64,000 nucleotides of DNA, taken from NCBI GenBank assembly GCA_045599825.1, contig JAZRWR010000113.1, positions 3,938 to 67,937 on the forward strand, read 5' to 3'. This stretch comes from Bianqueaceae bacterium (lineage in GTDB: Bacteria; Bacillota; Clostridia; Lachnospirales; Bianqueaceae). The translations under genes were made by a program, and so were the position numbers. The notes beneath the pieces were generated by a model. The model did no database searches, was not told the origin of the DNA, and was given only the letters and a program-made list of their open reading frames with translations. How positions within the stretch are numbered: position 1 is the stretch's first letter; every line of letters begins with the position of its first letter. Below, one piece after another: positions 1 through 64,000 of this stretch.

Positions 1-1059
1 GAGGCTCCCGAAATCTGTCCTGACGAGTCTGTCCGCGCCTTTGTCGATACGCTTTCGGTCAAGGAGATGACCGAGCTTGTGGTGGGCGCCGGCATGTTCG
101 GCAGCGGCCGCTTCAATATGCCCGGCTCGGTCGGAAATACCAGCTCGAAATTCTGGGACCGCGGTCTGGTGAATGTGGCCCTGTGCGACGGGCCGGCCGG
201 CCTTCGCATCCAGAAGATCTCCACCGTGGATAAGAAGGGCAGGGTCAAGGGCGTCGAGCTGCCCTTGTCCGCTTTGGAGGCGCTGCCCGGCTTTATCAAA
301 AAGGGCATGATCGGGAACCCTGAGACCGACCGGGTCATCTATCAGTATACGACCGCCTTCCCTGTGGCCTCGGCTCTGGCGCAGAGCTGGAATCAGGACG
401 TTCTTTATGAGGTGGGCCGCGCCGTGTACGAGGAAATGAAGGAGTACGGCTGTACCTTCTGGCTGGCGCCCGCCATCAATATTCACCGGAATCCCCTTTG
501 CGGCCGCAATTTTGAATATTTTTCGGAGGATCCCTTTCTCTGCGGCAGCCTGGCGGCTGCGATGGTCCGCGGCGTGCAGCAGGAGCCCGGCTTTTATGTG
601 ACCGTGAAGCACTTCGCCTGCAATAACCAGGAGGACAACCGCAACAAGGTCGACTCGGTGCTGTCCGAGCGGGCGCTGCGCGAGATCTATCTTCGCGCCT
701 TCGAAATCTGCGTAAGGGAGGGCGGCGCGAAGGGCATTATGACCTCCTACAATCAGGTTAACGGGGTCTATACGCCTACCAGCTATGACCTGTGCACAAA
801 GCTCCTTCGGAATGAATGGGGCTTTGAAGGCGTTGTCATGACGGACTGGTTCTCGACCATGGTGGTCTCCGGCAACAGTGCGCTGGCCATCAAGGTCGGC
901 AATGATCTGATCATGCCCGGCGAGCCGCTTTCGAAGAGCGCCATCCGGAAGGCCGTGCGGAGAGGCACACTCAGCCGCGACGAGCTGAGGCGCTGCTGCG
1001 CAAACGTCGTCAAGGCTGTGATGGACAGCCGTACACAGCAGGAATATTCAGGAAAATAA
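1..1059 (+). CDS. Glycoside hydrolase family 3 protein (beta-glucosidase type), 5'-truncated by the window edge, with the catalytic domain at the C-terminus
   Basis: Frame 1 is open from base 1, with no stop before the listed Met at 67. GH3 catalytic-domain motifs are present: KHFACNNQEDNR, SYNQVNG, VVMTDW. The protein ends about 70 aa after MTDW, so the second GH3 domain must lie upstream. Confidence 0.85.
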   Translation, partial: EAPEICPDESVRAFVDTLSVKEMTELVVGAGMFGSGRFNMPGSVGNTSSKFWDRGLVNVALCDGPAGLRIQKISTVDKKGRVKGVELPLSALEALPGFIKKGMIGNPETDRVIYQYTTAFPVASALAQSWNQDVLYEVGRAVYEEMKEYGCTFWLAPAINIHRNPLCGRNFEYFSEDPFLCGSLAAAMVRGVQQEPGFYVTVKHFACNNQEDNRNKVDSVLSERALREIYLRAFEICVREGGAKGIMTSYNQVNGVYTPTSYDLCTKLLRNEWGFEGVVMTDWFSTMVVSGNSALAIKVGNDLIMPGEPLSKSAIRKAVRRGTLSRDELRRCCANVVKAVMDSRTQQEYSGK

Positions 1060-1132
1060 TCGGAAAAGGCTCCGTCCGAATCGCTTTTTCTGCTATAATA
1101 GCGTTTGAAACATACGCGAGAGGAGAAACATC

Positions 1133-1801
1133 ATGCAGCTTCGCGGAAAGAAAATCAACTTTCTTGGAGACAGTATCACCGAGGGCGCCGGGACGGACGG
1201 GCTTGCCTATGCCTTTCCGGCTTTATTGAAGGAGGAGCTTGGTTTAGCCGAAAGCCGCAACTACGGTATCGGCGGGACGCGCATCGCGCCGCAGCAGCTT
1301 CCGAATCTGCGGGACTGCCGCCTGGACGGCGATTATTACACGCGGCTCAGCACGCTGGACCCGGACGCAGACCTTATTTTCATCTGGGGCGGCACGAACG
1401 ATTACGGCCACGGAAATGCTCCCTTCGGGCAGGTCGGCGATGCATCGCCGGCTACCTTCTGCGGGGCTGTCCGCTGCATGCTGGAGAAGGCCCGCGCACG
1501 GTTTCCGCAGGCGCGCCTGGTGCTCGCCACGCCGCTTGAGCGCCTCAACAGTGACAGCCCCTACGGAGACGGCGGTCAGCCCTTCACGGTGCCGCCCCTT
1601 TCGGAATATGCCTGCGCCATGCGCGAAATCGCCGAAGAGCAGGGCGTCCCGCTGCTGGATTTTTTTGCGATGAAGACTCTTGACCCGAATGTGCCGCTGC
1701 TGCGCGGTATCTACGTGCCGGACGGTCTGCATCCGAACAATGCCGGTCACCAGGTCCTCTGCCGCATCATCAAGGACTTTCTGGAAAAGCTTCCCGATTA
1801 A
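1133..1801 (+). CDS. SGNH/GDSL-family hydrolase (esterase/acylhydrolase)
   Basis: SGNH blocks are present: FLGDSITEG (block I Ser), GGTND (block III), DGLHPN (block V Asp/His). GAGAGGAG lies upstream of ATG 1133. Confidence 0.85.
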   Translation: MQLRGKKINFLGDSITEGAGTDGLAYAFPALLKEELGLAESRNYGIGGTRIAPQQLPNLRDCRLDGDYYTRLSTLDPDADLIFIWGGTNDYGHGNAPFGQVGDASPATFCGAVRCMLEKARARFPQARLVLATPLERLNSDSPYGDGGQPFTVPPLSEYACAMREIAEEQGVPLLDFFAMKTLDPNVPLLRGIYVPDGLHPNNAGHQVLCRIIKDFLEKLPD

Positions 1802-4768
<2,967 letters not shown>

Positions 4769-4849
4769 AGCTTTGACAAGAAACAAACTATCTGTTATAA
4801 TGCAATTTACGTATGCTATCCTTTATTGACTGCAGCACGGAGGCAGGAC

Positions 4850-6811
4850 ATGAAAGTTTCGAAACTGACCGTCGGAGAAAAGCTCTTTGAGCTCTCCGAC
4901 ACCATGTACGGTATTTGTCTGGAAGACATGAACTGGGCAATTGACGGTGGTTTGAACGCCAATATGGTGAATAACCACAGCTTTGACGCGCAGTATTTCC
5001 CGAAAAGTGCCCTCGGAAGCTGGATGTCCCTGACCAAGCGCGCGCCGCGTCTGAAGGAGGATCATCTGCGTTACTGGCACGCGGAGGGACTGGAAATGGA
5101 CAGCCGCGTCATTGACGGCGCGCATCCCAACAGCTGCTATGCCCGCATTTCCTCGGCCCGCTACGGGGTGCTGGAGAACAAGGGCTTCAGCGGCGGAAAG
5201 AAGCAGCGCAAAAGCTGCGCCATGAACTTTTCGCAGGGCGCGGCCTACGTGTTTTCCTGCTATGTGCGCAACCTGGATTTCGAAGGCAAGGTGCTCATCA
5301 GCGCGGCGGATGAAAACGGCCGCGCGCTGACCGAGCCGGCGGTCCTGCCCTTAAGCTATGAGTGGGAGCGTCCGGAGCTTACGCTCATCGCCGTGAGGGG
5401 CGGCTGCGGAAAGCTGCAGATCACCTTTGACGGCGCCGGCCGGCTGGACCTTGACTGCGTCATTCTGCGCCCGGAGGATGTCTGGGGCGAAAAGGATCCG
5501 AAGTATACGGAGGGACATTTCCGCCGTGATATCGTGGAAAGCCTCGCGGCGCTTCGCCCGCGCTTTGTGCGCTTCCCGGGGGGACTCCTGGCGGAGGGCG
5601 CCTTCGCAGGAAATGAATATAACTGGAAAAATTCCGTGGGCCCCACGCTGGAGCGTGTCGGCATGCCCAATATCTGGGGACTTCACATTCCGGACCGGGG
5701 CTGCTTCCAGTCGCTGCAGATCGGCTTTTACGAGCTTTTCTGCCTGTGCGAGGACCTGGAGGCCGAGCCTCTGCCTGTCCTGTGGGACGGCGCCTCCAGC
5801 CGCTTCTTCTCCAAGGACTGCCTGGATATTTCCTCTGCCGAATTTGAGGAGAAGGTCGTCTCGAACGTACTGGACCTGCTGGAGTTTGCGCTGCTTAAGC
5901 CCTCGCAGAGCGAGTGGGCCCGACTCCGGGCCGAAATGGGACATAAGGCGCCCTTCGGTCTGCACATGCTTGCCATCGGAAGCGAAAATTTCGGTCCGGC
6001 CTATCAGAAGGTTTTTGAACTGCTGAGGACCGAGGTCAATCTGAAATTCCCCGGCGTCAAGCTGGTGATGGCGGCGGATCCCCTGAAAAAGGACCGGAAC
6101 TTCGCGGCTCTCTGCAAGAGCGTCGGCGATGATTCCGCGCTCATTCTGGATGAGCATTACCGCCGCGGCAGACTGTGGTTCCGCCTGAGCCACCGTCGCT
6201 TTGACGCTTATCCGCGCGGCGGTGCGGGCCTCATGCTCGGCGAATACGCCGCGGCCCTGCATTATCTGCCGCAAAAACACAATACCTTCGCTTCGGCCCT
6301 GTCCGAGGCGGCCTTCCTGACCGGGGTCGAGCGCAATGCCGATCTGGTCCGGATGGCTTCGTATGCGCCTCTTCTGGCGCTGTCCGAGGGGACGGTCCGG
6401 CGTCACAGCCTGCTGTACTTCAACCCTGCCCACGTCCTGAAAACCGCCAATTATCAGGTCCAGGAGCTCTTCTCCAATCATTTGGGAAGCTTCGTGCCTG
6501 CGCTTAGCGGCAAGCTTCCGGCGGGCGTCTGCGCGTCTGTCACGGAAGACGAATCCTATTTGTATCTGAAGCTGGTCAACGCCCGTCACACGAGCGTGGG
6601 CCTTGAATGCGTGCTGCCCTTCCTGCGCGGAAGCGCCGTACTGTATCTGTACCGCTCGGCCTGCGGACTGAAGGCCAACCGTCTTTCCTTCAAGGGAGAG
6701 CCGGAATATAAGCTGGCGCTGGAAGAGCAGCGCTATGAGGTGTTTGACGGCAGCCTCGGCATGAGCCTGGACAGGCGCTGTCTGGCTGTCATCCGAATCC
6801 GGAAGCTGTAA
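4850..6811 (+). CDS. GH51-like alpha-L-arabinofuranosidase family protein
   Basis: VRFPGGLLAEG...YNWKNSVGP resembles the GH51 RFPGGNF...Y.W.DGIGP block. IGSENFG occupies the position of the GNE acid/base motif. Start moved to ATG 4850, which has GGAGG 5 nt upstream; the listed TTG 4826 lacks an RBS. Confidence 0.55.
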   Translation: MKVSKLTVGEKLFELSDTMYGICLEDMNWAIDGGLNANMVNNHSFDAQYFPKSALGSWMSLTKRAPRLKEDHLRYWHAEGLEMDSRVIDGAHPNSCYARISSARYGVLENKGFSGGKKQRKSCAMNFSQGAAYVFSCYVRNLDFEGKVLISAADENGRALTEPAVLPLSYEWERPELTLIAVRGGCGKLQITFDGAGRLDLDCVILRPEDVWGEKDPKYTEGHFRRDIVESLAALRPRFVRFPGGLLAEGAFAGNEYNWKNSVGPTLERVGMPNIWGLHIPDRGCFQSLQIGFYELFCLCEDLEAEPLPVLWDGASSRFFSKDCLDISSAEFEEKVVSNVLDLLEFALLKPSQSEWARLRAEMGHKAPFGLHMLAIGSENFGPAYQKVFELLRTEVNLKFPGVKLVMAADPLKKDRNFAALCKSVGDDSALILDEHYRRGRLWFRLSHRRFDAYPRGGAGLMLGEYAAALHYLPQKHNTFASALSEAAFLTGVERNADLVRMASYAPLLALSEGTVRRHSLLYFNPAHVLKTANYQVQELFSNHLGSFVPALSGKLPAGVCASVTEDESYLYLKLVNARHTSVGLECVLPFLRGSAVLYLYRSACGLKANRLSFKGEPEYKLALEEQRYEVFDGSLGMSLDRRCLAVIRIRKL

Positions 6812-6859
6812 TCTTTTTCTCCGCTCCGGAGACTGCCCCTGCGCGGGTATGAGGTTTTT

Positions 6860-8947
6860 ATGAAATATAATATCGAAAATTTTGACGAGGCTCTGCTGGT
6901 GATGAAGCAGGCCGGGGAAGAGACCGTGGTTGGCCCCGAGTCCAATCATCCCCATCTGGCCAATGAGCTGGCCGATGAGCTTGTTTCGCAGATGAGCCTG
7001 AAAGAAAAGGTCGGCATGCTGAGCGGCCACTGGCTGCCCCTGCGGGAGCTCCTGCACGGCCGCACCTACAACTATATGCCCATCCCCGGCTGCGGCTGCA
7101 AGCGTCTGGGCATCCCCGCTATCCTGTTTTCCGACGGCCCCCGCGGTGTTGTCATGAAGAATTCGACGGCCTTCCCGACCCCCAACATCCGGGCGGCTGC
7201 CTTCGACGACGGGCTGGAGGCCCGCATCGGCGATGCGATCGCCGAGGAATGCATCTCCCGCGGCGCCAACTTCTTCGCGGGCGTCTGCCTGAATCTGCTG
7301 CGCCATCCGGCCTGGGGCCGCGCGCAGGAGGCCTACGGCGAGGACCAGTATCTGACCGGCCGATACGGCGAGGCGCTGGTGAGAGCGCTGCAGAAGCGCG
7401 GAGTTATCGCCTGCCCCAAGCACTTCGCCCTGAACAGCATCGAGAACCTGCGCTTCAGCGTCAACGCGCGCGCAGACCGGGAGACGATGAACGATGTCTA
7501 TCTCTGGCACTTCCGCAAGTGCGCCGAGGCCGGTGCAGGCTCCTTCATGAGCGCCTACAATCAGGTGAACGGCAGCTTCTGCGGCGAAAACAAGGAGCTT
7601 TTAAGCGACTGCCTGCGCGGCCGTCTCGGCTTCAACGGCTTTACGATCTCCGACTTTATCTGGGGCGTTCATGACGGCACGGCATCGCTTGAGGCCGGGC
7701 TGGATGTGGAAATGCCCATGACGCTTTACCGCGGCCGCAAGCTGAAAAAGGCGGTCAGGAAGGGAAAACTTCAGGAGGATAAGCTGGATGAGGCCTGCCG
7801 CCGCATCATCGCGACCCTGCTTCGCTTCCAGAACTGCTACCGTGCGCAGTCCGTTCCCGATGAGGAAGAAAATGCAGCCTCTCACGCGGCGCTTTCGCGC
7901 GAGGCGCTCGAAAAGGGCTGTGTGCTCCTCAAGAATGACGGAATGCTGCCCATCGAAAACCGCGATGCAAAAATCGCGCTGGTCGGCCGTTTCGCGAATG
8001 ACCGCGTCATCGGCGACCACGGCTCCTCCTGCGTCTATCCGCCCTACATCGTCACGCCGGCGGAGGGCCTGAAAAAGGTCTACACCAACCTGAGCGTGGC
8101 CTCCACGAACGAAATCGACAAATGCTCCAAGGCCGCGGCCGATGCCGATTACATCATCGCCGTCCTCGGCAACAATTTCGAGGATGAGGGCGAGTTCATG
8201 ATGAAGGGCGGTGAAAAGGTCGTCAAGGGAGGAGACCGCAGCTCTCTGCGTCTGCACCCGGCCGATGTGGAGCTGATCCACGCGATGGCTGCCTTCGGCA
8301 AGCCGCTCCTGGTCGTCTTCTATTCCGGCTCCGCCGTGCTGACCTCCGAGTGGGATCAGGAGGCAGGCGCCATCCTTTATGCCGGCTATCCCGGTATGGA
8401 GGGCGGAAACGCCCTGGCCGCGCTCATCAGCGGAGCGGTCAATCCCTCCGGCAAGCTGCCCTTTACCGTAGCGGCCCGTGAAGAAGACTACCCGCCCTTC
8501 CTTTACCGCGAGGACGGCCGTCAGGACATCGATTACGGCTACTACCACGGCTATGCGCTCATGGAAAAGCGTCACTTAAGTCCGGCCTATCCCTTCGGCT
8601 TCGGTCTCTCTTATACGAGCTTTGCTTATGGAGAGCCGGAGGTTAAGGATGAGGGCGAGAGCCTGCTGGTGACGGTTCCCGTGACCAATACCGGTGTGCG
8701 CGAGGGCTGCGAGACCGTTCTGGTCTTTGTCGGCTCCAATATTGAGTTCAAGCCGCACAAGCTCCTGAAAGGCTTCTGCCGTGTGGATCTTGCGCCCGGC
8801 GAAACCCGGCAGGCGGAAATCCGCATAGCCAAGGAGGATCTGGTTCTCTTCAATCCCCTGAATGAAAAGATGGAGGTCTCTGACGCGCTCAGCGTCTTCG
8901 TCGGCGCCAATGCCGCGGATGCCGAGAAGCGCTGCGTCAATCTGTGA
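6860..8947 (+). CDS. Glycoside hydrolase family 3 beta-glucosidase (canonical domain order, 695 aa)
   Basis: Motifs present: KHFALNSIENLR, SAYNQVNGSFCGENK, FTISDF (nucleophile Asp region), plus a C-terminal fibronectin-like region. Confidence 0.9.
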   Translation: MKYNIENFDEALLVMKQAGEETVVGPESNHPHLANELADELVSQMSLKEKVGMLSGHWLPLRELLHGRTYNYMPIPGCGCKRLGIPAILFSDGPRGVVMKNSTAFPTPNIRAAAFDDGLEARIGDAIAEECISRGANFFAGVCLNLLRHPAWGRAQEAYGEDQYLTGRYGEALVRALQKRGVIACPKHFALNSIENLRFSVNARADRETMNDVYLWHFRKCAEAGAGSFMSAYNQVNGSFCGENKELLSDCLRGRLGFNGFTISDFIWGVHDGTASLEAGLDVEMPMTLYRGRKLKKAVRKGKLQEDKLDEACRRIIATLLRFQNCYRAQSVPDEEENAASHAALSREALEKGCVLLKNDGMLPIENRDAKIALVGRFANDRVIGDHGSSCVYPPYIVTPAEGLKKVYTNLSVASTNEIDKCSKAAADADYIIAVLGNNFEDEGEFMMKGGEKVVKGGDRSSLRLHPADVELIHAMAAFGKPLLVVFYSGSAVLTSEWDQEAGAILYAGYPGMEGGNALAALISGAVNPSGKLPFTVAAREEDYPPFLYREDGRQDIDYGYYHGYALMEKRHLSPAYPFGFGLSYTSFAYGEPEVKDEGESLLVTVPVTNTGVREGCETVLVFVGSNIEFKPHKLLKGFCRVDLAPGETRQAEIRIAKEDLVLFNPLNEKMEVSDALSVFVGANAADAEKRCVNL

Positions 8948-8948
8948 A

Positions 8949-10343
8949 ATGACATTCAAAGAAAAATATTTCGGCGATAAAGCGTTCTACCGAACGCTTT
9001 TTGCCATTTTAATACCCGTTGTTGTCCAGAACACCTTCTCCAATTTTGTGAGTCTGCTCGACAATGTCATGGTCGGACGTCTGGGCACGGAGTCCATGAG
9101 CGGTGTTTCGGTTGCCAACCAGATGTTTTTCGTCTTCAACCTGGCCATTTTCGGCCTGATGAGCGGCGCGGGCATCTACGGCGCCCAATACGCCGGCCGC
9201 AAGGAATGGGAGGGTGTGCGCATCACGCTCCGCTACAAATTCGTGACGGGCACCGTCATTACGGCCCTCTTCACCCTGCTTTTTGTTTTCTTCGGCGATA
9301 AGCTCATCATGCTTTTCCTGACCGACGACGGCAGCAGCAACCTGGAGCTGACCCTTTCCGAGGGCGTGCGGTACATGCGCGCAGTGCTCCCCGGCATGAT
9401 TCCGCTGGCCATCACAAACGCCTTCGCGTCCACCCTGCGCGAAACCGGCCAGACAAGGCTGCCCATGCGGGCCAGCATCGCCGCGGTCTTCACGAACCTG
9501 GTCTTCAACTACATCCTGATTTTCGGCAAGCTCGGCGCGCCCGCACTGGGTGTGGCCGGCGCGGCCTATGCGACCGTTTTGTCGCGCTTCGTGGAAATCG
9601 CCGTGATGATCATCGGCAGCCGCAAGGAGCCCTTTGCAAAGGGACTTCTGCATCCCTTCCGCATTCCGCTGCGCGATGCCTGGCTGATTACCAAGCAGGG
9701 CTTTGCGCTGATGATGAACGAGACGATGTGGTCGCTCGGCAACACCCTTCTGACGCAGTTCTATTCCACGCGCGGACTTCTGGTCATCGGAGCGCTCAAT
9801 ATTTCGTCGACGGTGTGCAATCTCTTCATGGCCGGCGTGTTCTCGATGGGCACGGCTGTGGCCATCATTATCGGTCAGCTGCTGGGCGCCGGCAAAATCG
9901 AGGAGGCCAAGCGGACGGACCGCAAGCTGATCTTCTTCGGTGTGCTTTCCTGCTCGCTCATCGCGCTGATTCTGGCGGCGGTGGCCCCCTACATCCCCAA
10001 TCTGTACAAGACCTCGGATGAGGTCAGGGCGCTGGCGACGCGCCTGATCTGGATCAATGCTTGCTTTATGGTGCTGGACAGCTTCTTCAACACCTGCTAC
10101 TACACCCTGCGTGCCGGCGGCAACAGCGCCATCACCATCATCTTCGACAGCGGCTTTCTGTGGGTCATCGTGGTGCCGATCGCGGCGCTTCTGGCCTATC
10201 GGACCGAGCTGGAAATTCTGCCTCTGTTCATTCTGGTGCAGCTGCCGTATCTTCTGAAGATTTTTATCGGAGGTGCGCTGCTGAAGAAGGGAACCTGGGC
10301 GCGCAATCTGGTTGAGGAGGGCAGCGATGCCGGAACTGTATAA
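8949..10343 (+). CDS. MATE family efflux transporter
   Basis: About 12 hydrophobic segments. The N-terminal block ILIPVVVQNTFSNFVSLLDNVMVGRLGTESMSGVSVAN is typical of MATE/NorM. Start taken at ATG 8949 (MTFKEKYF) just after the GH3 stop, because the listed 8862 start would overlap that gene by 86 nt. Confidence 0.85.
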   Translation: MTFKEKYFGDKAFYRTLFAILIPVVVQNTFSNFVSLLDNVMVGRLGTESMSGVSVANQMFFVFNLAIFGLMSGAGIYGAQYAGRKEWEGVRITLRYKFVTGTVITALFTLLFVFFGDKLIMLFLTDDGSSNLELTLSEGVRYMRAVLPGMIPLAITNAFASTLRETGQTRLPMRASIAAVFTNLVFNYILIFGKLGAPALGVAGAAYATVLSRFVEIAVMIIGSRKEPFAKGLLHPFRIPLRDAWLITKQGFALMMNETMWSLGNTLLTQFYSTRGLLVIGALNISSTVCNLFMAGVFSMGTAVAIIIGQLLGAGKIEEAKRTDRKLIFFGVLSCSLIALILAAVAPYIPNLYKTSDEVRALATRLIWINACFMVLDSFFNTCYYTLRAGGNSAITIIFDSGFLWVIVVPIAALLAYRTELEILPLFILVQLPYLLKIFIGGALLKKGTWARNLVEEGSDAGTV

Positions 10344-11031
10344 GCATTACGAGGAGGTGCGCGGGCTGATTGACGAGGCCTGCCGCCGCGCCGGCCGGGA
10401 TCCCGCTGAGGTCCGGCTGCTGGCGGTTTCCAAGACGAAGCCGCTCGGCATGCTGGAGGAGCTGTTATCCTGCGGCGTGTGCGCCTTCGGCGAGAACAAG
10501 GTGCAGGAGCTTTGCGAAAAGTACGATGCGCTGGCGGCCTGCAGTACGCTGCCCAAGGCGGAGTTCCACATGATCGGCCATCTGCAGCGCAACAAGGTCA
10601 AGTATCTGGAAGCGCGCGAAATCGCCCTGATTCACTCGGTGGATTCCCTGCGCCTGGCTGAGGAAATCAACAAGGAAGCCGGAAAACACGGCCGCGTACA
10701 GCCCGTTCTTCTGGAAATCAACATCGGTGCGGAGGCCTCGAAAAGCGGGGCCGCGCCTGAGGAAGCGGTATCGCTTGCGCGTCAGATAAACGGTCTGCCC
10801 AACCTGAAGCTCGCCGGGCTCATGTGTGTCGCGCCGGCCGCGGACGATCCCGAGCAGGTCCGTCCCTGCTTTGCCCGGATGCGCGCGCTCCGCGACGAAA
10901 TCGGCGCTTTCGCCCCGGACTGCACGGAGCTTTCCATGGGCATGTCCGGCGATTTCGAGGCAGCCGTAGAGGAGGGGGCCACGCTGGTCAGGGTCGGCTC
11001 GGCCATCTTCGGCGCCCGCAATTACGCATAA
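10327..11031 (+). CDS. YggS/YlmE family pyridoxal-phosphate-binding protein
   Basis: Motifs present: LLAVSKTKP (PLP Lys), FGENKVQE, MIGHLQRNKVKY, SMGMSGDF. GGAGG lies 7 nt upstream of ATG 10327. Confidence 0.85.
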   Translation: MPELYKHYEEVRGLIDEACRRAGRDPAEVRLLAVSKTKPLGMLEELLSCGVCAFGENKVQELCEKYDALAACSTLPKAEFHMIGHLQRNKVKYLEAREIALIHSVDSLRLAEEINKEAGKHGRVQPVLLEINIGAEASKSGAAPEEAVSLARQINGLPNLKLAGLMCVAPAADDPEQVRPCFARMRALRDEIGAFAPDCTELSMGMSGDFEAAVEEGATLVRVGSAIFGARNYA

Positions 11032-11052
11032 CAGGAAAGGAATTAATCACGC

Positions 11053-11559
11053 ATGAAACTGACGTCCGCAGAGGCGGCCAAGCTGCTTCGGAAATACAAT
11101 GACGAAATCGAGAATCTGATCAGCCGGGAGAATCTCGGCAAGGAATTCCTGGCGTCCGTCGGCGAGGACACTGAGTCTGTCCGTCCCGTCTACAGCTACG
11201 AGGAAACACGTGAGGCACTGGACGCGCTGAATACCAAAATCCGCAAGCTGAAGCATGCGCTCAACATCTTCAATTCCACGCAGCTGATCCCCGAGTTCAA
11301 TATGACCATCGATGAGATGCTCATCTATCTGCCTCAGCTGACCGAGCGCCGCTTCAAGCTGAATAATATGAAGAACCGCCTGCCGAAGATTCGCGAGAAC
11401 GCGATGCGAAACACCGCCATCATCGATTACCGCTACACGAATTACGATATCGCCGCAGTCGCGGCCGATTTCGCGGCGGTCTCCGACGAGCTCTCCCGCG
11501 CTCAGAACGCGCTGGATAAAATCAACAGCAGCGTGTACTTTGAGGTAGACGAACTGTAA
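11053..11559 (+). CDS. Hypothetical protein (168 aa, predicted helical/coiled-coil)
   Basis: Clean ORF with host-like codon usage. I recognise no family. Confidence 0.45.
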   Translation: MKLTSAEAAKLLRKYNDEIENLISRENLGKEFLASVGEDTESVRPVYSYEETREALDALNTKIRKLKHALNIFNSTQLIPEFNMTIDEMLIYLPQLTERRFKLNNMKNRLPKIRENAMRNTAIIDYRYTNYDIAAVAADFAAVSDELSRAQNALDKINSSVYFEVDEL

Positions 11560-11823
11560 GCTCCGCTATGCCGGAGATTTTCTTCCTGCCGGAGGGGCTT
11601 TTCTGGGCTCCTTCTGCGTTAACGCACGTATGCACCCCTTTTTCCTTTTCGGAAATTCTTACGATAGGTTCAAAGTTTTTTCTTATCCGTTATTCTTTTT
11701 GGTTATTCTTTATCGTTCAGGTTATCCAGGTCTCGGAAATCGGATTATTTTTTCAGCAGCGTGACGTGAAGCCCATCTTCCGGGGAGGCACGGTTCGAAC
11801 CGGAAATTTTCGCAAACGAAAAA

Positions 11824-11870
11824 GCTCAGAAGCCATACGGCGTATGTCCGCCGGCTTCTGAGCTTTGTTT
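11824..11870. terminator. Bidirectional Rho-independent terminator between convergent genes
   Basis: GCTCAGAAGCC (11824-11834) pairs with GGCTTCTGAGC (11853-11863), with an inner CGGCG/CGCCG stem. An A-run lies upstream and TTTGTTT downstream. Confidence 0.55.
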
Positions 11871-11881
11871 GGTTGTGTGAA

Positions 11882-12520
11882 TCAGTTCGGCATTTCGACG
11901 AACTGGCTGCTTGCGCCGCTTTCGTCCACGGCGACGCTGATGGACTGGCTGTCCTCGCTGACGCCGCTGTTCTTTTCTTTTTCAAGGCGGCGGATGCAGC
12001 GCCCGATGAAGACAGTGGTCAGAAGGTCGGTCACGCCGCTGAAGATCAGTCCGGCACCGTTCAGCCGCATGCGGAGCATATCGGCGTTAAAGGGATTCAG
12101 AATGAGGACTACGCCCAGGGCGATGCCGAGGATGGCGAAGACCAGCACGAAGGCCCAGCTGCGGGAGTCCACGCGCAGCAGGTTAAGGGCATTCTGCAGC
12201 TTCAGAATACCGCTGAAGGTAATCAGAAAGCCCAGGAATACCGGTACGAAGCCGGCGATCTCCTTGGCCTTCAGGAAGGCGAACACGCCCAGAAGCACCA
12301 GGCCGAGGCCCAGCACGAGGTCGTAGCGGAAGAAGGAAAGATCCATCTTGCGGACGCAGTAGGAGATGACGATGATCAGGCCCACCGCGCACAGGAGCGC
12401 ACCCAGCACAAAGGTCAGTGTCAGAAACTCGGTGTTCGGGAAAATCATCATCAGGATGCCGGCGGCAGCCATCAGCAGGGAGCCGGCGATCAGATTCCAT
12501 TTGGTACTTTTGAAAATCAT
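11882..12520 (-). CDS. HdeD/DUF308 family membrane protein
   Basis: Six hydrophobic helices. The N-terminal W.L..G.L....GI.....P pattern (KWNLIAGSLLMAAAGILMMIFP) is typical of DUF308. Confidence 0.65.
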   Translation of the reverse strand: MIFKSTKWNLIAGSLLMAAAGILMMIFPNTEFLTLTFVLGALLCAVGLIIVISYCVRKMDLSFFRYDLVLGLGLVLLGVFAFLKAKEIAGFVPVFLGFLITFSGILKLQNALNLLRVDSRSWAFVLVFAILGIALGVVLILNPFNADMLRMRLNGAGLIFSGVTDLLTTVFIGRCIRRLEKEKNSGVSEDSQSISVAVDESGASSQFVEMPN

Positions 12521-12535
12521 GGGAGCCTCCTTATA

Positions 12536-13105
12536 TTAGTGAGCTTCAGGGGAGTCCGCGGCGATGACGGGGGGCTCCCCGGTTTTTACATAGTGACGGA
12601 CGGCCGCGAAGGCCGCTTCTTCGCCCTGCTGCGCCAGCACGGTCAGGAGCGCCTCCAGCTCGTCCGAGCTGGTCGGGTCGATAAAACGCGTGGCCTTTCC
12701 GCGAAGGAAATATTCGAGCGGGTGCCGGTCGCTGTAATTTTTCCCTTGATAGGTCTTGCTGGCGGCGACGCGGTCGCAGAACATTTCGGCAACGTAGCGG
12801 GCGGGCATGCGCACGGGCATCACACGGTGCTCGACGGGATTGTAATCGGTCCAGTATTCGAAATGGTGACGGTTGCGACCCTTGTGATGCAGCCATGCCT
12901 TCGAATAGCCGTAGTCCCTGCGTTCGCCCTCATTCGGGCTGCGCGTGCCGGTCCAGTAGCGCGCGCCGGGGATGAATTCGACGGGCGCATATTTGGATAG
13001 ATCGTGCAGGAGCCCCTGCCAGCCGATGCCGCAGTGAAAGCAGTGCCGGATGACCGCGTGGCGGTGCCGGGTAATGGTCTGAAAATGCTTAAAAGGATGT
13101 GACAT
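12536..13105 (-). CDS. DUF5662 family protein (often mis-annotated as catalase)
   Basis: Blocks present: KHFQTITRHRHAV, GLLHDLSKY, GYSKAWLHHKGRNRHHFEYW. Start set at ATG 13105 (MSHPF), because the listed longer ORF overlaps the upstream gene and is Arg/Leu-rich. Confidence 0.6.
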   Translation of the reverse strand: MSHPFKHFQTITRHRHAVIRHCFHCGIGWQGLLHDLSKYAPVEFIPGARYWTGTRSPNEGERRDYGYSKAWLHHKGRNRHHFEYWTDYNPVEHRVMPVRMPARYVAEMFCDRVAASKTYQGKNYSDRHPLEYFLRGKATRFIDPTSSDELEALLTVLAQQGEEAAFAAVRHYVKTGEPPVIAADSPEAH

Positions 13106-13116
13106 AGCCGTTTTTC

Positions 13117-13860
13117 TTAAAAGTAATATTCTTTGTAACGGTAGTAGACGCCGGTGCCGCCCCAGCGGAATTTGTCCGCAAGAAGGGTGCGCAGCAGAAA
13201 ATCGTCGGAGCCGTTCGGAAGCTTTACGATTTTGAAGGCCTCCGCATAGGGGAAATTTTCGGAGAAGCCGTTGACCTTGGCGTAGGCGGCGTGCCCGCGC
13301 AGGGCCGAGGCGACCTCTTTTTCGTACCAAAGGGCTTCGTCACCGACCGGAGAACCGCTGAAGTGTGCCAGCACCTCGCCCACCGTGTCCATCACGGAGC
13401 TGATATCGACCGTGATATCGGGCATGCCGAAGAAGCAGCCGCTCTGCAGGGGGCCGACCTCGTATGCGTAGACCTCACGGCAGCAGGAGCCGGCGCGGGT
13501 CAGGGCCTCCAGCTGGGCCTTTGCGCAGTGCACGTGCTCTGTGTGGTTGTCGCGCGGCCACATGATAAAGGCGATGTCGGGCTGAACGCGGGCGATCATT
13601 TTCGTGTAGGCGGCGACGCTTTCCTCATCGAAGCGGATGGCGTCGCGGGCGGGCACATACTCGCACAGCTTTTCCTTGAGGCCGAGCAGGGTGAGGCTGT
13701 CGCTTTTCTGCTCGGAGCCGTCTAAGGACTGATGATAGCGGCTGGTGAGCCAGCCGAGCGTGACCTCGCAGCCGGCATCGGCCAGAAGCTTGGCCGTGCC
13801 GCCGCAGCCGTATTCCATATCGTCGTTGTGGACGCCGAGAATGAGGACCTTAGGCTTCAT
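13117..13860 (-). CDS. PIG-L/LmbE family deacetylase
   Basis: The N-terminal VLILGVHNDDMEYGCGGT matches the PIG-L (A/V)H.DD.E..GG zinc-binding block. An HTEH motif lies downstream. Confidence 0.75.
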   Translation of the reverse strand: MKPKVLILGVHNDDMEYGCGGTAKLLADAGCEVTLGWLTSRYHQSLDGSEQKSDSLTLLGLKEKLCEYVPARDAIRFDEESVAAYTKMIARVQPDIAFIMWPRDNHTEHVHCAKAQLEALTRAGSCCREVYAYEVGPLQSGCFFGMPDITVDISSVMDTVGEVLAHFSGSPVGDEALWYEKEVASALRGHAAYAKVNGFSENFPYAEAFKIVKLPNGSDDFLLRTLLADKFRWGGTGVYYRYKEYYF

Positions 13861-14512
13861 GTTCCTGCTCCTTGATGAAGGCGATCATCCCGTAGAAGAA
13901 GCTCACCAGCGAGGCGCTGATGAGGAGGGCGCCGACAACGTCGGTGAACCAGTGGACACCGCACAGGAAGCGGAAGAGGACGGAAATGAAGGTCAGGCCG
14001 TAGCAGGCCAGGAGCAGCAGGTTGCGGAGCTTCACGTTCTTCACCCGGTTGAGGATCATCGGAACGGAGGAGAGGAAGAGCACGCACGCTAAAATCGTAT
14101 GGGAGGAGGGATAGGAGGGATCCAGCCCGTCTTCCGTGAGGACGGGACGGTAATTGACCGCGACGATATTGAAGAAGCCGTAGAAGCAAAGCGCCAGCGC
14201 AAAGACGATGCCAAGAGCGATGATATCCTTGTCGACCTTTACCAGGCGTCCGCGCGTGATGAGCTGATACAGACCGAGCAGGAAGTAGAGGACAGCGATC
14301 AGAACCGCCAGATATCCGAGGTACTTGGTCAGCTTGTAGAGGAGCTCAAAGGGCTTGGGCGTTAAGAGCTTGTTGAGCGCGGCGAAGCCGACCTCCGAGC
14401 CCTCCGGGCCGATGGGACGGACATCCACCAGCTTCAGCAGCAGGGTGAAAATGACGAAAACGATTAACAGAAGAGCTGAAGTCAGGAGCAGATCCTTGCA
14501 TTTCTTTTTCAT
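13850..14512 (-). CDS. PAP2 superfamily phosphatase (membrane)
   Basis: PAP2 motifs SYPSSHT and CGVHWFTDVVGA are present in a multi-TM protein. Confidence 0.75.
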   Translation of the reverse strand: MKKKCKDLLLTSALLLIVFVIFTLLLKLVDVRPIGPEGSEVGFAALNKLLTPKPFELLYKLTKYLGYLAVLIAVLYFLLGLYQLITRGRLVKVDKDIIALGIVFALALCFYGFFNIVAVNYRPVLTEDGLDPSYPSSHTILACVLFLSSVPMILNRVKNVKLRNLLLLACYGLTFISVLFRFLCGVHWFTDVVGALLISASLVSFFYGMIAFIKEQEHEA

Positions 14513-14528
14513 GAGAAAATCCTTTCTT

Positions 14529-14999
14529 TCAGAGAGATAAGGGGCGGCCGTTCAGGGCAGCCTCGGCGAGGGTCTCGCCCTCGTAGCGGAGCTTCAGGGA
14601 GAAGAAGGGAGCCTCCTCGTCCAGAAGCTTTAAGAATATTTTGTCACCCTCCCATTGCGGAAGGGCCGCAAAATCGGCTTTGTCCACCCAACAGGGGACG
14701 CCTTCATCGCAGTCGCTCAGACTGCCCGTAAAGCCGTCGGCGGTGAAGAGGTGCATGTATTCGCCCTCCCAGCGGTCGGAGACGAAGGTGACCAGGCCGC
14801 GGTAGCGGTAAGCGGTAAGGGTGAGGCCGGTTTCTTCTTTGACCTCGCGCAGGAGGCAGTCCTCGGGGCTTTCGCCTTCCTCGAACTTGCCGCCGACGCC
14901 GATCCACTTGTCGCGGTTCAGGTCGTTTTCCTTTTTGATGCGGTGCAGGAGCAGCACCTCCTGTCCGCGGTAAATATAGCAGAGGGTCGAATTGATCAT
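14529..14999 (-). CDS. NUDIX hydrolase (MutT / 8-oxo-dGTP diphosphatase-like)
   Basis: Nudix box GVGGKFEEGESPEDCLLREVKEETGL is present. Start set at ATG 14999 (MINSTLCYIY), because the listed upstream extension is Arg-rich. Confidence 0.8.
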   Translation of the reverse strand: MINSTLCYIYRGQEVLLLHRIKKENDLNRDKWIGVGGKFEEGESPEDCLLREVKEETGLTLTAYRYRGLVTFVSDRWEGEYMHLFTADGFTGSLSDCDEGVPCWVDKADFAALPQWEGDKIFLKLLDEEAPFFSLKLRYEGETLAEAALNGRPLSL

Positions 15000-15262
15000 T
15001 TGCGCAGGAAGAAGAACCACAGGGCGGCCAGCTGAACCAGAAGCCCCAGGATGTTGACGGCCCAGAAGTACCAATGCTTGGTCTTGTGACGGAAGAGCTT
15101 CATGCCGAGGAGCGCGCCGACGGCGCCGCCGAAGAAGCCGAAGCCCAGAAGCACCGATTCGCGGATGCGCCACTTGTTCTTCTGCGCCTTGCGCTTGTCA
15201 ATGCCGTAGAGGAGGAAGGCGATGACGGACATCACCGCGAGAAAAATCAAATAGTAAACCAT
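14996..15262 (-). CDS. DUF1294 domain membrane protein
   Basis: YGIDKRKAQKNKWRIRESVL..GFFGGAVGALLGMKLFRHKTKH is the characteristic DUF1294 block. Confidence 0.75.
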   Translation of the reverse strand: MVYYLIFLAVMSVIAFLLYGIDKRKAQKNKWRIRESVLLGFGFFGGAVGALLGMKLFRHKTKHWYFWAVNILGLLVQLAALWFFFLRK

Positions 15263-15277
15263 GGGAAATCCTTTCTG

Positions 15278-16213
15278 TTATAGCCATTTTTTCTTACGGA
15301 AATATATGAGGCAGCCGACCGCGATGAGCAGGCTGACGCACAGCACAACGGGATAGCCCCAGCGCGTCTCCAGCTCGGGCATGTACTTGAAGTTCATACC
15401 GTACCAGCCGGTAATCAGCGTCAGCGGCATGAAGATGGTCGAAACGACGGTCAGGATGGTCATGATGCGGTTCTGCTTGACATCCATCTGGGAGTTGTAC
15501 AGATCGCGCACCAGATTGGACTGCTCGCGCAGGGAGGCAATGATACCCTGCAGACGCGTGAGGCGCTCCGAAATCATGCGGAAATAGCGCAGATTTTCCT
15601 CCCGGAAGAACTCGTTCTCGTTTTCCTCAAATTCCTGGCTGACGTCCTGCAGCTGCTGGTAGTGCGTGAGGAGGTCCGAGAGCTCGCTGCGGATGTCCAG
15701 GACCCGCGGAAAGAGCTCGTCGTCAATATCGTTGGCCAGGATGCGGGACTCCATCTGATCCAGCTCTTTTTCGTACTTGTCCAGGTACTTCAGGTCGTCG
15801 ATGATGATGCTTTCCATGAAGTCGTAGAGGAAGCGTTCGAGGCTCGGGATGCGCCACTTCTTGGTGGAGCGGATACGCTCGATGATGCGCCGGGCGCTTC
15901 CGGCCTCGTCGTCGATGAATACGATGCCGTGCTCATCCAGGGTGAAGGGGAAGTTGATGTCAGGCCCGAAGACGTCATCGCGGTTCGGAATGTTGAAGGA
16001 GCCGGTCAGGGAGTCGTAGTTGACTTCAGCCTTGCTGATGCCGTGGCGGTCGAGATCAAGGTCAAGGTCGATGACCATGTCGAAGAAGTCGCGGTGGGTG
16101 TCGAATTCTGCGGCGGAAACGGCGGCGACATATGCGGAATCGCCGTGGCGGACCGCCAGGCGGCACTCCTCCAGGGAGGCCTCCTTGAGGTTCTGGTTGA
16201 TAAGATAATACAT
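15278..16213 (-). CDS. corA: Magnesium/cobalt transporter CorA
   Basis: GWYGMNF signature precedes two C-terminal TM helices. Start set at ATG 16213, which is preceded by AAAGGAG. Confidence 0.85.
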   Translation of the reverse strand: MYYLINQNLKEASLEECRLAVRHGDSAYVAAVSAAEFDTHRDFFDMVIDLDLDLDRHGISKAEVNYDSLTGSFNIPNRDDVFGPDINFPFTLDEHGIVFIDDEAGSARRIIERIRSTKKWRIPSLERFLYDFMESIIIDDLKYLDKYEKELDQMESRILANDIDDELFPRVLDIRSELSDLLTHYQQLQDVSQEFEENENEFFREENLRYFRMISERLTRLQGIIASLREQSNLVRDLYNSQMDVKQNRIMTILTVVSTIFMPLTLITGWYGMNFKYMPELETRWGYPVVLCVSLLIAVGCLIYFRKKKWL

Positions 16214-16217
16214 ATGG

Positions 16218-17450
16218 TTACTCCTTTTGAGGGAGAGAGTCGGCGGTCTTTGCATCGGCAAGGCGGTAGAGCTCGAAGGGCTGCATCAGCACATTGAAGC
16301 CGGTGATGATGAACTCGAAAAGAGAATCCGCAGCAAGGGCTACGGCCAGCGCGCTGTCCGGAATGCCCAGCTGCAGGAAGAGGATGGCGTAATTGTTGAG
16401 TCCGCCGCCGGGGACAGGCGGAATCGCGAAGGCAAGCATGACGCAGAGCACGAGCTCGGAGAAGAACCACAGGGGCGAGCAGACGAGCCCGTAGTTCAAT
16501 GCGAAGAAGCAGGCAACGACCGCCAGGTAGATGACGGAAGCGGGCTTATACATGATCATGCAGAGGGGCAGGCCGAAGCCGGAGAAATCCTCCCCGAGGC
16601 CGAGCTCGGAAAGCGTACGGCGGCTTTCATCGAAGGCGGCAGTGGAGGATGAGGTGGAAAGCGCGATCAGAAAGGGCGGCAGGCAGGCCCGCAGGAGTTT
16701 GACCGGTCCGGTATGAGTGCGGAGCGCGGTATAGAGCCACATGACCAGAAAGGCCAGCAGCGTGGCACCCAGGAACAGAAGAGGCAGCAGCCACAGGGAT
16801 TTCAGCCCGCTCAGGGCATTACCCCAGAACATTTTGAGGACGGCGATAAAAACATAGACCGGCATGATGCGGCTTAAAAAGCCCATGATTTTCTGCAGCA
16901 CCAGGCTCAGACTGTCAAGGACCTTCTTCAGCGATTCGGCTTGCTCGCCGATGAAGAGCATGGCCAGGCCCAGGACGATGCCCAGGAAAATGATCTGCAG
17001 AGTGTTGCCTTCTGCGAAGGGAGAGAAAATATCCTTGGGAACGATGGCCAGCAGCAGGTCAAAGACAGCGGAGGCGGAGGAACCGGCTGTATCGGAGGAG
17101 GCGCTCAGGCTGAGCGGAAGCCGGTAGAGCAGTACCCCGGCCAGGGTGGTGAAGGCGGCCATCAGGAAGCTGATGCCGAAGAAAGAAAGCACCAGGCGGT
17201 TGCCGATTCTGCCGAGACGGCGGGCATCGCCGATGCCGCAGATGCCGGTGGCGACGCACAGGAAGATGAGGGGGCAGGCCAGACTGCTCAGAAAACGGTA
17301 GAAGGTTTGCTGCAGCGGGCTCAGGACCTTATCGGCTGCGGCCTGCGTGAAGGCAGCGGGCAGGAGACGTCCCGATAGTCCGACGGCCACGGCAGCGGCC
17401 ACGGCGATCAGCAGAATCAAAAGCGAGCGCCGGCCGGAAGCTTTTTTCAT
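16218..17450 (-). CDS. Dicarboxylate/amino acid:cation symporter (DAACS/SDF) family transporter
   Basis: Polytopic membrane protein with re-entrant-loop-like segments STSSSTAAF and IPPVPGGG, typical of the GltP/SstT family. ATG 17450 has better spacing to GAGGAGG than ATG 17459. Confidence 0.6.
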   Translation of the reverse strand: MKKASGRRSLLILLIAVAAAVAVGLSGRLLPAAFTQAAADKVLSPLQQTFYRFLSSLACPLIFLCVATGICGIGDARRLGRIGNRLVLSFFGISFLMAAFTTLAGVLLYRLPLSLSASSDTAGSSASAVFDLLLAIVPKDIFSPFAEGNTLQIIFLGIVLGLAMLFIGEQAESLKKVLDSLSLVLQKIMGFLSRIMPVYVFIAVLKMFWGNALSGLKSLWLLPLLFLGATLLAFLVMWLYTALRTHTGPVKLLRACLPPFLIALSTSSSTAAFDESRRTLSELGLGEDFSGFGLPLCMIMYKPASVIYLAVVACFFALNYGLVCSPLWFFSELVLCVMLAFAIPPVPGGGLNNYAILFLQLGIPDSALAVALAADSLFEFIITGFNVLMQPFELYRLADAKTADSLPQKE

Positions 17451-17519
17451 GCCGCACATACCTCCTCTGAAAATATCACTTCATTATAGCGCCAAAAAAA
17501 CAAGAGGTCAATTTTTTTG

Positions 17520-17548
17520 TTGCGAAAACAGAAATTGAGTGTTATTAT
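17520..17548 (+). promoter_or_regulatory. Putative sigma-70-type promoter for the phosphatase/kinase operon
   Basis: TTGCGA (17520-17525), a 17-nt spacer, then TATTAT (17543-17548), within an AT-rich divergent intergenic region. Confidence 0.4.
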
Positions 17549-17584
17549 AAAGTGTATTTTTATCTATATCGAGGAGGACAGCGC

Positions 17585-18328
17585 GTGGTCGATATTCACT
17601 GTCACATTTTACCGGCCGTGGACGACGGTTCATCCGCTCTGTCCGAATCACTGGAGATGGCCCGTCTGGCTGCGGCAGGAGGCACGGATACCGTCGTGTG
17701 CACGCCTCACTGCAATGTCCCCTACGAGCTTCGCGGGAACTTCCGCGGGGCCACGCTGAACGGACAGGTGGACATGCTCCGGCAGGCGCTCCGGGAGGCG
17801 GAGATCCCGCTTCAGCTCCTTTGCGGGGCCGAAATCATGACTACGCCCGAGCTTCCGGAGCTTATCCGCGCGCATCGCCTGCAGACCCTGGCCGACAGCC
17901 GCTACCTCCTGATGGAATTCTTTTTCGATGAGCCGCTCGGCTTTATCGACCGCATGCTCGGAGAGGTGCTGAACGCAGGCCTGGTGCCGGTCCTTGCGCA
18001 TCCTGAGCGCTACGACGCCGTGCAGGAAATGCCCTCCGTGCTGGGAGACTGGTTCGGCGCCGGCATCATTCTGCAAATCAATAAGGGCTCGGTCCTGGGC
18101 CGTCTCGGCAGCGGTGCCGAAGAGTGCTCCCACTGGATCCTGTCCCACGGTCTTGCCCACGTGCTGGCCAGTGACGCGCATTCGTCGGTCAGCCGTACGC
18201 CGCACATGCGGGAGCTTTCCCGCAGTCTGGAGAAGGAAATAGGCCATCGCTATACAAATATTCTGCTTGAGGAAAACCCGCGCCGTATCATTGAAGACCG
18301 GGACATCCTGCGGGCTGAACAGGAATAA
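17585..18328 (+). CDS. CpsB/YwqE-type PHP-family protein-tyrosine phosphatase
   Basis: VDIHCHILPAVDDGS and CTPH / LAHPERY / LASDAHS metal-binding His blocks are present. GTG 17585 lies 5 nt after GAGGAGG. Confidence 0.85.
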   Translation: MVDIHCHILPAVDDGSSALSESLEMARLAAAGGTDTVVCTPHCNVPYELRGNFRGATLNGQVDMLRQALREAEIPLQLLCGAEIMTTPELPELIRAHRLQTLADSRYLLMEFFFDEPLGFIDRMLGEVLNAGLVPVLAHPERYDAVQEMPSVLGDWFGAGIILQINKGSVLGRLGSGAEECSHWILSHGLAHVLASDAHSSVSRTPHMRELSRSLEKEIGHRYTNILLEENPRRIIEDRDILRAEQE

Positions 18329-18339
18329 GAGGATTTTCT

Positions 18340-19143
18340 ATGCGAACACTGGAAAGAGTAACTATCTTGCTGTTTGTGGTCATGCTCCTGGTTTTTGCGG
18401 GAGTCAAGGCCTACAGCTTCATCCGCATTGACCGTACCGCCCCTGTCTTCCACTGCGATTCCGCTGAGCTCGAGGTGAGCATGAGTGCGGACGAAACAGC
18501 GCTTCTGGCGGGCCTTACCGCCACGGATGACCGCGACGGTGACCTGACGGACCAGATCATGATCAAGGGCATCACGCAGCTCATCACCGACAATACGGCC
18601 AAAATCAGCTATATCGTCTTTGATTCCGCCAACAATATGGCAAGCTATACACGCGTTCTGCGCTATACCGACTACGAAAAGCCGCATTTCAGCCTCTCCG
18701 CGCCGTTGGTATTCCCCCTGGGCTCCAGCATCATCCTGACGGAGCGCCTGGGAGCCTCCGACCTGCGCGAGGGCGATCTGACCGGCAATATCTGCATCGT
18801 TTCGCAGAATGTCACCAAGAACATCGAGGGCATTTACAGTGTAACCGTGCAGGTCACGAATTCCCTGGGCGATACCGAAACCCTGGCCCTTCCGCTGGTC
18901 ATCTGCAAGGAGGCCTCCTACGGCCAGATGATCACGCTCTCCGATTACCTGATCTACGTGGAGCAGGGGACCGAGCTTCATCCCGAGGATTATCTGCTGG
19001 CGGCCGCCAACCGCTTCGGCCAGCCGATGTCGACCGAGGTCGTGGAGATCGGCGGCAGTGTGGATACCTCCCGCGCCGGTGTGGGCAGCTTTGTCTACAG
19101 CTATGCGGGTTATTCGGTCTATCTGACCGTTGTGGTGAAATAA
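18340..19143 (+). CDS. Membrane-anchored hypothetical protein with Ig-like (DUF5011-type) repeats
   Basis: N-terminal TM helix. LTATDDRDGDLTDQI is typical of bacterial Ig-like surface domains. Confidence 0.45.
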   Translation: MRTLERVTILLFVVMLLVFAGVKAYSFIRIDRTAPVFHCDSAELEVSMSADETALLAGLTATDDRDGDLTDQIMIKGITQLITDNTAKISYIVFDSANNMASYTRVLRYTDYEKPHFSLSAPLVFPLGSSIILTERLGASDLREGDLTGNICIVSQNVTKNIEGIYSVTVQVTNSLGDTETLALPLVICKEASYGQMITLSDYLIYVEQGTELHPEDYLLAAANRFGQPMSTEVVEIGGSVDTSRAGVGSFVYSYAGYSVYLTVVVK

Positions 19144-19152
19144 GGAGGAGAA

Positions 19153-20685
19153 ATGGCAGAAAACAGAAATGTCCGGTTCAGTCTCTCCGATATCGAACCG
19201 CTTTGCGTTGTCAAAAACCTGATTGAAAAATACTGGCTGATCATCCTGGCCTTTTTGATCGGCCTGATGGCCAGCAATCTGCTTCTGACGGCTATGTCGT
19301 CTCAAAGCTACACGAGCACAGCCACCTTTTCGGTAACGGCGCGCAGCTCCTCCAGCGGCACGGGCAGCTACTATGTCAACGCCAATGTCGCCTCCGAGGT
19401 CGTCAGCATCTATTCCGAGGTCTTTTCCAGCCGTCTGATGACGGACGCCATCCATGAAAATCTGGGCAGCGTCAACGGCACGATCTCGACCGCCGTGCTG
19501 GGCAGCACCAATCTGATCCGCGTCAGCGTCAACAGCCGGAACCCCAAGGATACGCTCCTCATCATGCAGTATATCATCGAGCACTACGCCGATGTCTCCG
19601 AATACGTTTCCAACACGGCTGTGCTGAGTCCGCTGTCCACGCCCAACATCAACGTGGTCGCCGAAAAGTCCTATAATATCGGGAAAAGCAGCCTGCTGGC
19701 CGGTATTGCCGGCGCGCTTCTGATGGTCGTTCTTCTGGTATTCCGTCACCTGAACGAGGACACCATCATGACGCCCGAGGGCGCCAAGAACAAGCTGGAC
19801 GCCAAGGTCATTACCAGCGTTCCTCACGAGACGCAGGGAGGCAGCCGCCTCATTACGTCCAGCAGCCAGCGCCGCTCCGAAATGGGCAAGCGCACCAACC
19901 TTCTGATCACCTCGCCTACCACCAGCTTTACCTTTACGGAGGCCATCCACAAGTGCGCCACCCGTTTCGAAAGCGAATATGACGCCGGCAAGCGCGTCTT
20001 CCTTTTCTCGAGCGTGTCCGAATCCGAGGGCAAGTCCACCATGGCCGCTAATGTCGCCCTTTCGCTGGCGATGCGCGGCGTCAAGGTGCTATTCATCGAT
20101 ATGGACCTCCGCCGTCCCGTTCAGACCGAGCTTTTGGGCAAGAAGATCGCCGAGGAGCAGGAGCTTGGCTACATGCTCAACAACGGCTTCACCTCCCGGA
20201 AGATCCTGGAAAACGTCATCCACGACGAAAAGACCGGACTGGACACTCTGCTGTCCGCGCACACCTACAAGAACATGGTGGAGCTGATCTCCTCCCCCGT
20301 GGTATCGCGGCTGATCAAGCGCGCCCGCGGCGAATACAATTATATCATCATCGACTCGGCTCCTCTCGGATACTTCTCCGACAGTGAGCTTCTGTCCGAC
20401 CTTTCCGACGCGTCCGTCCTGGTCGTCCGTCAGGACACTGTTTCGGCCGCGAACATCAACGACGCCATCGATGACCTGCGCGAGGGCAGGGCGGAGTTCC
20501 TGGGCGTGCTGCTGAATGACATGAACAGCTTCTCCGATGTCAGCGCCAATGCCGGCTACGGCTATGGCCGGGGCTACGGTTACGGCAAGTACGGCAAGTA
20601 CGGGAAATACGGCAAGTACGGCAAATACGGCAAGTACGGCAAGTACGACCGCCCGTCCGCTGAAGGAGAGGAGGCGAAGGCATGA
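19153..20685 (+). CDS. Fused Wzz (PCP) transmembrane modulator / BY-family protein-tyrosine autokinase with a (YGK)n tail, paralog 1
   Basis: Two TM helices flank a Wzz-like loop. Walker A SESEGKST, Walker A' VLFIDMDLRRP and Walker B YIIIDSAP are present. C-terminal tail is GYGYGRGYGYGKYGKYGKYGKYGKYGKYGKY. Confidence 0.85.
   Translation: MAENRNVRFSLSDIEPLCVVKNLIEKYWLIILAFLIGLMASNLLLTAMSSQSYTSTATFSVTARSSSSGTGSYYVNANVASEVVSIYSEVFSSRLMTDAIHENLGSVNGTISTAVLGSTNLIRVSVNSRNPKDTLLIMQYIIEHYADVSEYVSNTAVLSPLSTPNINVVAEKSYNIGKSSLLAGIAGALLMVVLLVFRHLNEDTIMTPEGAKNKLDAKVITSVPHETQGGSRLITSSSQRRSEMGKRTNLLITSPTTSFTFTEAIHKCATRFESEYDAGKRVFLFSSVSESEGKSTMAANVALSLAMRGVKVLFIDMDLRRPVQTELLGKKIAEEQELGYMLNNGFTSRKILENVIHDEKTGLDTLLSAHTYKNMVELISSPVVSRLIKRARGEYNYIIIDSAPLGYFSDSELLSDLSDASVLVVRQDTVSAANINDAIDDLREGRAEFLGVLLNDMNSFSDVSANAGYGYGRGYGYGKYGKYGKYGKYGKYGKYGKYDRPSAEGEEAKA
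20554..20646 (+). repeat. In-frame tandem 9-nt repeat (GGCAAGTAC-like) encoding the Tyr cluster of kinase 1
   Basis: ggcaagtac / gggaaatac / ggcaaatac units are repeated about 7 times head to tail. Confidence 0.9.
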
Positions 20686-22286
20686 GCGAAAACTATTCAG
20701 CTGACAGCAAGAAAAGTCCCGACAACCGCGTAGACCTGTTCGCCTTCTGGCGCCGCTTCCGTCCCTTCCTGGTCCGCTTCTGGTACCTTCCGCTGCTTCT
20801 GGCCCTGGTCGGCGCGCTCTTCATGGCCCTGCGCGCCCGCCGCAGCTTCGTCCCGAGATACCGCAGTGAAGCTATTTTCTCCGTTGCGGTCACCGATACC
20901 GACAGCCTGGACGTCTCTACCTACAGCTACTATTACGACAGTGCCGCCGCCAAGCAGGCAACGGCCACCTTCCCCTACATCCTCTCCAGCGACATCATGC
21001 AGGAGCTTCTGAAGGACCGTCTGAATGTGCCCTATCTGAACGGCAGCGTGCAGGCGAAGAGCATCGCCGATACGAACTTTATCGAGCTTTCGGTGACCTC
21101 GACGAACCCGGACGACGCCTACAGCATCCTGCAGGCCGTCATGGAGGTCTATCCGCAGGTCAGCCGCAAGGTCGTCGGCGAAACGCGCTTTACTGTCACG
21201 CAGCCTGCGCATAAATCGACGACGCCCTACAACAGCCTGAGCTGGAAGCGTCCGGCCGTTCTGGGTGCCTTTGCCGGCTTCGTGCTGGGTGTCGGCATTC
21301 TGCTGATTATGACGCTTCTGCGCCGCACAATCCTTTCGGAGGACGACGTCAAGCGCACCTCCAACCTGAACTGCCTCGGCCGCATTACCAACGACACCGA
21401 GAAAAAGCGTACCGAAACCGACGGCGAGGCAGGCATCCTGGTCACGCGTCTGCACACCGACTCGGCCTTCAGCGAATCCCTGCGCGGCTTCCGTCTGAAG
21501 ATCACCCGTGACCTCGGCCCCAAGGAAAAGATCATCATGTTTACCAGCTCCCTGCCCTCCGAGGGCAAGAGCTCTCTGGCGGCCAACACGGCCCTGCTTC
21601 TGGCCGGACACGGCAAGAAGGTGCTGGTGGTCGACGCCGACCTTCGCGGCCCCTCCATCAAGAGCATTCTGGGCATTACGGAGCCTTCCGCCGGCCTCGG
21701 CGAATGGCTGTCCGGCAAGTCCGAGGGGCTGAACTTCCTGCGCTACAAGGAAACCAGTCTGTATGTCATGGGCTCGGGCGAGGCCATCCCCGACCCCACG
21801 CCTATCCTGGTTCATGCCAACATCAACAACCTTTTCCAGCTGCTCCGGACGATGTTCGACTACGTCGTGGTCGACACGCCTCCCTGCACGCTGATGAGCG
21901 ACGCCGCGGCTTTCTGCCCTCTGGTGGACCGCGTCGTCTATGTCATCCGTGAGGATTATGCCTCTGTCTCCCAGGTCTCGGACGGTATCGAGAACCTGTC
22001 CGAGCACGGCGCCAAGCTGGCCGGCTTCGTGCTGAACCGCTGCGGCATCGGCGAGGCCTCCTCGTACTACTACGGCAAGTACGGCTACGGCAAGTACGGC
22101 TACGGCAAGTACGGCTACGGTAAATACGGCTACAGCAAGTACAGCTACGGCAAATACGGCTACGGCCGCTACAGCTACGGCAAGTACGGCTATGCCGGCT
22201 ACGGTTACGGCTACGGAACGTCCGAAGCCGATGAAGCCGAAGAAAACAACGAAAAACAGGAGGAAGCGCCGGATAGCGAGTCCTGA
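20682..22286 (+). CDS. Fused Wzz (PCP) modulator / BY-family protein-tyrosine autokinase with an extended Tyr-Gly-Lys tail, paralog 2
   Basis: ATGA start/stop overlap with paralog 1. Two TM helices. Walker A SLPSEGKSS, Walker A' VLVVDADLRGP and Walker B YVVVDTPP are present. Tail is YYYGKYGYGKYGYGKYGYGKYGYSKYSYGKYGYGRYSYGKYGYAGYGYGYG followed by an acidic end. Confidence 0.85.
   Translation: MSENYSADSKKSPDNRVDLFAFWRRFRPFLVRFWYLPLLLALVGALFMALRARRSFVPRYRSEAIFSVAVTDTDSLDVSTYSYYYDSAAAKQATATFPYILSSDIMQELLKDRLNVPYLNGSVQAKSIADTNFIELSVTSTNPDDAYSILQAVMEVYPQVSRKVVGETRFTVTQPAHKSTTPYNSLSWKRPAVLGAFAGFVLGVGILLIMTLLRRTILSEDDVKRTSNLNCLGRITNDTEKKRTETDGEAGILVTRLHTDSAFSESLRGFRLKITRDLGPKEKIIMFTSSLPSEGKSSLAANTALLLAGHGKKVLVVDADLRGPSIKSILGITEPSAGLGEWLSGKSEGLNFLRYKETSLYVMGSGEAIPDPTPILVHANINNLFQLLRTMFDYVVVDTPPCTLMSDAAAFCPLVDRVVYVIREDYASVSQVSDGIENLSEHGAKLAGFVLNRCGIGEASSYYYGKYGYGKYGYGKYGYGKYGYSKYSYGKYGYGRYSYGKYGYAGYGYGYGTSEADEAEENNEKQEEAPDSES
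22065..22217 (+). repeat. In-frame tandem 15-nt repeat (TACGGCAAGTACGGC-like) encoding the Tyr cluster of kinase 2
   Basis: About 10 near-identical units are visible at 22065-22217. Confidence 0.9.
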
Positions 22287-22313
22287 CGCTTCCTGACAGA
22301 AAGGAGGGCACCC

Positions 22314-23993
22314 GTGAAGAAAAAGCTCAGTGACATCAAGGAGCTGTGGCAGGAGATTGTCTGGATCTACCGCTACGGAAAGAATTACACGGGCGCCATT
22401 CTGCTTTATGTTCTGCTGGGGCTTCTGGCCACGGCAGTGGGCCTTTTCAGCTCGGTCGTCTCCAAGTACCTGATCGACGCGGTCACGTCCGGAGATGTTT
22501 CCCGCATCAGCCTGATCATTGCGCTCTATGTGGGCTTCGGTGTGACGCGTATCCTGCTCGGGGCGCTGACGAAGCGCTTCCGCGCGCATACCGGCGTGAG
22601 GGCCACCAACGAAATCCGCGAGGACCTTTTCGGCCGTTTCCTGGCCATCGACTGGCAGGCATCCCTGGACTACCATTCCGGAGACCTTTTAAGCCGCATC
22701 AACAGCGATGTCGCCACCGTGGCCGACAGCATCCTCGGCCTGATTCCGAGCCTGATCACCGCGGGCCTGCAGTTTGCGGGCGCCCTTTTGGTGATTCTGA
22801 TCTACGATCCGATGATGGCGCTGTGGGCACTGATTTCAGCCCCTGTCACGGTCCTGTTCTCGCGTCTTTTTCTGACGAAGATGCGCGCCCTCGGCCAGAA
22901 GGTCCGGGAGCGGCAGGCGGATCTGACCGGCTTTTACGAGGAAGCCCTGCAGAATCTGCAGGCTATCAAGGCCTTTCATCTGAACGGCACCATGGAGGAG
23001 CGTCTGGCCGGGCTGCAGCAGCTGTACAAGGATGTCTATCTGGAGAGCGCTGATTTCTCCGTCTGGATGGGCGTTGTCATGTCCGTGCTCGGCTTTGCGA
23101 CCTCGGGCCTCTGCTTTGCCTGGGGCGCGTTCCGCCTGTGGACAGGCTATATTTCCTTTGGCACGATGGTGCTTTTCATCCAGATGGCAGGCACGGTAAC
23201 GAGCGCCTTCAGCTCTTTGGTTTCGATCGTCCCAGGCGCCGTGAGCGCCGCGGTTTCGGCCGGCCGTCTGATGAAAATTCTGGAGCTTCCCGCCGAAAAT
23301 TCCGAGACGGACGAGGAGACAGAGGCCTTTATCGAAAAAGCGTTTACGGCCGGTGCGGGCCTGGTGCTGGAGAACGTCTCTTTTGCGTACCGCGAGGGCA
23401 TTCCGGTGCTGGAGCAGCTGAATCTGACGGCTGAAAACGGTCAGATCATCGGTATTATCGCGGAAAGCGGCGGCGGCAAGACGACACTGATCCGCCTGCT
23501 TCTGGGGCTGGTAAGCCCTGACGGAGGAGAGGCCTTCGTGCTTCTTTCCGACGGGACGAGGAAGCCGCTCAGCCCTGCGCTGCGTCCGCTTTTCTCCTAC
23601 GTGGCCCAGGAAAAGGTCGTCTTTTCCGGCACGGTGGCAGAGAGCCTGCGGCTGGGAAATCCCGCAGCAGGCGATGAAGCTCTGTGGGACGCGCTGGAAC
23701 GAGCCTGCGCTGCCGATTTCGTACGCGCGCTGCCCGAGGGCATCGATACGAAGCTGGGCGAGCGCGGTGCGGGTCTGAGTGAGGGACAGATCCAGCGTTT
23801 GGCCATCGCCCGGGCCATCCTGAGTCCCGCGCCCCTGCTCCTTCTGGACGAGGCTACCTCGGCCCTTGATTTTGAGACCGAAAAAAAGGTGATCCACGGT
23901 CTGCTGGCCGGCGAGGAGCGCCGACGCACGGTCATCGCAACAACGCACCGCCCGACGGTGCTCGAATACTGCGATGCCGTCATTCAATTATAA
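22314..23993 (+). CDS. ABC exporter, fused permease/ATPase (type I exporter, 559 aa)
   Basis: Six-TM N-terminal domain. P-loop AESGGGKTT, signature LSEGQIQRLAIARA and Walker B LLLLDEATSALD are present. GTG start follows AAAGGAGG. Confidence 0.85.
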   Translation: MKKKLSDIKELWQEIVWIYRYGKNYTGAILLYVLLGLLATAVGLFSSVVSKYLIDAVTSGDVSRISLIIALYVGFGVTRILLGALTKRFRAHTGVRATNEIREDLFGRFLAIDWQASLDYHSGDLLSRINSDVATVADSILGLIPSLITAGLQFAGALLVILIYDPMMALWALISAPVTVLFSRLFLTKMRALGQKVRERQADLTGFYEEALQNLQAIKAFHLNGTMEERLAGLQQLYKDVYLESADFSVWMGVVMSVLGFATSGLCFAWGAFRLWTGYISFGTMVLFIQMAGTVTSAFSSLVSIVPGAVSAAVSAGRLMKILELPAENSETDEETEAFIEKAFTAGAGLVLENVSFAYREGIPVLEQLNLTAENGQIIGIIAESGGGKTTLIRLLLGLVSPDGGEAFVLLSDGTRKPLSPALRPLFSYVAQEKVVFSGTVAESLRLGNPAAGDEALWDALERACAADFVRALPEGIDTKLGERGAGLSEGQIQRLAIARAILSPAPLLLLDEATSALDFETEKKVIHGLLAGEERRRTVIATTHRPTVLEYCDAVIQL

Positions 23994-24459
23994 TATGATG
24001 ATGCACGAAGTATCTGCCGCGGCTGAAGTGCTGCCGCGTATGAAAAAGGCGCTGTCGGAGTTCGGCCTGTGCCGCCTGGTCGTCACCGGAGGCAGCATGC
24101 TGCCCTTCCTGCACTCCAGGCGCGACGCGGTCCTGCTGGAGCCCTTTGACGGTACGGCAAGAGTCGGCGACATCCTGTTCTATCAGCGCAGCGAAAATTT
24201 CTGCGTGCTGCACCGGGTGCATCGCATGGGCCGGGACGGCCTTATGTACTGCACCGGCGATATGCAAAGTCAGCTGGAGCCTGTGCGGCCTGAGCAGGTG
24301 ATCGCACGCGTGCAGGCTGTCGAGGTCAAGGGCAGACGCACGCCCGTAACGGCCTTTTCCTACCGCCTGCGAAGCGCGCTGTGGTATCCCACCCGGCCGA
24401 TTCGGCCGCTGATGGCGCGCGTCTATCTGTCCCTTCGGCAAAAAAACGTTAACAAGTAA
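23974..24459 (+). CDS. S26 (SipW/ER-type or SodX-like) signal-peptidase-family protease, apparently soluble
   Basis: GGSMLPFL matches the G.SM.P catalytic Ser block. GDILFY and VLHRVHR match the S26B GDI...HRV His block. No N-terminal TM helix is visible. The start overlaps the ABC gene end by 20 nt. Confidence 0.6.
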   Translation: MPSFNYNMMMHEVSAAAEVLPRMKKALSEFGLCRLVVTGGSMLPFLHSRRDAVLLEPFDGTARVGDILFYQRSENFCVLHRVHRMGRDGLMYCTGDMQSQLEPVRPEQVIARVQAVEVKGRRTPVTAFSYRLRSALWYPTRPIRPLMARVYLSLRQKNVNK

Positions 24460-24470
24460 GAGGAAGCAGC

Positions 24471-25187
24471 ATGAAAAAAGAAACGAGTCCGCTTTTTAAA
24501 GTCCTGCACGGGGTTTTTTTACTGCTCGTTGCGGTAGTGGCGGGTCTCGCGGTGCTTCGTGCCTGCCAGCTTGGCTGGTTTGAGAGAAAACAGCCCGCTG
24601 AAAGCGATATCGCTTCCGAAAGCGAGGAGAGCAAGGCTTTGCTGGAGCTGGACGGCAAGTTCAGGCTCATCAGCGTGATGACGCTCTCCGGCTCCTTCTA
24701 CGAGGACGCAAGCAACGACCCGGTCGAAAAGGTGCTGACTGTTCTGCTGCAATACAGCGGCGAAAAGGCCGTCCGCTCGGCTGAGCTCGTGCTGAACGGC
24801 TGCTATCATTTTGTGCTGAGTGCGGTGCTGCCCGGCGACTCGATTTATGTGCTTGAGCAGAACCGAAGCGTTTATCCGCAGGGAATGACCATTGCCTCGG
24901 CAGAGCTTTGCTCCGTGGAATACTATGAGGAGCTGCCCGGCCTGATGGAGGAGCAGCTTTCGATTCTCGTGAACGGTAAGAGCCTGACGGTGCAGAACCG
25001 AAGCGACAGTGAGATGTTTCCCGGCGGCACGCTGGTGTATAAAAATGAATACGAGGGCTGTCTGCTGGGCGGAATCAGCTACACGCTGGAGCTCCCGCCG
25101 CTCATCCCGGGCCAGAGCGCAGAGCTTACGGCGGAGCGCTGCCGCGGCAGCGGCTCGCGGCTGATGTTCATTTTGCCCGCCGACTGA
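24471..25187 (+). CDS. Hypothetical N-terminally membrane-anchored protein (238 aa)
   Basis: One TM helix (VFLLLVAVVAGLAVL) followed by a beta-rich ectodomain. No family recognised. Confidence 0.45.
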   Translation: MKKETSPLFKVLHGVFLLLVAVVAGLAVLRACQLGWFERKQPAESDIASESEESKALLELDGKFRLISVMTLSGSFYEDASNDPVEKVLTVLLQYSGEKAVRSAELVLNGCYHFVLSAVLPGDSIYVLEQNRSVYPQGMTIASAELCSVEYYEELPGLMEEQLSILVNGKSLTVQNRSDSEMFPGGTLVYKNEYEGCLLGGISYTLELPPLIPGQSAELTAERCRGSGSRLMFILPAD

Positions 25188-25199
25188 GAAACTTGTCCC

Positions 25200-25228
25200 T
25201 TGTGAAAATCACGCAAAACCTGTATAAT
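25200..25228 (+). promoter_or_regulatory. Putative internal sigma-70-type promoter upstream of the radical SAM gene
   Basis: TTGTGA (25200-25205), a 17-nt spacer, then TATAAT (25223-25228), 25 nt before ATG 25254. Confidence 0.5.
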
Positions 25229-25253
25229 ATATTCCAAGACCGAGGACGCGACT

Positions 25254-26396
25254 ATGCTTGACAACCGACCCGCCGGATATGTGCCCCGTTCGGAGCCCAT
25301 GATTTCCAGCCATCTGAACGCGCTGGGCATTCGCAAGGGCCTGCCTGTTTCCGGAAACTTTGAGCTGACTGCCCGCTGCAATTTCGACTGCCGCATGTGC
25401 TATGTGCACCAGAACGGCGATCTGCGCCGGCGGGAGCTCTCCGCCGATACCTGGCTGGGTCTCGCATCCGACGCGCGCGACCTGGGGATGATGTTCCTGC
25501 TGCTGACCGGCGGCGAGCCCTTCATCCGTGAGGACTTTCCTTATATCTATGAGGAGCTCGTCAGGATGGGGCTGGTCGTCTCCGTCAACACCAACGCCTC
25601 TCTTTACAGCGAAGAGCTGCGCGAGCTGTTTCTGAAATATCCGCCTTCACGCCTGAACGTCACGCTGTACGGTGCGTCCGAGGAGACCTACCGCGCGCTC
25701 TGCCGCAGCGCTTCGTACGAAAAGGTCGTCTCCAATCTTCGTTCGATGAAGGCCGACGGCCTGCAGGTGCGTCTAAACGTGTCTCTCACGCCCTGGAACG
25801 TGGCCGACATGGAGGGCATCCATCAGATCGCCGCCGATATCGGTCTGAACGCCAAGGGTTCGGCCTATATGTATCCCCCGGTGCGCCTCACGGAAAGCTA
25901 CGGCGAAAACGCGGCGCGCTTCAGCCCGGAGGAGGCCGGCCGTGTTTTCGCGGCCTGGAACCGCCTGAACGAAGGCGATGAGCGCTTCCTCGCGAAGGCA
26001 GAGGCAATGGGACGCTGGGACAACTGTGAGGAGATTCTGGCGGACAGCCCCGAAAACGGCGTCCGCTGCCGCGCCGGCCGCAGCAGCTTCTGGCTGACCT
26101 GGGAGGGCAAAATGCTTCCCTGCGGCACCATGGATATCGAGACCTCCGACGCTTTGAGCCTGGGCTTTGCCAAGGCCTGGGAGGAGGTGCGTGCGCGGAC
26201 GGCAGCCATTCGCCTGCCCGCCGAGTGCGCATCCTGCAGTCACCGTCAGAACTGCAGTCTGTGCGCGTCCATCTGTCGCTGCGAAAGCGGAGGCTTTGAC
26301 AAACGGCCCGAATATCTTTGCAAAATGGAGAAAAGCCGCTATGAGGAAACTCAGAAGCTGGCCCAACTGATTAAGGAGGAGAACCATGCAGATTAA
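25254..26396 (+). CDS. Radical SAM enzyme with a C-terminal SPASM domain
   Basis: CNFDCRMC (CX3CX2C) cluster and GGEPF are present. C-terminal Cys-rich region is CRAGRSSF...LPCG...CASCSHRQNCSLCASICRC. Confidence 0.85.
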   Translation: MLDNRPAGYVPRSEPMISSHLNALGIRKGLPVSGNFELTARCNFDCRMCYVHQNGDLRRRELSADTWLGLASDARDLGMMFLLLTGGEPFIREDFPYIYEELVRMGLVVSVNTNASLYSEELRELFLKYPPSRLNVTLYGASEETYRALCRSASYEKVVSNLRSMKADGLQVRLNVSLTPWNVADMEGIHQIAADIGLNAKGSAYMYPPVRLTESYGENAARFSPEEAGRVFAAWNRLNEGDERFLAKAEAMGRWDNCEEILADSPENGVRCRAGRSSFWLTWEGKMLPCGTMDIETSDALSLGFAKAWEEVRARTAAIRLPAECASCSHRQNCSLCASICRCESGGFDKRPEYLCKMEKSRYEETQKLAQLIKEENHAD

Positions 26397-26649
26397 AGGT
26401 GAATTTATCAAACGAGACATTGCGGGAGAAAGCTTTCTGGTGCCTGTCGGCGAAAGCCAGCACCGCTTCCCCGGACTGATTGCCTTGAACGAAGTGGCTT
26501 CCTTTGTCTGGGACCGGCTTCCTTCCTGTGAGACGGAGGCGCAGATCGTTGACGCCCTTCTGGACGAGTACGAGGTCGAGCGCTGGGAAGCGGAAGCCGA
26601 CGTGGCGGAGCTCATCGCCAAAATGACGGAAATGGGCCTGATTGAATAA
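26386..26649 (+). CDS. PqqD-family protein (RiPP recognition element-like), 87 aa
   Basis: Pattern present: FLVPVG...LIALNEVASFVWDRL....TEAQIVDALLDEYEV....AEADVAELIAKMTEMGLI. The start overlaps the rSAM stop by 11 nt. Confidence 0.75.
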   Translation: MQIKGEFIKRDIAGESFLVPVGESQHRFPGLIALNEVASFVWDRLPSCETEAQIVDALLDEYEVERWEAEADVAELIAKMTEMGLIE

Positions 26650-26661
26650 AGAATATGCACG

Positions 26662-26694
26662 AGGCCGGGGAGCTTTCCTCGGCCTTTATTGTTT
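26662..26694 (+). terminator. Rho-independent terminator after the rSAM-PqqD pair
   Basis: AGGCCGGGGA (26662-26671) pairs with TCCTCGGCCT (26676-85) with one G-U pair, followed by TTTATTGTTT. Confidence 0.6.
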
Positions 26695-26754
26695 GATGAG
26701 GCCGGGCACAGCGCCGGAGAAAGTTCATTTTTGGAATATTTTTATTCGTTTTTG

Positions 26755-26783
26755 TTGACTGAGAGCTGAAACTGAGATATACT
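26755..26783 (+). promoter_or_regulatory. Putative sigma-70-type promoter for the Lgt-like/vWA unit
   Basis: TTGACT (26755-26760), a 17-nt spacer, then TATACT (26778-26783). Confidence 0.5.
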
Positions 26784-26867
26784 GTATTGGTTATTGTCAG
26801 GCAGGAGGCACCGATATCATGAATACGCTGCCGGCTGTCTGTTAGTTCTCTCTTTTTTCTAAAAGCT

Positions 26868-27509
26868 ATGAGTTTATTGATTTATTTAGGCCTCGGGGCC
26901 GCCATGATGTATCTGGTCATGTTTTTTCTGCAGGACCGGTACAAGATCAAGCCAGGAAAGCTTCTCATGTTTGATCTCCTGCTTACCGTCTGCGGTGTCG
27001 CCGGTGTCAAGCTGATGTATTTTGTTGAAAACGGAAGTTTCGCGGGGCTTTCCTTCTTCGGAGCAGTGCTGATTACGCCGCTTCTTCTGATTCCCGTTGC
27101 GCTTCTTCTGAAGGAACGTGTTCCCGCCGTCCTGGATCTTTCCGCCCCGGCCATCTGCGCTATGCTTGGCGTCATGAAGATTCAGTGTGTGGTAGAAGGC
27201 TGCTGCCGGGGCCGCATGATGGACCTCTTCGGTCTGCTTTTGCCGTTCCGCTTTCCCAGTCAGTTGGTTGAGCTCGCGAATGCCTGCGTGCTGGTTGTGG
27301 TTTTGGTGTGTCTGGCGCGCAAAAAGGCCAATTACGGCCATATTTATCCGCTGTTTCTGGTTCTCTACGGAATCACGCGCTTTGTCTGGAACCTTTTCCG
27401 TGAGGCAGAGCCTTTCATCGGGCCTTTGCCTATCGGTAATTTCTGGTCTTTGATTTCTCTGATTATCGGCCTTATCTGGCTTTTCGCCCTGAAAAAGAAG
27501 AAGGCGTGA
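26868..27509 (+). CDS. Prolipoprotein diacylglyceryl transferase (Lgt) family paralog, short form (213 aa)
   Basis: Multi-TM protein. KIQCVVEGCCRGR resembles the RIGCFL.GCC.G block of short Lgt-family proteins. FPSQLVE resembles the Lgt P(T/S)QLYE motif. YGITRFVWNLFRE resembles Y...RF..EF.R. Confidence 0.5.
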   Translation: MSLLIYLGLGAAMMYLVMFFLQDRYKIKPGKLLMFDLLLTVCGVAGVKLMYFVENGSFAGLSFFGAVLITPLLLIPVALLLKERVPAVLDLSAPAICAMLGVMKIQCVVEGCCRGRMMDLFGLLLPFRFPSQLVELANACVLVVVLVCLARKKANYGHIYPLFLVLYGITRFVWNLFREAEPFIGPLPIGNFWSLISLIIGLIWLFALKKKKA

Positions 27510-27603
27510 TTTTTTGCATTTCGGTTTGTATGCACTAACGAATGTGCATGTTCTAACTGATATTAGTACTTTGGTAAAATACACTGTTGAAAGGTAGTAA
27601 GTT

Positions 27604-30510
27604 ATGAAGCAGTTAAAGAAGACCTTCGCTTTGTTCCTTTCCATGCTTCTTTGCCTGTCTGCCGTTCCCGCCGTCGGCGCTTTTGCCGATGAGGGCGGCT
27701 CCGACGAGGAAAGCGGTCTGATTTTGGACAAGTGGTACACTCCAAAAGCCGATTCCGGTGAAGGCATCCTGACGCTCGAAACCTACGTCAAGGGTACGGT
27801 CGTTCATACGACTACGGTAGTCAGCCAGCCGCTTGACATTGTTCTGGTGCTGGATGTATCCGGCTCCATGGATGATTCCCTTTCCGCCAGCGGCGCCAGC
27901 GGATATTCGGTCAGGACGGGTGTCTCTTATAACAACGCGAACCAGCGGAATTTCTATTTCCGCGAAGGAAACACCTATTACCGCGTTTATGCGCACAGAA
28001 CGGGCTTCGGTCTGGATGCTTATTATTACCTGAGCTTTACCAAGGACGGAACAGAATACTTCCTGAAGGGCGATTCGTATACGGAGGATATTTCTTCCGC
28101 TTGGGTCAGCAGCGGCAGCACAGCGATTTACACGGAAACGCTTTACTATTCGCTGGGGTACTCTCCCTCTAAGCTGGATGTATTAAAGAGCGCCGTAGCC
28201 GGCCTGATCGATACAGTCTATGCCGATGCCATTGCCAATGAGGTTGATCACCGTATCAGCATCGTCACCTTCGCTTCTTCGGCAAATACGGTTGACGAGC
28301 TGGTATCCGTAAGCGAAAACTATGACAGGCTGATAAAGGATACGGGCGCTCTGAGAGCAAACGGTGCTACGGCGGCCGACTACGGTCTTCAATCTGCCGA
28401 TACCGTTATGCAGGACGCCCGTTCCGACAGCAACAGGGTCGTCATCTTCTTTACTGACGGTGAGCCGAATCATAACAGCGGCTTCGACGGATCGGTTGCG
28501 ACCAAGGCAATCACGGCAGCTAAGAGCCTGAAGGATGACGGAGCCAAGGTCTATTCCGTCGGCGTATATGATGCGAGCTCCGGTGGAGGCGGCTGCGGAG
28601 GCGGCTGTGACGATGAGGCCGACCTTACCACTGTCATGAACTACATGCACGCCATCTCCTCCAACTATCCCGCTGCGACTTCTTATACGAGCAGTACCAT
28701 GGGCACCGGCAGCGATCTGGGTTATTCGCTGATGGCCGGTAATGCAGGCGAGCTTTCCGGTATTTTTGAGACAATTACCAAGGAGGCGGTCGAGGGTTCG
28801 GCCCGCATTCAGCTTGATGCCGATGCGGTCGTGCTGGATAAAATTTCCGACTATTTTGAGCTGCCTGAAGGCATTGAAGAAAAAGACATTAAGGTTTATT
28901 ATGCCGATTATCTCGGCAACGACAGCTGGAGTGAGAAGCGGGCTTTCACGGCTGCTGCATTGGAGCTTGATGTGAAGAATAAGCAGGTCCGCGTTTCCAA
29001 CTTTGACTTTGCTTACTACTTCGTTCCCGAGGACGGCGCGGCCAAAAACAGCAACGGAATTAACGGCCGCAAGCTGATTATTGAAATCCCCATTGTCGAT
29101 AACGGCACCGGCTTCGGAGATGTGCCTACCAATACGGGCGATTCCGGTGTTTATCAGAATGAAGAGAAGGTCGAAAACGGCGAGAGCGTTGATCGCTATC
29201 CCATCCCTGAAACGACCTTCCCGAGCTTCACTGTTATTCATTCCTCCGACAGTTCTGCGGATAAGATTCGTCTTTCCTCCGTCGGTACTGAGGGCTTTGA
29301 TCTTTCTGCCATCGTGAAGGAGGGCCATCTTTACGGTGGCTACTATCACTACGAAAACAGCACGGTAGGGGCTCCCTATACCTCGAGCGGTCTGACGCTT
29401 CAGCCTGCGGACGGTGCGGTATACTTCCTGCAGGAGGTGCCCAAGACCTATCTGCGTCCGGCCACTCTGTCCCTTTCCTCCAAGGGTGTTAAGTATACCT
29501 GGATGCTGACCGCTATTGACAGCCTGAACTACAAGCTGGCCGGCTTTGATGTGGCCGGTAAGGATATCAGTCTGACCGTACCGGAAGCGGCGGCGGAGCA
29601 GGACAGCTTCTGCAAGAGCAGCGCGGACGAGATGGACGCGGTCTGCGAGACAATCCATGTGGAAATGGTCTACGGAAAGACGTACGATTACGATGTTCTG
29701 ATGGTTTCCGGCAACCTCGACGGTTACATAGTCTGCCTGCGCTTCAGCAATCCGGAGAGCTATATCGATAACGGAAGCTTTGATGTTCATCCCTATTTTG
29801 TCACACCCGATAATGTCAAGGTTACCGGCGATACGGTCCGTACGTTGACCTACACTTCAGCCAATCTGACTGAGACTGCGTCCGGAACGGGTGCGAAGAA
29901 CCCTGTTTCCTCGGATGTGACGGATTTTGACGAATATGTCTCCGCTGCGCCCTATGCGCCTCTCCGGCTGATGAGCTTCGTGCCTCTGCGTGCGGTTCCC
30001 TCCAAGTCTCTTGAGGTTGTAGAGCCTGCGCCTCAGGCTCCCGTCGAAGAACCCGAGGCCGTTGAGGAGCCTGCAGGAGAGCCTGAGGTCGCTGAGGAAC
30101 CTGCGGAGGAATCTGCGGTCGTCGAAGAGCCGGCGGAAGAAACCGCGGAAATCGCTCCCTCGGATGCGTCTGATTATGAAGCCCCTGAGCAGGTCATTCC
30201 GGAGGAAGAGCCCGCTGAGGAGCCTGAGCAGAAGGAAAGAGTTACGCCGGTTATTCCGGATCCCGTCGTTGTAGAGCCCGAGGAAGAGCCTGCTCTTATT
30301 GAAAAGCCTGCCGAAGACGCGGCTGAAGCGCCCGTTGATGAAGCGGAGGATGTGCCGGCTGAGGAGCCTGCGGATACGGAGCCGGAAGCTGAGCACGCGG
30401 ATGAGGCTTCGACCGAAGAGGCCGTTATTATGCCTGCGATCAGCTGGCTGCTTCGCGTTCTGACTGCGGTCAGCACCTTCCTGGCCCGTCTGTTCGGTTT
30501 TGTGAAATAA
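27604..30510 (+). CDS. Secreted/cell-surface von Willebrand factor A domain protein with a Pro/Glu-rich stalk and a C-terminal hydrophobic anchor (968 aa)
   Basis: Signal peptide MKQLKKTFALFLSMLLCLSAVPAVGAFA. vWA MIDAS block VLVLDVSGSMDD, then IVTFASSA, GATAADYG, VVIFFTDGEPN. The C-terminus is an EEPAE-type repeat region followed by ISWLLRVLTAVSTFLARLFGFVK. No LPXTG motif. Confidence 0.8.
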   Translation: MKQLKKTFALFLSMLLCLSAVPAVGAFADEGGSDEESGLILDKWYTPKADSGEGILTLETYVKGTVVHTTTVVSQPLDIVLVLDVSGSMDDSLSASGASGYSVRTGVSYNNANQRNFYFREGNTYYRVYAHRTGFGLDAYYYLSFTKDGTEYFLKGDSYTEDISSAWVSSGSTAIYTETLYYSLGYSPSKLDVLKSAVAGLIDTVYADAIANEVDHRISIVTFASSANTVDELVSVSENYDRLIKDTGALRANGATAADYGLQSADTVMQDARSDSNRVVIFFTDGEPNHNSGFDGSVATKAITAAKSLKDDGAKVYSVGVYDASSGGGGCGGGCDDEADLTTVMNYMHAISSNYPAATSYTSSTMGTGSDLGYSLMAGNAGELSGIFETITKEAVEGSARIQLDADAVVLDKISDYFELPEGIEEKDIKVYYADYLGNDSWSEKRAFTAAALELDVKNKQVRVSNFDFAYYFVPEDGAAKNSNGINGRKLIIEIPIVDNGTGFGDVPTNTGDSGVYQNEEKVENGESVDRYPIPETTFPSFTVIHSSDSSADKIRLSSVGTEGFDLSAIVKEGHLYGGYYHYENSTVGAPYTSSGLTLQPADGAVYFLQEVPKTYLRPATLSLSSKGVKYTWMLTAIDSLNYKLAGFDVAGKDISLTVPEAAAEQDSFCKSSADEMDAVCETIHVEMVYGKTYDYDVLMVSGNLDGYIVCLRFSNPESYIDNGSFDVHPYFVTPDNVKVTGDTVRTLTYTSANLTETASGTGAKNPVSSDVTDFDEYVSAAPYAPLRLMSFVPLRAVPSKSLEVVEPAPQAPVEEPEAVEEPAGEPEVAEEPAEESAVVEEPAEETAEIAPSDASDYEAPEQVIPEEEPAEEPEQKERVTPVIPDPVVVEPEEEPALIEKPAEDAAEAPVDEAEDVPAEEPADTEPEAEHADEASTEEAVIMPAISWLLRVLTAVSTFLARLFGFVK
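30010..30420 (+). repeat. Low-complexity Pro/Glu/Ala-rich repeat region (EEPAE-like units) inside the vWA gene
   Basis: VEEPEAVEEPAGEPEVAEEPAEESAVVEEPAEETAE...EEEPAEEPE...EEPADTEPE. Confidence 0.8.
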
Positions 30511-30525
30511 GGAGGAAGAAAGATT

Positions 30526-30690
30526 ATGAATCCTTTTCTTTATACTGTCTATGACGGAAACGGAAATGAAATCGGCATGGTCAGTATGCCCTGGTCCCAG
30601 ATCGATTTTACGCCTGCGGCCGGGATTATTAACTTCGACGGTCATACCTACCGTCAGCTTGATGACAACACGCTGCAATTGCTGCGATAA
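30526..30690 (+). CDS. Unlisted small ORF, 54 aa (MNPFLYTVYDGNGNEIGMVSMPWSQIDFTPAAGIINFDGHTYRQLDDNTLQLLR)
   Basis: Hand-translated, below the 60-aa cutoff of the ORF track. GGAGG at 30511-30515 lies 10 nt upstream of ATG 30526. TAA at 30688-30690. A GC-rich hairpin plus T-tract follows at about 30703-30735. Confidence 0.45.
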   Translation: MNPFLYTVYDGNGNEIGMVSMPWSQIDFTPAAGIINFDGHTYRQLDDNTLQLLR

Positions 30691-30746
30691 CAGTAATAAT
30701 TTGGCGGTACCGCAATCGGCGCCGCCTTTTCTCTTGGAGATACAGA

Positions 30747-31490
30747 ATGCATTATATTACGTTTCCGTTGGCCGGACACAGGCTGGCCTACGCAACGGAC
30801 GACGATAAGTGCGCATCCTATTTGGAGGCGTACCGGAGGCTCTGTGAGGAATGCCGGGCATCCGCTCAGAACGCGGTAAGCGAAACGCTTTTCATGCTAA
30901 GCGAGGAGGAGTGCCGGAACGCGTCCGCGCACTACCCCGCGTGCTCGAGCCGGACCGAGGTTGAAATGGGGGAACTGCTTTTTCAAACCTCCTCGTATCT
31001 TTTGCGCCATGAGGCCTGTCTGTTCCACGGAGTCGCGTTTCTGTGGCGCGGCAGGGCGTGGATCTTTACCGGTCCGAGCGGCGCAGGAAAGAGCACGCAG
31101 TATATGCAGTGGAAACTGCGCTATCCGGAGGAGCTCGTGATCATCAACGGCGACAAGCCGGTCATCAGCCGCGGCGCAAACGGGAAGTTTTTCGCGTCCG
31201 GCTCTCCCTGGAACGGGAAAGAACATTTCGGGCAGGCGCTTGAGGCGCCCCTGGGCGGTGTGATATGGCTGGATCAGTCGAAGGAGAACCGCCTGGAGTC
31301 CATGAGCCCGGAGCAGGCGGCGCCGCGTCTGTTTCTGCAGTTTCTGCTGCGTCCCGCAGATGAGGCGGAGCTTGCGCGGCTGATTGCCCTCGAGGAGGCA
31401 TTGCTTGCGCAGGTGCCGGTGTGGCATTTAATGAATTTGGGCGACCGCGCGTCGGCTGAGCTTCTGCACGACGCTTTGGCGGAAGCATAA
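30747..31490 (+). CDS. HPr-kinase-related P-loop protein (HprK C-terminal-domain-like)
   Basis: LFHGVAFLWRGRAWIFTGPSGAGKSTQY matches the H(A/G)..........G.SG.GKS block of HprK-related kinases found in peptide-modification cassettes. No HPr-kinase N-terminal domain. Confidence 0.6.
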   Translation: MHYITFPLAGHRLAYATDDDKCASYLEAYRRLCEECRASAQNAVSETLFMLSEEECRNASAHYPACSSRTEVEMGELLFQTSSYLLRHEACLFHGVAFLWRGRAWIFTGPSGAGKSTQYMQWKLRYPEELVIINGDKPVISRGANGKFFASGSPWNGKEHFGQALEAPLGGVIWLDQSKENRLESMSPEQAAPRLFLQFLLRPADEAELARLIALEEALLAQVPVWHLMNLGDRASAELLHDALAEA

Positions 31491-31511
31491 GAGAAAGATG
31501 GGTTTACCGAT

Positions 31512-31802
31512 ATGATGAAATATCAGCTGAGGGACGGTGTCGTTCTGGCGGAGCTGTGTCACCAGCCGATGCTGGTCGCGACCGGCCCTGCGCTCGACCA
31601 CTGCGCCTATATGAGTCTGATGAATGACGACGCCGCATTTTATCTGAGACTGCTGGCAAATCCGCAGACGGTCTCGCAGATGGCGGCCGCTGCTGCGGTG
31701 CAATACGAGCAGAGCGAGGAAACCATGACAGCCATTGTGGAGCAGTTCATGGATTTCCTGGTCCAAAGAGGCTATGTGATACAGGTGAACGGCGATGAGT
31801 GA
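31512..31802 (+). CDS. PqqD-family protein (second copy, 96 aa)
   Basis: Pattern present: ...GVVLAEL..QPMLVA....LNDDAAFYLRLL...QTVSQMAAA.A.QYE.SEETMTAIVEQFMDFLVQRGYV. Confidence 0.6.
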   Translation: MMKYQLRDGVVLAELCHQPMLVATGPALDHCAYMSLMNDDAAFYLRLLANPQTVSQMAAAAAVQYEQSEETMTAIVEQFMDFLVQRGYVIQVNGDE

Positions 31803-33126
31803 GAGACTGAGCGAACGAGTCGAAGCGCTTTTTATCCGCATCCTTTCGGATTCTCTGCGGGGCGAAGCGTCGCCTGCGGCCTCGGAGCTTGCCGGCGAAG
31901 AAGAGGCGGCCGCGCTTCTGTCTTTGGCGCAGCGGCAGATGGTGCTGCCTTTGGTGCTCGAGGCCTGCCGTGACAGCCGGACCGTTCTGGAGCTTCCGAT
32001 GCTTCCGGAAATCCGCGTGCGCGCCTGCGCGTCCGTCGCGCATCAGATGGTCTACGACCGGCAGACACGCGAGCTCCTGTGCGCCGCCTATGAGGCCGGC
32101 TTCACGCCGCTGGTGCTGAAGGGCGTGATGTGCCGGCGCATCTATCCCGCGGGCAGTCTGCGTCCCTCCTCGGATGAAGACTTCTATCTGCGCCCGGAGG
32201 AGTTTCAGGGCTTCTGCCGTTTCATGACGGAGCAGGGCTTCAGCCGCGCGGATGACGGTCCTGCCGATGCGAAGGAGCCGGGCGAGCGCTGCTACTCGAG
32301 TGAAAAAACCGGCCTCTGTGTGGAGCTGCATCCCTGCTTTTTCTCAAAAGAAAAGGCCTTTGCCAGGGTCGAGACCGCGCTTTCGGACGCCTACGAGCGT
32401 CGGACCTGGTACGACTGCGACGGTCGGGTGTGCGACACCGTCGCCTCCCTCCTGCGGGCCCGGAAGCCGCGAAACGACGGCAAGCGGACAGCGTCCCTTT
32501 TTCAGGATAAGCTCTGTCTGTCGCTTTCTCCGACCGATCATCTTTTTTATCTGCTCGCTCATGCCTACAAGCATTTTCTTTACAGCGGCTTCGGCATCCG
32601 GCAGGTGCTGGACATCGGCCTGTGGGCCGGGAACTACGACCTGGAGCTGGACTGGACATCGCTTCTCAGAACGTTGGAGCGCTGCAGCATGAACGGCTTT
32701 GCGTCGGCGGTGCTCAGGCTGGCGCGCGACTGTTTCGGTATCGGAATCAGGCTGCCGGAGAAGCTGGCGGCGGACGAAACTCCGCTCGAACCGATGCTGA
32801 ACGATCTTCTGGATGCCGGCATCTACGGCTCCTCCGAGCTCAGCCGGCTGCACTCCGCGCCCATCCTGCTGGAGCGCGCGTCGGAGGGTGAGGACCGGAG
32901 TCCCGCTCGGCAGCTGTTCCCGCGCGCGAAGGCTCTGGAGAGCCGTTATCCCTTCCTGAGGGAGCGTCCGTGGCTCCTGCCCTGGGCCTGGCTGAAGCGC
33001 GACTGCGCCTACGTCAAGGAAACACTGACCCGCCGCGACAGCAAGATGATGCGGACGCTTCGGATTGCGGAAGAGCGTACGGAGCTGGCGCGTCTGTACG
33101 GCGTGCTTCCGGGAAAAAAGCAATAA
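31795..33126 (+). CDS. Uncharacterised nucleotidyltransferase family protein (NTP_transf_5-like, 443 aa)
   Basis: VLKGVMCRRIYPAGSLRPSSDEDFYL (LKG...YP....R...D.D) and VELHPCFF blocks are present. ATGA overlap with the preceding PqqD gene. Confidence 0.6.
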   Translation: MSERLSERVEALFIRILSDSLRGEASPAASELAGEEEAAALLSLAQRQMVLPLVLEACRDSRTVLELPMLPEIRVRACASVAHQMVYDRQTRELLCAAYEAGFTPLVLKGVMCRRIYPAGSLRPSSDEDFYLRPEEFQGFCRFMTEQGFSRADDGPADAKEPGERCYSSEKTGLCVELHPCFFSKEKAFARVETALSDAYERRTWYDCDGRVCDTVASLLRARKPRNDGKRTASLFQDKLCLSLSPTDHLFYLLAHAYKHFLYSGFGIRQVLDIGLWAGNYDLELDWTSLLRTLERCSMNGFASAVLRLARDCFGIGIRLPEKLAADETPLEPMLNDLLDAGIYGSSELSRLHSAPILLERASEGEDRSPARQLFPRAKALESRYPFLRERPWLLPWAWLKRDCAYVKETLTRRDSKMMRTLRIAEERTELARLYGVLPGKKQ

Positions 33127-33130
33127 AAAC

Positions 33131-33176
33131 AGCCCCTTACCATGCAGTTCATGCTGAGTGGTAAGGGGCTTCTTGT
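33131..33176. terminator. Bidirectional terminator between convergent genes
   Basis: AGCCCCTTACC (33131-33141) pairs with GGTAAGGGGCT (33160-33170). AAAAAC lies upstream and TCTTGT downstream. Confidence 0.55.
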
Positions 33177-33189
33177 GTGCGGGGAAAGC

Positions 33190-34026
33190 TCAGGCCAGGC
33201 AATGCTCCAGATAGGCCTGCGCCAGACGGCGGTAGGTTTCGCCGTCCTTCATGGCGATGGGGCAGCCGTCCAGGGTCTTGCCGCGTTTTGTGAAGGTGGA
33301 GGAGCCGGTCACCAGGACCTCGTCCGCGGCGAACAGCTCATCGCGCGTAAAGACGCGTTCCTCGACGGGGATGCCGAGCTTGCGTGCGCAGAGCATCACG
33401 TGCTTTTTGGTGATGCCGGGAAGGATCAGTTCGCTGTCGGGACGGGTGATGAGCACACCGTCCTTCAGGATCATGACGTTTGTGTGGCTGCCCTCGGTGA
33501 CGGTCCCGTCGGGGCGGATCTGGACGGCCTCGTAGGCGCCGGCCTCGTGCGCGGCCTGGTTGGCCATGACGTTGCCGTAGAGATTGAGGGTTTTCACATT
33601 GCAGAAGTGGTGGCGGCGGTCCTCGACCGTGATGAAATCAACCGGGGCGAAGACATCGGGCAGCTTCTTGGCGCTGACGGTGATGAGCAGGTTGGGTTTG
33701 GTGCCCTCCGGCGGGAAAAAGTGCGTGCGGGGGGCGGTTCCGCGGCTGGTCTGCCAGTAGATCATGGCGGCCGGGGCGTCGATGCGGCTGTTCAGATCCA
33801 GGAGGAGGGCGGTCAGCTCTTCCTTGGACCAGATGGGCTCGATGCGCATCAGCCGCATGCTGTTGAAGAAGCGGTCGACATGATCCTTGAGATCGATCGG
33901 TTTGCCGTTAACGACGTAGGCCGCATCGTAACAGCCGTCGCCGAAGAAGAGCGCGCGGTCCAGGAAGGGAACGGTCAGTTCCTCTGGCGCGCCGATTTGT
34001 CCGTTATAATAAGCGATATTGGTCAT
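33190..34026 (-). CDS. Class IV aminotransferase (D-amino-acid / branched-chain type, 278 aa)
   Basis: FLDRALFFGDGCYDA, GAYEAV...DGTVTEGSHTNV and ILPGITK blocks are typical of fold-type IV PLP enzymes. Start set at ATG 34026 after AAGGGA. Confidence 0.8.
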   Translation of the reverse strand: MTNIAYYNGQIGAPEELTVPFLDRALFFGDGCYDAAYVVNGKPIDLKDHVDRFFNSMRLMRIEPIWSKEELTALLLDLNSRIDAPAAMIYWQTSRGTAPRTHFFPPEGTKPNLLITVSAKKLPDVFAPVDFITVEDRRHHFCNVKTLNLYGNVMANQAAHEAGAYEAVQIRPDGTVTEGSHTNVMILKDGVLITRPDSELILPGITKKHVMLCARKLGIPVEERVFTRDELFAADEVLVTGSSTFTKRGKTLDGCPIAMKDGETYRRLAQAYLEHCLA

Positions 34027-34168
34027 AACAATCCCTTTCTTTCTGAAAGCGCTGCCCTTATTATAGCGCAAAAGCCTGTTTTGGCAAGGTTTTTCGGGCG
34101 GAGGAGGACAACCGCAGGGCTGGGGCAGCTTCTCGTGCAGACGCGAGGGTTTTGAAGCGTTTGATGAA

Positions 34169-34195
34169 CAAAAAAACATCCACAGACTGTGGATG
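34169..34195 (-). terminator. Terminator of the tRNA operon
   Basis: CATCCAC / GTGGATG hairpin at 34177-34195. On the minus strand it is followed by the T-run complementary to the A-run at 34169-34176. Confidence 0.6.
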
Positions 34196-34204
34196 TTTAA
34201 GAAT

Positions 34205-34278
34205 TGCGTGCAGCAGGATTCGAACCCGCGGCCTTCTGGTCCGTAGCCAGACGCTCTATCCAGCTGAGCTATGCGCGC
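34205..34278 (-). tRNA. tRNA-Arg (anticodon ACG)
   Basis: Reverse complement folds as a cloverleaf: GCGCGCA-TA-GCTC..GAGC-TCTGG-CTACGGA-CCAGA-..-GCGGGTTCGAATCCTGC-TGCACGC-A. One C-A mismatch in the acceptor stem. CCA is not encoded. Confidence 0.85.
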
Positions 34279-34282
34279 ATAA

Positions 34283-34353
34283 AGCGGGTGAGGGGAATCG
34301 GACCCCCGTATCCAGCTTGGAAGGCTGGTGTTCTACCATTGAACTACACCCGC
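34283..34353 (-). tRNA. tRNA-Gly (anticodon TCC)
   Basis: Reverse complement is GCGGGTG-TA-GTTCAATGGTAGAAC-A-CCAGC-CTTCCAA-GCTGG-...-CACCCGC-T. CCA is not encoded. Confidence 0.85.
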
Positions 34354-34415
34354 AAGTAGTGGGGTAACAGTAGAACAAAAGACCTGTCAGCAAAATGCGG
34401 CTTGACAAAGTCAAA

Positions 34416-34488
34416 TGCCCAGAACCGGAATCGAACCAGTGACACGGGGATTTTCAGTCCCCTGCTCTACCAACTGAGCTATCTGGGC
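34416..34488 (-). tRNA. tRNA-Phe (anticodon GAA)
   Basis: Reverse complement is GCCCAGA-TA-GCTCAGTTGGTAGAGC-A-GGGGA-CTGAAAA-TCCCC-...-GGTTCGATTCC-...-TCTGGGC-A. CCA is not encoded. Confidence 0.9.
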
Positions 34489-34499
34489 ATAAGGTGTTG

Positions 34500-34586
34500 T
34501 GCCGGTGACCGGGATCGAACCGGTACGGTCGTATTAGGACCGTGGGATTTTAAGTCCCATGCGTCTGCCAATTCCGCCACACCGGC
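34500..34586 (-). tRNA. tRNA-Leu (anticodon TAA), long variable arm
   Basis: Reverse complement is GCCGGTG-TG-GCGGAATTGGCAGACGC-A-TGGGA-CTTAAAA-TCCCA, then a long variable arm (CGGTCCTAATACGACCG) and GGTTCGATCC. Length 87 nt. Confidence 0.85.
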
Positions 34587-34632
34587 AGTCAGGCTATTAT
34601 CCCGATCGCCTTGTTTCTTGGCGACAATCGTT

Positions 34633-34661
34633 ATATTAGCACAGTACCTTTGCAGTGTCAA
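34633..34661 (-). promoter_or_regulatory. Near-consensus sigma-70 promoter of the tRNA operon
   Basis: On the minus strand: TTGACA (34661-34656), a 17-nt spacer, then TAATAT (34638-34633). The -35 element overlaps the stop codon of the upstream GTPase-NYN gene. Confidence 0.6.
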
Positions 34662-37252
34662 GGATTATTTGAAAGATTTTCGATGAAATTGTCGATTTGG
34701 GCCAGAACGCGGCCTAATTCCGCGCGGAATTCGCGGGAAGAGAGGCGCAGCACGCCTGCGCGCAGGGCGCTCAGCTGGATCAGGGCATCCGAGGTGACCA
34801 CGCGCACGCGCAGGTCCCGGCCGAGGCCGCTGACGAAGCGCTCGATAAAGGCATCGGCGGTTTCGCGCTCCCGCGTGTAGACCACGTGGATGCCGCCCTC
34901 GTCGCTGCGTTCGCCCTCGTTCTCGGGCACGCGGTAGGCGTCGAAGACGACCAGAAGCTGACATCCGGTGAAGGACTGGTAGTTTACCAGCGCACGGATG
35001 AGGCGGTCCCGGGCCATGGAAAGGTCCGCAGCAGCCAGCTGCTTTAGCTCGTCCCAGGAGAAGATTAGGTTGTAGCCGTCGACCAGGAAGAAGCTGCCTT
35101 CGCCGCCGAAGAGGCCGAGGCGGACAGGGTCCTCGTCGATTTCCTCGGAGAGATAAAGGCGGCGCTCCTCACGGGTGAAGAGGGGACGCTTGATCGGCCC
35201 GAATTCGCGCAGCATGATGGCCTCAAGCTCTCTGTCGTCCAGCGAGCGAGGCACGGAGGAGGGAGCTTTTTCGGCAGACTCCGGGGCGGACTTGTCCTTG
35301 CGGAAGGGAAGGTGCATGTAGGCGGGGACTTCGTTCCAGGGGACGGTGCGCCCGGCTCCGTGCGAGCAGAAGACCGAGTCGGGGGTGTCGGCCAGGTTGT
35401 CGTAGGGACGGTAAGCGGCGGCTTCTATGACCTCGCCGGCATTGTGGCAGGGCGACCAGCCATCGGGCTCGAGACTCAGGCTGCCGCGTCCGGCGGTGTA
35501 GGCGGCCAGCTCACGCGCGTAGCCGTTCAGGGTCGCAACGGGTCCGCGGCCGCACAGAAGGACCGTTTCGCTGCCCTCGGGGGCCTCCATGGAGGCGTGG
35601 CGGAGCTTGAGATCGGTCATGGCTCGTCCCAGCTGCTCGGCGGGAAGCTGCAGGCGGAAGCGGTACATCGGCTCCAGCAGGGCCAGCTTGCCCTCGGCGC
35701 GGGCCTGCATGAGGCCCTGGCGGACGGCCCGGTAGGTGGCCTGGCGGAAGTCGCCGCCCTCCGTGTGCTTCTCGTGCGCACGGCCGGCCACGAGGCTGAG
35801 GCGGACATCGCTTAAGGGCGCGCCGATCAGGACGCCGCGGTGCTCCTTTTCGGCCAGATGCGTCAGGATCAGGCGCTGCCAGCCGCGGGCCAGCTCGTCC
35901 TCGGCAAGCTCCGAGCACAGCTCCAGACCGCTGCCTTCGGGCAGCGGCTCCATCATCAGATGCACCTCGGCGTAATGGCGCAGCGGCTCAAAATGACCGA
36001 CGCCCTCCACGGAGCCGGTCAGGGTCTCGCGGTACAGAATACGGCCCTCCGCAGCGCTGATGCGGATGCCGAAGCGCTCCAGGACGGTCGCCTCCAGCAC
36101 CTCGGTCTGGACGGCACCCATCAGATCGGCCTCGATTTCCTCGCTTTCGCGGTTCCAGCGCAGCCGAAGCGCGGGGTCCTCCTCGGCCAGCCCGCGGATC
36201 GTCTCAAAGACGGCTTTCGCGTCCGCTCCTTCCTCGGGGATCAGACGGTAGCTCATGACCGGCTTTAAGCGCGGCGCCGGAGCGCTTTCCTCGGGCGATG
36301 CCGCCGCGCCGAAATATCGGCCGCTCATAAGACTGCCGAGGCCGGTCAGCGCCGCGCAGTCGCCGGCCTCCAGCCGTTCGGCGGCCTGGAACCGGGCCCC
36401 CTTCAGGAGCCGGATCTGCGTCACCTTTTCGGCGGCGTTCGTGCCGTCTGGCAGGGCGATGCTGACGGAGTCGCGGACAGTCAGGCTGCCCGACAAAAGC
36501 TTGATATGTGCCAGCCGGACCTCGTTTTCGTCCCGGCTGATTTTGAAGCAGAAGGCCCGGAGCGCGCCGTCCGCAGGATATTCGCGCGCCAGTCCGGCCA
36601 GACAGTTTAAGAGCGCCTCGGTGCCGACGTTCTTCAGCCCCGAGCCGAAAAAGCAGGGGAAGAGGCGGCGTGACATGACGGCGGAGGCGATGTCCTCGTC
36701 GCTCAGGCAGCCCTCGCGCTCGTAGCGCATCAGCATCGCCTCGTCGCTTAGGGCGGCGGCTTCCTCGCGCAGCGCCCGTTCGCGGTCAAAGCGGACGATA
36801 TCGCGGTCGAGCTCCCTGCGAAGACCCTCCAGAAGCTCCTCCTCGTCCAAACGGGAAAAGTCCATTTTGGACACGAAGAGGAGGGTGGGCACGCGGTATT
36901 CTTTTAACAGCCGCCACAGCGTCACCGTGTGGGCCTGCACGCCGTCCAGACCGCTGATGACCAGCACGGCGGCGTCCAACGCCAGAATGCTGCGCTCGGC
37001 CTCGGCGGAAAAGTCGATGTGGCCGGGCGTGTCCAGAAGCGTCATGCGCGCACCGGCGTATTCAAGGGAGGCCGTGCCGGTGAAAATCGTGATGCCGCGG
37101 CGCTTTTCGAGCTCGTGCGCATCCATCACGCTGGTCCGGCCGTTCACGCTGCCGGCACTGCGGATGGCGCCGCTGTGGAAGAGCAGGGCTTCCGCCAGCG
37201 TCGTTTTGCCCGCGTCCACATGGGCTACCAGTCCTACGGTCAGCTTCTTCAT
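34658..37252 (-). CDS. TetM/EF-G-family translational GTPase fused to a C-terminal Rae1/YacP-type NYN endoribonuclease domain (864 aa)
   Basis: N-terminus: VGLVAHVDAGKTTLAEALLFHSGAI..GSV..GTSVMD..ELEKRRGITI, DTPGHIDF, VSKMD (G1-G4), followed by EF-G domain II-V-length sequence. C-terminal ~165 aa: FFLVDGYNLIFSW..LK, YQSFTGCQLLVVFDA, YTRERETADAFIE, VRVVTSD. These align block by block with B. subtilis YacP/Rae1. AAAGGAG lies 9 nt before ATG 37252. Confidence 0.85.
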   Translation of the reverse strand: MKKLTVGLVAHVDAGKTTLAEALLFHSGAIRSAGSVNGRTSVMDAHELEKRRGITIFTGTASLEYAGARMTLLDTPGHIDFSAEAERSILALDAAVLVISGLDGVQAHTVTLWRLLKEYRVPTLLFVSKMDFSRLDEEELLEGLRRELDRDIVRFDRERALREEAAALSDEAMLMRYEREGCLSDEDIASAVMSRRLFPCFFGSGLKNVGTEALLNCLAGLAREYPADGALRAFCFKISRDENEVRLAHIKLLSGSLTVRDSVSIALPDGTNAAEKVTQIRLLKGARFQAAERLEAGDCAALTGLGSLMSGRYFGAAASPEESAPAPRLKPVMSYRLIPEEGADAKAVFETIRGLAEEDPALRLRWNRESEEIEADLMGAVQTEVLEATVLERFGIRISAAEGRILYRETLTGSVEGVGHFEPLRHYAEVHLMMEPLPEGSGLELCSELAEDELARGWQRLILTHLAEKEHRGVLIGAPLSDVRLSLVAGRAHEKHTEGGDFRQATYRAVRQGLMQARAEGKLALLEPMYRFRLQLPAEQLGRAMTDLKLRHASMEAPEGSETVLLCGRGPVATLNGYARELAAYTAGRGSLSLEPDGWSPCHNAGEVIEAAAYRPYDNLADTPDSVFCSHGAGRTVPWNEVPAYMHLPFRKDKSAPESAEKAPSSVPRSLDDRELEAIMLREFGPIKRPLFTREERRLYLSEEIDEDPVRLGLFGGEGSFFLVDGYNLIFSWDELKQLAAADLSMARDRLIRALVNYQSFTGCQLLVVFDAYRVPENEGERSDEGGIHVVYTRERETADAFIERFVSGLGRDLRVRVVTSDALIQLSALRAGVLRLSSREFRAELGRVLAQIDNFIENLSNNP

Positions 37253-37322
37253 CGCGAGGGTCTCCTTTCTTTTTCGGTGAAAATATTATATTCAAAATAT
37301 GCGCGGAAAATCAAGTCGCTAC

Positions 37323-37352
37323 TTGAAAAAAGCACCGGGAATCGTGTATAAT
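37323..37352 (+). promoter_or_regulatory. Putative promoter of the ABC exporter gene
   Basis: TTGAAA (37323-37328), an 18-nt spacer, then TATAAT (37347-37352). Confidence 0.45.
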
Positions 37353-37389
37353 AGCCGTAATATTTGCTTGCGAGAGGAGGCCTGACATT

Positions 37390-39225
37390 ATGGGCCGTGG
37401 AGGAAGTCTTGGTGGTCCGAGAGGATTTTTGACCGAGGAAGAGAAGAAAAATAAACCGAAGGTAACCTGGCCGCTGATCAAGCGCATTCTGAGTTACTTA
37501 AAACCGTACTGGTGGCAGTTTTTACTGGTGTTCGTCGCCATTCTGCTGTCGGCTGTCATCGGCCTGCTGCCGTCTATCATTACCGGTAAGATCGTCGACC
37601 AGGCGCTGGTCGGCGAGGATATGCGCCTGCTGATTTTCCTGCTGATCGCCGCCTTTGTCACGATGACGGTGTCCAAGGTCATCGGCGTGCTTGAAAGCTA
37701 TATCAACTCCTGGATTTCCCGCCGCATCATCTTCGACATGAAGAATCAGATGTACCGTCATCTGCAGTCGATGCCGCACTCCTTTTTCACCTCTGAGAAG
37801 CAGGGCGACATCATCACCCGCATGAACAGCGACATCAACGGCGTCAGCTCCGTCATTTCCGGCACGCTGACGAGTGTGGTTTCGAACATCGCCACCCTGG
37901 TCACCAGTATCGTGGCGCTGCTCTCCATGAGCTGGATGCTGGCCCTGGTAGGTGTCATCGTCATCCCGCTTCTCATCATCCCCACCAAGAGCGTCGGCCA
38001 GAGCCGCTGGAAGCTTCTGACCGAAAGCCAGGCAAAGAACGACGAAATGAATCAGCTGGTCAACGAGACCCTGAGCGTCAGCGGCTCCATGCTGGTCAAG
38101 CTCTTCACCCGCGAGGAAAAAGAGTACGAGCGCTTTGAAAAGGTCAACGAGGAGGTCACGCAGCTGTCCCTGAAGGAGCAGCGCAGCGGCCAGTGGTTCC
38201 GCGTGCTGATGGGCATGTTTACCGAGGTCGGCCCGCTTCTGATCTATTTTGCGGGCGGCTTTCTGATCATCAATAAGCTCGATACGAGCCTGACCGTCGG
38301 TACCATTACCGCCACGGTCTCCCTGATCAACCGCCTGTACCGCCCCGTGCAGTCTCTCTCCGAGATTTCGGTCGACTTCACCCGTTCCATGGCGCTGTTT
38401 ACCCGTATTTTCGATTACTTTGATATGGAAGTCACCATCAAGTCGCCTGAAAACGGCCGGAAGCCCGATGTTACGGATCAGCCCATCTGCTTTGACCACG
38501 TGGCCTTCCAGTATCTGCCGGACAAGCCTCTGCTTTCCGATATCAACTTCACCGTTCCCGGCGGCAAGATGTATGCCATCGTCGGCCCCAACGGCTCCGG
38601 AAAATCCACCGTCGTCAACCTTATTCCGCGTCTGTACGACGTCTGCGGCGGCGCGGTCACTGTGGCCGGCGTCGATGTCCGCGACTTCGACCTGACCTAT
38701 CTGCGTGAGCAGATCGGCGTGGTCACCCAGGACACCTACCTCTTCAACGGCACCATCCGCGAGAACCTGCTTTACGCCAAGGATGACGCCACGCAGGAGG
38801 AAATCGAGGAGGCCTGCCGCATCGCCAGCATCCACGACTTCATCATGAACCAGCCCGACGGCTACGATACCGAAGTCGGCAACCGCGGCCTGAAGCTGTC
38901 CGGCGGTGAAAAGCAGCGTATCTCCATCGCCCGCGTTATTCTGAAGAACCCCAAGATCCTGATCCTGGACGAGGCCACCTCCGCTCTGGACTCCATCTCC
39001 GAAAGCTCCATTCAGGATGCGCTTGAGGCGCTGATGGCCGGCCGCACCAGCATCGTCATCGCCCACCGTCTTTCCACCATTCTGGAGGCCGACAGCATCC
39101 TGGTCGTCTCCGGCGGCACGATCGCCGAGCAGGGCACGCATGAGGAGCTGCTGGAGGCGGGCGGTGTTTACCGCAATCTCTACGAGACCCAGTTCCGCCA
39201 GGTCCTTGACATGGAAGGGAAATAA
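37390..39225 (+). CDS. ABC exporter, fused permease/ATPase (MsbA/multidrug type, 611 aa)
   Basis: Six-TM domain. Walker A GPNGSGKST, signature LSGGEKQRISIARV, Walker B ILILDEATSALD, H-loop IAHRLST. Confidence 0.85.
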   Translation: MGRGGSLGGPRGFLTEEEKKNKPKVTWPLIKRILSYLKPYWWQFLLVFVAILLSAVIGLLPSIITGKIVDQALVGEDMRLLIFLLIAAFVTMTVSKVIGVLESYINSWISRRIIFDMKNQMYRHLQSMPHSFFTSEKQGDIITRMNSDINGVSSVISGTLTSVVSNIATLVTSIVALLSMSWMLALVGVIVIPLLIIPTKSVGQSRWKLLTESQAKNDEMNQLVNETLSVSGSMLVKLFTREEKEYERFEKVNEEVTQLSLKEQRSGQWFRVLMGMFTEVGPLLIYFAGGFLIINKLDTSLTVGTITATVSLINRLYRPVQSLSEISVDFTRSMALFTRIFDYFDMEVTIKSPENGRKPDVTDQPICFDHVAFQYLPDKPLLSDINFTVPGGKMYAIVGPNGSGKSTVVNLIPRLYDVCGGAVTVAGVDVRDFDLTYLREQIGVVTQDTYLFNGTIRENLLYAKDDATQEEIEEACRIASIHDFIMNQPDGYDTEVGNRGLKLSGGEKQRISIARVILKNPKILILDEATSALDSISESSIQDALEALMAGRTSIVIAHRLSTILEADSILVVSGGTIAEQGTHEELLEAGGVYRNLYETQFRQVLDMEGK

Positions 39226-39235
39226 GCGGGGACGC

Positions 39236-39264
39236 TTGCGCGATATTTCGATTAATGGTATAAT
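39236..39264 (+). promoter_or_regulatory. Putative promoter
   Basis: TTGCGC (39236-39241), a 17-nt spacer, then TATAAT (39259-39264). Confidence 0.45.
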
Positions 39265-39326
39265 ATATACAAGCAAAAAGCAGCCAGCTTTTTGAGTAAG
39301 TTTTTCATTGTAAAGGAGATTTGAAA

Positions 39327-39881
39327 ATGTCTGATATCAATATCAATGAAGTAGTTGATAAGGTTGTCACCACTGCCAAGGACTGGGCCGGCGTTGCTGC
39401 TCAGCTTGCCACGCAGGGCTTTGACCTCGGCAAGGCTGAATATGAAATCAAAACGAGTGAGCTGAAGCTGGAGCGCGCCTATAAGGCGCTTGGCCGTCTG
39501 GCTTATGAGGTCGAGACCGGCGCGCTGAACCGCGATGACGAGGTTTTCGGCGCCGCTATTGCCCAGATCAAGGAAGCGCTTGAGAAGATCGAGGGTCTGA
39601 AGGCCAGCATGACCGAGATCAAGTCCCGCGAGATCGTCCGCAGCAAGCCCACTGCCGAAAAGAAGGCCGAGGAAGCCTGCGAAGATCTGGAGAAGACCGT
39701 CGAAGACGCCGTAGAAGACGTCAAAGATTTTTTTGAGTCTGCGGCTGAGAAAGCCGCTGAAACCGTAGAAAAAGTCGAGGAAAAGGCGGAAGGCTGCCTT
39801 CTCATGAAGTTCTGCCCCGTCTGCGGAGTCGGCAACGAGCCCGATGCCGCCAAGTGCACGAACTGCGGACATGAGTTCTGA
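39327..39881 (+). CDS. Hypothetical coiled-coil protein with a C-terminal zinc ribbon
   Basis: Helical, acidic protein ending in CPVCGVGNEPDAAKCTNCGHEF (CxxC...CxxC). ATG 39327 lies 9 nt after AAAGGAG. Confidence 0.5.
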   Translation: MSDININEVVDKVVTTAKDWAGVAAQLATQGFDLGKAEYEIKTSELKLERAYKALGRLAYEVETGALNRDDEVFGAAIAQIKEALEKIEGLKASMTEIKSREIVRSKPTAEKKAEEACEDLEKTVEDAVEDVKDFFESAAEKAAETVEKVEEKAEGCLLMKFCPVCGVGNEPDAAKCTNCGHEF

Positions 39882-40125
39882 TTTGAATAAGTATTTGATC
39901 TGCCAGCACCCCTCTCATGCGGCGCTGGCAGAAATTTTCACAAAAAGCCAATATGAAAAGGCCCTTCGGAACGATCCCGCGTATGAGCTGATCGGCTCGG
40001 CGCCCACGCGGGCGGCCGCGGTCGAGCGCATCGGCAGTGCTCTGGTATACGCGCTGGCCGGCCCCGACCGGGATACGCAGAAGGTCAAGACCATCCTGAA
40101 GGCCCTTCTCTTCGGCACCCTGTGA
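39871..40125 (+). CDS. Hypothetical protein (84 aa)
   Basis: ORF whose ATG overlaps the preceding stop (ATGAGTTCTGA). No family recognised. Confidence 0.35.
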   Translation: MSSDLNKYLICQHPSHAALAEIFTKSQYEKALRNDPAYELIGSAPTRAAAVERIGSALVYALAGPDRDTQKVKTILKALLFGTL

Positions 40126-40144
40126 ATAAAAACGGGACTGCTGC

Positions 40145-40852
40145 ATGAAAAAATCCATCCGAATTCTGTTAAGTGTCATGGCCGCCTTCGGGCTGGTTGT
40201 GACCTGCTTTTTCGGCTCCTTCAAGGCCGTCGTGTTCAACCGCCGCTTCATCAATTCCGAAACGGCGCGCTACGGCGTGGCCGCGTTGACGCATATGCAG
40301 CAGGAGGAGGTTGACCACGTCTTCGATGAAACACTGAAGTATCTGGAGCATCGCCGGGACGATCTGGTCATCGACACCGTGGTAGCGGGTCAGGCACGCG
40401 AAGCCTACAATCAGCAGGAAAAGCTGCATATGGTGGATGTGCTGGGACTCTTTGACGCCGGCTACGTGATTTATTACGCGGCTATCGGCTGCCTGCTGGC
40501 GGCTGCGGCCGTTCTCCTGGCGGTCAAAAAAGAGCAGAAAAAAGAACTGGCGGCAAGCTATGCGCGGGCCGTGCTGATCGGCTTTGTCATTTTTTTCCTT
40601 TTGGCAGCCGTGATCGGCATCCTCTTTTATACCGACTTTGACCGGTATTTTGTGCTTTTCCACGAAATTTTCTTTGATAACGATTTGTGGCTGATGGACC
40701 CCCGCACCTGCCTGATGATCAACCTGATGCCGGAGGATTTCTTCTTTGACATCGTGATGAAATTCGGCACGGTCTTCCTCATTCTGGCGGTTGTGCTGAT
40801 GGCGGGCTCGGCAATCTTTCTTCTGCTGCGGAAACGGAAGAAGAGCACATGA
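40145..40852 (+). CDS. TIGR01906/DUF1461 family integral membrane protein (Lit, lipoprotein intramolecular transacylase-like)
   Basis: Characteristic block FHEIFFDNDLWLMDPRTCLMINLMPEDFF, flanked by TM helices. Confidence 0.7.
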   Translation: MKKSIRILLSVMAAFGLVVTCFFGSFKAVVFNRRFINSETARYGVAALTHMQQEEVDHVFDETLKYLEHRRDDLVIDTVVAGQAREAYNQQEKLHMVDVLGLFDAGYVIYYAAIGCLLAAAAVLLAVKKEQKKELAASYARAVLIGFVIFFLLAAVIGILFYTDFDRYFVLFHEIFFDNDLWLMDPRTCLMINLMPEDFFFDIVMKFGTVFLILAVVLMAGSAIFLLLRKRKKST

Positions 40853-41925
40853 TCATATTAAAGATACTGCTGTGGCTGATTCTGTCGGTATTCTTTCTGC
40901 TGCTTCTCGGACTGGTGCTGATTCTGACGGTGCCGCTTCGTTACCGCATCCGCGCAGCCAAGCTTCCCTTTGAGGGGCAGAGCTTTACGGATACCGTCAG
41001 CGAAAAAATGATGATCCGCTTCGGGAACGGGGAAGAAGAACCGTCGGACACAAGTCTTTCACTGCCTTTTGAGGCAGAGGTTTGGGCCGGCTTTCTGGCC
41101 AAAATCTTTCAGCTTCAGCTCGGCTATGTGAAGGAGGGTTATTTCCGATTCCTGATATTCGGGAAGGATGCTGCGGACGGCAAGCCGAAGAAAAACGGCA
41201 AAAAGCCGAAGGAGAAGAAAAAGAGCACTGAAAAGAAGCAGGCTGAAGCGGTGAAGCCCGACGAAAAACCGGCAGAGGCACCGCGGGATGATGCACCGAA
41301 GGCGGACGCCCCGCAGGACGCAGCAGCAGACCCGGAAGCCTCGGGGAAAACACCCGCCGAAGTGCAGGACCCGGCGCATCAGGCACTCTCCGTTCCGTCG
41401 GCGGAGACGCCTCAGGAGCCTGGGCCCGAGTCGGAGGCCGGTTCCGAAAAAACCAAAGAACCGCTTTCCGAAAAGGCTGACCGCCTTCTTGAAAAAATCG
41501 GAGAGGTGCTGGATAAAGCCGATTATTATCTGGATCTGCTCGCGGATAACGCCGAGGGCATCCGTCAGGTAATGAGCTGCCTGTTCCGCGTGCTGAAGAA
41601 GATTTTTCCGAGGCGCGGGCAGATGCAGCTTCAGTTCGGTCTGGCCGACCCGTATGATACCGGCCGCGTGCTGGCTGTCTGGTCGGTCCTGGAGCCGGCG
41701 CTCGTCACGGAGAAGCGGCAGCTGCAGGTCGAAGCCGATTTTGAGCGGAAGCGTCTGGAGGCAGACGGCTGGATGGAAGGGCATTTTTCGCTCGGCGGTC
41801 TAGCGGCCCCGCTTGTGGGCGCGCTCCTTCACAAGCCCGTGCGCAGACTAATCCGGACCGTTCTCAGGCTCAGCGGCAGGGGCAAGCAAAAAAAAGAAAA
41901 GAAACCGGCTGAAAAAGCCGCATAA
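40849..41925 (+). CDS. DUF2953 (YtfI-like) sporulation-associated protein with a Lys/Pro/Glu/Ala-rich insertion
   Basis: N-terminal TM helix. Sits immediately upstream of a GerW/YtfJ homolog, as in B. subtilis ytfI-ytfJ. ATGA overlap with the upstream gene. The central region is low-complexity. Confidence 0.5.
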   Translation: MIILKILLWLILSVFFLLLLGLVLILTVPLRYRIRAAKLPFEGQSFTDTVSEKMMIRFGNGEEEPSDTSLSLPFEAEVWAGFLAKIFQLQLGYVKEGYFRFLIFGKDAADGKPKKNGKKPKEKKKSTEKKQAEAVKPDEKPAEAPRDDAPKADAPQDAAADPEASGKTPAEVQDPAHQALSVPSAETPQEPGPESEAGSEKTKEPLSEKADRLLEKIGEVLDKADYYLDLLADNAEGIRQVMSCLFRVLKKIFPRRGQMQLQFGLADPYDTGRVLAVWSVLEPALVTEKRQLQVEADFERKRLEADGWMEGHFSLGGLAAPLVGALLHKPVRRLIRTVLRLSGRGKQKKEKKPAEKAA

Positions 41926-41938
41926 ACCGGAGGTTAGT

Positions 41939-42325
41939 ATGGCCTACAACGAATCCATCAGCGCAATGCTGAAAGAGTTTGAAAATCTGATTACGACCAA
42001 GACCGTCATCGGCGAGCCGATCTATGTCGGCGACATGATCGTGCTGCCGGTAGTGGACGTAAGCTTCGGCTGCGGTGCAGGCGGCGGCGCAGGACGTTCC
42101 GCCAATCAGGACCACGCTTCCGGCGGTATCGGCGGCAAGATGACGCCCAGTGCGCTGCTGGTCATCAAGGACGGGCAGGCGCGTCTGGTCAGCGTCAAGA
42201 ATCAGGAGACCGTTACCAAGGTCCTCGATATGATTCCCGACGTGGTCGACCGTCTGAAAGGCAGCTTCACCAAGAAGGACGAGGAAACGGTTATCGAAGC
42301 GGCCCGCAAACAGGGCAAGGCATAA
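41939..42325 (+). CDS. gerW: GerW (YtfJ) family sporulation protein
   Basis: TVIGEPIYVGDMIVLPVVDVSFGCGAGGG......GGIGGKMTPSALLVIKDGQ.RLV is the conserved YtfJ/GerW core. Confidence 0.8.
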   Translation: MAYNESISAMLKEFENLITTKTVIGEPIYVGDMIVLPVVDVSFGCGAGGGAGRSANQDHASGGIGGKMTPSALLVIKDGQARLVSVKNQETVTKVLDMIPDVVDRLKGSFTKKDEETVIEAARKQGKA

Positions 42326-42340
42326 GAAGCATATCAAGCA

Positions 42341-42378
42341 GGCCCCTCCGGAGCATTGTTCTCCGGATGGGCCTTTTT
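42341..42378 (+). terminator. Rho-independent terminator after gerW
   Basis: GGCCCCTCCGGAG, a 7-nt loop, then CTCCGGATGGGCC followed by TTTTTG. Confidence 0.7.
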
Positions 42379-42436
42379 GCTGCAGAAAGGTCGTTCTGTG
42401 TCTGCCCTTCAGCGAGAAAGGCCGCTGCAGCAATTG

Positions 42437-42463
42437 TTAGCACTCAATTATAATGAGTGCTAA
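42437..42463 (+). promoter_or_regulatory. CIRCE element (HrcA operator), perfect consensus
   Basis: TTAGCACTC-N9-GAGTGCTAA is read directly at 42437-42463 (spacer aattataat). Confidence 0.9.
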
Positions 42464-42558
42464 CAATTTACAATGCGGAAACAGTTTTGACACAATTTAG
42501 ACATATTTATTGCGTAAAATATAGTCAAAATCAAAGAGGAAAAGAAATCTCTTGGATT

Positions 42559-42587
42559 TTGGAGTGCGCCGGGGGCATTCATATAAT
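42559..42587 (+). promoter_or_regulatory. Putative sigma-70-type promoter of hsp20
   Basis: TTGGAG (42559-42564), a 17-nt spacer, then TATAAT (42582-42587), 65 nt upstream of ATG 42653. Confidence 0.45.
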
Positions 42588-42652
42588 GCTTCTGACGCAC
42601 CCGCGCAGGCAATCATTCCCGGTTTTTCCGGCACAAATAAGGAGGAATAAAT

Positions 42653-43084
42653 ATGTTTGAATTTTTACCCGTTGACAGAAAGAGCTTCAATGTTTTTGAT
42701 CCCTTTACCGATTTTGACAAGGATTTCTGGAACGAACTCGTTCCCCGCGACATTCGCCTGACCCAGGGCTTCCGTACGGACGTTAAGGATCTGGGCGACG
42801 CCTTCGAGCTTTCCAGTGAGCTTCCCGGCTACAAGAAGGAAGATATCAAAGTGTCCCTGGATGACAAGTATCTGACCATCTCGGCCGAGCGCAAGGGAGA
42901 AACCGAGGAGAGCGGCAGCTACATCCGCAAGGAACGCTTCTACGGCACCATCACCCGCCGCTTTGCCGTCGAGGGCATCAAGACTGAGGCCATTTCCGCG
43001 AAGTACACTGACGGCGTGCTGACCCTGACGCTGCCCAAGCGCACCGAGGAAGAAAAAGCGGCAAGAAGCATCGATATTCAGTAA
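42653..43084 (+). CDS. Hsp20/alpha-crystallin family small heat-shock protein
   Basis: Alpha-crystallin domain blocks are present: DVKDLGDAFELSSELPGYKKEDIKV, ERFYGTITRRF.V, AKYTDGVLTLTLPK. AAGGAGG RBS. Confidence 0.9.
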   Translation: MFEFLPVDRKSFNVFDPFTDFDKDFWNELVPRDIRLTQGFRTDVKDLGDAFELSSELPGYKKEDIKVSLDDKYLTISAERKGETEESGSYIRKERFYGTITRRFAVEGIKTEAISAKYTDGVLTLTLPKRTEEEKAARSIDIQ

Positions 43085-43109
43085 ATCCGTACGACGCGCA
43101 GCACTTTCA

Positions 43110-43140
43110 GCCGGAGAAATCATCTCCGGCTTTTTCTTTT
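43110..43140 (+). terminator. Rho-independent terminator (first of two in tandem)
   Basis: GCCGGAGA, loop aatca, TCTCCGGC, then TTTTTCTTTT. Confidence 0.7.
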
Positions 43141-43143
43141 CAG

Positions 43144-43170
43144 GAGGAAAGCATGCTTTCCTCTTTTTTT
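43144..43170 (+). terminator. Rho-independent terminator (second of two in tandem)
   Basis: GAGGAAA, loop gcatgc, TTTCCTC, then TTTTTTT. Confidence 0.65.
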
Positions 43171-43249
43171 GATGTGCCTGCTCCGGGAGCTTTTTTCTGA
43201 GTGTCTGCTGACTTTTTGCCTGAAATTCGGAGAAATTTTGAAAAACCAG

Positions 43250-43278
43250 TTGACAGAGTGAATTTGTGGGTGTATGGT
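43250..43278 (+). promoter_or_regulatory. Putative Pmra promoter of the dcw cluster
   Basis: TTGACA (43250-43255), a 17-nt spacer, then TATGGT (43273-43278). Confidence 0.5.
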
Positions 43279-43297
43279 GGAAACACCAACAAGAAAA

Positions 43298-43322
43298 GTG
43301 GCAAATTAGTGGAGATTTGTGG
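43298..43322 (+). promoter_or_regulatory. Three phased GTGG direct repeats (candidate MraZ boxes)
   Basis: GTGG occurs at 43298, 43309 and 43319 (spacing 11 and 10 bp), just downstream of the putative -10 and upstream of mraZ. Confidence 0.45.
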
Positions 43323-43443
43323 GAAATTTCGAGGAAGACGCGCAAAAGGCCGTAAATAAAGCAAAAAGGCCGCGTGAAGCCCCGAAAAGCCCTTGAATCC
43401 CCTATTTGTGCTCTTTCAATCCGCTCGAAAGGAGGTAGGAAGC

Positions 43444-43914
43444 GTGAATATCTTCGCCGGCGAGGGCCGATATTCGATCGACGACAAAAACCGCGTCGTT
43501 ATCCCGGCTAAATTCAGAGAAATGCTGGGCTCGCAGTTTGTCATCTGCAAAGATATATACAATGTTTTCGGTACGCGCCGCACGCCCGGTATCTGCGTCT
43601 TTCCTATCGACAAATTCGAGGTTACTGCTGCCAAGGTGTACGAGATGCCGAAGCTGGCTGAGGAATCGGAGGACGTCATTGAAGAGTTCTTCGCCAGTGC
43701 CAACTATTCGGAGCCGGACAAGATGGGCCGCGTCGTCATCCCCGCCAACCTGAGAGAGTTCGCCGGGCTGGAGAAGGATGTCGTCGTGGTCGGTCAGTTC
43801 GATCACCTGGTCATCTACAGTGCGGAAAAATGGGACAAGCGCCGTCAAGGTAAAACAGAAGACCCTTACAAGTCGGAGCAACTGGCTGAGAGCTTCGGCG
43901 CCGTGAAACTCTAA
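43444..43914 (+). CDS. mraZ: Transcriptional regulator MraZ
   Basis: Two SpoVT/AbrB-like halves with DDKNRVVIPAKFRE and DKMGRVVIPANLRE. GTG 43444 follows AAGGAGG. Position upstream of rsmH supports the call. Confidence 0.85.
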   Translation: MNIFAGEGRYSIDDKNRVVIPAKFREMLGSQFVICKDIYNVFGTRRTPGICVFPIDKFEVTAAKVYEMPKLAEESEDVIEEFFASANYSEPDKMGRVVIPANLREFAGLEKDVVVVGQFDHLVIYSAEKWDKRRQGKTEDPYKSEQLAESFGAVKL

Positions 43915-43960
43915 CGGCGTCCGGGAAAACGGACAGGTATTAAAACGAAGGTGAGAAGAC

Positions 43961-44896
43961 GTGGAATACAAACATGTATCTGTCTTGTTAAGGGAAAGCA
44001 TTGACGGGCTGAACATCAAAGACTCCGGAACCTACGTAGACGGGACGTTGGGAGGAGCAGGTCATTCGAGTGAGATCGCCGCTCGCTTGGGAAGCGAAGG
44101 CCGTCTGATCGGAATCGACCGGGACGAAGAAGCTATTGAGAACGGATACGCACGGCTGGCCGCATACAAAGACAAGGTCACGCTCGTGCGGGACAACTTC
44201 AATAACTTCACGGAAATTCTCAAAGAGCTTGGTATCGCAGGCGCGGATGGCGTGCTCCTGGATTTGGGAGTGTCAAGTCATCAGCTGGATGAGGCGGAAC
44301 GGGGGTTCTCCTACATGCAGGACGCGCCGCTGGACATGAGGATGGATCAGAGACAGGAATTTACCGCCGCCGACCTCATTGCCGGGTATTCGAAAGCCGA
44401 GCTCGCCCGAGTAATCTCCGACTACGGGGAGGAGAACTGGGCGGAAAGAATTGCCGCATTTATCGTGCAGGAAAGGGAGAAGGAACCGATCCTGACCACC
44501 GGGCAGCTGGTGGAGGTCATCAAGAAGGCCGTGCCGAAGGGCGCGCGCCGCGACGGCCCGCATCCTGCCAAGCGAACCTTCCAGGCGCTGCGCATCGAGG
44601 TCAATAACGAGCTCGGCATCCTGGAAAAGGCCGTCCGCGACATGGTGGCGGGCTTGAATCCCGGCGGAAGGATCTGCATCATTACCTTCCATTCATTGGA
44701 GGACCGCATTGTGAAGCAGGTCTTCCAGAACCTGGAGCATCCCTGCACCTGTCCGAAGGAGTTTCCGGTTTGCGTCTGCGGAAAGAAGCCGCAGGTCAAG
44801 GTCATCACGCGCAAGCCGATCGTGCCTGAGGGAGAAGAATTAGACGAGAATCCCCGGGCACGTAGCGCGAAGCTTCGCATCGCGGAAAAACTGTAA
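43961..44896 (+). CDS. rsmH: 16S rRNA (cytosine1402-N4)-methyltransferase RsmH
   Basis: Blocks present: [46 protein letters not shown]. Confidence 0.9.
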
Positions 44897-44940
44897 AGAG
44901 AAAAAGACGAGCAAATCTATCATAACGGGAGGAGACGGCA

Positions 44941-45507
44941 GTGGCGAAATTCGCTGAAGCCGCGGAAGCGTACGATTTAGAAGAGAAAACCTTCTTCGAA
45001 GCGCCGCAGTCCGCCAACGCATATATCGGTTATACCTACGGCAGCGCTGCGCCGGCTTATGAGCCCGCGGTAATGCCCTCTGCTGAGCCGGTTCCGGAGG
45101 AACAGCCTCAGCAAAAGCCTCATAAAAAGCCCTCCGTACGGCCCCGTGTCAGCCGGGCTGAACGGGAGGGGAGAGCGGCCCTGGTCGTGATGACGCTGTT
45201 CATCGCTGCCGGTGCGCTCTTGATTGTCGGCATGTACGCCAGGATCTTTGTCCAGAAAAACCAGCTGTCTGCTCTCAGAAGCGAGCTGGACCGGGCAGTG
45301 ATGGAAACGCAGATGGCCGGCAAAACCGAAACAGAAGTCTTTACCCTGACGGAAATCCGTGATTACGCTACACTGGAGCTTGGCATGCATACGCCCGGCG
45401 CCGGCGAGATCATCACCGTTTCGGCTGCCTTCGGCGCCTACACCGAGGATTACTCGGTGCCGCAGCCCTCGGCGCAGACGGTCGGATTCCACTGGTTCGG
45501 AGACTGA
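44941..45507 (+). CDS. Putative cell-division protein at the FtsL position (bitopic membrane protein with coiled coil)
   Basis: Single TM helix (LVVMTLFIAAGALLIVGMY) followed by a heptad-like segment. Located between rsmH and the class B PBP. GTG start after GGGAGGAG. Confidence 0.5.
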   Translation: MAKFAEAAEAYDLEEKTFFEAPQSANAYIGYTYGSAAPAYEPAVMPSAEPVPEEQPQQKPHKKPSVRPRVSRAEREGRAALVVMTLFIAAGALLIVGMYARIFVQKNQLSALRSELDRAVMETQMAGKTETEVFTLTEIRDYATLELGMHTPGAGEIITVSAAFGAYTEDYSVPQPSAQTVGFHWFGD

Positions 45508-45586
45508 TTATTAACCTGAGAAATCAATGGCTGACGGTGGGGGCAACCCCTGTCAGCCATTTTATGCATTTAAGGGAGCTTTTCGC

Positions 45587-47365
45587 ATGTCGAAGAAAGT
45601 CGTGAAGGCCGGGAAGAAAAAGAAGGATTCGCAGAAGATGACACGTCTTCTGCTGATGCTGTTTATCGTCATCGCCTGCTTTATTGCCCTGCTGATCAAC
45701 ATCGGCCGCATCAAGCGCCTCCACGGACAGGAGTACGAGCAGGCCGCGCAGCAGCAGCAAACGGAGGTCACCGATTCTGTGGTGAAGGCGCTGCAGGGCA
45801 ATATCTACGACTCCAACGGCGGAGTGCTGGTGGAAAGCGTCCGTGTTTACGATCTGATCATCGACAGCAAGGTGCTCTACGACGCCGATGCCAAGCTGCA
45901 GAACGCCACGGTCAAGGCGCTGATGGAGAAGCTGGGCATCGAGGACGAAGAGTCGCTGCGCGACTGCTTTTCCGAAAAATACAAGGATTGGCGCTACCTG
46001 AAGATCGACGCCGGCGAGGGCCTGAGCCAGCAGGTCAAGGACAGCCTGCAGGGTTTGCTTGCAAAGGGCGAGATCACCGGCATCTGGTTTGAGGAAACGG
46101 AGCGGCGTGACTACGTCAACGGAACCCTGGCGGCGCATGTCCTCGGCTTCAACGGCGTCTACGGCCTGGAACAGTACTACAAGGATTACCTGAAGGGCAC
46201 AGACGGCCGCAAGATGACCGTCGCCGACGAAAACGGCGCCTATACGGGCGAGCTGATCGAGGCAGTGAACGGCTGCAATCTGACTCTGACCCTGAATTCC
46301 ACCGTCCAGCTCTACATGGAGCAGACGCTGGAGGAATATCTGAACAAATACGAGTGTCTGGATGGCTGCGCCATCTGCATGAACCCCAAAACGGGCGCTG
46401 TCTACGGCATGTGCAGCTTCCCGACCTTTGACCCCAACAATCCTTACGAAATCTCGGGGATCACGGAGCAGTATTCGGAAACCTTCTCTAAGGATGATCC
46501 CCTGTACTACTCCCGCATCTGGAACAATTACGCGCTGACGCACACCTATCAGCCCGGCTCCACCTACAAGCCTATCTTCGCGTCAATCGCGCTGGAGGAG
46601 TCCGTCATCGGTACGGGCACGTCTTTCAGCTGTGTGAGAGGCGGCTATCAGGTATACGACCAGCGCCTGCTTTGCTATGCAGGGCACGTGCACGGCGTCC
46701 AGACCGTCGCCGAGGTTCTGATGAACTCCTGCAATCAGGGCATGGCGCAGATTTCCACGCTGATGTCCGGCTGGACCTTCCTGAAGTATCAGGACATGTT
46801 CGGCTTCGGGCAGAAGACGGGCATCGATCTGGCCGGCGAGGTAGACGCAGCCGGTCTGATCTACACGGCGGACGACCTCGGCCCGGTCGAGCTGGCGACC
46901 AGCTCCTACGGTCAGGGCGGAAACGCCACCCCCATCCAGCTGATCACTGCCTTTTCGTCCCTTGTTAACGGCGGTTATTATGTGAAGCCCTATGTGGTCG
47001 ACACCGTCACGGACGCCGCCGGCAATATCGTTGTGGACAACGGCCGCACGGTGCAGCGCCGCGTTCTTTCCAAGAAGACCTCCGATACGATGCGTGAGCT
47101 GCTGGAGGGCGTGGTCACCGGCTATTTCGGCAAGAACTACGAGATTCCCGGCTACAGCTTCGGCGGAAAGACCGGCACGGCCGACCAGAGCGACGGCTCG
47201 GTCACGGTCTCCTTCATGGCCTTCACGCCGGTCGAGGACCCGGAGGTCATCCTGCTGGTCATTCTGGACCGCGACAACGACGACTCCAGCTACCACGCAG
47301 CCATGGTTTCCAAGGCCATTATGAGTAAAATTCTCCCGGTTTTGGGCGTTTACCCCGAAGCCTGA
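45587..47365 (+). CDS. Class B penicillin-binding protein (FtsI/SpoVD-type transpeptidase)
   Basis: SXXK (GSTYKP), SXN (NSCNQG) and KTGT (GGKTGTA) motifs are present with an N-terminal TM anchor. ATG 45587 is preceded by AAGGGAG. Confidence 0.85.
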   Translation: MSKKVVKAGKKKKDSQKMTRLLLMLFIVIACFIALLINIGRIKRLHGQEYEQAAQQQQTEVTDSVVKALQGNIYDSNGGVLVESVRVYDLIIDSKVLYDADAKLQNATVKALMEKLGIEDEESLRDCFSEKYKDWRYLKIDAGEGLSQQVKDSLQGLLAKGEITGIWFEETERRDYVNGTLAAHVLGFNGVYGLEQYYKDYLKGTDGRKMTVADENGAYTGELIEAVNGCNLTLTLNSTVQLYMEQTLEEYLNKYECLDGCAICMNPKTGAVYGMCSFPTFDPNNPYEISGITEQYSETFSKDDPLYYSRIWNNYALTHTYQPGSTYKPIFASIALEESVIGTGTSFSCVRGGYQVYDQRLLCYAGHVHGVQTVAEVLMNSCNQGMAQISTLMSGWTFLKYQDMFGFGQKTGIDLAGEVDAAGLIYTADDLGPVELATSSYGQGGNATPIQLITAFSSLVNGGYYVKPYVVDTVTDAAGNIVVDNGRTVQRRVLSKKTSDTMRELLEGVVTGYFGKNYEIPGYSFGGKTGTADQSDGSVTVSFMAFTPVEDPEVILLVILDRDNDDSSYHAAMVSKAIMSKILPVLGVYPEA

Positions 47366-47376
47366 AAGAGGTTTGT

Positions 47377-48771
47377 ATGAAAGCAATGAAAGCAAGCACC
47401 GCCGCCTCCTGCATGGGCGGCCGTATCGTCGGAAATCCCGAGGCCTGCTTTAACAGTGTTGTCCGCGACAACCGCGATGTGACCCCCGGAAGCCTTTTCG
47501 TGGCCATCATCGGGGCATCGCAGGACGGACATAAGTACCTGGCGGACGCGCTTCGGCGCGGCGCTTCGTGCGCGGTCGTAAAGGAGGGCAGCCCCTATCT
47601 GGAGGCGCTTGATCCGGGCGAGGACCGTGCGCTGATTCTGGTGGAGGACACCACCCTGGCGCTGCAGCAGCTGGGCGGCTTTTACCGTGACAGCTTCGCG
47701 ATTCCCTTTGTCGGGGTGACCGGGAGCGTGGGTAAGACCTCGACGAAGGATCTTTTGGCGGCGGCACTTTCCGGCCGCTTCCGCGTCGCGAAAACGCAGG
47801 GCAACTACAACAATCAGATCGGCGTGCCTCTGACGCTTCTGAGCCTGGAGGCGGACACCGAGGCTGCTGTCGTCGAGATGGGCATGGACCACGCGAATCA
47901 GATCGAATACATTTCCCGATACGTAAAGCCTGATTATGCCGTCATCACCAATATCGGTATCTCTCATATCGAAAATTTTGAAAACCGCGACGGTATCCTG
48001 GCGGCTAAGCTCGAAATCATGAGCCACATGAATCCGGAAGGCACGCTTTTTCTGAACGGTGATGACCCCCGTCTGTGGCAGCTTAAGGGCAAGCTTCCGG
48101 TCAAGCACGAGTACTACGGCTTCGGCACGCAGAACGATGCCCGCGTCATCGAATGCACCATGGCCGAGAGCGGCTGCATCCGCGTCCGCGCCTCCTATGC
48201 GGGTGAGGAATACCGCTACGTTCTCGCGACGATGGGCAGTCACATGGCGATGAATTCCCTGCCGGCCATCATGGCCGCGACCAGGCTGGGGCTCACGAAG
48301 AGTGAAATCGTCGCCGGCCTCACGCAGTACCTTCCGACCGAAAAGCGCCTGCAGATGAAGGAAAACGCGCGCTTCCGCGTCATCGACGACTCGTACAATG
48401 CCAGCCCTGATTCAATGCGGGCCGGCCTCAAGGTGCTGGAGCAGGTCAACCTCGGCAAACGACGCGTCGCCATTCTCGGCGACATGTTCGAGCTGGGCTC
48501 TCAGGAGGAGAGCGGTCACCGGCTGGTCGGCGAGCTGGTTTCCGAGACAGACGGCCTGAACGTATGCTGCTTCGTCGGCGAGCGCATGACTTTGGCGTAC
48601 GAGGAGGCGCTCAAGCACCCCGCCCGTGGCTGCGTCCTGCGGCATTTTGACGGAGTCGAGTCCCTGAAGGCGGCTTTGCCCGGACTTCTTCAGGATGACG
48701 ATGTCATTCTGGTCAAGGCTTCTCACGGCATGCACTTCGATGCCGTCTGCACGTATATTCTGAATATGTAA
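47377..48771 (+). CDS. murF: UDP-N-acetylmuramoyl-tripeptide--D-alanyl-D-alanine ligase MurF
   Basis: Mur ligase P-loop GVTGSVGKTSTKD, then VVEMGMDH, DDSYNASPDSM. Located between the PBP gene and mraY. Confidence 0.85.
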   Translation: MKAMKASTAASCMGGRIVGNPEACFNSVVRDNRDVTPGSLFVAIIGASQDGHKYLADALRRGASCAVVKEGSPYLEALDPGEDRALILVEDTTLALQQLGGFYRDSFAIPFVGVTGSVGKTSTKDLLAAALSGRFRVAKTQGNYNNQIGVPLTLLSLEADTEAAVVEMGMDHANQIEYISRYVKPDYAVITNIGISHIENFENRDGILAAKLEIMSHMNPEGTLFLNGDDPRLWQLKGKLPVKHEYYGFGTQNDARVIECTMAESGCIRVRASYAGEEYRYVLATMGSHMAMNSLPAIMAATRLGLTKSEIVAGLTQYLPTEKRLQMKENARFRVIDDSYNASPDSMRAGLKVLEQVNLGKRRVAILGDMFELGSQEESGHRLVGELVSETDGLNVCCFVGERMTLAYEEALKHPARGCVLRHFDGVESLKAALPGLLQDDDVILVKASHGMHFDAVCTYILNM

Positions 48772-48787
48772 TCGGAGGTTTTTCCCT

Positions 48788-49747
48788 ATGCTGAAGACGC
48801 TCGTTACGCTTTTGTTGGGTTTTTCGATCAGCGCGCTTCTTTGTCCTCTGCTGATCCCCGCGCTGACCAGACTTAAGTGCGGTCAGTACATCCGCGAGGA
48901 GGGCCCGGAGGCTCACAAAAAGAAGGCCGGCACACCGACCATGGGCGGTATCGTTTTTCTGGCGGCGATGGCGCTTGCGATGGCAATTGCGTCGATTTTC
49001 TTCAGCCTTTCCGGAAAAGAATGGGCCATCCTCATTACGACGGCGGCCTTCGGACTGATCGGCTTCTTGGATGACTTCCTGAAGGTCGTTCTGAAGCACA
49101 ACGAGGGGCTCAAGCCCCTGCCCAAGTTTCTCCTGCAGATCGTATTTGCGGGCGCCTTTGCCTTCTACCTGAACCGCATCGGCTACGGGACCGGCATTTA
49201 CTTCCAGTTCTTCGGCGATTACACCCTCGATATCGGCCTCTTCTTCTACCTGTTCGTGGTCTTCTATATGGTCGCCTTCAACAACGGCACCAACTTCACG
49301 GACGGTCTGGACGGTCTGTGCTCCTCGGTCACGGCAGTGATCGCGCTCTTCTTCATCGTGGTGAGCTGCATCCGCGGCGAAGAGCTGACAGCGTCGTCCG
49401 CGGCGCTTCTGGGCGGTCTGATGGGCTTTCTGCTCTTCAATTCCTACCCTGCGCGTGTCTTCATGGGCGACACGGGCTCCCTGGCCATCGGCGGCTTCGT
49501 CGCGTCGACCGCGCTTCTGCTGAAGGTGCCTATGCTTCTGGTCGTGGCCGGTTTTATCTATGTGCTGGAGGTCGTTTCGGTCATCCTGCAGGTCGGATAC
49601 TTCAAGGCGACGCACGGCAAGCGCATCTTCCGCATGGCGCCCATCCACCATCATTTTGAGCTGGGCGGCTGGCATGAGACCAAGGTCGTGGCGGTGTTTA
49701 CGCTGGTGACGGCGGCGCTCTCGGTCCTGTGTCTGATTCTGCTGTAA
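48788..49747 (+). CDS. mraY: Phospho-N-acetylmuramoyl-pentapeptide transferase MraY
   Basis: Blocks present: KAGTPTMGG, NGTNFTDGLDGL, FMGDTGSLAIGG, APIHHHFE. Confidence 0.9.
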   Translation: MLKTLVTLLLGFSISALLCPLLIPALTRLKCGQYIREEGPEAHKKKAGTPTMGGIVFLAAMALAMAIASIFFSLSGKEWAILITTAAFGLIGFLDDFLKVVLKHNEGLKPLPKFLLQIVFAGAFAFYLNRIGYGTGIYFQFFGDYTLDIGLFFYLFVVFYMVAFNNGTNFTDGLDGLCSSVTAVIALFFIVVSCIRGEELTASSAALLGGLMGFLLFNSYPARVFMGDTGSLAIGGFVASTALLLKVPMLLVVAGFIYVLEVVSVILQVGYFKATHGKRIFRMAPIHHHFELGGWHETKVVAVFTLVTAALSVLCLILL

Positions 49748-49762
49748 CGAAAGGAAAGGAAA

Positions 49763-51145
49763 ATGGAACTTTACGATAAACGGTATCTGTGCGTCGGCAT
49801 GGCACGAAGCGGTATGGCGGCTGCGGCGCTTCTGGCCGGAAAAGGCGCCTCTGTTGCGATGTACGACAAGAAAAGCATGGAGGAGCTGCGCGAGAAGGTC
49901 GACAGCCTGGGCGCATATCCCCTTCGCTACATCCTGGGCGAGGAGCCGAGCGATTTTCTTCTGTCCTGCTTTAACACGCTGGTGTTAAGCCCCGGTGCTG
50001 CGCCTGATCAGCCCATGATTCTGCGCGCGAAGGAGCTGGGGGTTGAGGTGATCGGTGAGATTGAGCTGGCTCAGCGCTACGCGAAGACGCCCATTATCGG
50101 CATCACCGGCACCAACGGCAAGACGACGACGGTATCCCTGTGCGAAGAGCTTATGAAGAGCTTCCGCCCGGGCTCCCGGGCGGCCGGCAACATCGGCACC
50201 GCCTTCAGCGATATCTGCGAGAAGGTCAAAGCGCCTGCGTGGATCGTACTGGAGCTCTCCAGCTTCCAGCTTGAAATGACCGAAAAGTTCCGTCCGCACA
50301 TCAGTGCGATGCTGAATATTACCCCTGACCATCTGAACCGCCACCATACGATGGAGGCCTACGTGGCCGCGAAGGAACGTGTTTTCGCGAATCAGACCGA
50401 GCAGGACTTCTGCGTGCTGAATGCGGATGACAGCTGCTGTCAGGCCATGGCCGAACGTCTTGCGGCAAAGGAAAACGCGCCTCAGCTGATTTTCTTCAGC
50501 CGGAGCAACGTGCCTGCGCGCGGCGTCTGGACCGAAAACGGGCAGATCTTCTCGAATATTTCCGGCTGCAGAGAATACGTAGCCGATATTGATAAGATGC
50601 AGATATTCGGTGCGCATAACGAGGAAAATGCTCTGGCGGCCATCGCCTGCGCCCTGTGCGCGGGCATGCCGGCCGACGAGATCGCCGCGCCCCTGTACGC
50701 TTTTGCGGGCGTCGAGCACCGCATCGAATATACCGCTACCAAGAACGGTGCGCGCTACTATAACGACTCCAAGGCCACCAACCCCGATTCTGCGGTGAAG
50801 GGCCTTTTGGCAATGCCCGGCCAGACTGTCCTGATCGGCGGCGGCATGGACAAGAAAATTCCCTTCGACGACTGGTGCAGGCTTTTTAACGGCCGCGTCC
50901 GCAAGCTGATCCTTCTGGGCGAGACCAGGGAAATCATCAGAAGCTGCGCGCTTTCCTGCGGTTATCCCGAGGAGAAAATCCAGACGGTCGCGACGCTGGA
51001 GGAGGCCGTTGAAGCCAGCTATGCGGCAGCGCTTCCCGGCGACAGCGTCCTTCTGTCCCCTGCCTGTGCCAGCTGGGACATGTTCGAAAGCTACGAGGTC
51101 CGCGGACGCCTCTTCAAGGATCTGGTCCGCGCACTGAAGGACTAA
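49763..51145 (+). CDS. murD: UDP-N-acetylmuramoylalanine--D-glutamate ligase MurD
   Basis: Blocks present: GITGTNGKTTT, LELSSFQLE, NITPDHLNRH, VEHR.E, NDSKATN. Confidence 0.9.
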   Translation: MELYDKRYLCVGMARSGMAAAALLAGKGASVAMYDKKSMEELREKVDSLGAYPLRYILGEEPSDFLLSCFNTLVLSPGAAPDQPMILRAKELGVEVIGEIELAQRYAKTPIIGITGTNGKTTTVSLCEELMKSFRPGSRAAGNIGTAFSDICEKVKAPAWIVLELSSFQLEMTEKFRPHISAMLNITPDHLNRHHTMEAYVAAKERVFANQTEQDFCVLNADDSCCQAMAERLAAKENAPQLIFFSRSNVPARGVWTENGQIFSNISGCREYVADIDKMQIFGAHNEENALAAIACALCAGMPADEIAAPLYAFAGVEHRIEYTATKNGARYYNDSKATNPDSAVKGLLAMPGQTVLIGGGMDKKIPFDDWCRLFNGRVRKLILLGETREIIRSCALSCGYPEEKIQTVATLEEAVEASYAAALPGDSVLLSPACASWDMFESYEVRGRLFKDLVRALKD

Positions 51146-51172
51146 TATTTTTCAGGAAAGGAGACCGCGGCG

Positions 51173-52537
51173 ATGGCGGAGAAACAGAAAAGCAATATCC
51201 GGGAACTGAAAGCGGAGGATTTTGAAAATTACGCGTCTGCCCGCGACTATTCCTTCCGCAACCTGAAGGACGAGCCGAGTGCGCCTGCGGCTGAGAAGCC
51301 CGAAGAAAAGGGCAAGCGTAAAGCAAAGAAGGAAAAGAAGCTGGATCTCAGCTTCATGCCCTCCTTCAAGGGCCGCGACGAAAACATGGTGCCGGTCAAC
51401 AGCTGCGATTTTACGATCATCGCCTGCGTGCTGCTCCTGGCCTTCATCGGCGTCGTGATGGTAACAAGCTCCGGCTATTACTATGCCTATACGTATATGG
51501 GCGACAGTATGTATTTCTTCCGCAAGCAGCTTCTGTGGCTGGGCTTTTCCGTGCCTGTGCTGCTGCTGGCGTGGATTTTCCCGATGAATCTTTTGAAGAA
51601 GCTCTCGCTGCTGGGCTATGTGCTTTCGGTCGTGATGTGTGTGCTGGTGCTTTTCATCGGTAAGGAGACCAACGGCTCCACGCGATGGATCTACATCGGT
51701 CCCCTCAGCTTCCAGCCCTGTGAGCTCGCGAAGATCGCCGTGGCACTTTACATGTCCGTGCTGGTAGACGAGCACCGCGCGACCATCAAGAGCTTCAAAA
51801 CCTTCCTGATGCTTTTAGTGGTGCTGCTCATTCCGACCTTTTTGATCATTATCGAAAACCTGACCAGCGGCATCATTGTCGCGGTCATCGGCGTGACGAT
51901 TATGTTTATCGGCGGCTGCCGCTTCCTGCACTTCCTGCTTCTGGGCGGCCCCCTGGTGGGCATTCTGGTGCTTTTCGTAATTCTTCCTCTGTATAAGCCG
52001 GAAATGGTTGCGCTTTTGCCCGGCTTCGTTCGCGAGATTCTCGAGAAATATCTCTACCGTACCGAGCGCATCATGGCCTGGATCGATCCGTGGAAGTACG
52101 CCTATGACGAGGGCTATCAGACCGTACAGTCGCTCTATGCAGTCGGCTCCGGCGGCTTTTTCGGCCGAGGCCTGGGCAATAGCCTGCAGAAGCTCGGCTT
52201 TATCCCCGAGGCACACAACGATATCATTTTCGCGGTCATCTGCGAGGAGCTCGGCCTTTTCGGCGCGGGCATCGTGGTGCTTCTGTATGTGGTGCTGGTC
52301 TGGCACGGCTTTAAGCTGAGCGCGAACCTGAAGAACCGCTTCTGCAGCTATCTGGTGGCAGGCATCACGATGCAGATCGGTGTGCAGGCGCTTCTGAATA
52401 TTGCCGTAAATACGAATATTCTCCCGGCGACGGGCGTATCGCTGCCCTTTATCAGCTACGGCGGCTCGTCGCTCCTGTTCCTGATGATTTCCGTCGGCCT
52501 GGTCCTGAATGCTTCGCGCTTCGAAAAAACGCAGTAA
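51173..52537 (+). CDS. ftsW: SEDS-family peptidoglycan glycosyltransferase FtsW/SpoVE
   Basis: Multi-TM protein with FQPCELAKIA, EAHNDIIFAVICEELG and LPATGVSLPFISYGGSS. Carries a roughly 90-aa Lys/Glu-rich N-terminal extension. Confidence 0.85.
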   Translation: MAEKQKSNIRELKAEDFENYASARDYSFRNLKDEPSAPAAEKPEEKGKRKAKKEKKLDLSFMPSFKGRDENMVPVNSCDFTIIACVLLLAFIGVVMVTSSGYYYAYTYMGDSMYFFRKQLLWLGFSVPVLLLAWIFPMNLLKKLSLLGYVLSVVMCVLVLFIGKETNGSTRWIYIGPLSFQPCELAKIAVALYMSVLVDEHRATIKSFKTFLMLLVVLLIPTFLIIIENLTSGIIVAVIGVTIMFIGGCRFLHFLLLGGPLVGILVLFVILPLYKPEMVALLPGFVREILEKYLYRTERIMAWIDPWKYAYDEGYQTVQSLYAVGSGGFFGRGLGNSLQKLGFIPEAHNDIIFAVICEELGLFGAGIVVLLYVVLVWHGFKLSANLKNRFCSYLVAGITMQIGVQALLNIAVNTNILPATGVSLPFISYGGSSLLFLMISVGLVLNASRFEKTQ

Positions 52538-52546
52538 GGGGCCGGT

Positions 52547-53266
52547 ATGGACAGGAAAAGAAAAACGAGGCTGATTGTCGGCTTGATTCTTCTGGCGCTT
52601 TTGACGGCGGCCGTCGTCGCTGCGAATTCCTCACTGTTCGAGCTGACCGAGGTCAGCGTGGAGGGGAACGCTGCGGTCTCCGACGGCGAAATCAAGGAGA
52701 TGCTGGGCTTGAGCGAGGGGACGAACCTGATCCGCTATTTTCTGAAGCACTTCGGCCGTGAATTGCCGCTCGACCAGCGTTTTAAGAAGCTGGATGTCTA
52801 CTTTGACTGGCCGCACGCAGCGCGCATCGAGGTGGAGGAGGAGAGTCTGATCGGCTGCCTCTACTATCAGGGCGCGTATCTTTGCCTGAACCGGCTGGGA
52901 ATGGTGATGGACAGCTTTTCCGAGCTGCCCGAGGGCCTGGCGCTGATCCGAGGTGTGACCGTCGGCTCCTTCGTGGTGGGCGAGGTTCCCGTTACGGACG
53001 ACCCCGAGCCCTTTGAGCTGGTGCTTTCGATTGGACGCATTCTGGAAAAATACGGTCTCAGCCGTTCCGTGAAGGAGATCAACGTCCGTCAGCCTGACAG
53101 CATCGTGCTTTACGCCGAGAAGCTGGACGTCTGCTGCGGCTCCCGTGACCACCTGGACGAGAAGCTTTACGTGCTGAAGTGCCTCTGGGACGAGCAGCCG
53201 GAAATCAGCGGTGTGCTTCACATCGAGAATCTGGACAAGCAAATTTATTTGGAAAGCAAAAACTGA
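52547..53266 (+). CDS. FtsQ/DivIB-type cell-division protein (POTRA domain)
   Basis: N-terminal TM helix, then LTEVSVEGNAAVSDGEI (POTRA-like). Located between ftsW and ftsZ. Confidence 0.65.
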   Translation: MDRKRKTRLIVGLILLALLTAAVVAANSSLFELTEVSVEGNAAVSDGEIKEMLGLSEGTNLIRYFLKHFGRELPLDQRFKKLDVYFDWPHAARIEVEEESLIGCLYYQGAYLCLNRLGMVMDSFSELPEGLALIRGVTVGSFVVGEVPVTDDPEPFELVLSIGRILEKYGLSRSVKEINVRQPDSIVLYAEKLDVCCGSRDHLDEKLYVLKCLWDEQPEISGVLHIENLDKQIYLESKN

Positions 53267-53277
53267 GAATTTTATTC

Positions 53278-53306
53278 TTGATTTTGCCTTTTGAATGGAA
53301 TATAAT
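53278..53306 (+). promoter_or_regulatory. Putative ftsZ-proximal promoter
   Basis: TTGATT (53278-53283), a 17-nt spacer, then TATAAT (53301-53306). Confidence 0.5.
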
Positions 53307-53402
53307 GTGTAAAAACATATATGTAATCACAAGATGTAGGGGATGGTGCCGGATTTCGGTCGGCCTCCTCCCCTGAAACGGCTTGGATATAAAGGAGGAA
53401 AT

Positions 53403-54605
53403 ATGCTGGAATTCGAAATGGACGAGCAGTTCGGCGGCGGAGAGGAAATCGCCAGATTGCTGGTTGTCGGCGTCGGTGGCGGCGGCGGCAATGCGGTCGA
53501 GCGTATGCTCGAATCCGGCATGGAGGGTGCTGACTTTCTGCTTGTCAACACCGATAAACAGGTTTTGTACCGCGGAAAGGCCGAAAGCAAGCTGCTGATC
53601 GGTGAACAGCTTACGAAGGGCCGCGGCGCCGGCGGACGTGCCGAGGTCGGCCGTCAGGCGGCGGAGGAGAGCGAGGAAGCTATCCGCAACGCGGTTCGCG
53701 GTTATGATATGGTCTTTGTAACGGCCGGCATGGGCGGCGGCACCGGTACCGGCGCAGCGCCTATCGTCGCTCGGGTCGCGCACGATCTGGGCATCCTGAC
53801 CGTCGGCGTTGTGACCAAGCCCTTCACCTTTGAGGGCGCCCGGAAAATGCGTCTGGCCAATGCCGGCGTAGACGAGCTGGCCAAGAACGTGGACAGCCTC
53901 ATCACCATCTCCAACGACCGCCTGCTGGGCATCTCCGACCCCAAGACGACGATGATCGAAGCCTTTTCGATGGCTGACAGCGTCCTGCAGGAGGGTGTTC
54001 AGGGCATCTCCGATCTGATTTACCGTCCCGGTATCATCAACCTGGACTTTGCCGATGTTACTACCGTTATGGAAGGCCACGGCAACGCGCATATGGGCAT
54101 CGGTATCGCCTCCGGCGACGGCCGTGCCAGGAAAGCCGCTGAAATGGCCATTTCCTCGCCCCTGCTGGAGACCACCATCGACGGCGCGCGTGCCCTTCTG
54201 GTCAACGTCTGCGGCAGCGCCGACATGGGCATCTTTGAATACAACGAGGTCCTGGAGCACATCACCTCCCGCGTAGACGAAGAGGCGCTCATCATCATCG
54301 GCAGCTCCGTTGACGAGACGCTGGGCGAGTCCATCAAGGTTACCGTCATCGCGACCGATTTCGTCGGTGAGATCCCCCATTACACGGCGCCTGCCGCGGT
54401 CAAGGAGGATAAGGAGCAGGAGCCTGTGCGTCCCGCCGACTCAACGCCCATCAAGCTGGACGATGAGGAAATCGACGAGGAGCCCATTCCCGTGAAGGTC
54501 GACGTTCCCCTGCCTCAGAAGGTAGAGCCCGTGCCGGATGACGAAGAGGAAAAAAAGGATGTCCTGGATATTCCGCTTTTCCTGCAGAGAAAAAAGCGCA
54601 AGTAA
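53403..54605 (+). CDS. ftsZ: Cell-division GTPase FtsZ
   Basis: Blocks present: VVGVGGGGGNAV, GAGGRAEVG, TAGMGGGTGTGAAP, NLDFADV. C-terminal DIPLFLQRKKRK peptide. ATG 53403 follows AAAGGAGG. Confidence 0.95.
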   Translation: MLEFEMDEQFGGGEEIARLLVVGVGGGGGNAVERMLESGMEGADFLLVNTDKQVLYRGKAESKLLIGEQLTKGRGAGGRAEVGRQAAEESEEAIRNAVRGYDMVFVTAGMGGGTGTGAAPIVARVAHDLGILTVGVVTKPFTFEGARKMRLANAGVDELAKNVDSLITISNDRLLGISDPKTTMIEAFSMADSVLQEGVQGISDLIYRPGIINLDFADVTTVMEGHGNAHMGIGIASGDGRARKAAEMAISSPLLETTIDGARALLVNVCGSADMGIFEYNEVLEHITSRVDEEALIIIGSSVDETLGESIKVTVIATDFVGEIPHYTAPAAVKEDKEQEPVRPADSTPIKLDDEEIDEEPIPVKVDVPLPQKVEPVPDDEEEKKDVLDIPLFLQRKKRK

Positions 54606-54611
54606 TTCACA

Positions 54612-54647
54612 AAGGGCTTAAAGGTTTCCGCCTTTAAGCCCTTTTAT
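54612..54647 (+). terminator. Rho-independent terminator after ftsZ
   Basis: AAGGGCTTAAAGG (54612-54624) pairs with CCTTTAAGCCCTT (54631-54643), then TTAT. Confidence 0.65.
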
Positions 54648-54672
54648 CAAACAGATGCATGAGGTGCGGCTT

Positions 54673-55482
54673 ATGAAACGAGCCTTGATTTATCCGAACG
54701 AGCGCCGTGACGAGGGCCTTGCGGTCAGTCACCGGCTGGAAGCCTTTCTGAAGGAGCAGGGGCTGGAGGTGCAGCTGTACGCGCCGGGCCTTGAGCTGAG
54801 CGGCTTCAGCTTCTGTGCGGCGCTGGGCGGCGACGGGACCATTCTGCGCGCCGGACAGCTGCTGCTCGGCACGGACACGCCCATCGTCGGCCTCAACCTC
54901 GGCCATCTGGGCTATCTGACCGAGATGACGGAGGAGGACGCCGAAGAAAAGCTTCTGCGCGTCATCCGCGGCGATTACTCCTGCGAAGCGCACATGATGC
55001 TGGACGGCGAGCTTCATTTTGCCGACGGCCGGACCGCCTCGCACGCGGCCATCAACGAGTTCGTCCTGCGCCGCTCCAACTCCGCCGGCGCGGCATCCTT
55101 CACGGTTTCGGTCAACGGCTCGTATATGGACTCCTTCCGCGGCGACGGCATCCTTCTGGCCACGCCCTGCGGCTCGACCGGCTACAATCTTTCGGCCGGC
55201 GGCCCCATTCTCAATCCCGCAGCGGACAATATCGTGCTCACGCCTCTGTGCAACCATTCGATTCTGGAGCGCTCGCTGGTGCTTCTCGGGAGCGACCTCA
55301 TCGAAATCGACATCACGCCGGACCCCTTCCAGGATTTTCCGACCTTCACCACCGACGGACTTTACCACGACACGCTGGACGGTCCCTGCCGCCTGCTCAT
55401 CCGGAAGAGCCGCTATCACTTCCCGCTCATCCGTCTGGGCAACCAGAATTTCTTCCAGATCCTGCGTGAAAAAATGCAATAA
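54673..55482 (+). CDS. nadK: NAD(+) kinase
   Basis: GGDGT motif (LGGDGTILRA), NLGHLGYL, ATPCGSTGYNLSAGGP. Start chosen at ATG 54673 after GAGGTG. Confidence 0.85.
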   Translation: MKRALIYPNERRDEGLAVSHRLEAFLKEQGLEVQLYAPGLELSGFSFCAALGGDGTILRAGQLLLGTDTPIVGLNLGHLGYLTEMTEEDAEEKLLRVIRGDYSCEAHMMLDGELHFADGRTASHAAINEFVLRRSNSAGAASFTVSVNGSYMDSFRGDGILLATPCGSTGYNLSAGGPILNPAADNIVLTPLCNHSILERSLVLLGSDLIEIDITPDPFQDFPTFTTDGLYHDTLDGPCRLLIRKSRYHFPLIRLGNQNFFQILREKMQ

Positions 55483-55494
55483 ACCAAAACAAAA

Positions 55495-55530
55495 ACCGGC
55501 TGAAAAATCGTTTCAGTCGGTTTTCTTATT
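55495..55530. terminator. Bidirectional terminator between nadK and the convergent acyl-CoA ligase gene
   Basis: ACCGGCTGAAA, loop aatcg, TTTCAGTCGGT, flanked by an A-run and a T-run. Confidence 0.65.
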
Positions 55531-55539
55531 TGGCAGAGC

Positions 55540-57177
55540 TTATTCGATTTCGTTTTGCTTGGCAACCAGCTGGGCACCGCCGTAGCGGGCGCGCAGGACG
55601 GGCTTTTCGATCTTTCCGGTGGGGTTGCGCGGCACATCGGCGAAGATGATGCAGCGCGGACGCTTGTAGCGCGGCATGCCCTGGCAGAACGCATTGATGT
55701 CGTCCTCGGTGGCGGCGGCGCCTTCCTTCAGTTCAATGATGGCAGCCGCCATTTCGCCGAGCCGCTGGTCGGGCAGGCCGATGACTGCGACGTCCTTGAC
55801 AGCCGGATGCGCGCGCAGGAAGTCTTCGATCTGGACGGGGTAGAGGTTTTCGCCGCCGCTGATGATGACGTCCTTCTTACGGTCGACCAGGAAGATGAAG
55901 CTGTCCTCGTCCTTCATGGCCATATCTCCGGTGAGGAGCCAGTCCTCGTGCATGACCTCAGCCGTGGCGGCGGGATCGCGGTAATAGCACTTCATGACGC
56001 CGGGGCCGCGGACCGCCAGCTCGCCGACGCTGCCCTGCGGGACTTCCTTGAAGTTTTCGTCGACGATGACGGCCTCCCAGCCGAAGCCGGGTATGCCGAT
56101 GGCGCCGACCTTGTGGATGTTATCCAGTCCCAGATGCACGCAGCCGGGGCCGATGGATTCGGACAGACCGTAGTTGGTGTCGTATTTGTGATGAGGGAAG
56201 TAGTCCATCCAGCGCTTGATGAGGCTGGGCGGAACGGGCTGCGCGCCGATGTGCATCAGACGCCACTGTTCAAGCTTGTAATCGGAGAGCTTCAGTTCAC
56301 CGCGGTCCAGGCTGTCCAGGATATCCTGCGCCCAGGGCACGAGCAGCCAGACGATGGTGGCGCCCTCATTGGAGGCGGTTTCCAGAATGTACTTGGGCTT
56401 GGTGCCGCGCAGGAGCACGGTCTTGGAGCCGGTCAGCAGGCTGCCGAACCAGTGCATCTTGGCGCCGGTATGATAGAGCGGCGGGATGCAGAGGAAGACG
56501 TCGTCCTTGGTGGTGCGGTGATGGTTCTGCTCGACGCGGCAGGAGTGGACAAGCGCTTCGTGGGTGTGCAGGATGGCCTTCGGGAAGCCCGTCGTGCCGG
56601 AACTGAAGTAGATGGCGGCGTAGTCATTGTCAGTGAGCGGAATGCCGGGATTCTTGCTGGAGCAGTTGGCACAGTCGCTGCGCAGATCCTCGGCGAAGGA
56701 GGGGCAGTTGCTGCCGACGAAGAAGAGCAGGCGGTTTTTGCTGATGTTGTCGGCGATTTCCTCGACGCGGCCGATGAATTCGGGTCCGAAGAAGAGCACA
56801 TCCGCCTCGGCCAGATCCAGGCAGTACTGGATTTCATCGGAGGAGTAGCGGAAGTTCAGGGGCACGGCCAGCGCGCCGGTCTTCAGAATACCGAAGTACA
56901 GGGGCAGCCATTCCAGGCAGTTCATAAGCAGGATGGCGACCTTGCTGCCTTTGCCGATGCCGCGGGAGAGCAGCATGTTGGCGCAGCGGTTGGCCTTTTC
57001 GTTGAAAACCTGCCAGCTGATTTCGCGGCGGTAGACGCTGGCCTTGGTGGGCTCGATCAGAGCATATTCTTTCCAGGTGACCCGGCGGGGATCGGAAAGC
57101 TCCGGATTGACCTCGACCAGGGCGATATCGTCCGGCCATTGGGCGGCATTGTTTTCAAGAAATGCAGTAATAGGCAT
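55540..57177 (-). CDS. AMP-dependent synthetase/ligase (acyl-CoA synthetase, ANL superfamily)
   Basis: Blocks present: IYFSSGTTGFPKA (AMP-binding motif), YGLSE, TGDMA..DEDSFIFLVDRKKD.I..GGENLYP, P.TGKI.K. Confidence 0.85.
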   Translation of the reverse strand: MPITAFLENNAAQWPDDIALVEVNPELSDPRRVTWKEYALIEPTKASVYRREISWQVFNEKANRCANMLLSRGIGKGSKVAILLMNCLEWLPLYFGILKTGALAVPLNFRYSSDEIQYCLDLAEADVLFFGPEFIGRVEEIADNISKNRLLFFVGSNCPSFAEDLRSDCANCSSKNPGIPLTDNDYAAIYFSSGTTGFPKAILHTHEALVHSCRVEQNHHRTTKDDVFLCIPPLYHTGAKMHWFGSLLTGSKTVLLRGTKPKYILETASNEGATIVWLLVPWAQDILDSLDRGELKLSDYKLEQWRLMHIGAQPVPPSLIKRWMDYFPHHKYDTNYGLSESIGPGCVHLGLDNIHKVGAIGIPGFGWEAVIVDENFKEVPQGSVGELAVRGPGVMKCYYRDPAATAEVMHEDWLLTGDMAMKDEDSFIFLVDRKKDVIISGGENLYPVQIEDFLRAHPAVKDVAVIGLPDQRLGEMAAAIIELKEGAAATEDDINAFCQGMPRYKRPRCIIFADVPRNPTGKIEKPVLRARYGGAQLVAKQNEIE

Positions 57178-57297
57178 GGGTGGAATCCTCTATATTCGAT
57201 AATTTTGCGCTTTAATGCGTTAACATCTTGAAGCATTGTATCAAAACGGTGCGATTTTGTCAAGGGATTTCGGAAAAATAAAAATACTTAGCAGGTG

Positions 57298-57326
57298 TTT
57301 ACATTCACGCATTAAAGTGATAATAT
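57298..57326 (+). promoter_or_regulatory. Putative promoter of yerC-iorAB, with one arm of an inverted repeat in its spacer
   Basis: TTTACA (57298-57303), a 17-nt spacer containing ACGCATTAAAG, then TAATAT (57321-57326). Confidence 0.5.
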
Positions 57327-57362
57327 AAAACTACTTTTTAACGGACAGAAAGGAATACAAAT

Positions 57363-57668
57363 ATGGCAAAAGCAGCCTATCGCCGCAAAGACGAGGCCTT
57401 TTACGAAGCTGTTCTTCAGCTCCAAAACACCGAAGAGGCCATTCTGTTTTTCAAGGACCTGTGTTCTTCCACCGAGATCTGCGCCATTGAGCAGCGTTTT
57501 GAGGTAGCCCGTCTTCTTTGCAAGGGTGAGGTTTATGTCGATATCGCGAAAGCCACCGGCGCTTCGAGTGCCACCATCAGCCGTGTAAACCGCTTTCTGA
57601 CGGAGGGAACCGGTGAATTCCGCCAGATCTTTGACCGTATGAACCTGGAAGAAACGTCTGAAGCTTAA
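57363..57668 (+). CDS. YerC/YecD family TrpR-related DNA-binding protein
   Basis: About 100 aa, with L.T..E...FF.DLC...E.......R..VA..L and the HTH Y.DI.K.TGAS.ATISRVNR.L. Confidence 0.75.
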   Translation: MAKAAYRRKDEAFYEAVLQLQNTEEAILFFKDLCSSTEICAIEQRFEVARLLCKGEVYVDIAKATGASSATISRVNRFLTEGTGEFRQIFDRMNLEETSEA

Positions 57669-57692
57669 ATTATTTGAAAGAAGGAAACTGCG

Positions 57693-59435
57693 ATGAAGCA
57701 GCTGTTGCTCGGAAATGCCGCCGTAGCCCGCGGCCTGTATGAAGCGGGTGTCGGCGTCGTTTCTTCTTATCCCGGCACGCCCAGCACGGAAATTACCGAA
57801 GAGGCGGCCAAATTTGATGAAATCTACTGTGAATGGGCGCCCAACGAAAAGGTAGCCATGGAGACGGCCTTCGGCGCGTCTCTGGGCGGACGCCGTTCTT
57901 TCTGCGGCATGAAGCAGGTCGGCCTGAATGTGGCGGCGGACCCGCTTTTTACCTTGTCCTACACGGGTGTCAACGCCGGCATGGTGATCGGCATCGCCGA
58001 TGACCCCGGCATGCATTCTTCCCAGAATGAACAGGACAGCCGTCATTATGCCGCGTCGGCCAAGCTGCCCATGCTCGAGCCTGCGGATTCGGCCGAGGCT
58101 CTTGCCTTTACGAAGGAGGCCTATGAGATTTCCGAGCGCTTTGACACGGCGGTCTTTATCCGGATGTGCACGCGTATTTCGCACTCCCAGAGCGTGGTCG
58201 AGACCGCGCCCCGCGTTGAGCTGCCCCTGAAGGAATACAAAAAGGATATCGGCAAGTACGTCATGATGCCCGGCAATGCCCGGAAGCGCCATCCCCTTGT
58301 CGAGGCGCGTACGGCCGCGCTCCGCGAATTCGCCGAGACCTCGCCGCTTAACCGCATCGAGTGGGGCGAAAAGCGTGAGCTCGGCATCATCACCTCCGGT
58401 ACCTCCTACCAGTACGTCAAGGAGGTCTACGGCGACAGCGTATCGGTGCTGAAGCTGGGTATGGTCTGGCCGCTGCCGGACAAGCTGATCCGCGATTTTG
58501 CAGCGCAGGTATCCGAGCTCGTCGTCATCGAAGAGCTGGATCCCTTCATTGAAGAGCACTGCCTGGCCATCGGCGTCAAGGTATCCGGCAAGGACAAGCT
58601 GCCCTGCGTCGGAGAGTTCTCGCAGAACCTGGTCGCGGAGGCGCTGGGGCAGGAAGCGCCCGAGCATCTCACGCTGGATGCCAAGCTGCCTGCGCGTCCG
58701 CCGGTCATGTGCGCCGGCTGCCCGCACCGCGGCATGTTCTATACCCTGCAGCACAATTCCATCACCGTCATCGGCGATATCGGCTGCTACACCCTGGGCG
58801 CTGTCGCGCCGCTTTCCTCCATCGACATGACGCTCTGCATGGGCGCCTCCATCAGTGCACTGCACGGCTTTAATAAGGCCCGCGGCGCTGAAGCCGAGAA
58901 GAAAAGCGTGGCGGTCATCGGCGATTCCACCTTCATGCATTCCGGCATGACAGGTCTGGCCAACGCCATGTACAATGCTTCCAATTCGACCGTTATCATT
59001 CTGGATAATTCCATCACCGGCATGACCGGTCATCAGCAGAACCCGACCACGGGCTACAACATCAAGGGCGACCCCGCCGCCAAGATCGATCTGGAGGCGC
59101 TTTGCCGCGCGATGGGCTACCGTCGGGTGCGCGTGGTGGATCCCTACGATCTGGACGCCTGTCAGAAGGCGGTCACGGAGGAGCTGGCGGCCGAAGAACC
59201 TTCCGTCATCATCAGCCGCCGTCCCTGCGCTCTGCTGAAGTATGTCAAGCATCAGGCGCCACTGCGGGTGGACGAAAACAACTGCGTCGGCTGCGCCCCC
59301 TGCATGGAGCTCGGCTGCCCGGCCTTAAGCTTCAAGGACGGCCAGGCGAAGGTCGATCCTACGCTCTGCGTCGGCTGCGGCGTCTGCAAGCAGCTGTGCA
59401 TGTTTGAAGGGCTGAAGCGCCCTGATGAGGACTAA
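57693..59435 (+). CDS. iorA: Indolepyruvate:ferredoxin oxidoreductase, alpha subunit
   Basis: N-terminal LLGNAAVARG..EAGV.V.SSYPGTPSTEI, TPP-binding GDIGCY...GDSTF.HSG, and C-terminal 2x[4Fe-4S] CVGCAPC...CP / CVGCGVCKQLC. Confidence 0.85.
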   Translation: MKQLLLGNAAVARGLYEAGVGVVSSYPGTPSTEITEEAAKFDEIYCEWAPNEKVAMETAFGASLGGRRSFCGMKQVGLNVAADPLFTLSYTGVNAGMVIGIADDPGMHSSQNEQDSRHYAASAKLPMLEPADSAEALAFTKEAYEISERFDTAVFIRMCTRISHSQSVVETAPRVELPLKEYKKDIGKYVMMPGNARKRHPLVEARTAALREFAETSPLNRIEWGEKRELGIITSGTSYQYVKEVYGDSVSVLKLGMVWPLPDKLIRDFAAQVSELVVIEELDPFIEEHCLAIGVKVSGKDKLPCVGEFSQNLVAEALGQEAPEHLTLDAKLPARPPVMCAGCPHRGMFYTLQHNSITVIGDIGCYTLGAVAPLSSIDMTLCMGASISALHGFNKARGAEAEKKSVAVIGDSTFMHSGMTGLANAMYNASNSTVIILDNSITGMTGHQQNPTTGYNIKGDPAAKIDLEALCRAMGYRRVRVVDPYDLDACQKAVTEELAAEEPSVIISRRPCALLKYVKHQAPLRVDENNCVGCAPCMELGCPALSFKDGQAKVDPTLCVGCGVCKQLCMFEGLKRPDED

Positions 59436-59447
59436 GGAGGGGAAGCC

Positions 59448-60014
59448 ATGACGAAGAATATCATGATTGTCGGTGTCGGCGGTCAGGGCTCGCTCCTGGC
59501 CAGTAAGCTCCTCGGCAGACTGCTGCTGGAGGAGGGCTGTGATGTCAAGGTTTCCGAGGTGCACGGTATGAGCCAGCGCGGCGGATCCGTCGTGACCTAT
59601 GTCCGCTTCGGCGAAAAGGTTTATTCACCCGTAATCGATGCCGGTCAGGCGGATTTCATCGTATCCTTTGAAAAGCTTGAGGCGGCCCGTTGGATGCCCT
59701 TCCTGAAGCCCGACGGCATTGTCGTGGTGAACAATCAGGAGATCGACCCCATGCCCGTCATTACCGGCGCGGCACAGTATCCCGCAGGTCTTCTGGAAAA
59801 GATGAAGGCCGGCGGCGCCAAGGTCGACAGCGTCGATGCGCTCGCGCTCGCGGAAAAGGCCGGCTCGGCCAAGGCGGTCAACCTGGTGCTGATGGGACGG
59901 CTTTCCCGTTACTTTGACATTCCCGAGGAGAAGTGGCTCAAGGCCGTCGAGGCCTGCGTCCCGCCCAAATTCCTGGAGATCAACAAAAAAGCCTTCGCCC
60001 TCGGCAGAGAGTAA
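59448..60014 (+). CDS. iorB: Indolepyruvate:ferredoxin oxidoreductase, beta subunit
   Basis: I.I.GVGGQG.LLASK.LG........DVKVSEVHGMSQRGGSV..YVRFG is typical of IorB. Lies immediately downstream of iorA. Confidence 0.85.
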   Translation: MTKNIMIVGVGGQGSLLASKLLGRLLLEEGCDVKVSEVHGMSQRGGSVVTYVRFGEKVYSPVIDAGQADFIVSFEKLEAARWMPFLKPDGIVVVNNQEIDPMPVITGAAQYPAGLLEKMKAGGAKVDSVDALALAEKAGSAKAVNLVLMGRLSRYFDIPEEKWLKAVEACVPPKFLEINKKAFALGRE

Positions 60015-60035
60015 AGGTCTGCAAACCACAAGAAA

Positions 60036-60070
60036 AGAACCGATTCCTTCACGAATCGGTTCTTCTTTTT
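60036..60070. terminator. Bidirectional terminator between iorB and the convergent MutS-like gene
   Basis: AGAACCGATTC, loop cttcac, GAATCGGTTCT, with an A-run upstream and TCTTTTT downstream. Confidence 0.7.
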
Positions 60071-61598
60071 ATGCGTTCATTTTGCGGGAAAGCACCTCGC
60101 GTGCGTAGCTCGTGAACTCGGGCTCGCCGCGCTCGATGCGGTAGCTGGCCTCGACGCCGTTTTTGCTGTGACGCGCGACGGCGCGGATGCTTGAGATGCG
60201 GCTGCCGGAAAGCTTTTCGTTCATCTGCGGAGCCTCGGCGGCCAGGTCGTAGAGGTGGGTGACCCAGATGCCGTGCAGGCCGGAAAGCTTGCAGGAAACG
60301 AGCACCTCGCGGCTTAAATAGAGGTTTTCCATGGGGGAGGTGCCGGTGACGGGCTCGTTGAAGAGCACCAGGCTGTCGGGTCCTGTCAGATCCAGTCCGC
60401 GGCGGATGGTCTTAAGCTCCTGGCCAAGCTTGCCGTGCTGCAGGCGCGTGTTTTCTTCGTGGGAGAAGACGGTGACGATGTTTTTGACAGGGCTGATCCT
60501 CGCGCTTTCCGCGGGGACGGGCCAGCCCAGCTGGCAGAGGGCCTGCAGACAGCCGACCGTGCGCAGGAAGGTCGTTTTGCCGCCCTGGTTGATGCCGGTC
60601 AGCACCAGGATCTCACCGCCTTTTTCAAAGGCGATGCTGTTGGTGACAGGCTGTGTCTCCTTGAGCGAGGCAAGCACCGGATTGGCCATGTCCTCGGCCT
60701 CAAAGGCCAGCTCTTCGGCGGGACGGATTTCCGGATAGCTCATCGGCAGCTCCAGCCTCTCCAGCAGGCGCAGGTAGCCCAGCGCGCCCAGGTAGAAAAT
60801 CAAATCGGCTCGGAAGTCTTCCATGTCTGCCGTGATCAGGCGCAGCGACTGCAGGAACAGGCGGCCGGACGCGGAGGTCTGCGTGGAAATCAGCTCCTTC
60901 AGCGGGGTCATCATTTCGTGCGGCGCGGAGAGCTCCCAGGGCGCGCTCAGATGCCCGACGTGCGCGGCCGGGGAGGCCGGAACGGTTCCGCGGGAGAAGC
61001 GTCCCTTGTGCACGGAGCAGAGCGACACGCCGGTCGTGCGCAGCTCACCGTTCAGAGAAAAGCGGAAGAGCATGCTCCCGGCCTGCTCAAGGCCTGCCGC
61101 AGCGTCATCCCAGACGGCCGGGAAGTTCTTGGAGAAAATGCCGGAAAGCTTCTCATCGCACAGCGATTGCAGCCGGGACAGGCCCTCGGAGCAGACGCGT
61201 CCGCAGGCGATCTCGTGTCTGAGGTAGCCGGAGAGGTCCGTAAGGGCATCGTAGGCGAGGCGCAGCACGGAGAAGTCGCGCAGGGCGCCGGAGATATCCT
61301 CGGCGGAGCTGTATTCGCCCACGGAGCGGATCTGTCCGAGCACACGGCTCAGGGTACGGATTTTCTCGACTAAGCGCGGCTGCTCGTCCAGCTCCTCCAG
61401 AACGGCGCGGCGGTAGGCCAGGTCATCGGGGTCATTCGTGAAGTAGCTGCTCCAGCTGAAGCTGAAGTCATCCTCGCGGGCCTCGCGGAAGAGGCGGTCC
61501 AGAAAACCGTCCAGCATCAGGTCGGAGGCGGCTTCTTCGCTCATAAAGAGGACGGGGCGCGTGGGCGCATCAGGCCGGCAGGAGGTTAAAAAGCCCAT
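60069..61598 (-). CDS. MutS-domain-V-type ABC ATPase lacking mismatch-recognition domains (509 aa, downstream paralog)
   Basis: LVLTGINQGGKTTFLRTVG (Walker A as in MutS domain V), SLVLFNEPVTGTSP (Walker B, DE replaced by NE), VTHLY. No MutS domain I and no Smr domain. Confidence 0.75.
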   Translation of the reverse strand: MGFLTSCRPDAPTRPVLFMSEEAASDLMLDGFLDRLFREAREDDFSFSWSSYFTNDPDDLAYRRAVLEELDEQPRLVEKIRTLSRVLGQIRSVGEYSSAEDISGALRDFSVLRLAYDALTDLSGYLRHEIACGRVCSEGLSRLQSLCDEKLSGIFSKNFPAVWDDAAAGLEQAGSMLFRFSLNGELRTTGVSLCSVHKGRFSRGTVPASPAAHVGHLSAPWELSAPHEMMTPLKELISTQTSASGRLFLQSLRLITADMEDFRADLIFYLGALGYLRLLERLELPMSYPEIRPAEELAFEAEDMANPVLASLKETQPVTNSIAFEKGGEILVLTGINQGGKTTFLRTVGCLQALCQLGWPVPAESARISPVKNIVTVFSHEENTRLQHGKLGQELKTIRRGLDLTGPDSLVLFNEPVTGTSPMENLYLSREVLVSCKLSGLHGIWVTHLYDLAAEAPQMNEKLSGSRISSIRAVARHSKNGVEASYRIERGEPEFTSYAREVLSRKMNA

Positions 61599-63217
61599 TA
61601 CTGCTTCCCCCTTTCATAGAAAGAACTCTTGTGCGCCTCATTCAGATAGGCGGTCGCAGGGCCGCGCATGTCGGCAGAGAGCATGTCCTCCACGGTGATG
61701 CCGTAGGCGACGGCCGTTTCGCGCGCGTAGCTGTTGCCCTCGGGCTCGGCCTCGTGCAGCTGATAGGCGTGCACCATGGCGCCGGCCGCCTCATCAAAGC
61801 GGGATTCGGTGATCAGCGAGTGCAGCCGGGGCTCAAGCTCATCAGGCAGACTGGCGCGCAGCAGGAAGTAGACATCGTAGAGATGCGTGACCAGAAGCAG
61901 GGGGATGCCGCGCTCCAGAAAGCGGCGGCTGATGTCCGCACAGATGGACATGGCCTCCAGGGGATTGGTGCTGGTCAGGGGCTCATTGAAGAGCACCAGA
62001 TCGGCAGGGCCGGCGTTTTGCGTGATCTCGGAAATGCGGTTGATTTCGATGCCCATGCGGGACGCGTCCATTGAATCGTCCTCGCCGGCGGAGAAGAGGG
62101 TATAAAGCCCGGAAACGGGCGTGAATGCGAAGGAGACGGCAGGTACGTTGTAGCCCAGCTGAGCCAGGATCAGGCTCTGTCCGACGGTCTTCAGGTAGGA
62201 GGTCTTGCCGGAGTGATTGGCGCCTGTGACCAGATAGATGTCCTCGCGCTTGAGGGAGATGTCGTTTCCGCAGGCATCGGGAAGATTGAGCAGAAGATCC
62301 GGATAGTGCAGATTGCGCGCGGAGAGAAGGTCAGGGCTATCCGCGGCCGCATGCGGCTCGGGACGGCAGAAGGGCGCCCGTGTGCGCATGAACAGATCGC
62401 GCAGCTTCATGCCCAGAAGCAGCCAGCTGAGCTCCTCGTTCAGCGAGGTGAAGGCCTCGTATTCGGGAAGCTGCGCGTTCATGAGCAGCTTGCGGGCCTT
62501 CGGCAGCACGCTCTTCCAGCGCTTTTCAAGCGTGCGGTTGATGTATTCGTCAAAGTGGAAGCCGTACAGGCGGCTGTTGTAGGAGAATTCAGCGGAAAGG
62601 CTGTTGGCCTCTTCCTCGTGGCGGCGGGCCATCAGAAGCGAATTGGGACTTTCCTCTTCAAAGGACTGACCGACCAGGGAGTATTCCTGCGGGGTCCCGT
62701 CCTCGCGGACATTGATACCCAGGTAGAGGTTGGCCGGAAGCTCCATCATGCCGTGCACCGTGTCAAGGGCCTCGCGGACCGCAGCGGAATCGGCCTTCAG
62801 AGCCTCAAAAAAGGCCTTTAAAGCGCACAAACGCTCCGAAGAGAGAGTTTGGTCAAGAATGGCGCAGAAGGCGTCTACAGCCCCGATAAAGCGCTCGTCG
62901 CGCCGCGTCAGATAGAGGACCTCATCCAGTCGGGTCAGACTGCGCTCATACTTTTCGTGCTCGGCCGGCACCGCACGAAGATCGTTCAGAGCGGCCTCGA
63001 AGACGGCGGTATCGGCACCGCTCAAGTCGTTCATCATCGCACTGCGCGCCGTAAGCTCGGACGGATCGGAGCAGAAATAGCGCTTCAGCCAGCTGAGCAT
63101 TTCGTCCCGGCTGAGAGCTTCGTCGGCGCGGCTCAGCAGATTCAGAACGTCCAGATCGTGCAGGACCTGATCGCTCAGCCGGGTGCTCCTGTCAAATTGA
63201 ATCAAAGTGGGTTTCAA
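61598..63217 (-). CDS. MutS-domain-V-type ABC ATPase lacking mismatch-recognition domains (539 aa, upstream paralog)
   Basis: YLVTGANHSGKTSYLKTVGQ, DLVLFNEPLTSTNP, VTHLY. TTG start at 63217, 8 nt after GGAG. The stop overlaps the downstream paralog start (TAATG). Confidence 0.75.
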   Translation of the reverse strand: MKPTLIQFDRSTRLSDQVLHDLDVLNLLSRADEALSRDEMLSWLKRYFCSDPSELTARSAMMNDLSGADTAVFEAALNDLRAVPAEHEKYERSLTRLDEVLYLTRRDERFIGAVDAFCAILDQTLSSERLCALKAFFEALKADSAAVREALDTVHGMMELPANLYLGINVREDGTPQEYSLVGQSFEEESPNSLLMARRHEEEANSLSAEFSYNSRLYGFHFDEYINRTLEKRWKSVLPKARKLLMNAQLPEYEAFTSLNEELSWLLLGMKLRDLFMRTRAPFCRPEPHAAADSPDLLSARNLHYPDLLLNLPDACGNDISLKREDIYLVTGANHSGKTSYLKTVGQSLILAQLGYNVPAVSFAFTPVSGLYTLFSAGEDDSMDASRMGIEINRISEITQNAGPADLVLFNEPLTSTNPLEAMSICADISRRFLERGIPLLLVTHLYDVYFLLRASLPDELEPRLHSLITESRFDEAAGAMVHAYQLHEAEPEGNSYARETAVAYGITVEDMLSADMRGPATAYLNEAHKSSFYERGKQ

Positions 63218-63370
63218 ACTGATATCTCCTGAAAAGATAATATACCATGTTGTATTGTAGCATTATTCAACGGCGGACGCAAGTGGGAATAAAGGGGCCT
63301 TCCTTGACAAACGAAGCCGCCGCAAGTACAATGAGCCAAAAGCTAACGGAAAGCTCTCACGGAGGTCACC

Positions 63371-64000
63371 ATGACAGAAAAACTTAAGTGCGGCATCATC
63401 GGAACCGGCTGGATCGCCGGCAATTACGCAGACAGCTTCAGCCGCCTCACGGACTGCCGCATCACGGCCGTCGCCGACCACACCCGCGCCAAAGCCGAGG
63501 CCTTCTGCCGTCGCTTCGGCCTGACGGACACCCGCATCTATGAAAGCGACAGCGACATGCTCGCGGCCGAAGAACTGGATATGGTCTGCGTCTGCACCGC
63601 CAACGGCATGCACGCGCCCTGTTCCGTCGCCGCCATGAAGAAGGGCGTCCACGTTCTCTGCGAAAAGCCCATGAGCGTCACCCTCGACGAAGCACGCGAA
63701 ATGGTCCGCGTGAGCGAGGAGAGCGGCTGCCTCCTCTCCATCGCCTTCCAGCCCCGCATGGACGCCAACATGCGCAAGCTCAAGGAAATCGTGCAAAGCG
63801 GCCTCCTGGGACAGGTCTACTACGTCCAGACCGGCGGCGGCCGCCGCCGCGGAATCCCCACGCCCTTCGGCACCTCCTTCATCGAAAAGAAAAACGCCGG
63901 TCTCGGCGCCCTCGGCGACATCGGCTGCTACAGCCTCGACATGGTCCTGAACGCCCTCGGCTACCCAAAGCCCCTTACCGTCTCCGGCTACACCTCCCGC
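63371..64000 (+). CDS. Gfo/Idh/MocA family NAD(P)-dependent oxidoreductase, 3'-truncated by the window edge
   Basis: Hand-translated from ATG 63371 (GGAGG at 63361). Sequence: MTEKLKCGIIGTGWIAGNYA (Rossmann GxGxxG), VCEKPM, open to base 64000. Not in the ORF track because no stop lies in the window. Confidence 0.85.
   Translation, partial: MTEKLKCGIIGTGWIAGNYADSFSRLTDCRITAVADHTRAKAEAFCRRFGLTDTRIYESDSDMLAAEELDMVCVCTANGMHAPCSVAAMKKGVHVLCEKPMSVTLDEAREMVRVSEESGCLLSIAFQPRMDANMRKLKEIVQSGLLGQVYYVQTGGGRRRGIPTPFGTSFIEKKNAGLGALGDIGCYSLDMVLNALGYPKPLTVSGYTSR

Follow-up and report, generated by a model that had tools for sequence, protein, structure and literature searches.

The closest described relatives of the locus studied here are the CpsB/CpsC/CpsD system of Streptococcus pneumoniae and the CapA/CapB/CapC system of Staphylococcus aureus, in which a PHP-type phosphatase accompanies a modulator with two transmembrane (TM) segments and a short outer domain, and a P-loop kinase with Walker A, A' and B motifs and a C-terminal Tyr cluster. 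All these parts recur in our locus; yet modulator and kinase are separate polypeptides in CpsBCD and CapABC, whereas each of the two kinases described here, K1 and K2, is a single open reading frame and so departs from the split arrangement of PCP-2b proteins. The module further differs in the duplication of this gene into two conserved orthogroups of fixed order, in the addition of an Ig-like membrane protein and an MsbA-type ABC exporter, and in K1 and K2 tails with 11-22 Tyr. Both known systems lie in or next to loci with CpsE and glycosyltransferase (GT) genes, as the module does in relatives, but no sugar genes adjoin it here. Wzc of the Escherichia coli Wzc/Wzb system (PCP-2a) is, like K1 and K2, a co-polymerase and kinase in one chain, and its octameric-ring autophosphorylation model can be applied to them. 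However, the outer domain of Wzc spans about 400 aa against approximately 140 aa in K1 and K2, which sets the latter apart from PCP-2a; its phosphatase is an LMW-PTP rather than a PHP-type enzyme, and it forms a homo-octamer, whereas a mixed K1/K2 ring is proposed here. An OPX (Wza) partner is, to our knowledge, not expected in a Gram-positive envelope. Bacillus subtilis, with TkmA/PtkA/PtpZ and EpsA/EpsB, is likewise a Firmicute carrying two BY-kinase systems in one genome, but its kinases are split from their modulators, lie at separate loci and are not fused paralogues that stand in tandem and share a phosphatase. B. subtilis BY-kinases are reported to phosphorylate further proteins as well, for example UDP-glucose dehydrogenases, and to use alternative activators (PMC5035731).

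Composition and transcription of the module

The stretch studied (17585-22286, + strand) lies in a window of 64,000 nucleotides, the whole stretch of DNA analysed, on a 69-kb contig (C113) of a MAG that is 79% complete. The features are:

17520..17548, +, promoter-like site 5' of cpsB, TTGCGA-17-TATTAT with TG extension (consensus match)
17585..18328, +, predicted CpsB-type PHP phosphotyrosine phosphatase, 247 aa (PF19567 and motifs)
18340..19143, +, single-pass membrane protein with three extracellular Ig-like domains, 267 aa (PF16403 and Big_3; AF2)
19153..20685, +, K1, CpsC-CpsD fusion (PCP and BY-kinase), 510 aa (profiles, motifs, AF2)
20581..20647, +, 9-nt tandem repeat TACGGCAAG x7.4, coding for the K1 Tyr cluster
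20682..22286, +, K2, CpsC-CpsD fusion, 534 aa, start overlapping the K1 stop (ATGA) (profiles, motifs)
22070..22216, +, 15-nt, 30-nt and 6-nt tandem repeats, coding for the K2 Tyr cluster
22314..23993, +, MsbA-type ABC exporter, 6-TM domain and NBD, without peptidase domain (PF00664, PF00005)
23974..26649, +, S26-like peptidase, 238-aa membrane protein, radical SAM enzyme (rSAM) and PqqD (profile matches; apparently co-transcribed)
26661..26686, +, terminator-like hairpin of 11 pairs (7 G-C) that would close a nine-gene unit (consensus match)
26868-27509, Lgt-like gene (profile search)

The locus holds every part of a portable clostridial module, namely CpsB, the Ig-like protein, K1, K2 and the ABC exporter, whose gene begins 27 nt past K2. 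A sequence-only reading had listed a CpsB phosphatase, an Ig-like protein and two fused kinases with an ATGA overlap; profile matches and motifs read from the sequence bear out this content, and the overlap lies at 20682-20685. The downstream genes it named (ABC exporter, protease, rSAM/PqqD, a vWA protein and then a kinase-like, here HprK-like, gene with PqqD and a nucleotidyltransferase of the NTP_transf_5 type) are likewise present, and to these we add the Lgt-like gene. From cpsB to pqqD, nine genes are apparently transcribed as one unit, which would join the module to the S26-like, 238-aa, rSAM and PqqD genes, because a promoter-like site precedes cpsB, the genes overlap or are separated by short gaps throughout, and the hairpin at 26661-26686 is the sole strong terminator-like structure of the putative unit. 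The four genes that follow the exporter are outside the kinase module proper, though the set recurs alongside it in relatives.

CpsB matches the Pfam profile PF19567 (CpsB_CapC) over its full length (E 1.3e-57, profile positions 1-234 of 234) and contains DIHCH (H5, H7), H42 and SDAH motifs, whose His and Asp residues we take, from what is known of Cps4B, to bind metal; the complete match and these motifs thus place it among CpsB/CapC PHP phosphatases, and it scores 120.8 bits against NF041488 (Cps4B), under the equivalog cut-off. Its GTG start at 17585 is preceded by GAGGAGGA. The Ig-like protein matches PF16403 (Bact_surface_Ig-like) and Big_3, and its AF2 model (pLDDT 94) shows an N-terminal TM helix (2-29) followed by three beta-sandwich domains, for which Foldseek returned generic Ig/cadherin-like matches only. 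Its presence at 34 of 36 well-flanked relatives makes it a near-invariant companion of the kinase pair, and it may serve as an extracellular partner. The MsbA-type exporter is probably a dedicated downstream partner of K2: orthologues recovered with the ABC query lie directly 3' of K2 in five of five cases, and among loci with rSAM and HprK-like genes it occurs in 7/8 with a kinase module and 0/7 without. It could act as a transport partner, possibly as a flippase for lipid-linked sugars.

Architecture and pairing of K1 and K2

Both kinases have the topology of PCP-2b proteins, with two TM segments (hydrophobic segments 17-35 and 176-194 in K1, 28-46 and 190-208 in K2), a short outer domain of approximately 140 aa between them and a cytoplasmic, juxtamembrane activator segment; the AF2 model of K1 is consistent with this layout, and the split CpsC encoded on another contig (C49) is similar. 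The CpsC-type model TIGR01006 covers residues 14-224 of K1 and 36-237 of K2. Pfam Wzz (PF02706) matches residues 20-100 of K1 and went undetected in K2 by profile search, so that the two-TM Wzz/PCP part noted earlier in each protein holds by TIGR01006 in both but by Pfam in K1 alone. The complete BY-kinase domain noted beside it holds for both: against a TIGR01007 cut-off of 108 bits, K1 scores 106 (109.7 in a six-frame search) and K2 124.5, and Walker A, A' and B read SESEGKST, FIDMDLRRP and IIIDSAP in K1 and LPSEGKSS, VVDADLRGP and VVVDTPP in K2, the P-loop being a clade-specific variant in the former and near-canonical in the latter. The Walker A Lys is retained in 73/76 members of the K1 clade and 74/76 of the K2 clade, the A' DxD in at least 74 of 76 and the Walker B Asp in 76/76 of each. 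With all three motifs and a C-terminal Tyr cluster, K1 and K2 are, as judged from their sequences, BY-kinases.

The Tyr clusters had been noted before and are confirmed, with (YGK)7 and 11 Tyr within the last 80 aa of K1 and 22 Tyr within the last 80 aa of K2; they are not unusual, as had been thought, since long (YGK/YGR)n tails occur throughout the family (median 12-13 Tyr in the last 70 aa of the K1 and K2 clades). Nor is the fusion of the proteobacterial Wzc type: it joins CpsC to CpsD, has a short outer loop and is distinct from PCP-2a, and Wzc equivalog models score far under their cut-offs. In sequence and in structure, the kinase part most closely matches the CapAB chimeras 4JMP, 3BFV and 2VED; K1 and K2 both align to the CapA(C-terminus)-CapB chimera starting in the activator segment, and the AF2 model of K1 (pLDDT 85) reaches TM 0.82-0.90 by target length against such chimeras, and matches full-length E. 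coli Wzc (7NHR) with E 6e-22 and TM about 0.5, the alignment to Wzc cryo-EM structures taking in all of K1.

In a tree of 155 homologues, K1 and K2 fall into clades of 76 members each (support 0.78 and 1.0, respectively), and the order K1 then K2 is kept at 68 loci with a median gap of 10.5 nt; phylogeny and gene order thus identify them as ancient orthogroups of fixed order. Two MAGs encode them as a single open reading frame (L083, 1073 aa; L087, 1047 aa), for which an assembly error is unlikely because the two share 60% identity. The residues of helix alpha2 that make octamer contacts in CapB (ExxRxxR; E23/R26/R29; PMC2422856) are retained by K2 only: E, R and R are kept in 67, 66 and 70 of 76 members of its clade (ESLRGFR in K2 here), whereas the K1 clade reads E-x-x-[H/K]-x-x-A with both Arg replaced (EAIHKCA in K1 here). 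The idea of a heteromeric ring, raised from the sequence, gains real support from this fixed-order co-retention, from the natural fusions and from the asymmetric loss of the contact motif. On the other hand, in nearly all members of both clades the catalytic motifs are complete and the tails present, so K1 and K2 could form two separate homo-oligomeric rings, as sub-functionalised duplicates serving different polymers or conditions, with no mixed complex. Bacteria often hold two independent BY-kinase systems, such as Wzc and Etk in E. coli or PtkA and EpsB in B. subtilis. Yet we regard two such rings as unlikely, given the fixed adjacency at 68 loci with near-zero spacing, the single Ig-like protein, CpsB and ABC exporter available to each pair, the conserved single-polypeptide fusions and the lack in K1 of the alpha2 arginines used in ring contacts. 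Against a mixed ring, CapAB itself keeps its in vitro autokinase activity after loss of the alpha2 contact residues (PMC2422856). In the mixed ring favoured here, K1 and K2 would assemble in the manner of Wzc or CapAB, adjacent active sites would phosphorylate the tails in trans, and the phosphorylated ring would open and re-form once CpsB strips the phosphates, a cycle that may gate how a surface glycopolymer is polymerised or exported.

Missing sugar genes and genomic neighbourhoods

The absence of polysaccharide-assembly genes near the kinases, pointed out in the sequence-only reading, extends to the whole 69-kb contig, where profile searches gave zero matches to Bac_transf, GT1 and GT2, no glycosyltransferase gene, and no match to Polysacc_synt or Wzy_C; a classical Wzx/Wzy cps/eps locus is thus lacking there, though found in many relatives. 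In the MAG as a whole, Polysacc_synt has two matches (C103 and C43) and Wzy_C none at 79% completeness, and GT1, GT2 and CpsE genes concentrate on one contig (C82), the only GT-rich locus. This locus has no BY-kinase match and encodes neither a co-polymerase nor a kinase, but includes Wzm/Wzt-like ABC-2 genes, and it may not require a co-polymerase. The MAG also carries a split CpsC/CpsD pair (C49).

A contig of 69 kb without sugar genes, together with a patchy distribution (one 95%-complete genome in the same genus lacks the module, and 4/18 genomes of the same family carry it), might suggest that the module is what remains, decaying or silent, of a former capsule locus. This we consider highly improbable: every frame is intact and every catalytic motif present, dN/dS against the same-genus copy is 0.18 for K1, 0.19 for K2 and 0.18-0.25 across K1, K2 and ABC, in keeping with purifying selection, and the nearest relatives from other genera (43-58% identity) retain the same five genes. 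If the module has instead lost its neighbouring sugar genes and come to be transcribed with a peptide-maturation cassette, as the locus suggests, then it most likely works in trans, on a glycan produced from another locus, with C82 as the sole GT-rich candidate in the 79%-complete MAG.

The module occurs in hundreds of Clostridia genomes, and of 52 BY-kinase domains scoring above threshold in the taxonomic order of the host, 18 are encoded by open frames of 460 aa or more. Among the 36 well-flanked relatives, about 56% have ordinary EPS/CPS genes beside it (CpsE, GT1, UGDH, epimerases, CapD, DegT, LCP, pyruvyl transferase and LMW-PTP recur as neighbours), 39% (14/36) have rSAM/HprK-like genes as here, and in about 28% it stands alone among housekeeping genes. 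The fused tandem pair, taken at first as special, is with its Ig-like partner the norm for the module. A further expectation was borne out in part. That the kinases serve something other than a classical capsule agrees with the lack of sugar genes and the apparent co-transcription with peptide genes here, but not with the majority of relatives in EPS/CPS loci; as to the question whether the pair always adjoins rSAM/vWA genes, rSAM/HprK-like genes are beside it at 14/36 loci, whereas at 22/36 no rSAM or HprK gene lies within 6-10 kb.

A role with the peptide-maturation genes deserves weighing, in which the kinases, Ig-like protein and exporter would act not on a classical lipid-primed capsule but on a modified peptide, a peptide-linked glycoconjugate or the neighbouring vWA adhesin, whose assembly or export they would govern. 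The apparent nine-gene unit favours it, as do rSAM, HprK-like, PqqD and 238-aa genes that flank or interleave the module at those 14 loci (for example Ig-K1-K2-PqqD-rSAM-ABC-HprK at L116), and a BY-kinase module accompanies 8/15 well-flanked rSAM+HprK loci, two of them in the classical split CpsC/CpsD form (L110 and L113). In pseudomycoidin, a lasso peptide, the HprK-type PsmK and the uncharacterised nucleotidyltransferase PsmN add phosphate and then hexose to the peptide C-terminus (PMC6993621), chemistry that by analogy could bridge such cassettes and glycan machinery; the possible likeness is to neighbouring genes only, in that an HprK-like P-loop protein, PqqD-type chaperones and an NTP_transf_5-type protein accompany the kinase module, and no lasso cyclase is found here. 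Still, this role seems distinctly unlikely, as no rSAM or HprK gene lies within 6-10 kb at 22/36 kinase loci, 7/15 rSAM+HprK loci lack a kinase, many module copies head ordinary CpsE and GT blocks, the precursor peptide is at best putative, and a shared cell-surface island could explain the co-location.

Literature searches returned no description of the module, which is apparently previously undescribed, and no experiment on any of its members. Overall, we somewhat favour its identification as a phosphotyrosine-regulated polysaccharide co-polymerase, widespread in gut Clostridia, that would usually control surface-polysaccharide export; its job may vary beyond capsule control, since some copies stand alone and others adjoin rSAM/HprK-like genes.

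Gene content of the kinase locus

The module is a variant of a known regulatory system, in which CpsC and CpsD have been fused and doubled into a fixed pair. Profile matches bear out all four genes of the sequence-only reading, namely a CpsB phosphatase, an Ig-like membrane protein and two paralogous fusions of a co-polymerase modulator with a BY-kinase (K1 and K2), and the ATGA overlap said to couple the two kinase genes is real in the sequence. The features of the locus are as follows.

5' of cpsB, + strand: promoter-like site, consensus match only
17585-18328, + strand: CpsB phosphatase gene; PF19567 matched end to end (E 1.3e-57)
18340-19143, + strand: Ig-like protein gene; matches to PF16403 and Big_3
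19153-20685, + strand: K1, 510 aa; TIGR01006 in the N-terminal half, TIGR01007 in the C-terminal half
20682-22286, + strand: K2, 534 aa; TIGR01006 in the N-terminal half, TIGR01007 in the C-terminal half
26661-26686, + strand: terminator-like hairpin 3' of pqqD, the sole strong one; consensus match only
26755-26783: second promoter-like site, 5' of the Lgt-like gene; consensus match only

TIGR01007 scores are 124.5 bits for K2 and 106-110 bits for K1, against a cut-off of 108. A Wzz/PCP domain had been assigned to both paralogues; TIGR01006 agrees in each case, yet the Pfam Wzz model detects K1 and not K2. Both proteins carry two hydrophobic segments about 140 aa apart, the same spacing as in the split CpsC of the own genome. 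The complete kinase motifs and Tyr clusters initially read in both also stand: Walker A, A' and B are present in K1 and K2, and the tails hold 11 and 22 Tyr, respectively, coded by 9-nt and 15-nt tandem repeats. These near-perfect units lie at 20581-20647 (K1) and 22070-22216 (K2); the last 85 aa of the same-genus orthologues contain 12 and 20 Tyr and show another pattern of repeats, which fits variation of tail length by slippage. In the model of the Ig-like protein (pLDDT 94) three beta-sandwich domains come after a membrane helix at the N terminus, and a Foldseek search against the PDB returned generic tandem Ig/cadherin-like matches, with no functional clue among them.

Downstream of K2 follow an MsbA-type ABC exporter, an S26-like peptidase, a 238-aa membrane protein, a radical SAM (rSAM) enzyme and PqqD, and then an Lgt-like protein, a 968-aa vWA protein, a P-loop protein, a second PqqD and an NTP_transf_5 protein. 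The P-loop protein downstream of the vWA gene had no family match in profile searches, and the HprK-like protein of the window matched none of the HprK-related NCBIfam models at E <= 0.01. Judged by gene spacing and consensus scans, the module appears to be co-transcribed with downstream genes. At 26868-30510, where G+C dips to ~0.53, the Lgt-family paralogue stands directly 5' of the vWA surface protein, with its own promoter-like site. On the minus strand, 34658-37252 encodes an EF-G/TetM-like GTPase fused to a YacP/NYN nuclease domain (Pfam), a homologue of which also lies near the kinase module in two relatives (L021 and L084).

An old and ordered pair of kinases

A scan with K1 as query, one genome per species, yielded at least 599 pattern matches and at least 382 confirmed relatives, from which 80 loci were kept (Oscillospiraceae, Acutalibacteraceae, Lachnospiraceae including Blautia schinkii DSM 10518, Erysipelotrichaceae, and others). 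Mapped on these loci, the window proteins form the string CpsB, Ig, K1, K2, often with the ABC exporter next. In a tree of 155 kinase homologues, K1 and K2 fall into clades of 76 members each (support 0.78 and 1.0, respectively). K1 precedes K2 in 68 loci, the reverse being tallied in one, and single-copy cases are mostly at contig ends; median gaps are 4 nt (Ig-K1), 10.5 nt (K1-K2), and 13 nt (K2-ABC). Within one genome K1 and K2 are ~25% identical, whereas the identity of each to the matching orthologue is 43-51% in the closest other genera and ~80% for the same-genus copy; thus, the duplication is old and both copies have been kept. Against the same-genus copy, dN/dS is 0.18 for K1, 0.19 for K2, and 0.25 for the exporter.

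The 121 genomes of the same order hold 52 kinase domains above the TIGR01007 cut-off, 18 in open frames of 460 aa or longer, the remaining 34 in frames of 216-328 aa; of the 120 other genomes, 5 have adjacent fused pairs. When K1 was the query, the paired form turned up in 4 of 18 same-family genomes and in one of the two of the same genus, the genome without the module being 95% complete, so that the module is accessory and patchy. In some loci (L086:12849-13523, L089:12582-13424, and L034) another Ig-like gene lies after K2 or runs convergent to it, which places the kinase pair between two Ig-like membrane proteins.

Both clades keep the catalytic residues and long tails, and they differ in signature motifs. 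The P-loop of K1 is a clade-specific T-S-V-x-E-N-E-G-K-S-T, that of K2 a near-canonical P-[GS]-E-G-K-[ST]-T. In CapB, three residues of helix alpha2 form conserved contacts between adjoining octamer subunits (PMC2422856); K2 keeps this ExxRxxR motif in 66-70 of 76 sequences, whereas K1 retains the Glu alone, with H/K and A in place of the two Arg. The column equivalent to CapB E133, compared as the complementary acceptor of this contact that K1 might keep and K2 might lose, is weakly conserved in both clades (K1 E30/D15, K2 K22/E18 of 76), the alignment there being uncertain. In two MAGs K1 and K2 are one open frame (L083:9875-13096, 1073 aa; L087:5062-8205, 1047 aa), each still preceded by the Ig-like gene; the two fusions share only 60% identity, which argues for an inherited fusion and not an assembly error. 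The K1 model (pLDDT 85) superposes on full-length Wzc and CapAB. Taken together, the orthogroups, motif asymmetry, fusions and model make a mixed co-polymerase ring of K1 and K2 the most likely arrangement.

The closest known systems are CpsB/C/D and CapA/B/C, with which K1 and K2 share BY-kinase motifs and PCP-2b features; yet the separation into two polypeptides, established for modulator and kinase domains in Firmicutes (PMC3245071; PMC2422856), is seen in those systems and not in K1 and K2, and K1 departs from the CapB-type ring-contact motif. Features of the Wzc-type PCP-2a class are lacking in both proteins. Literature searches on fused, tandem or clostridial BY-kinases turned up no account of such pairs in Clostridia.

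Polysaccharide genes in relatives and in the own genome

Neighbours were counted in 36 relatives whose loci extend for at least 6 kb to either side. The Ig-like gene is present in 34, CpsB in 23, and the exporter in 22; at least one recognisable polysaccharide gene lies near the module in 20, and an ORF of at least 1000 aa is nearby in 13. At least one of the rSAM, HprK-like, PqqD, 238-aa-protein and NTP_transf_5 genes occurs in 17, and rSAM or HprK-like specifically in 14; the proximity of the kinase pair to genes of this cassette is recurrent but not constant. Pfam-confirmed neighbours include UDP-glucose 4-epimerase-like, GT1, UDP-glucose dehydrogenase, CapD, DegT, LCP, pyruvyl transferase, sortase and LMW-PTP proteins. 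In Blautia schinkii DSM 10518 (L035), a cultured carrier, CpsB, Ig, K1 and K2 close a polysaccharide locus. Ten loci without polysaccharide or peptide-cassette neighbours have housekeeping surroundings, indicating that detached copies like that of the window are common: the module is indeed an orphan here, but this is not unusual across the family. Among the 80 neighbours scanned, the 25 commonest of the 94 families matched included no glycosyltransferase family. The closest relatives outside the genus retain CpsB, Ig, K1, K2 and ABC, with no more than one or two sugar genes in the vicinity (CapD in L008 and L136, CpsE and a glycosyltransferase in L009, LCP in L014, an epimerase in L133). In L014, a Vescimonas MAG, the module and exporter are followed (11782-16039) by a sortase, an LCP ligase, an EmrE-type transporter, an LMW phosphotyrosine phosphatase, which is a second phosphatase type at the locus, and a LysR regulator.

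The own genome is a 1.8-Mb MAG of 121 contigs, 79% complete. Profile searches found no Bac_transf, GT1 or GT2 match on C113, the contig of the window, in agreement with the reported lack of polysaccharide assembly genes near the kinases. As to Wzx, Wzy and CpsE functions genome-wide, Wzy_C had no match anywhere in this 79%-complete assembly, the two Polysacc_synt matches lie on other contigs (C103 and C43), and CpsE is encoded on both C49 and C82. Contig C49 carries a classical split set of CpsB, CpsC and CpsD, with CpsE two genes further on; a 575-aa protein upstream of its cpsB, considered as LCP, was ruled out, PF03816 giving no match. A single locus on C82 accounts for 9 of the 11 assembled GT1/GT2 matches and a CpsE, together with ABC-2 transporter genes, a Wzy/EpsG-like membrane protein and LCP, and has no kinase. 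At the end of this locus, the only GT-rich polysaccharide locus of the genome, an NTP_transf_5 paralogue 36% identical to that of the window (C82:17250-18368) sits beside the LCP gene.

The exporter, the peptide cassette and their meaning

The ABC exporter belongs to the kinase module and is no leftover of the peptide cassette. Used as query, it retrieved five orthologues (44-58% identity), all directly after K2, and a reverse survey from the rSAM gene identified 15 well-flanked loci in which the HprK-like gene is present too, eight of them with a BY-kinase module (six in the K1-K2 form, two with split CpsC/CpsD); the exporter is found in seven of these eight and in none of the seven kinase-less loci, although related genomes do not count as independent cases. 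The peptide cassette and BY-kinase modules adjoin far more often than one or two kinase loci per genome predict. In L110 and L113 (~9.6-16 kb), PqqD, rSAM, HprK-like, S26-like and ABC genes lie beside a classical split CpsB/CpsD/CpsC set, so that the cassette associates with BY-kinase modules generally and not with the fused pair alone. A second cassette of the own genome (C9:1659-10467) has no kinases and comprises a 2275-aa surface protein, a 91-aa Cys-rich small ORF (3390-3665), a homologue of the 238-aa membrane protein and an HprK-like gene. Glycosyltransferase-block loci with and without the exporter, scanned for multi-TM flippase-like ORFs on the idea that the exporter might stand in for Wzx, contain Wzy-like proteins of ~400 aa and end too early for an absence of Wzx to be demonstrated.

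The pseudomycoidin pair PsmK, an HprK-type kinase, and PsmN, an uncharacterised nucleotidyltransferase, adds phosphate and then hexose to a peptide (PMC6993621), a likeness that offers a lead for the HprK-like and NTP_transf_5 genes of the window, with no claim of family membership. In a reading that is conceivable and in our view very improbable, an obligate hetero-oligomeric machine built of K1, K2, the Ig-like protein and the exporter would, in operons of this type, export a glycan or phosphoglycan that is primed not on undecaprenyl-phosphate but on a ribosomal peptide. The rSAM, PqqD and S26-like genes would then mature the peptide, to which the HprK-like kinase would add phosphate and the NTP_transf_5 enzyme subsequently a sugar; such priming, if true, would explain a locus with no need for CpsE or a glycosyltransferase block.

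The main switch of capsule and exopolysaccharide output is the BY-kinase/co-polymerase system, and the textbook view holds that in Firmicutes modulator and kinase are split and the ring is homo-oligomeric. The module, present in hundreds of genomes of gut and rumen Clostridia, runs counter to both points, being a fused, fixed and ancient paralogue pair in which the ring-contact motif survives in one partner only. A mixed ring, if true, would lend itself to working out the direction of phosphorylation between subunits, and could show how tail length (11-22 Tyr, in slippage-prone repeats) tunes polymer export. The recurrent tie to a radical-SAM/HprK-like peptide cassette and to giant adhesins suggests that, in abundant gut commensals, peptide maturation is coupled to surface-glycan control in a way not yet described.

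Follow-up and report, generated by a model that had tools for sequence, protein, structure and literature searches.

A radical SAM/SPASM and PqqD gene cassette without an adjacent precursor gene in a Bianqueaceae bacterium, and its canonical relatives in gut Clostridia

What does a radical SAM/SPASM maturation cassette act on when no precursor gene lies beside it? The question is raised by five genes at positions 22314–26649 of a 64 kb stretch of DNA from a Bianqueaceae bacterium (the whole stretch is referred to below as the window). The original prediction saw in them a RiPP-type toolkit consisting of a radical SAM (rSAM)/SPASM enzyme, a discrete RRE, a leader peptidase and an exporter, and the gene content fits this. 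As substrate it proposed a peptide encoded elsewhere, possibly by a small ORF at 30526, or one of two larger proteins encoded in the window. The cassette was compared with about 110 related loci.

Results

Organization of the cassette

The five genes are co-directional (forward strand) and tightly spaced, as had been described. The first (22314–23993, GTG start) encodes an ABC half-transporter with TMD and NBD (PF00664, ABC_membrane, and PF00005, ABC_tran) that lacks a C39 peptidase domain and matches generic ABCB-type exporters. It overlaps by 20 nt the gene for an S26-like peptidase (23974–24459), a putative leader peptidase, which is followed after 11 nt by the gene for a membrane-anchored protein of 238 aa (mem238, 24471–25187) and, after a further 66 nt, by the rSAM/SPASM gene (25254–26396; PF04055, Radical_SAM, at 2e-20). 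The last gene (26386–26649) overlaps the rSAM gene by 11 nt and encodes a stand-alone PqqD/RRE protein (PqqD87). The terminator reported at the end of the unit was found as an intrinsic-terminator-like hairpin on the same strand (26661–26686; 11 bp stem, 7 GC pairs, T-rich tail), and a promoter-like site lies 3′ of it at 26755–26783.

Only 28 nt separate the ABC gene from an upstream EPS-type block (17552–22286, forward strand) in which Pfam matches identify a CpsB phosphatase (17552–18328), an Ig-like membrane protein (18340–19143) and two Wzz/BY-kinase fusions with (YGK)n tails (19153–20685 and 20682–22286). This block is probably co-transcribed with the cassette.

A conserved module in related loci

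The rSAM family is large, with 3570 matches in one search and 554 relatives among GTDB species representatives, and its hosts are gut and rumen Clostridia. The canonical gene order is a giant surface protein, a precursor-like peptide (PRE), a mem238 homologue, an HPr-kinase-like (ScmC-like) protein, the rSAM enzyme and PqqD. PRE is about 80 aa long, with a leader of the form MKKxYxKPxI, four conserved Cys, a conserved CYHxP motif, a conserved ...NIAxG|C site and an invariant C-terminal Ser. Among 71 non-redundant loci whose upstream DNA extends to 2.3 kb or more, 59 have its gene just upstream of the mem238 homologue. In every one of the 59 non-redundant sequences the last residue is Ser, and 48 of them contain exactly four Cys. 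PRE matched no curated family and no literature on PRE or its rSAM module was found. Almost every relative has a gene for a large surface protein ahead of the module, and the rSAM family is constantly accompanied by such proteins in the genome. These loci expose a widespread, apparently undescribed peptide-maturation system of gut Clostridia that adjoins giant surface-protein genes.

The modifying enzyme and its partners

The CX3CX2C cluster and Cys-rich SPASM tail attributed to the rSAM enzyme are both present (C42-x3-C46-x2-C49; C325-x2-C328-x5-C334-x2-C337-x3-C341, with C272, C290 and C356 besides), and their cysteines are invariant in an alignment of 20 homologues. The window enzyme, which lacks an N-terminal RRE domain, retains 71 of the 71 residues that are invariant in the family, the cluster cysteines among them. 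Its nearest solved relative is SkfB (2.5e-17). None of the curated maturase models was passed, and in NCBIfam and solved-structure comparisons the enzyme joined no non-peptide family. PqqD87 passes the Pfam PqqD model (PF05402, 5e-16), is 41–47% identical to PqqD of canonical loci and retains most of the family-conserved residues, including the LVPxG strand. Conservation in both proteins suggests that the same kind of substrate and leader is recognized.

That the peptidase combines SipW/ER-type Ser and His blocks (GGSMLP and HRV) with the absence of an N-terminal TM segment was confirmed, and its family profile matches SEC11C at 2e-5 and SEC11A at 7e-5. The Ser (GxSMxP), His (HR(V/I)) and GD motifs are invariant in 13 family members, and a C-terminal W...P.R segment is conserved in, and unique to, this family. 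An alternative ATG start at 23995 gives a protein of 154 aa; the 161-aa form is absent from the protein collection, the orthologue in the closest relative is called shorter, and the gene may begin at 23995 rather than 23974. S26-like genes recur beside HPrK-like, PqqD and ABC genes in other loci and, together with ABC genes, form an integral part of the PRE-containing cassettes of L102 and L103.

Homologues of mem238 lie between PRE and the kinase gene in 54–61 loci. Each begins with either a TM helix or a lipobox; the protein has an extracytoplasmic domain of about 170 aa and no conserved Cys, and mem238 found no match in Pfam, NCBIfam or the PDB. The suggestion that this protein is the rSAM substrate is not plausible, because a TM anchor or lipid attachment places the conserved domain outside the cell, and the protein co-occurs with PRE. 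It is a conserved extracytoplasmic component of the module. Two residues that are almost invariant in the family, Q102 and H223, are missing from the window protein and from its counterpart in the closest relative, and this could mean a change of function.

Loss of the precursor gene

An HMM built from the 59 PRE sequences and run over all six frames of the whole 64 kb found nothing (best E = 7), and no ORF of the window has a K-x-Y-x-x-P-x-L leader. No short Cys-rich ORF lies beside the rSAM gene, as had been noted, and no precursor gene was found in the rest of the window. Among intergenic small ORFs at 22–33 kb, the only one with a strong Shine-Dalgarno sequence is the Cys-free orf54, and the window contained no decayed copy of PRE or ScmC. 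The closest relative (L086, 73% identity), seen on a 5.3-kb contig, has the same five genes in the same order. This lineage has lost PRE and the kinase gene next to it, and its ABC and S26 genes abut the mem gene. The next-closest rSAM loci (63–65% identity) are all canonical and the window/L086 pair nests among them. The missing precursor gene is explained by loss in this lineage, not by a gene that escaped notice.

All five reading frames are intact. In the comparison with L086, dN/dS was 0.07–0.40 across the five genes (ABC 0.07, rSAM 0.17), with dS of about 1–1.5, which is saturating, and the genes are under purifying selection. A precursor encoded elsewhere in the genome is, from this selection, the most likely substrate. 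About 17% of the related loci likewise have no adjacent PRE and some genomes carry two modules (L001; L049 with L074), which makes action in trans plausible.

Downstream genes

The first gene of a lower-GC block that follows the cassette, and that is absent from L086, encodes an Lgt paralogue (prolipoprotein diacylglyceryl transferase, 26868–27509; PF01790 at 1e-17); in L049, too, an Lgt homologue is found, upstream of the gene for the giant protein. The lower GC suggests a separate insertion. Next, also on the forward strand, is a second module consisting of a secreted vWA surface protein (27604–30510; Pfam VWA), orf54 (30526–30690), p247, an HPr-kinase/phosphorylase-like (ScmC-like) P-loop protein (30747–31490), its partner PqqD96 (31512–31802) and an NTP_transf_5 nucleotidyltransferase (31795–33126; PF14907 at 4e-37). 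In L086 an aminotransferase gene is directly downstream of the cassette, so module 2 is not adjacent there.

The AF2 model of p247 (pLDDT 93.8) has HPrK/P structures as its best Foldseek matches (6e-6); the P-loop GPSGxGK(S/T)T is conserved, and p247 is 25–30% identical to canonical ScmC-like proteins. PqqD96, like PqqD87, bears out the PqqD identity assigned to both small proteins (PF05402 at 1.4e-7), and is 30–36% identical to PqqD of module-2 loci. NTP_transf_5 is syntenic in L087 and L091. Residues 457–807 of the vWA protein are homologous to large proteins of L087, L090 and L091. Positional counterparts of orf54 (57–71 aa) are present in L087 and L090–L095, and no true homologues were found. 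A substrate encoded elsewhere is favoured, but orf54 is unlikely to be that gene; it fills the small-ORF slot of module 2, which in other genomes has no rSAM gene.

Discussion

Interpretations of the cassette

We tentatively favour, at a little short of an even chance, the interpretation that the cassette is a functional, derived copy of the gut-Clostridia module whose cis-encoded precursor has been lost. The substrate would be a PRE-type peptide of about 80 aa, encoded outside the window, with the MKKxYxKPxI leader, four-Cys core, CYHxP motif and C-terminal Ser. PqqD87 would bind the leader and present the peptide to the rSAM/SPASM enzyme, which, judging from the conserved Cys and the SPASM domain, would install cross-links, most likely Cys-derived thioethers. 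The soluble S26-like peptidase would then cut off the leader in the cytoplasm, the ...NIAxG|C site fitting the small −3/−1 rule, and the ABC half-transporter would export the product to meet membrane-tethered mem238 outside the cell. Several observations count against this. No precursor was seen in the 64 kb covered of this genome, L086 spans just 5.3 kb, and mem238 lacks its two family residues in both. The kinase gene is missing from its canonical place, and in most canonical loci ABC and S26 genes are absent within 10 kb, so that export of the PRE product for the family as a whole stays putative.

It is unlikely, though worth consideration, that the island is composite, with the cassette and module 2 acting jointly on orf54 as the replacement for PRE and sharing the ABC and S26 proteins. 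The position of orf54, after a large surface-protein gene and before the only HPrK-like gene in the window, is the canonical slot of PRE, and its ribosome-binding site is strong (AGGAGG, 10 nt upstream). The window ABC protein is 38% identical to that of the module-2 locus L087, NTP_transf_5 follows PqqD in about nine canonical loci, and the vWA protein is similar to the canonical giants in its PE-rich linker and C-terminal amphipathic tail (weakly for the tail, E = 2.6). However, module-2 loci elsewhere lack rSAM and mem genes, the L086 cassette is under purifying selection with no adjacent module 2, and the GC content points to separate insertion. Moreover, orf54 has no Cys, YxxPxL leader or C-terminal Ser, and it is PqqD87 that keeps the residues of the PRE-binding family, while PqqD96 is divergent. 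Modification before export of a full-length island protein (vWA, mem238 or a capsule-regulation protein), in the manner of anSME or QhpD substrates, is improbable. It is true that almost every relative has a large surface-protein gene ahead of the module, that co-transcription of the cassette with the Wzz/BY-kinase genes is probable and that an unusual insert, GGGGCGGGC, is present in the vWA protein. But the relatives encode a small dedicated precursor whose leader is of the RRE-bound type, and the rSAM match to anSME is just 1e-3. The vWA protein, one of the substrates first proposed, is an unlikely direct one: it carries a Sec signal peptide, shows no relationship to the canonical giants beyond low-complexity sequence and is absent from L086. 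For mem238, its co-occurrence with PRE, lack of conserved Cys and extracellular domain tell against this role.

It is very improbable that no peptide is modified and that the rSAM and PqqD proteins were recruited to a capsule/EPS operon for cofactor or sugar modification. The cassette is contiguous with the CpsB, Ig-like and Wzz/BY-kinase genes, Ig-like and Wzz genes also adjoin it in L004, L010, L049 and L081, and the top NCBIfam matches to the rSAM core are cofactor enzymes (MoaA, AhbD, NirJ), all far under cut-offs. Against this, PqqD/RRE proteins act as chaperones of peptides, the cassette also encodes a leader-type peptidase and an exporter, orthologues of the rSAM enzyme accompany a precursor-like peptide in most loci (59 of 71), and only about 6 of 85 loci have EPS genes next to the module. 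There is least to be said for a relic left without a current substrate when the precursor and kinase were deleted. PRE and ScmC are indeed missing and mem238 has lost its two residues, but the five frames are intact, every catalytic and cluster residue is retained, and dN/dS is low at saturating dS in two lineages that share the rearrangement.

Comparison with known systems

The peptidase shares its GxSMxP, HR(V/I) and GD boxes with ER/archaeal/SipW-type signal peptidases (SEC11A/C) and the soluble NiSOD maturation protease, but differs in lacking a TM anchor and signal-peptidase-complex context, in scoring 26.7 against a TIGR02228 cut-off of 51.85 and in its own W...P.R segment. In Qhp maturation, QhpC (about 80 aa, several Cys) is cross-linked in the cytoplasm by the rSAM/SPASM enzyme QhpD, its leader is removed by the protease QhpE, and it is exported by the ABC transporter QhpF to join larger partner proteins outside the cytoplasm. 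By that description a small Cys protein, an rSAM/SPASM enzyme, leader removal and ABC export are common to both, whereas here dehydrogenase subunits are lacking, an S26-like peptidase stands in place of a subtilisin-like one, and any partner would be a giant surface protein.

With sactipeptide and ranthipeptide pathways (SkfB, CteB/SCIFF, PapB) the module shares a CX3CX2C rSAM enzyme with a SPASM auxiliary-cluster domain, RRE-mediated leader recognition and, in relatives, a Cys-containing precursor, and SkfB is the best solved match. We take the K-x-Y-x-K-P-x-(I/L) leader of PRE to resemble lasso and ranthipeptide leaders. The module differs in passing no curated maturase model, in its separate RRE protein, in the long precursor with an invariant C-terminal Ser, in the HPrK-like and extracytoplasmic lipoprotein/TM proteins with a giant surface-protein gene upstream, and, in the window, in having no precursor. 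The SynChlorMet cassette (ScmA–F; TIGR04248–TIGR04251) and HPr-rel-A (TIGR04352/TIGR04353), both defined bioinformatically only, also combine HPrK-related ScmC-like, PqqD-like and rSAM/SPASM proteins, and Pfam ScmC (PF27840) matches both p247 and the kinase-like proteins of the relatives. However, scores are far under the curated SynChlorMet cut-offs (ScmE 65.7 against 400, ScmD 20.3 against 100, ScmC 15–28 against 125), there is one rSAM enzyme rather than two, the taxa are different, and the module described here includes a membrane protein and a precursor family that can be identified.

In phosphorylated and phosphoglycosylated lasso peptide systems (paeninodin, pseudomycoidin), the precursor is phosphorylated on its C-terminal Ser by the kinase, after which a nucleotidyltransferase attaches a hexose to the phosphate (PMC8498205). 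The island differs in having an rSAM enzyme in place of the asparagine-synthetase-like cyclase and the B2 transglutaminase-like protease, and the small ORFs adjacent to the p247 subfamily mostly lack a terminal Ser. It is like them in its HPr-kinase homologue, PqqD-type RRE, nucleotidyltransferase and ABC exporter, in that the best NCBIfam matches of PqqD87 are lasso PqqD models, and, through its relatives, in the C-terminal Ser of PRE (59 of 59 sequences).

Gene content of the region

The gene inventory of the region was based on a listing of ORFs and their composition, with families assigned by profile matches. The cassette consists of five genes on the + strand that encode an ABC exporter (22314–23993), an S26-like protein (23974–24459), a membrane protein of 238 aa, mem238 (24471–25187), a radical SAM protein, rSAM (25254–26396), and a PqqD family protein, PqqD87 (26386–26649). 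A terminator-like hairpin (26661–26686) and then a promoter-like site lie beyond. The ORF listing, the family assignments and the rSAM and S26 motifs agreed in every particular with the original prediction, which had described a RiPP-like cassette with no obvious precursor gene.

The upstream genes, also on the + strand, encode a CpsB phosphatase (17552–18328) and an Ig-like membrane protein (18340–19143), which precede two tandem Wzz/BY-kinase fusions (19153–20685 and 20682–22286) whose C-termini carry unusually long Tyr-Gly-Lys repeats, e.g. YGKYGKYGKYGKYGKYGKY. No glycosyltransferase genes were found after the fusions within the window. Downstream of the cassette, in the same orientation, are genes for an Lgt paralogue (26868–27509), a vWA protein of 968 aa (27604–30510), the 54-codon ORF orf54 (30526–30690), a 247-aa protein, p247 (30747–31490), a second PqqD, PqqD96 (31512–31802), and an NTP_transf_5 protein, NTP443 (31795–33126). 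These are followed on the – strand by a class IV aminotransferase gene (33190–34179) and by a gene (34658–37252) for an 864-aa fusion of an EF-G/Tet(M)-like translational GTPase (GTP_EFTU, EFG_III, EFG_IV and EFG_C domains) to a C-terminal YacP-like NYN nuclease domain. A gene for a Lit lipoprotein intramolecular transacylase (40145–40852) lies 13 kb downstream of the Lgt paralogue. The island is chromosomal, as a standard division/cell-wall (dcw) cluster that includes MraW, PBP, MurE-like, MraY, MurD and FtsW genes is found at 43961–54605.

Conserved features of the cassette enzymes

The rSAM protein matched PF04055 (Pfam, 2e-20) and belongs to a family with thousands of homologues that is unnamed in every source. 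The cysteines of its CX3CX2C motif (C42, C46 and C49) and the seven that make up the full SPASM set are invariant across the family, and all 71 residues invariant in the family are retained. Against the NCBIfam models for StsB, WgkB, PqqE, MftC and ScmE/F it scored 37–66 bits, in each case below the cut-off (265–725). The possibility that it is a cofactor enzyme (MoaA, AhbD or NirJ) was rejected, with scores of 79.7 against a cut-off of 325 for MoaA and 77.3 against 500 for AhbD, the latter match confined to the rSAM core. An anaerobic sulfatase-maturating enzyme was likewise rejected, as the anSME structure was matched only at E = 1e-3. The nearest solved relative is SkfB. Both PqqD proteins matched the PqqD model PF05402 above the gathering score, PqqD87 at 5e-16 and PqqD96 at 1.4e-7, and PqqD87 retains most of the residues conserved in its family, including the LVPxG strand.

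In the S26-like protein, S41, H80 and G95-D96 show no variation across the family and align with SEC11, and among solved structures the family profile matched SEC11C and SEC11A. The protein shares its Ser, His and GD boxes with ER/SipW-type signal peptidases but falls below the curated signal peptidase cut-offs (26.7 against 51.85 for TIGR02228 and 15.7 against 190 for SipW), and a search for a membrane anchor found no N-terminal hydrophobic segment. Judged by homology, the cassette includes both a putative leader peptidase, with S26-like Ser and His residues, and an ABC exporter.

A conserved module with a precursor in related loci

Relatives of the cassette were sampled from three genomic contexts and 80 loci from GTDB species representatives. 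Most are Oscillospiraceae, Acutalibacteraceae, Faecousia, Lachnospiraceae and unclassified Clostridia MAGs of human and animal gut origin. When the ORFs around them were all clustered, a six-gene core emerged and little else recurred. The core comprises, in order, genes for a giant surface protein (48 loci, median 1826 aa), a precursor-like peptide of ~80 aa (PRE), a homologue of mem238, an HPr-kinase-like protein of ~285 aa (ScmC-like), the rSAM protein and a PqqD of 85–89 aa.

PRE was found at 59 of the 71 non-redundant loci with at least 2.3 kb of sequence upstream of the rSAM gene and has the consensus MKKxYxKPxIxFExFxLSxNIAxGC...C...C...GxCYHVPxxxxNxFxS. The 59 non-redundant sequences all end in Ser, and 48 contain exactly four Cys. 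In the canonical loci nearest to the window, PRE lies at 7936–8184 (L118), 2811–3065 (L119) and 636–890 (L006). The N-terminal K-x-Y-x-K-P-x-I is the kind of motif that PqqD-like recognition elements bind in lasso and ranthipeptide systems. Neither the PRE nor the mem family matched any Pfam or NCBIfam model. A nearby PRE is missing from about 17% of the related loci as well, and two modules occur in some genomes.

About 40 of the 58 giant proteins encoded upstream of PRE (L001–L085; e.g. L026 2735–8131 and L070 83–7669) end in an amphipathic aromatic tail, approximately (D/G)W(L/I)xx(I/L)F(G/S)(R/K)WF-COOH, often preceded by an acidic Pro/Glu/Thr-rich linker. This tail may be an undescribed anchoring or sorting signal.

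S26 and ABC genes are infrequent at the canonical loci, where they were found within 10 kb in 5–6 and 8–11 loci, respectively. When their associations were traced in a metagenome scan using the p247 family, both were fixedly associated with HPrK-like, PqqD and rSAM genes. Two loci, L102 and L103, have the order PRE, kinase, mem, rSAM, NTP_transf_5, S26, ABC. A third, L099, has ABC, PqqD, rSAM, two short precursors, kinase, S26, and several further loci have kinase, PqqD and S26 genes with or without ABC and NTP_transf_5. ABC and S26 are thus part of the toolkit. The short precursors of L099 share an MKxYVxPxL leader and a C-terminal Ser. They are Cys-rich, of 48 and 42 aa, encoded in tandem (6036–6347) between the rSAM/PqqD pair and the HPrK-like and S26-like genes, with the leader MKxYVxPxLxCVELR. 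The locus is a compact form of the same toolkit.

The cassette is a precursor-less derivative

The relative order of the rSAM, membrane protein and PqqD orthologues in the window is the canonical one. In BLAST comparisons the rSAM protein is 51–59% identical to those of canonical loci, and mem238 and PqqD87 are 28–29% and 41–47% identical to their canonical counterparts. However, the PRE gene expected upstream of mem and the ScmC-like gene expected between mem and rSAM are both absent, with no remnant of either around the cassette, and there is no giant surface-protein gene immediately upstream. Instead, the S26 gene abuts the mem gene and the gap between mem and rSAM is only 66 nt. The only HPrK-like gene of the window is p247, a distant paralogue 4.3 kb downstream.

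Several searches of the window for a precursor gave the same result. A PRE profile HMM found nothing in the six-frame translation of the 64 kb (best E = 7), and the leader expression (K/R)-x-(Y/F)-x-x-P-x-(L/I/V) matched two of the window's ORFs, neither credible. In tblastn searches with the precursors of four relatives and the canonical ScmC proteins, only p247 and mem238 were matched. Among intergenic small ORFs preceded by a Shine–Dalgarno sequence, only orf54 was found in the island.

The closest relative of the window, L086, also has no PRE. Its rSAM is 73% identical to that of the window and its gene order is ABC, S26, mem, rSAM, PqqD, followed directly by the aminotransferase. The next-closest rSAM proteins (63–65% identity) are all in canonical loci, and a neighbour-joining tree joins the window to L086 and places this pair within the canonical members. 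The shared order and the nested position indicate one rearrangement in the common ancestor of the two genomes, in which the cassette lost PRE and ScmC from their usual position and gained ABC and S26 as direct neighbours of mem.

A decaying relic was rejected as an explanation, although mem238 and its orthologue in L086 alone hint at change, as both are without Q102 and H223, which are nearly invariant. The dN/dS values relative to L086 were 0.07 for ABC, 0.40 for S26, 0.35 for mem, 0.17 for rSAM and 0.13 for PqqD (dS ~1–1.5). These values, together with the intact family-invariant residues of rSAM and the conservation of PqqD87, speak against decay. The cassette enzymes persist under selection without a substrate encoded in cis, which matters for genome mining because cluster-based tools would miss such a cassette or assign it the wrong precursor. 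The missing precursor is no longer a puzzle, in that the precursor family exists and is easily recognised, and it can therefore be searched for directly in a complete genome.

Candidate substrates within the island

The products of the island that had been put forward as possible rSAM substrates include mem238 and orf54. For the first, mem238, a word-indexed homologue search returned only itself, the mem profile matched no PDB sequence and a single-sequence AF2 model (pLDDT 39) was informative for the TM helix only. Members of the mem family all have either an N-terminal signal-anchor helix or a lipoprotein lipobox with basic residues in front of it, and the conserved domain of ~170 aa is therefore extracytoplasmic. 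Since no Cys is conserved in the family, and since it co-occurs with PRE, mem238 is a component of the system and not its substrate.

The second candidate, orf54, has a strong ribosome-binding site and belongs to a different module. Only ~16 close homologues of p247 were found, and their contexts have the order large surface protein, small ORF of 57–71 aa (54–71 aa with orf54 included), p247-like, PqqD of ~95 aa and NTP_transf_5, sometimes continuing with a lipoprotein and ABC genes, but with no rSAM. Examples of this module (module 2) lie at 27604–33126 in the window, 4717–13818 in L087, 7290–10530 in L090 and 543–7537 in L091. The large proteins have in common a domain corresponding to residues 457–807 of the vWA protein, within which lies PY(F/V)VTPDGxKVTG. 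The p247 profile matched only P-loops among PDB sequences, and the relationship to HPrK/P became visible by fold search. The confident AF2 model of p247 (pLDDT 93.8) shows the HPr kinase/phosphorylase catalytic-domain fold, its best Foldseek matches being the HPrK/P structures 1kkl, 1kkm and 1knx (6e-6 to 3e-5), and the Walker A motif GPSGAGKST is conserved.

The small ORFs of module 2, whose slot orf54 occupies, are hypervariable and gave no convincing alignment with one another. A HMMER search of 1.8 billion representatives found no true homologue of orf54, and membership of a conserved family was rejected as the matches were only compositional, to large repeat proteins (Ig, cadherin and RHS-like). 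The whole block at 26868–33126 is absent from L086 and part of it has a lower GC content, which argues against orf54 being a client of rSAM. Most plausibly, it is a client of p247, PqqD96 and NTP443.

The GC content is 0.53 at 26000–30000 compared with ~0.60 in the flanks. The dip coincides with the Lgt and vWA genes, and with their absence from L086 suggests a separate insertion. The Lgt paralogue, an extra copy, heads this block, and a homologue in L049 is upstream of a giant protein. One connection to the canonical module is left in the vWA protein, which ends in a PE-rich linker and an amphipathic tail (30436–30507) that resemble the ...LFGRWF tails, but not to a statistically significant degree (tail HMM E = 2.6). 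A Gly/Cys insert, SSGGGGCGGGCDDEAD, follows its matched VWA domain at residues ~330–345 (~28590–28640).

Proposed pathway and possible role

The analysis assigns functions to the genes by homology and establishes the conserved module with its precursor, the lineage-specific loss of the precursor and selection on the remaining genes. Beyond this, we infer that a precursor of the PRE type is encoded elsewhere in the genome, given the ~17% of related loci without a nearby PRE and the genomes with two modules. PqqD87 would bind its leader and rSAM would cross-link it, probably via its Cys. The soluble S26-like peptidase would then cut off the leader, and the conserved NIAxG-C junction of PRE would fit the small –3/–1 rule of signal peptidase-type enzymes. 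The product would be exported by the ABC protein, and mem238 may act on or with it outside the cell. At canonical loci, the likely function of the HPrK-like protein is to phosphorylate the invariant C-terminal Ser of PRE, and NTP_transf_5, where present, probably extends the phosphate.

The module consistently follows giant surface-protein genes, which suggests that it acts at the surface of these abundant gut anaerobes. That the family is a dedicated partner system for the giant proteins, rather than the maker of a diffusible natural product, we consider improbable. If it were so, a ~56-aa protein cross-linked by rSAM may be phosphorylated on its C-terminal Ser, sometimes glycosylated, and then exported. 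Together with the membrane-tethered mem it could anchor, cap or mature the adhesin-like giants with the ...LFGRWF tail, and the system may also connect to capsule/EPS assembly. In that case the window lineage would be a trans-acting 'enzyme hub' fused to an EPS regulatory operon, serving precursor/giant-protein pairs encoded elsewhere.

Comparison with known systems

We rate the family as a peptide-maturation system of the rSAM/RRE kind and the window as a derivative of it that lacks the precursor, an orphaned copy that points to a widespread, testable system linked to the giant surface proteins of gut anaerobes. No description of the module was found in the full-text literature covered, which leaves out most subscription journals. 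The window shares an rSAM/SPASM protein and an RRE with rSAM RiPP clusters, but the precursor gene that these contain within the cluster was not found. The toolkit overlaps with that of the bioinformatically defined SynChlorMet and HPr-rel-A systems, but scores were under the curated cut-offs and the module has one rSAM, not two. It also overlaps with that of phosphorylated lasso peptides, in which HPr-kinase homologues phosphorylate the C-terminal Ser and nucleotidyltransferases extend the phosphate (PMC8498205), but the lasso cyclase is absent. A lasso cluster was rejected for the window, as neither an Asn-synthetase-like cyclase nor a B2 transglutaminase-like protease was among the proteins encoded at 13–34 kb. 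The module is found in Clostridia of human and animal guts, across many species-level genomes. It pairs an rSAM/SPASM protein with an HPr-kinase-like protein and with a precursor whose last residue is always Ser, and the only characterised parallel for this combination is the phosphorylation of the C-terminal Ser of lasso peptides.

Follow-up and report, generated by a model that had tools for sequence, protein, structure and literature searches.

The window, a stretch of 64,000 nucleotides from a Bianqueaceae bacterium (contig JAZRWR010000113.1), contained a short open reading frame between the gene of a secreted vWA protein and the genes of an HPr-kinase-like protein, a PqqD protein and a nucleotidyltransferase (Table 1). 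Two questions are raised by this locus: whether the frame is a gene, and whether its product is the peptide on which the neighboring enzymes act. In our study, the frame at 30526–30690 was found to be very probably a real small gene. A probability of about 0.5 was given to the reading in which its product belongs, as the small partner, to an adhesin-linked module related to the linear polyphosphorylated peptide (LPP) pathway, and serves the kinase, PqqD and nucleotidyltransferase set as an atypical client without a leader.

Table 1. Features of the island and their positions in the window.
Feature	Position	Strand	Description
MsbA-like ABC exporter, 559 aa	22314–23993	+	Pfam ABC_membrane, ABC_tran
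Archaeal-type signal-peptidase-I-like protein, 161 aa	23974–24459	+	GGSMLP...LHRV; candidate leader peptidase of the LppS type
Radical SAM/SPASM enzyme	25254–26396	+	Pfam Radical_SAM; ScmE/ScmF-like NCBIfam matches
First PqqD, RRE1	26386–26649	+	PqqD E 5e-16; lasso_PqqD matches
vWA protein, 968 aa, secreted	27604–30510	+	Pfam VWA E 1e-10; signal peptide, C-terminal hydrophobic tail
Shine-Dalgarno AGGAGG	30510–30515	+	10-nt spacer to ATG 30526; read from the sequence
Small ORF	30526–30690	+	54 codons, product MNPFLYTVYDGNGNEIGMVSMPWSQIDFTPAAGIINFDGHTYRQLDDNTLQLLR; positional equivalent of short ORFs in about 25 loci
Stem-loop and U-tract	30703–30735	+	Resembles an intrinsic terminator or attenuator; lies 3′ of the small ORF and 5′ of the kinase gene
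HPr-kinase-like P-loop protein, 247 aa	30747–31490	+	GPSGAGKS; precomputed Pfam PF27840 (ScmC); candidate peptide kinase of the LppK type
PqqD-family RiPP recognition element RRE2, 96 aa	31512–31802	+	Pfam PqqD E 1.4e-7
NTP_transf_5 nucleotidyltransferase (LppN/PsmN type), 443 aa	31795–33126	+	Pfam PF14907 E 4e-37; last gene of the unit
Class IV aminotransferase	33190–34179	−	Next gene after the nucleotidyltransferase

The signals of the small ORF were in agreement with the preliminary description of this DNA; the GGAGG, the spacing of 10 nucleotides, the ATG at 30526 and the TAA at 30688 were all confirmed, and the translation was exactly the 54 residues quoted there. Two further in-frame TAA codons (30694 and 30697) followed the stop codon, and the start codon was found 15 nucleotides after the stop of the vWA gene in the same reading frame. 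A read-through fusion of the two genes was considered and rejected, as the frames agreed in only 5 of 16 loci, which is the rate of chance. The codon usage was best in the ORF's own frame among the six (+0.16 bits per codon); this score was equal to that of the adjacent kinase gene and belonged to the top 5.8% of the 2,533 genome-wide ATG ORFs of 45–70 amino acids. The GC content of the small ORF was 47.5%, the lowest in the island, compared with 54.7% in the vWA gene, 60.6% in the kinase gene and 56.9% in the genome, so that the earlier caveat about its composition holds. The product, of 6.1 kDa, contained no Cys and ended in Arg. As had been anticipated, the ORF was missed by standard gene calling; a gene should be called at 30526–30690.

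The search for relatives of the product, which had been proposed as a check, returned no small protein. In a tBLASTn-type search of 60 related genomes, nothing was found below E 0.009 and all matches lay inside long ORFs; a word-indexed search of 5.8 billion proteins matched only the product itself, and the scan of JGI metagenomes with the peptide found none. The exhaustive phmmer search of 1.84 billion representatives gave no small homologue, and its 35 matches were all giant repeat proteins, aligned over numerous weak segments, whose E-values we treated as inflated by the repeats. Pfam and NCBIfam gave nothing for the peptide, with no Pfam match at E ≤ 5. The N-terminus YTVYDGNGNEIG did not hold as a YD/RHS repeat, nor as a homologue of the small-protein family with the pattern LPDG..VYF...GNIVG, whose profile scored the window peptide at −1.2 bits. 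The idea of a split domain was likewise dropped, as BLAST and hhalign detected no similarity between the peptide and its own adhesin or the domain X described below. The gene status of the ORF is founded on the comparison of its slot across loci and not on homologues of its product.

This slot was present in Clostridia of the gut and rumen, where about 25 related loci were found to have it. It contained a short ORF of 54–108 amino acids with a Shine-Dalgarno site, located 2–41 nucleotides past a large secreted adhesin gene and upstream of an HPr-kinase-like gene and a PqqD gene, and nearly always accompanied by a terminator-like hairpin. In the window, the large adhesin-like first gene is the vWA gene, and the residues ~534–837 of its protein (domain X) aligned with the large proteins whose genes precede the kinase homologues at the other loci. 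A short ORF preceded by a Shine-Dalgarno site was found between the X-domain protein and the kinase in all related loci whose upstream sequence was long enough, L068 and L070 being the exceptions. The kinase of the window belonged to a clade of 25 members (SH-aLRT 99), with the X-domain adhesin gene directly upstream in 22 and a contig edge in two. For the syntenic small ORFs of related loci that could be aligned, dN/dS was 0.20–0.37, compared with 0.19–0.25 for the adjacent kinase. One sub-family of the slot proteins formed 32 clusters in the set of 5.8 billion proteins, and the four contexts sampled, in two distinct arrangements, all showed the order adhesin, small ORF, kinase and PqqD. These four genes make up one conserved module, with adhesin, small protein, kinase and RRE as its minimal conserved unit. 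The worry that the ORF belongs with the vWA gene instead of the enzymes was dissolved in this way.

The trailing hairpin reported before the next gene was found to be real, with its architecture kept in most related loci. The stem-loop at 30703–30726 (GGCGGU.CCG/CAAU/CGG.GCCGCC) was followed by UUUUCUCUU at 30727–30735. Its centroid energy was −15.5 kcal/mol (z = −1.84), with 12 of 200 shuffles folding equally well, and a strict terminator scan did not list it. In 14 of the 17 related loci that were folded, a GC-rich hairpin and a U-run separated the small ORF from the kinase gene, and an equivalent was further visible in L059 (a fifteenth locus), L148–L153, L156 and L158. The stem-loop, modest when taken alone, thus appears to be beyond chance through the comparison across loci. 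Rfam, over 30000–31200, gave only a chance snoRNA match (E 0.34).

The label HPrK-like for the next gene was borne out by fold and not by sequence family. The kinase profile gave only P-loop-level matches against PDB sequences, and the fold was therefore compared; the AF2 model (pLDDT 93.8) had the HprK/P structures 1kkl, 1kkm and 1knx as its top Foldseek matches (E ~6e-6). In the P-loop, S111, G112, G114, K115 and T117 were invariant in alignment A1, and position 116 was T or S. RRE2 was 34–39% identical to the PqqD proteins of the minimal adhesin modules. The exporter and the candidate peptidase were located 6–8 kb upstream, in a separate block with the radical SAM enzyme and a second RRE. 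The exporter was an orthologue of the one found 3′ of the nucleotidyltransferase in related cassettes, with 38–42% identity (E ~1e-130) to those of L061, L066, L067, L070, L072 and L076 and 34% (E 9e-81) to that of L064. The candidate peptidase had sub-threshold matches to NCBIfam TIGR02228 (E 4.4e-6) and to SipW (E 0.008), with its Ser motif visible in the translation.

The closest match among known systems was the LPP pathway, encoded by the cluster lppA-K-B-S-D-N of Paenibacillus alginolyticus (Popov et al., Nat Commun 2026, PMC13381572). In that pathway, the substrate of the kinase, RRE and NTP-transferase set is a small ribosomal peptide encoded alongside, which becomes polyphosphorylated (PMC13381572). 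All five enzyme types (HprK-like kinase, discrete PqqD-type RRE, uncharacterized NTP transferase, MsbA-like exporter and archaeal-type signal peptidase I) were present in the island at 22314–33126; as in the LPP cluster, the small ORF was directly before the kinase, no lasso cyclase was present in the island, and capsule-type genes neighbored it (Wzz/BY-kinase, upstream). However, the 54-residue product was without the defining leader YxxPxVLxHQxIxFETxxS and is predicted to be folded, the peptidase and the exporter stood apart in their own block, and the related cassettes of the window clade showed no peptidase homologue in their flanks of 6–7 kb. The hosts here were Clostridia, not Bacilli, and the module was tied to the gene of a large secreted adhesin that carries a shared domain, of which PMC13381572 makes no mention.

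The tailoring sets of phosphorylated lasso peptides, paeninodin (PadeK kinase, PadeB1 RRE) and pseudomycoidin (PsmK, PsmN), also encode an HprK-like kinase, a PqqD-type RRE and an NTP_transf_5-type transferase together (PMC8498205, PMC5067487, PMC6993621). In these systems, the kinase phosphorylates a Ser of the ribosomal peptide and the N protein puts a hexose on the phosphate; pseudomycoidin can moreover reportedly be produced without leader and leader peptidase, which is a possible precedent for a leaderless client. The window differed from these sets in having no macrolactam cyclase or B2 protease, in the C-terminal Arg instead of Ser, and in a product that is longer and predicted to be folded. 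The distant kinase loci were also considered as paeninodin-type lasso clusters, but their gene of ~156 amino acids was a homologue of the SpI-like peptidase and not B2. A third likeness was to the SynChlorMet cassette (ScmC HprK-like, ScmD PqqD-like, ScmE/ScmF radical SAM/SPASM; TIGR04248-04251, PF27840): the kinase is annotated PF27840, the best NCBIfam match of RRE2 was ScmD, and the radical SAM enzyme matched ScmE/ScmF. All these matches were far below the family cut-offs, and the SynChlorMet cassette is defined by bioinformatics only, with no adhesin or small folded protein described for it.

Among the general features of RiPP precursors, adjacency to RRE-dependent enzymes was present, whereas the leader and core layout of many positional equivalents was absent from the 54-residue copy, for which an autonomous fold is predicted. 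The motif [FYW]xxPx[LIVMF], the type of RRE-binding motif known from lasso and LPP leaders (PMC13381572), was found within the first 32 residues of 12 of 22 positional equivalents (shuffle mean 1.0, maximum 5 in 2,000). The product of the window contained neither a [Y/W/F]xxPx[L/I/V] leader nor any [FYW]xxP; of its prolines, Pro3 has no residue at position −3, Pro22 has Val there and Pro30 has Asp. The Gly-rich linker of most equivalents was also absent, only MNPFL being present. The same genome encoded three Cys-rich peptides with LPP-type leaders on the contigs C9, C67 and C27, and that on C9 adjoined a homologue of the membrane protein of the island.

AF2, run on the single sequence of the product, gave a compact all-β model of six β-strands (pLDDT 89); Foldseek found no match for it in the PDB (best E 0.27). 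The product is thus predicted to fold on its own as an all-β mini-protein and not to be a disordered precursor. In hhalign, residues 2–31 aligned with a Big_1-like repeat (probability 88%) and residues 23–46 with a cadherin-like repeat (probability 77%), both templates being picked post hoc. The former recall the strands 'PFVVTVTDAGGNPV..VSV.WS' of the Big_1/invasin type and the latter the strands 'Q(V/I).YTPAAGY.G.DSFTYK..D' of another type (cadherin-like/Big_9), in line with the all-β model, but each match covered half of the 54 residues and came from a different repeat family. No profile of Big_1, Big_9 or Cadherin_5 matched over a whole domain of ~90–100 residues. The likeness to the Ig-like repeats of giant surface proteins is a resemblance and not membership.

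The claim of the preliminary description that the product is a peptide substrate of the kinase-like, PqqD and nucleotidyltransferase set was retained in part. It is favored by the conserved slot, with the support and the adhesin linkage of the kinase clade given above, and by the analogy with LPP, and is weakened by the missing RRE-binding leader and the predicted fold. As the product has no recognizable leader and a predicted fold of its own, it would be a leaderless, protein-like client and not a leader-plus-core precursor. Other points also weigh against its being a client: no small-protein homologue was found, the profile of the nearest small-protein family fails to detect it, the Gly-rich linker of most equivalents is lacking, and the GC content is the lowest in the island. 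The predicted compact all-β fold is unusual for an RRE client. The kinase and RRE2 could instead serve the three leader-bearing Cys-rich peptides.

In the mechanism that we infer from the observed gene order and signals, the vWA adhesin gene and the small ORF would be cotranscribed, and the ORF would be translated from its own strong Shine-Dalgarno site. The hairpin and U-tract would halt most transcripts, so that the adhesin and the mini-protein would be made in excess over the enzymes. RRE2 might then capture the acidic product, the kinase might add a phosphate to one of its Ser or Thr residues, and this phosphate might be extended or decorated by the nucleotidyltransferase, as in pseudomycoidin; the last step is weakly grounded, because the corresponding enzyme was inactive in the only LPP reconstitution (PMC13381572). 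The modified product could be exported by the MsbA-like exporter and work with the adhesin on the cell surface. The first description of LPP-type systems dates from 2026, and a small client gene hard-wired to a large secreted adhesin in about 25 loci points to a cell-surface function. As the sole candidate client in the island, the product, atypical in being leaderless and predicted to be folded, offers a useful way to learn how far RRE-dependent kinases can depart from the classical recognition of a leader. A bolder and rather speculative extension, which we regard as unlikely, is that the kinase and RRE of the adhesin-linked clade, with or without the nucleotidyltransferase, modify small, autonomously folding modules resembling surface proteins (here an Ig-like β mini-domain; in relatives, EF-hand/dockerin-like or β-hairpin modules) instead of a leader-plus-core peptide, and that these modules dock onto or complete the co-encoded giant adhesin. 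If this is true, bacteria would arm or regulate an adhesin in a hitherto unknown manner, by the phosphorylation or phospho-glycosylation of a folded mini-protein, and LPP-type systems would gain a concrete biological role.

In two alternatives, the frame does not encode a substrate of the enzymes. That the frame is not a functional gene, but the 3′ untranslated region and terminator of the vWA gene, open by chance or as a decaying relic of an Ig-like repeat, would explain the orphan product without small homologue, the low GC content, the absent leader motif of the class and a hairpin that by itself just marginally beats its shuffles. We consider it improbable, as AGGAGG precedes the ATG at ideal spacing, the codon usage is best in the frame of the ORF and in the top 6% of small ORFs, an ORF with a Shine-Dalgarno site fills the same slot of about 25 loci, with purifying selection wherever it could be measured, and a random stop-free frame of 54 codons would be unlikely to give a model of pLDDT 89. 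The other alternative, doubtful but deserving more attention, holds that an autonomously folding β mini-protein is a partner, cap, chaperone or strand donor of the vWA adhesin, and that the enzymes act on other peptides, e.g., the Cys-rich ones of C9, C67 and C27. The confident six-strand model from one sequence, the absence of an RRE-binding motif, the location 15 nucleotides past the adhesin stop with a low GC content that fits the adhesin and not the enzymes, the echoes of Ig-like strands in hhalign (88 and 77%) and the three canonical-leader peptides elsewhere in the genome would agree with this. Against it, the small ORF is the sole peptide-sized gene in a minimal four-gene module with RRE and kinase, the RRE motif is present in most positional equivalents, and the product has no similarity to the adjacent adhesin or domain X; the Ig-like likeness was moreover chosen post hoc from a search of 1.8 billion proteins and amplified by repeats.

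Two further alternatives make the product the substrate of another chemistry. As a lasso precursor it would be cut as FTP|AAGIINFD, with Thr at −2 and Asp at core position 8; the T-x-A...D8 pattern does occur at residues 29–38, and genes for a kinase, a PqqD protein and a nucleotidyltransferase are known from the tailoring of lasso peptides. However, B2 (PF13471) was found neither in the window nor in the assembled genome (79% complete), a cyclase was likewise absent from the window, and the Asn-synthetase-like cyclase model PF00733 gave only two PP-loop-type matches of ~20 bits in the 79%-complete assembly, each covering under a fifth of the model. The related cassettes were also without cyclases and the pattern falls within predicted β-strands, which leaves this alternative a negligible chance. 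The preliminary description had also offered the radical SAM enzyme as the modifying enzyme, which here would act with its PqqD; the small ORF is the sole short ORF with a Shine-Dalgarno site in the island, and no precursor dedicated to the radical SAM block occurs in the window. This option was found to be very improbable, as the product contains no Cys, the genome encodes the three Cys-rich peptides with LPP-like leaders, and in L047, where a radical SAM enzyme and the kinase are in one operon, the slot contained Cys-rich precursors. The radical SAM/SPASM enzyme and RRE1 probably serve Cys-rich precursors encoded elsewhere.

The 54-codon ORF carries the signals that the preliminary description had read from the sequence, with an AGGAGG at 30510-30515 ahead of the ATG at 30526. 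Its 54 sense codons end at a TAA (30688-30690), followed by two more in-frame TAA codons, and it starts 15 nt past the stop of the gene encoding the 968-aa vWA protein, a large adhesin-like secreted protein. The ORF frame was the best of six in codon usage, at +0.16 bits per codon, equal to the neighbouring kinase gene, and its codon score was within the top 5.8% of 2,533 ATG ORFs of 45-70 aa in the same genome. Its GC content (47.5%) was the lowest in the island (vWA gene 54.7%, kinase 60.6%, genome 56.9%). The product has a net charge of -4 and seven aromatic residues, a composition like that of its positional equivalents in other genomes. The ORF is very probably a real gene. The vWA gene and the ORF (27604-30690) share a reading frame, with a TAA and five codons between them; programmed read-through was considered and rejected, as the frame is shared in only 5 of 16 related loci and looks like chance.

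Genes of the island and Cys-rich peptide genes on other contigs (C9, C67, C27) of the same genome
Feature	Coordinates	Strand	Remark
MsbA-like ABC exporter	22314-23993	+	
161-aa protein, GGSMLP Ser motif	23974-24459	+	best family match archaeal-type signal peptidase I, TIGR02228 E 4e-6, below cut-off
Membrane protein	24471-25187	+	
Radical SAM/SPASM enzyme	25254-26396	+	
PqqD (RRE1)	26386-26649	+	
Lgt-like protein	26868-27509	+	
Secreted vWA protein, 968 aa	27604-30510	+	
54-aa ORF	30526-30690	+	
P-loop protein (kinase)	30747-31490	+	
Second PqqD (RRE2)	31512-31802	+	
NTP_transf_5 nucleotidyltransferase	31795-33126	+	
Cys-rich peptide	C9:3393-3629	-	LPP-like leader
Cys-rich peptide	C67:9941-10183	-	LPP-like leader
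Cys-rich peptide	C27:3-176	-	LPP-like leader

The ORF is not conserved as a sequence; its slot is strongly conserved. A search of 5.8 billion proteins with the 54-aa product returned only itself, nothing credible was found in 60 related genomes, a metagenome scan gave no match, and no small homologue came up in an exhaustive phmmer comparison with 1.84 billion representatives. Kinase homologues of 38-52% identity were followed back to their contigs, and 528 relatives came from scanning 185,579 species genomes, of which 80 loci were retained. In a maximum-likelihood tree of 110 kinases, built with a quick method, the window kinase fell in a clade of 25 (SH-aLRT 99). In 22 of the 25 members, the gene directly upstream encodes a large secreted protein of 384-2,141 aa with a shared domain of ~220-350 aa (residues ~534-837 in the window vWA protein); two more members lie at contig edges. 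Where there was enough sequence, a Shine-Dalgarno-preceded short ORF (54-108 aa) starts 2-41 nt past the large gene and ends 11-180 nt before the kinase (exceptions, L068 and L070). Loss of the reading frame in syntenic loci, named in the preliminary description as evidence against a gene, was not what we found: an ORF with a Shine-Dalgarno is kept in the slot, and those short ORFs that align among themselves have a dN/dS of 0.20-0.37 (adjacent kinase, 0.19-0.25).

One sub-family of the small proteins (53-69 aa; loci L148-L159, L039, L069 and L073) comprised 32 clusters at 90% identity in a large protein set. Both termini are conserved, the N-terminus as FTFPELY or MSVFKPMLGSALGPLE and the C-terminus as an 'LPDG..VYF...G.I(V/L)' hairpin, and the middle is variable and Gly-rich. 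All four contexts sampled, from two clusters, showed a vWA/GBS104-Ig adhesin, a 59-aa ORF, a ScmC-like kinase and a PqqD with housekeeping genes on either side. The smallest conserved unit is thus these four genes (adhesin, small ORF, kinase and PqqD), to which a nucleotidyltransferase and an exporter are frequently added. The earlier suggestion that the ORF may go with the vWA gene instead therefore falls away, as all form one module. The slot ORFs L074:6495-6749, L075:6672-6929 and L078:1278-1511 contained single EF-hand/dockerin-like calcium-binding loops (DADQDGIITYDEF, DYNGDGTVDEADY; Pfam EF-hand_1 E 2e-4 and Dockerin_1 E 0.19, both below cut-off), and the large protein of L060 has a weak dockerin-like C-terminal end (Dockerin_1 E 0.007, below cut-off).

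Between the ORF and the kinase gene, RNA folding gave a stem-loop at 30703-30726 of six pairs, a 1x1 internal loop, three pairs and a CAAU loop, followed by UUUUCUCUU and the GGAG of the next gene. Its centroid energy was -15.5 kcal/mol (z = -1.84), equally good folds occurred in 12 of 200 shuffles, and it was absent from the listing of a strict terminator scan; taken alone, this hairpin is unremarkable. Across the related adhesin-linked loci, a GC-rich hairpin with a U-run is nearly always present at this position, and it would keep adhesin and mini-protein well in excess of the enzymes. The conserved attenuator and the dN/dS support for the small-ORF class are new here. In locus L059 (5231-5300), the annotated start of kinase P0006 falls within the terminator-like hairpin 3' of the small ORF, and translation probably begins instead at the downstream Met (MEHYISL...).

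The P-loop protein had no match in local copies of Pfam or NCBIfam, and a profile search of PDB sequences matched at the level of the P-loop only. Its AlphaFold model, from 15 homologues, reached pLDDT 93.8, with HprK/P (1kkl, 1kkm, 1knx; E ~6e-6) as best structural matches, followed by PEP carboxykinases. With the precomputed annotation of its family as PF27840, ScmC, these matches bear out the label 'HPrK-like' first given to it. Phosphorylated lasso peptides owe their tailoring to genes for an HprK-like kinase, a PqqD-type RRE and an NTP transferase; for paeninodin, the C-terminal Ser is phosphorylated by the kinase, and in pseudomycoidin phospho-glycosylation comes from the kinase and PsmN together (PMC8498205, PMC5067487, PMC6993621). 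No lasso cyclase or B2 protease was detected in the window or in the 79%-complete assembly. The linear polyphosphorylated peptide (LPP) family, defined in May 2026 (Popov et al., 2026; PMC13381572), also has no cyclase, and its clusters often lie inside capsule loci. Its precursor LppA (35-200 aa, leader YxxPxVLxHQxIxFETxxS) is served by the kinase LppK, the RRE LppB, the archaeal-type signal peptidase LppS, the MsbA-like exporter LppD and the NTP transferase LppN. Polyphosphorylation of core Ser3 depends on the kinase and leader removal on LppS, LppN was inactive in the host used, and that paper makes no mention of Clostridia, radical SAM enzymes or surface proteins (PMC13381572).

All five LPP enzyme types are present in the island. 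Unlike LPP, the adhesin-linked clade is joined to the gene of a large secreted protein, the 6-7 kb flanks examined around its cassettes contained no homologue of the signal peptidase, and conservation in its small proteins lies at the ends, not in a leader followed by a free core. The best-supported function of the 54-aa product, with a probability of about 0.5, is that of a client, in an adhesin-linked LPP variant, of the kinase/RRE2/nucleotidyltransferase set; it would be phosphorylated, decorated and exported, and may contact the adhesin. The main rival, in which the window's copy serves the adhesin as a folded accessory and is itself unmodified, is rather unlikely. The positional equivalents are all acidic, with many Gly and aromatic residues, and 12 of 22 contained [FYW]xxPx[LIVMF] in the first 32 residues (shuffle mean 1.0, maximum 5 in 2,000 trials), a count that is descriptive and not a probability, the peptides being mutually related. 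Lasso and LPP RREs bind this motif (PMC13381572). The window's product has only 'MNPFL' in place of the motif and no Gly-rich linker, and the profile of the nearest small-protein family scored it at -1.2 bits. Its orphan status under exhaustive search and the absence of a leader motif are new here.

From the single sequence, AlphaFold unexpectedly predicted six β-strands (pLDDT 89, pTM 0.68); Foldseek found no PDB relative of this model (best E 0.27). No Pfam model matched the product, and it resembled neither the adjacent adhesin nor the shared domain. Its 35 phmmer matches were all giant repeat proteins with 3-17 weak stretches each: residues 2-31 resemble strands of a Big_1-like repeat ('PFVVTVTDAGGNPV..VSV.WS') and residues 23-46 those of a cadherin-like repeat ('Q(V/I).YTPAAGY.G.DSFTYK..D'). 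The hhalign probabilities were 88% and 77%, respectively (shuffled queries, at most 21%), with templates chosen post hoc and scores inflated by repeats. These Ig-like echoes, new here together with the confident predicted fold, point at most to a β-sandwich-like character and are not taken to mean homology.

The preliminary description had also offered the product as a radical SAM substrate. It is Cys-free, and three paralogous Cys-rich peptides elsewhere in the genome (58-81 aa; leader MKKDY.KPE.VF.SFELSQ.IAAGCE) are much better candidates for the radical SAM/RRE1/peptidase block, of which they are likely in-trans substrates. Those on C9 and C27 directly follow genes of giant proteins (2,275 and 1,746 aa), and downstream of the C9 peptide come a gene homologous to that for the membrane protein in the island and another kinase-like gene. 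In L047, where a radical SAM enzyme and kinase share one operon, the slot peptide is Cys-rich.

The 337-aa plus-strand ORF at 33142-34155 was rejected as a gene; it follows the nucleotidyltransferase, its translation is rich in Gly, Ala, Val and Asp, and it merely mirrors, in antisense, the real gene at this place, a class IV aminotransferase (33190-34179, minus strand; Pfam E 1e-42). The unit therefore ends at 33126. The island abuts Wzz/BY-kinase genes. Homologues of the window's Wzz/BY-kinase-type gene (20682-22286) lie just past the ABC exporter in L066, L067, L072 and L076 (at ~12.8-14.6 kb in these loci); linkage to capsule-type genes therefore spans the clade, with the order permuted in the window. 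A second NTP_transf_5 paralogue, 35% identical to that of the window, was found on another contig (C82:17250-18476, minus strand), ~2.3 kb from a radical-SAM-like gene (14493-14954, minus strand), and this site is possibly another peptide-modification locus.
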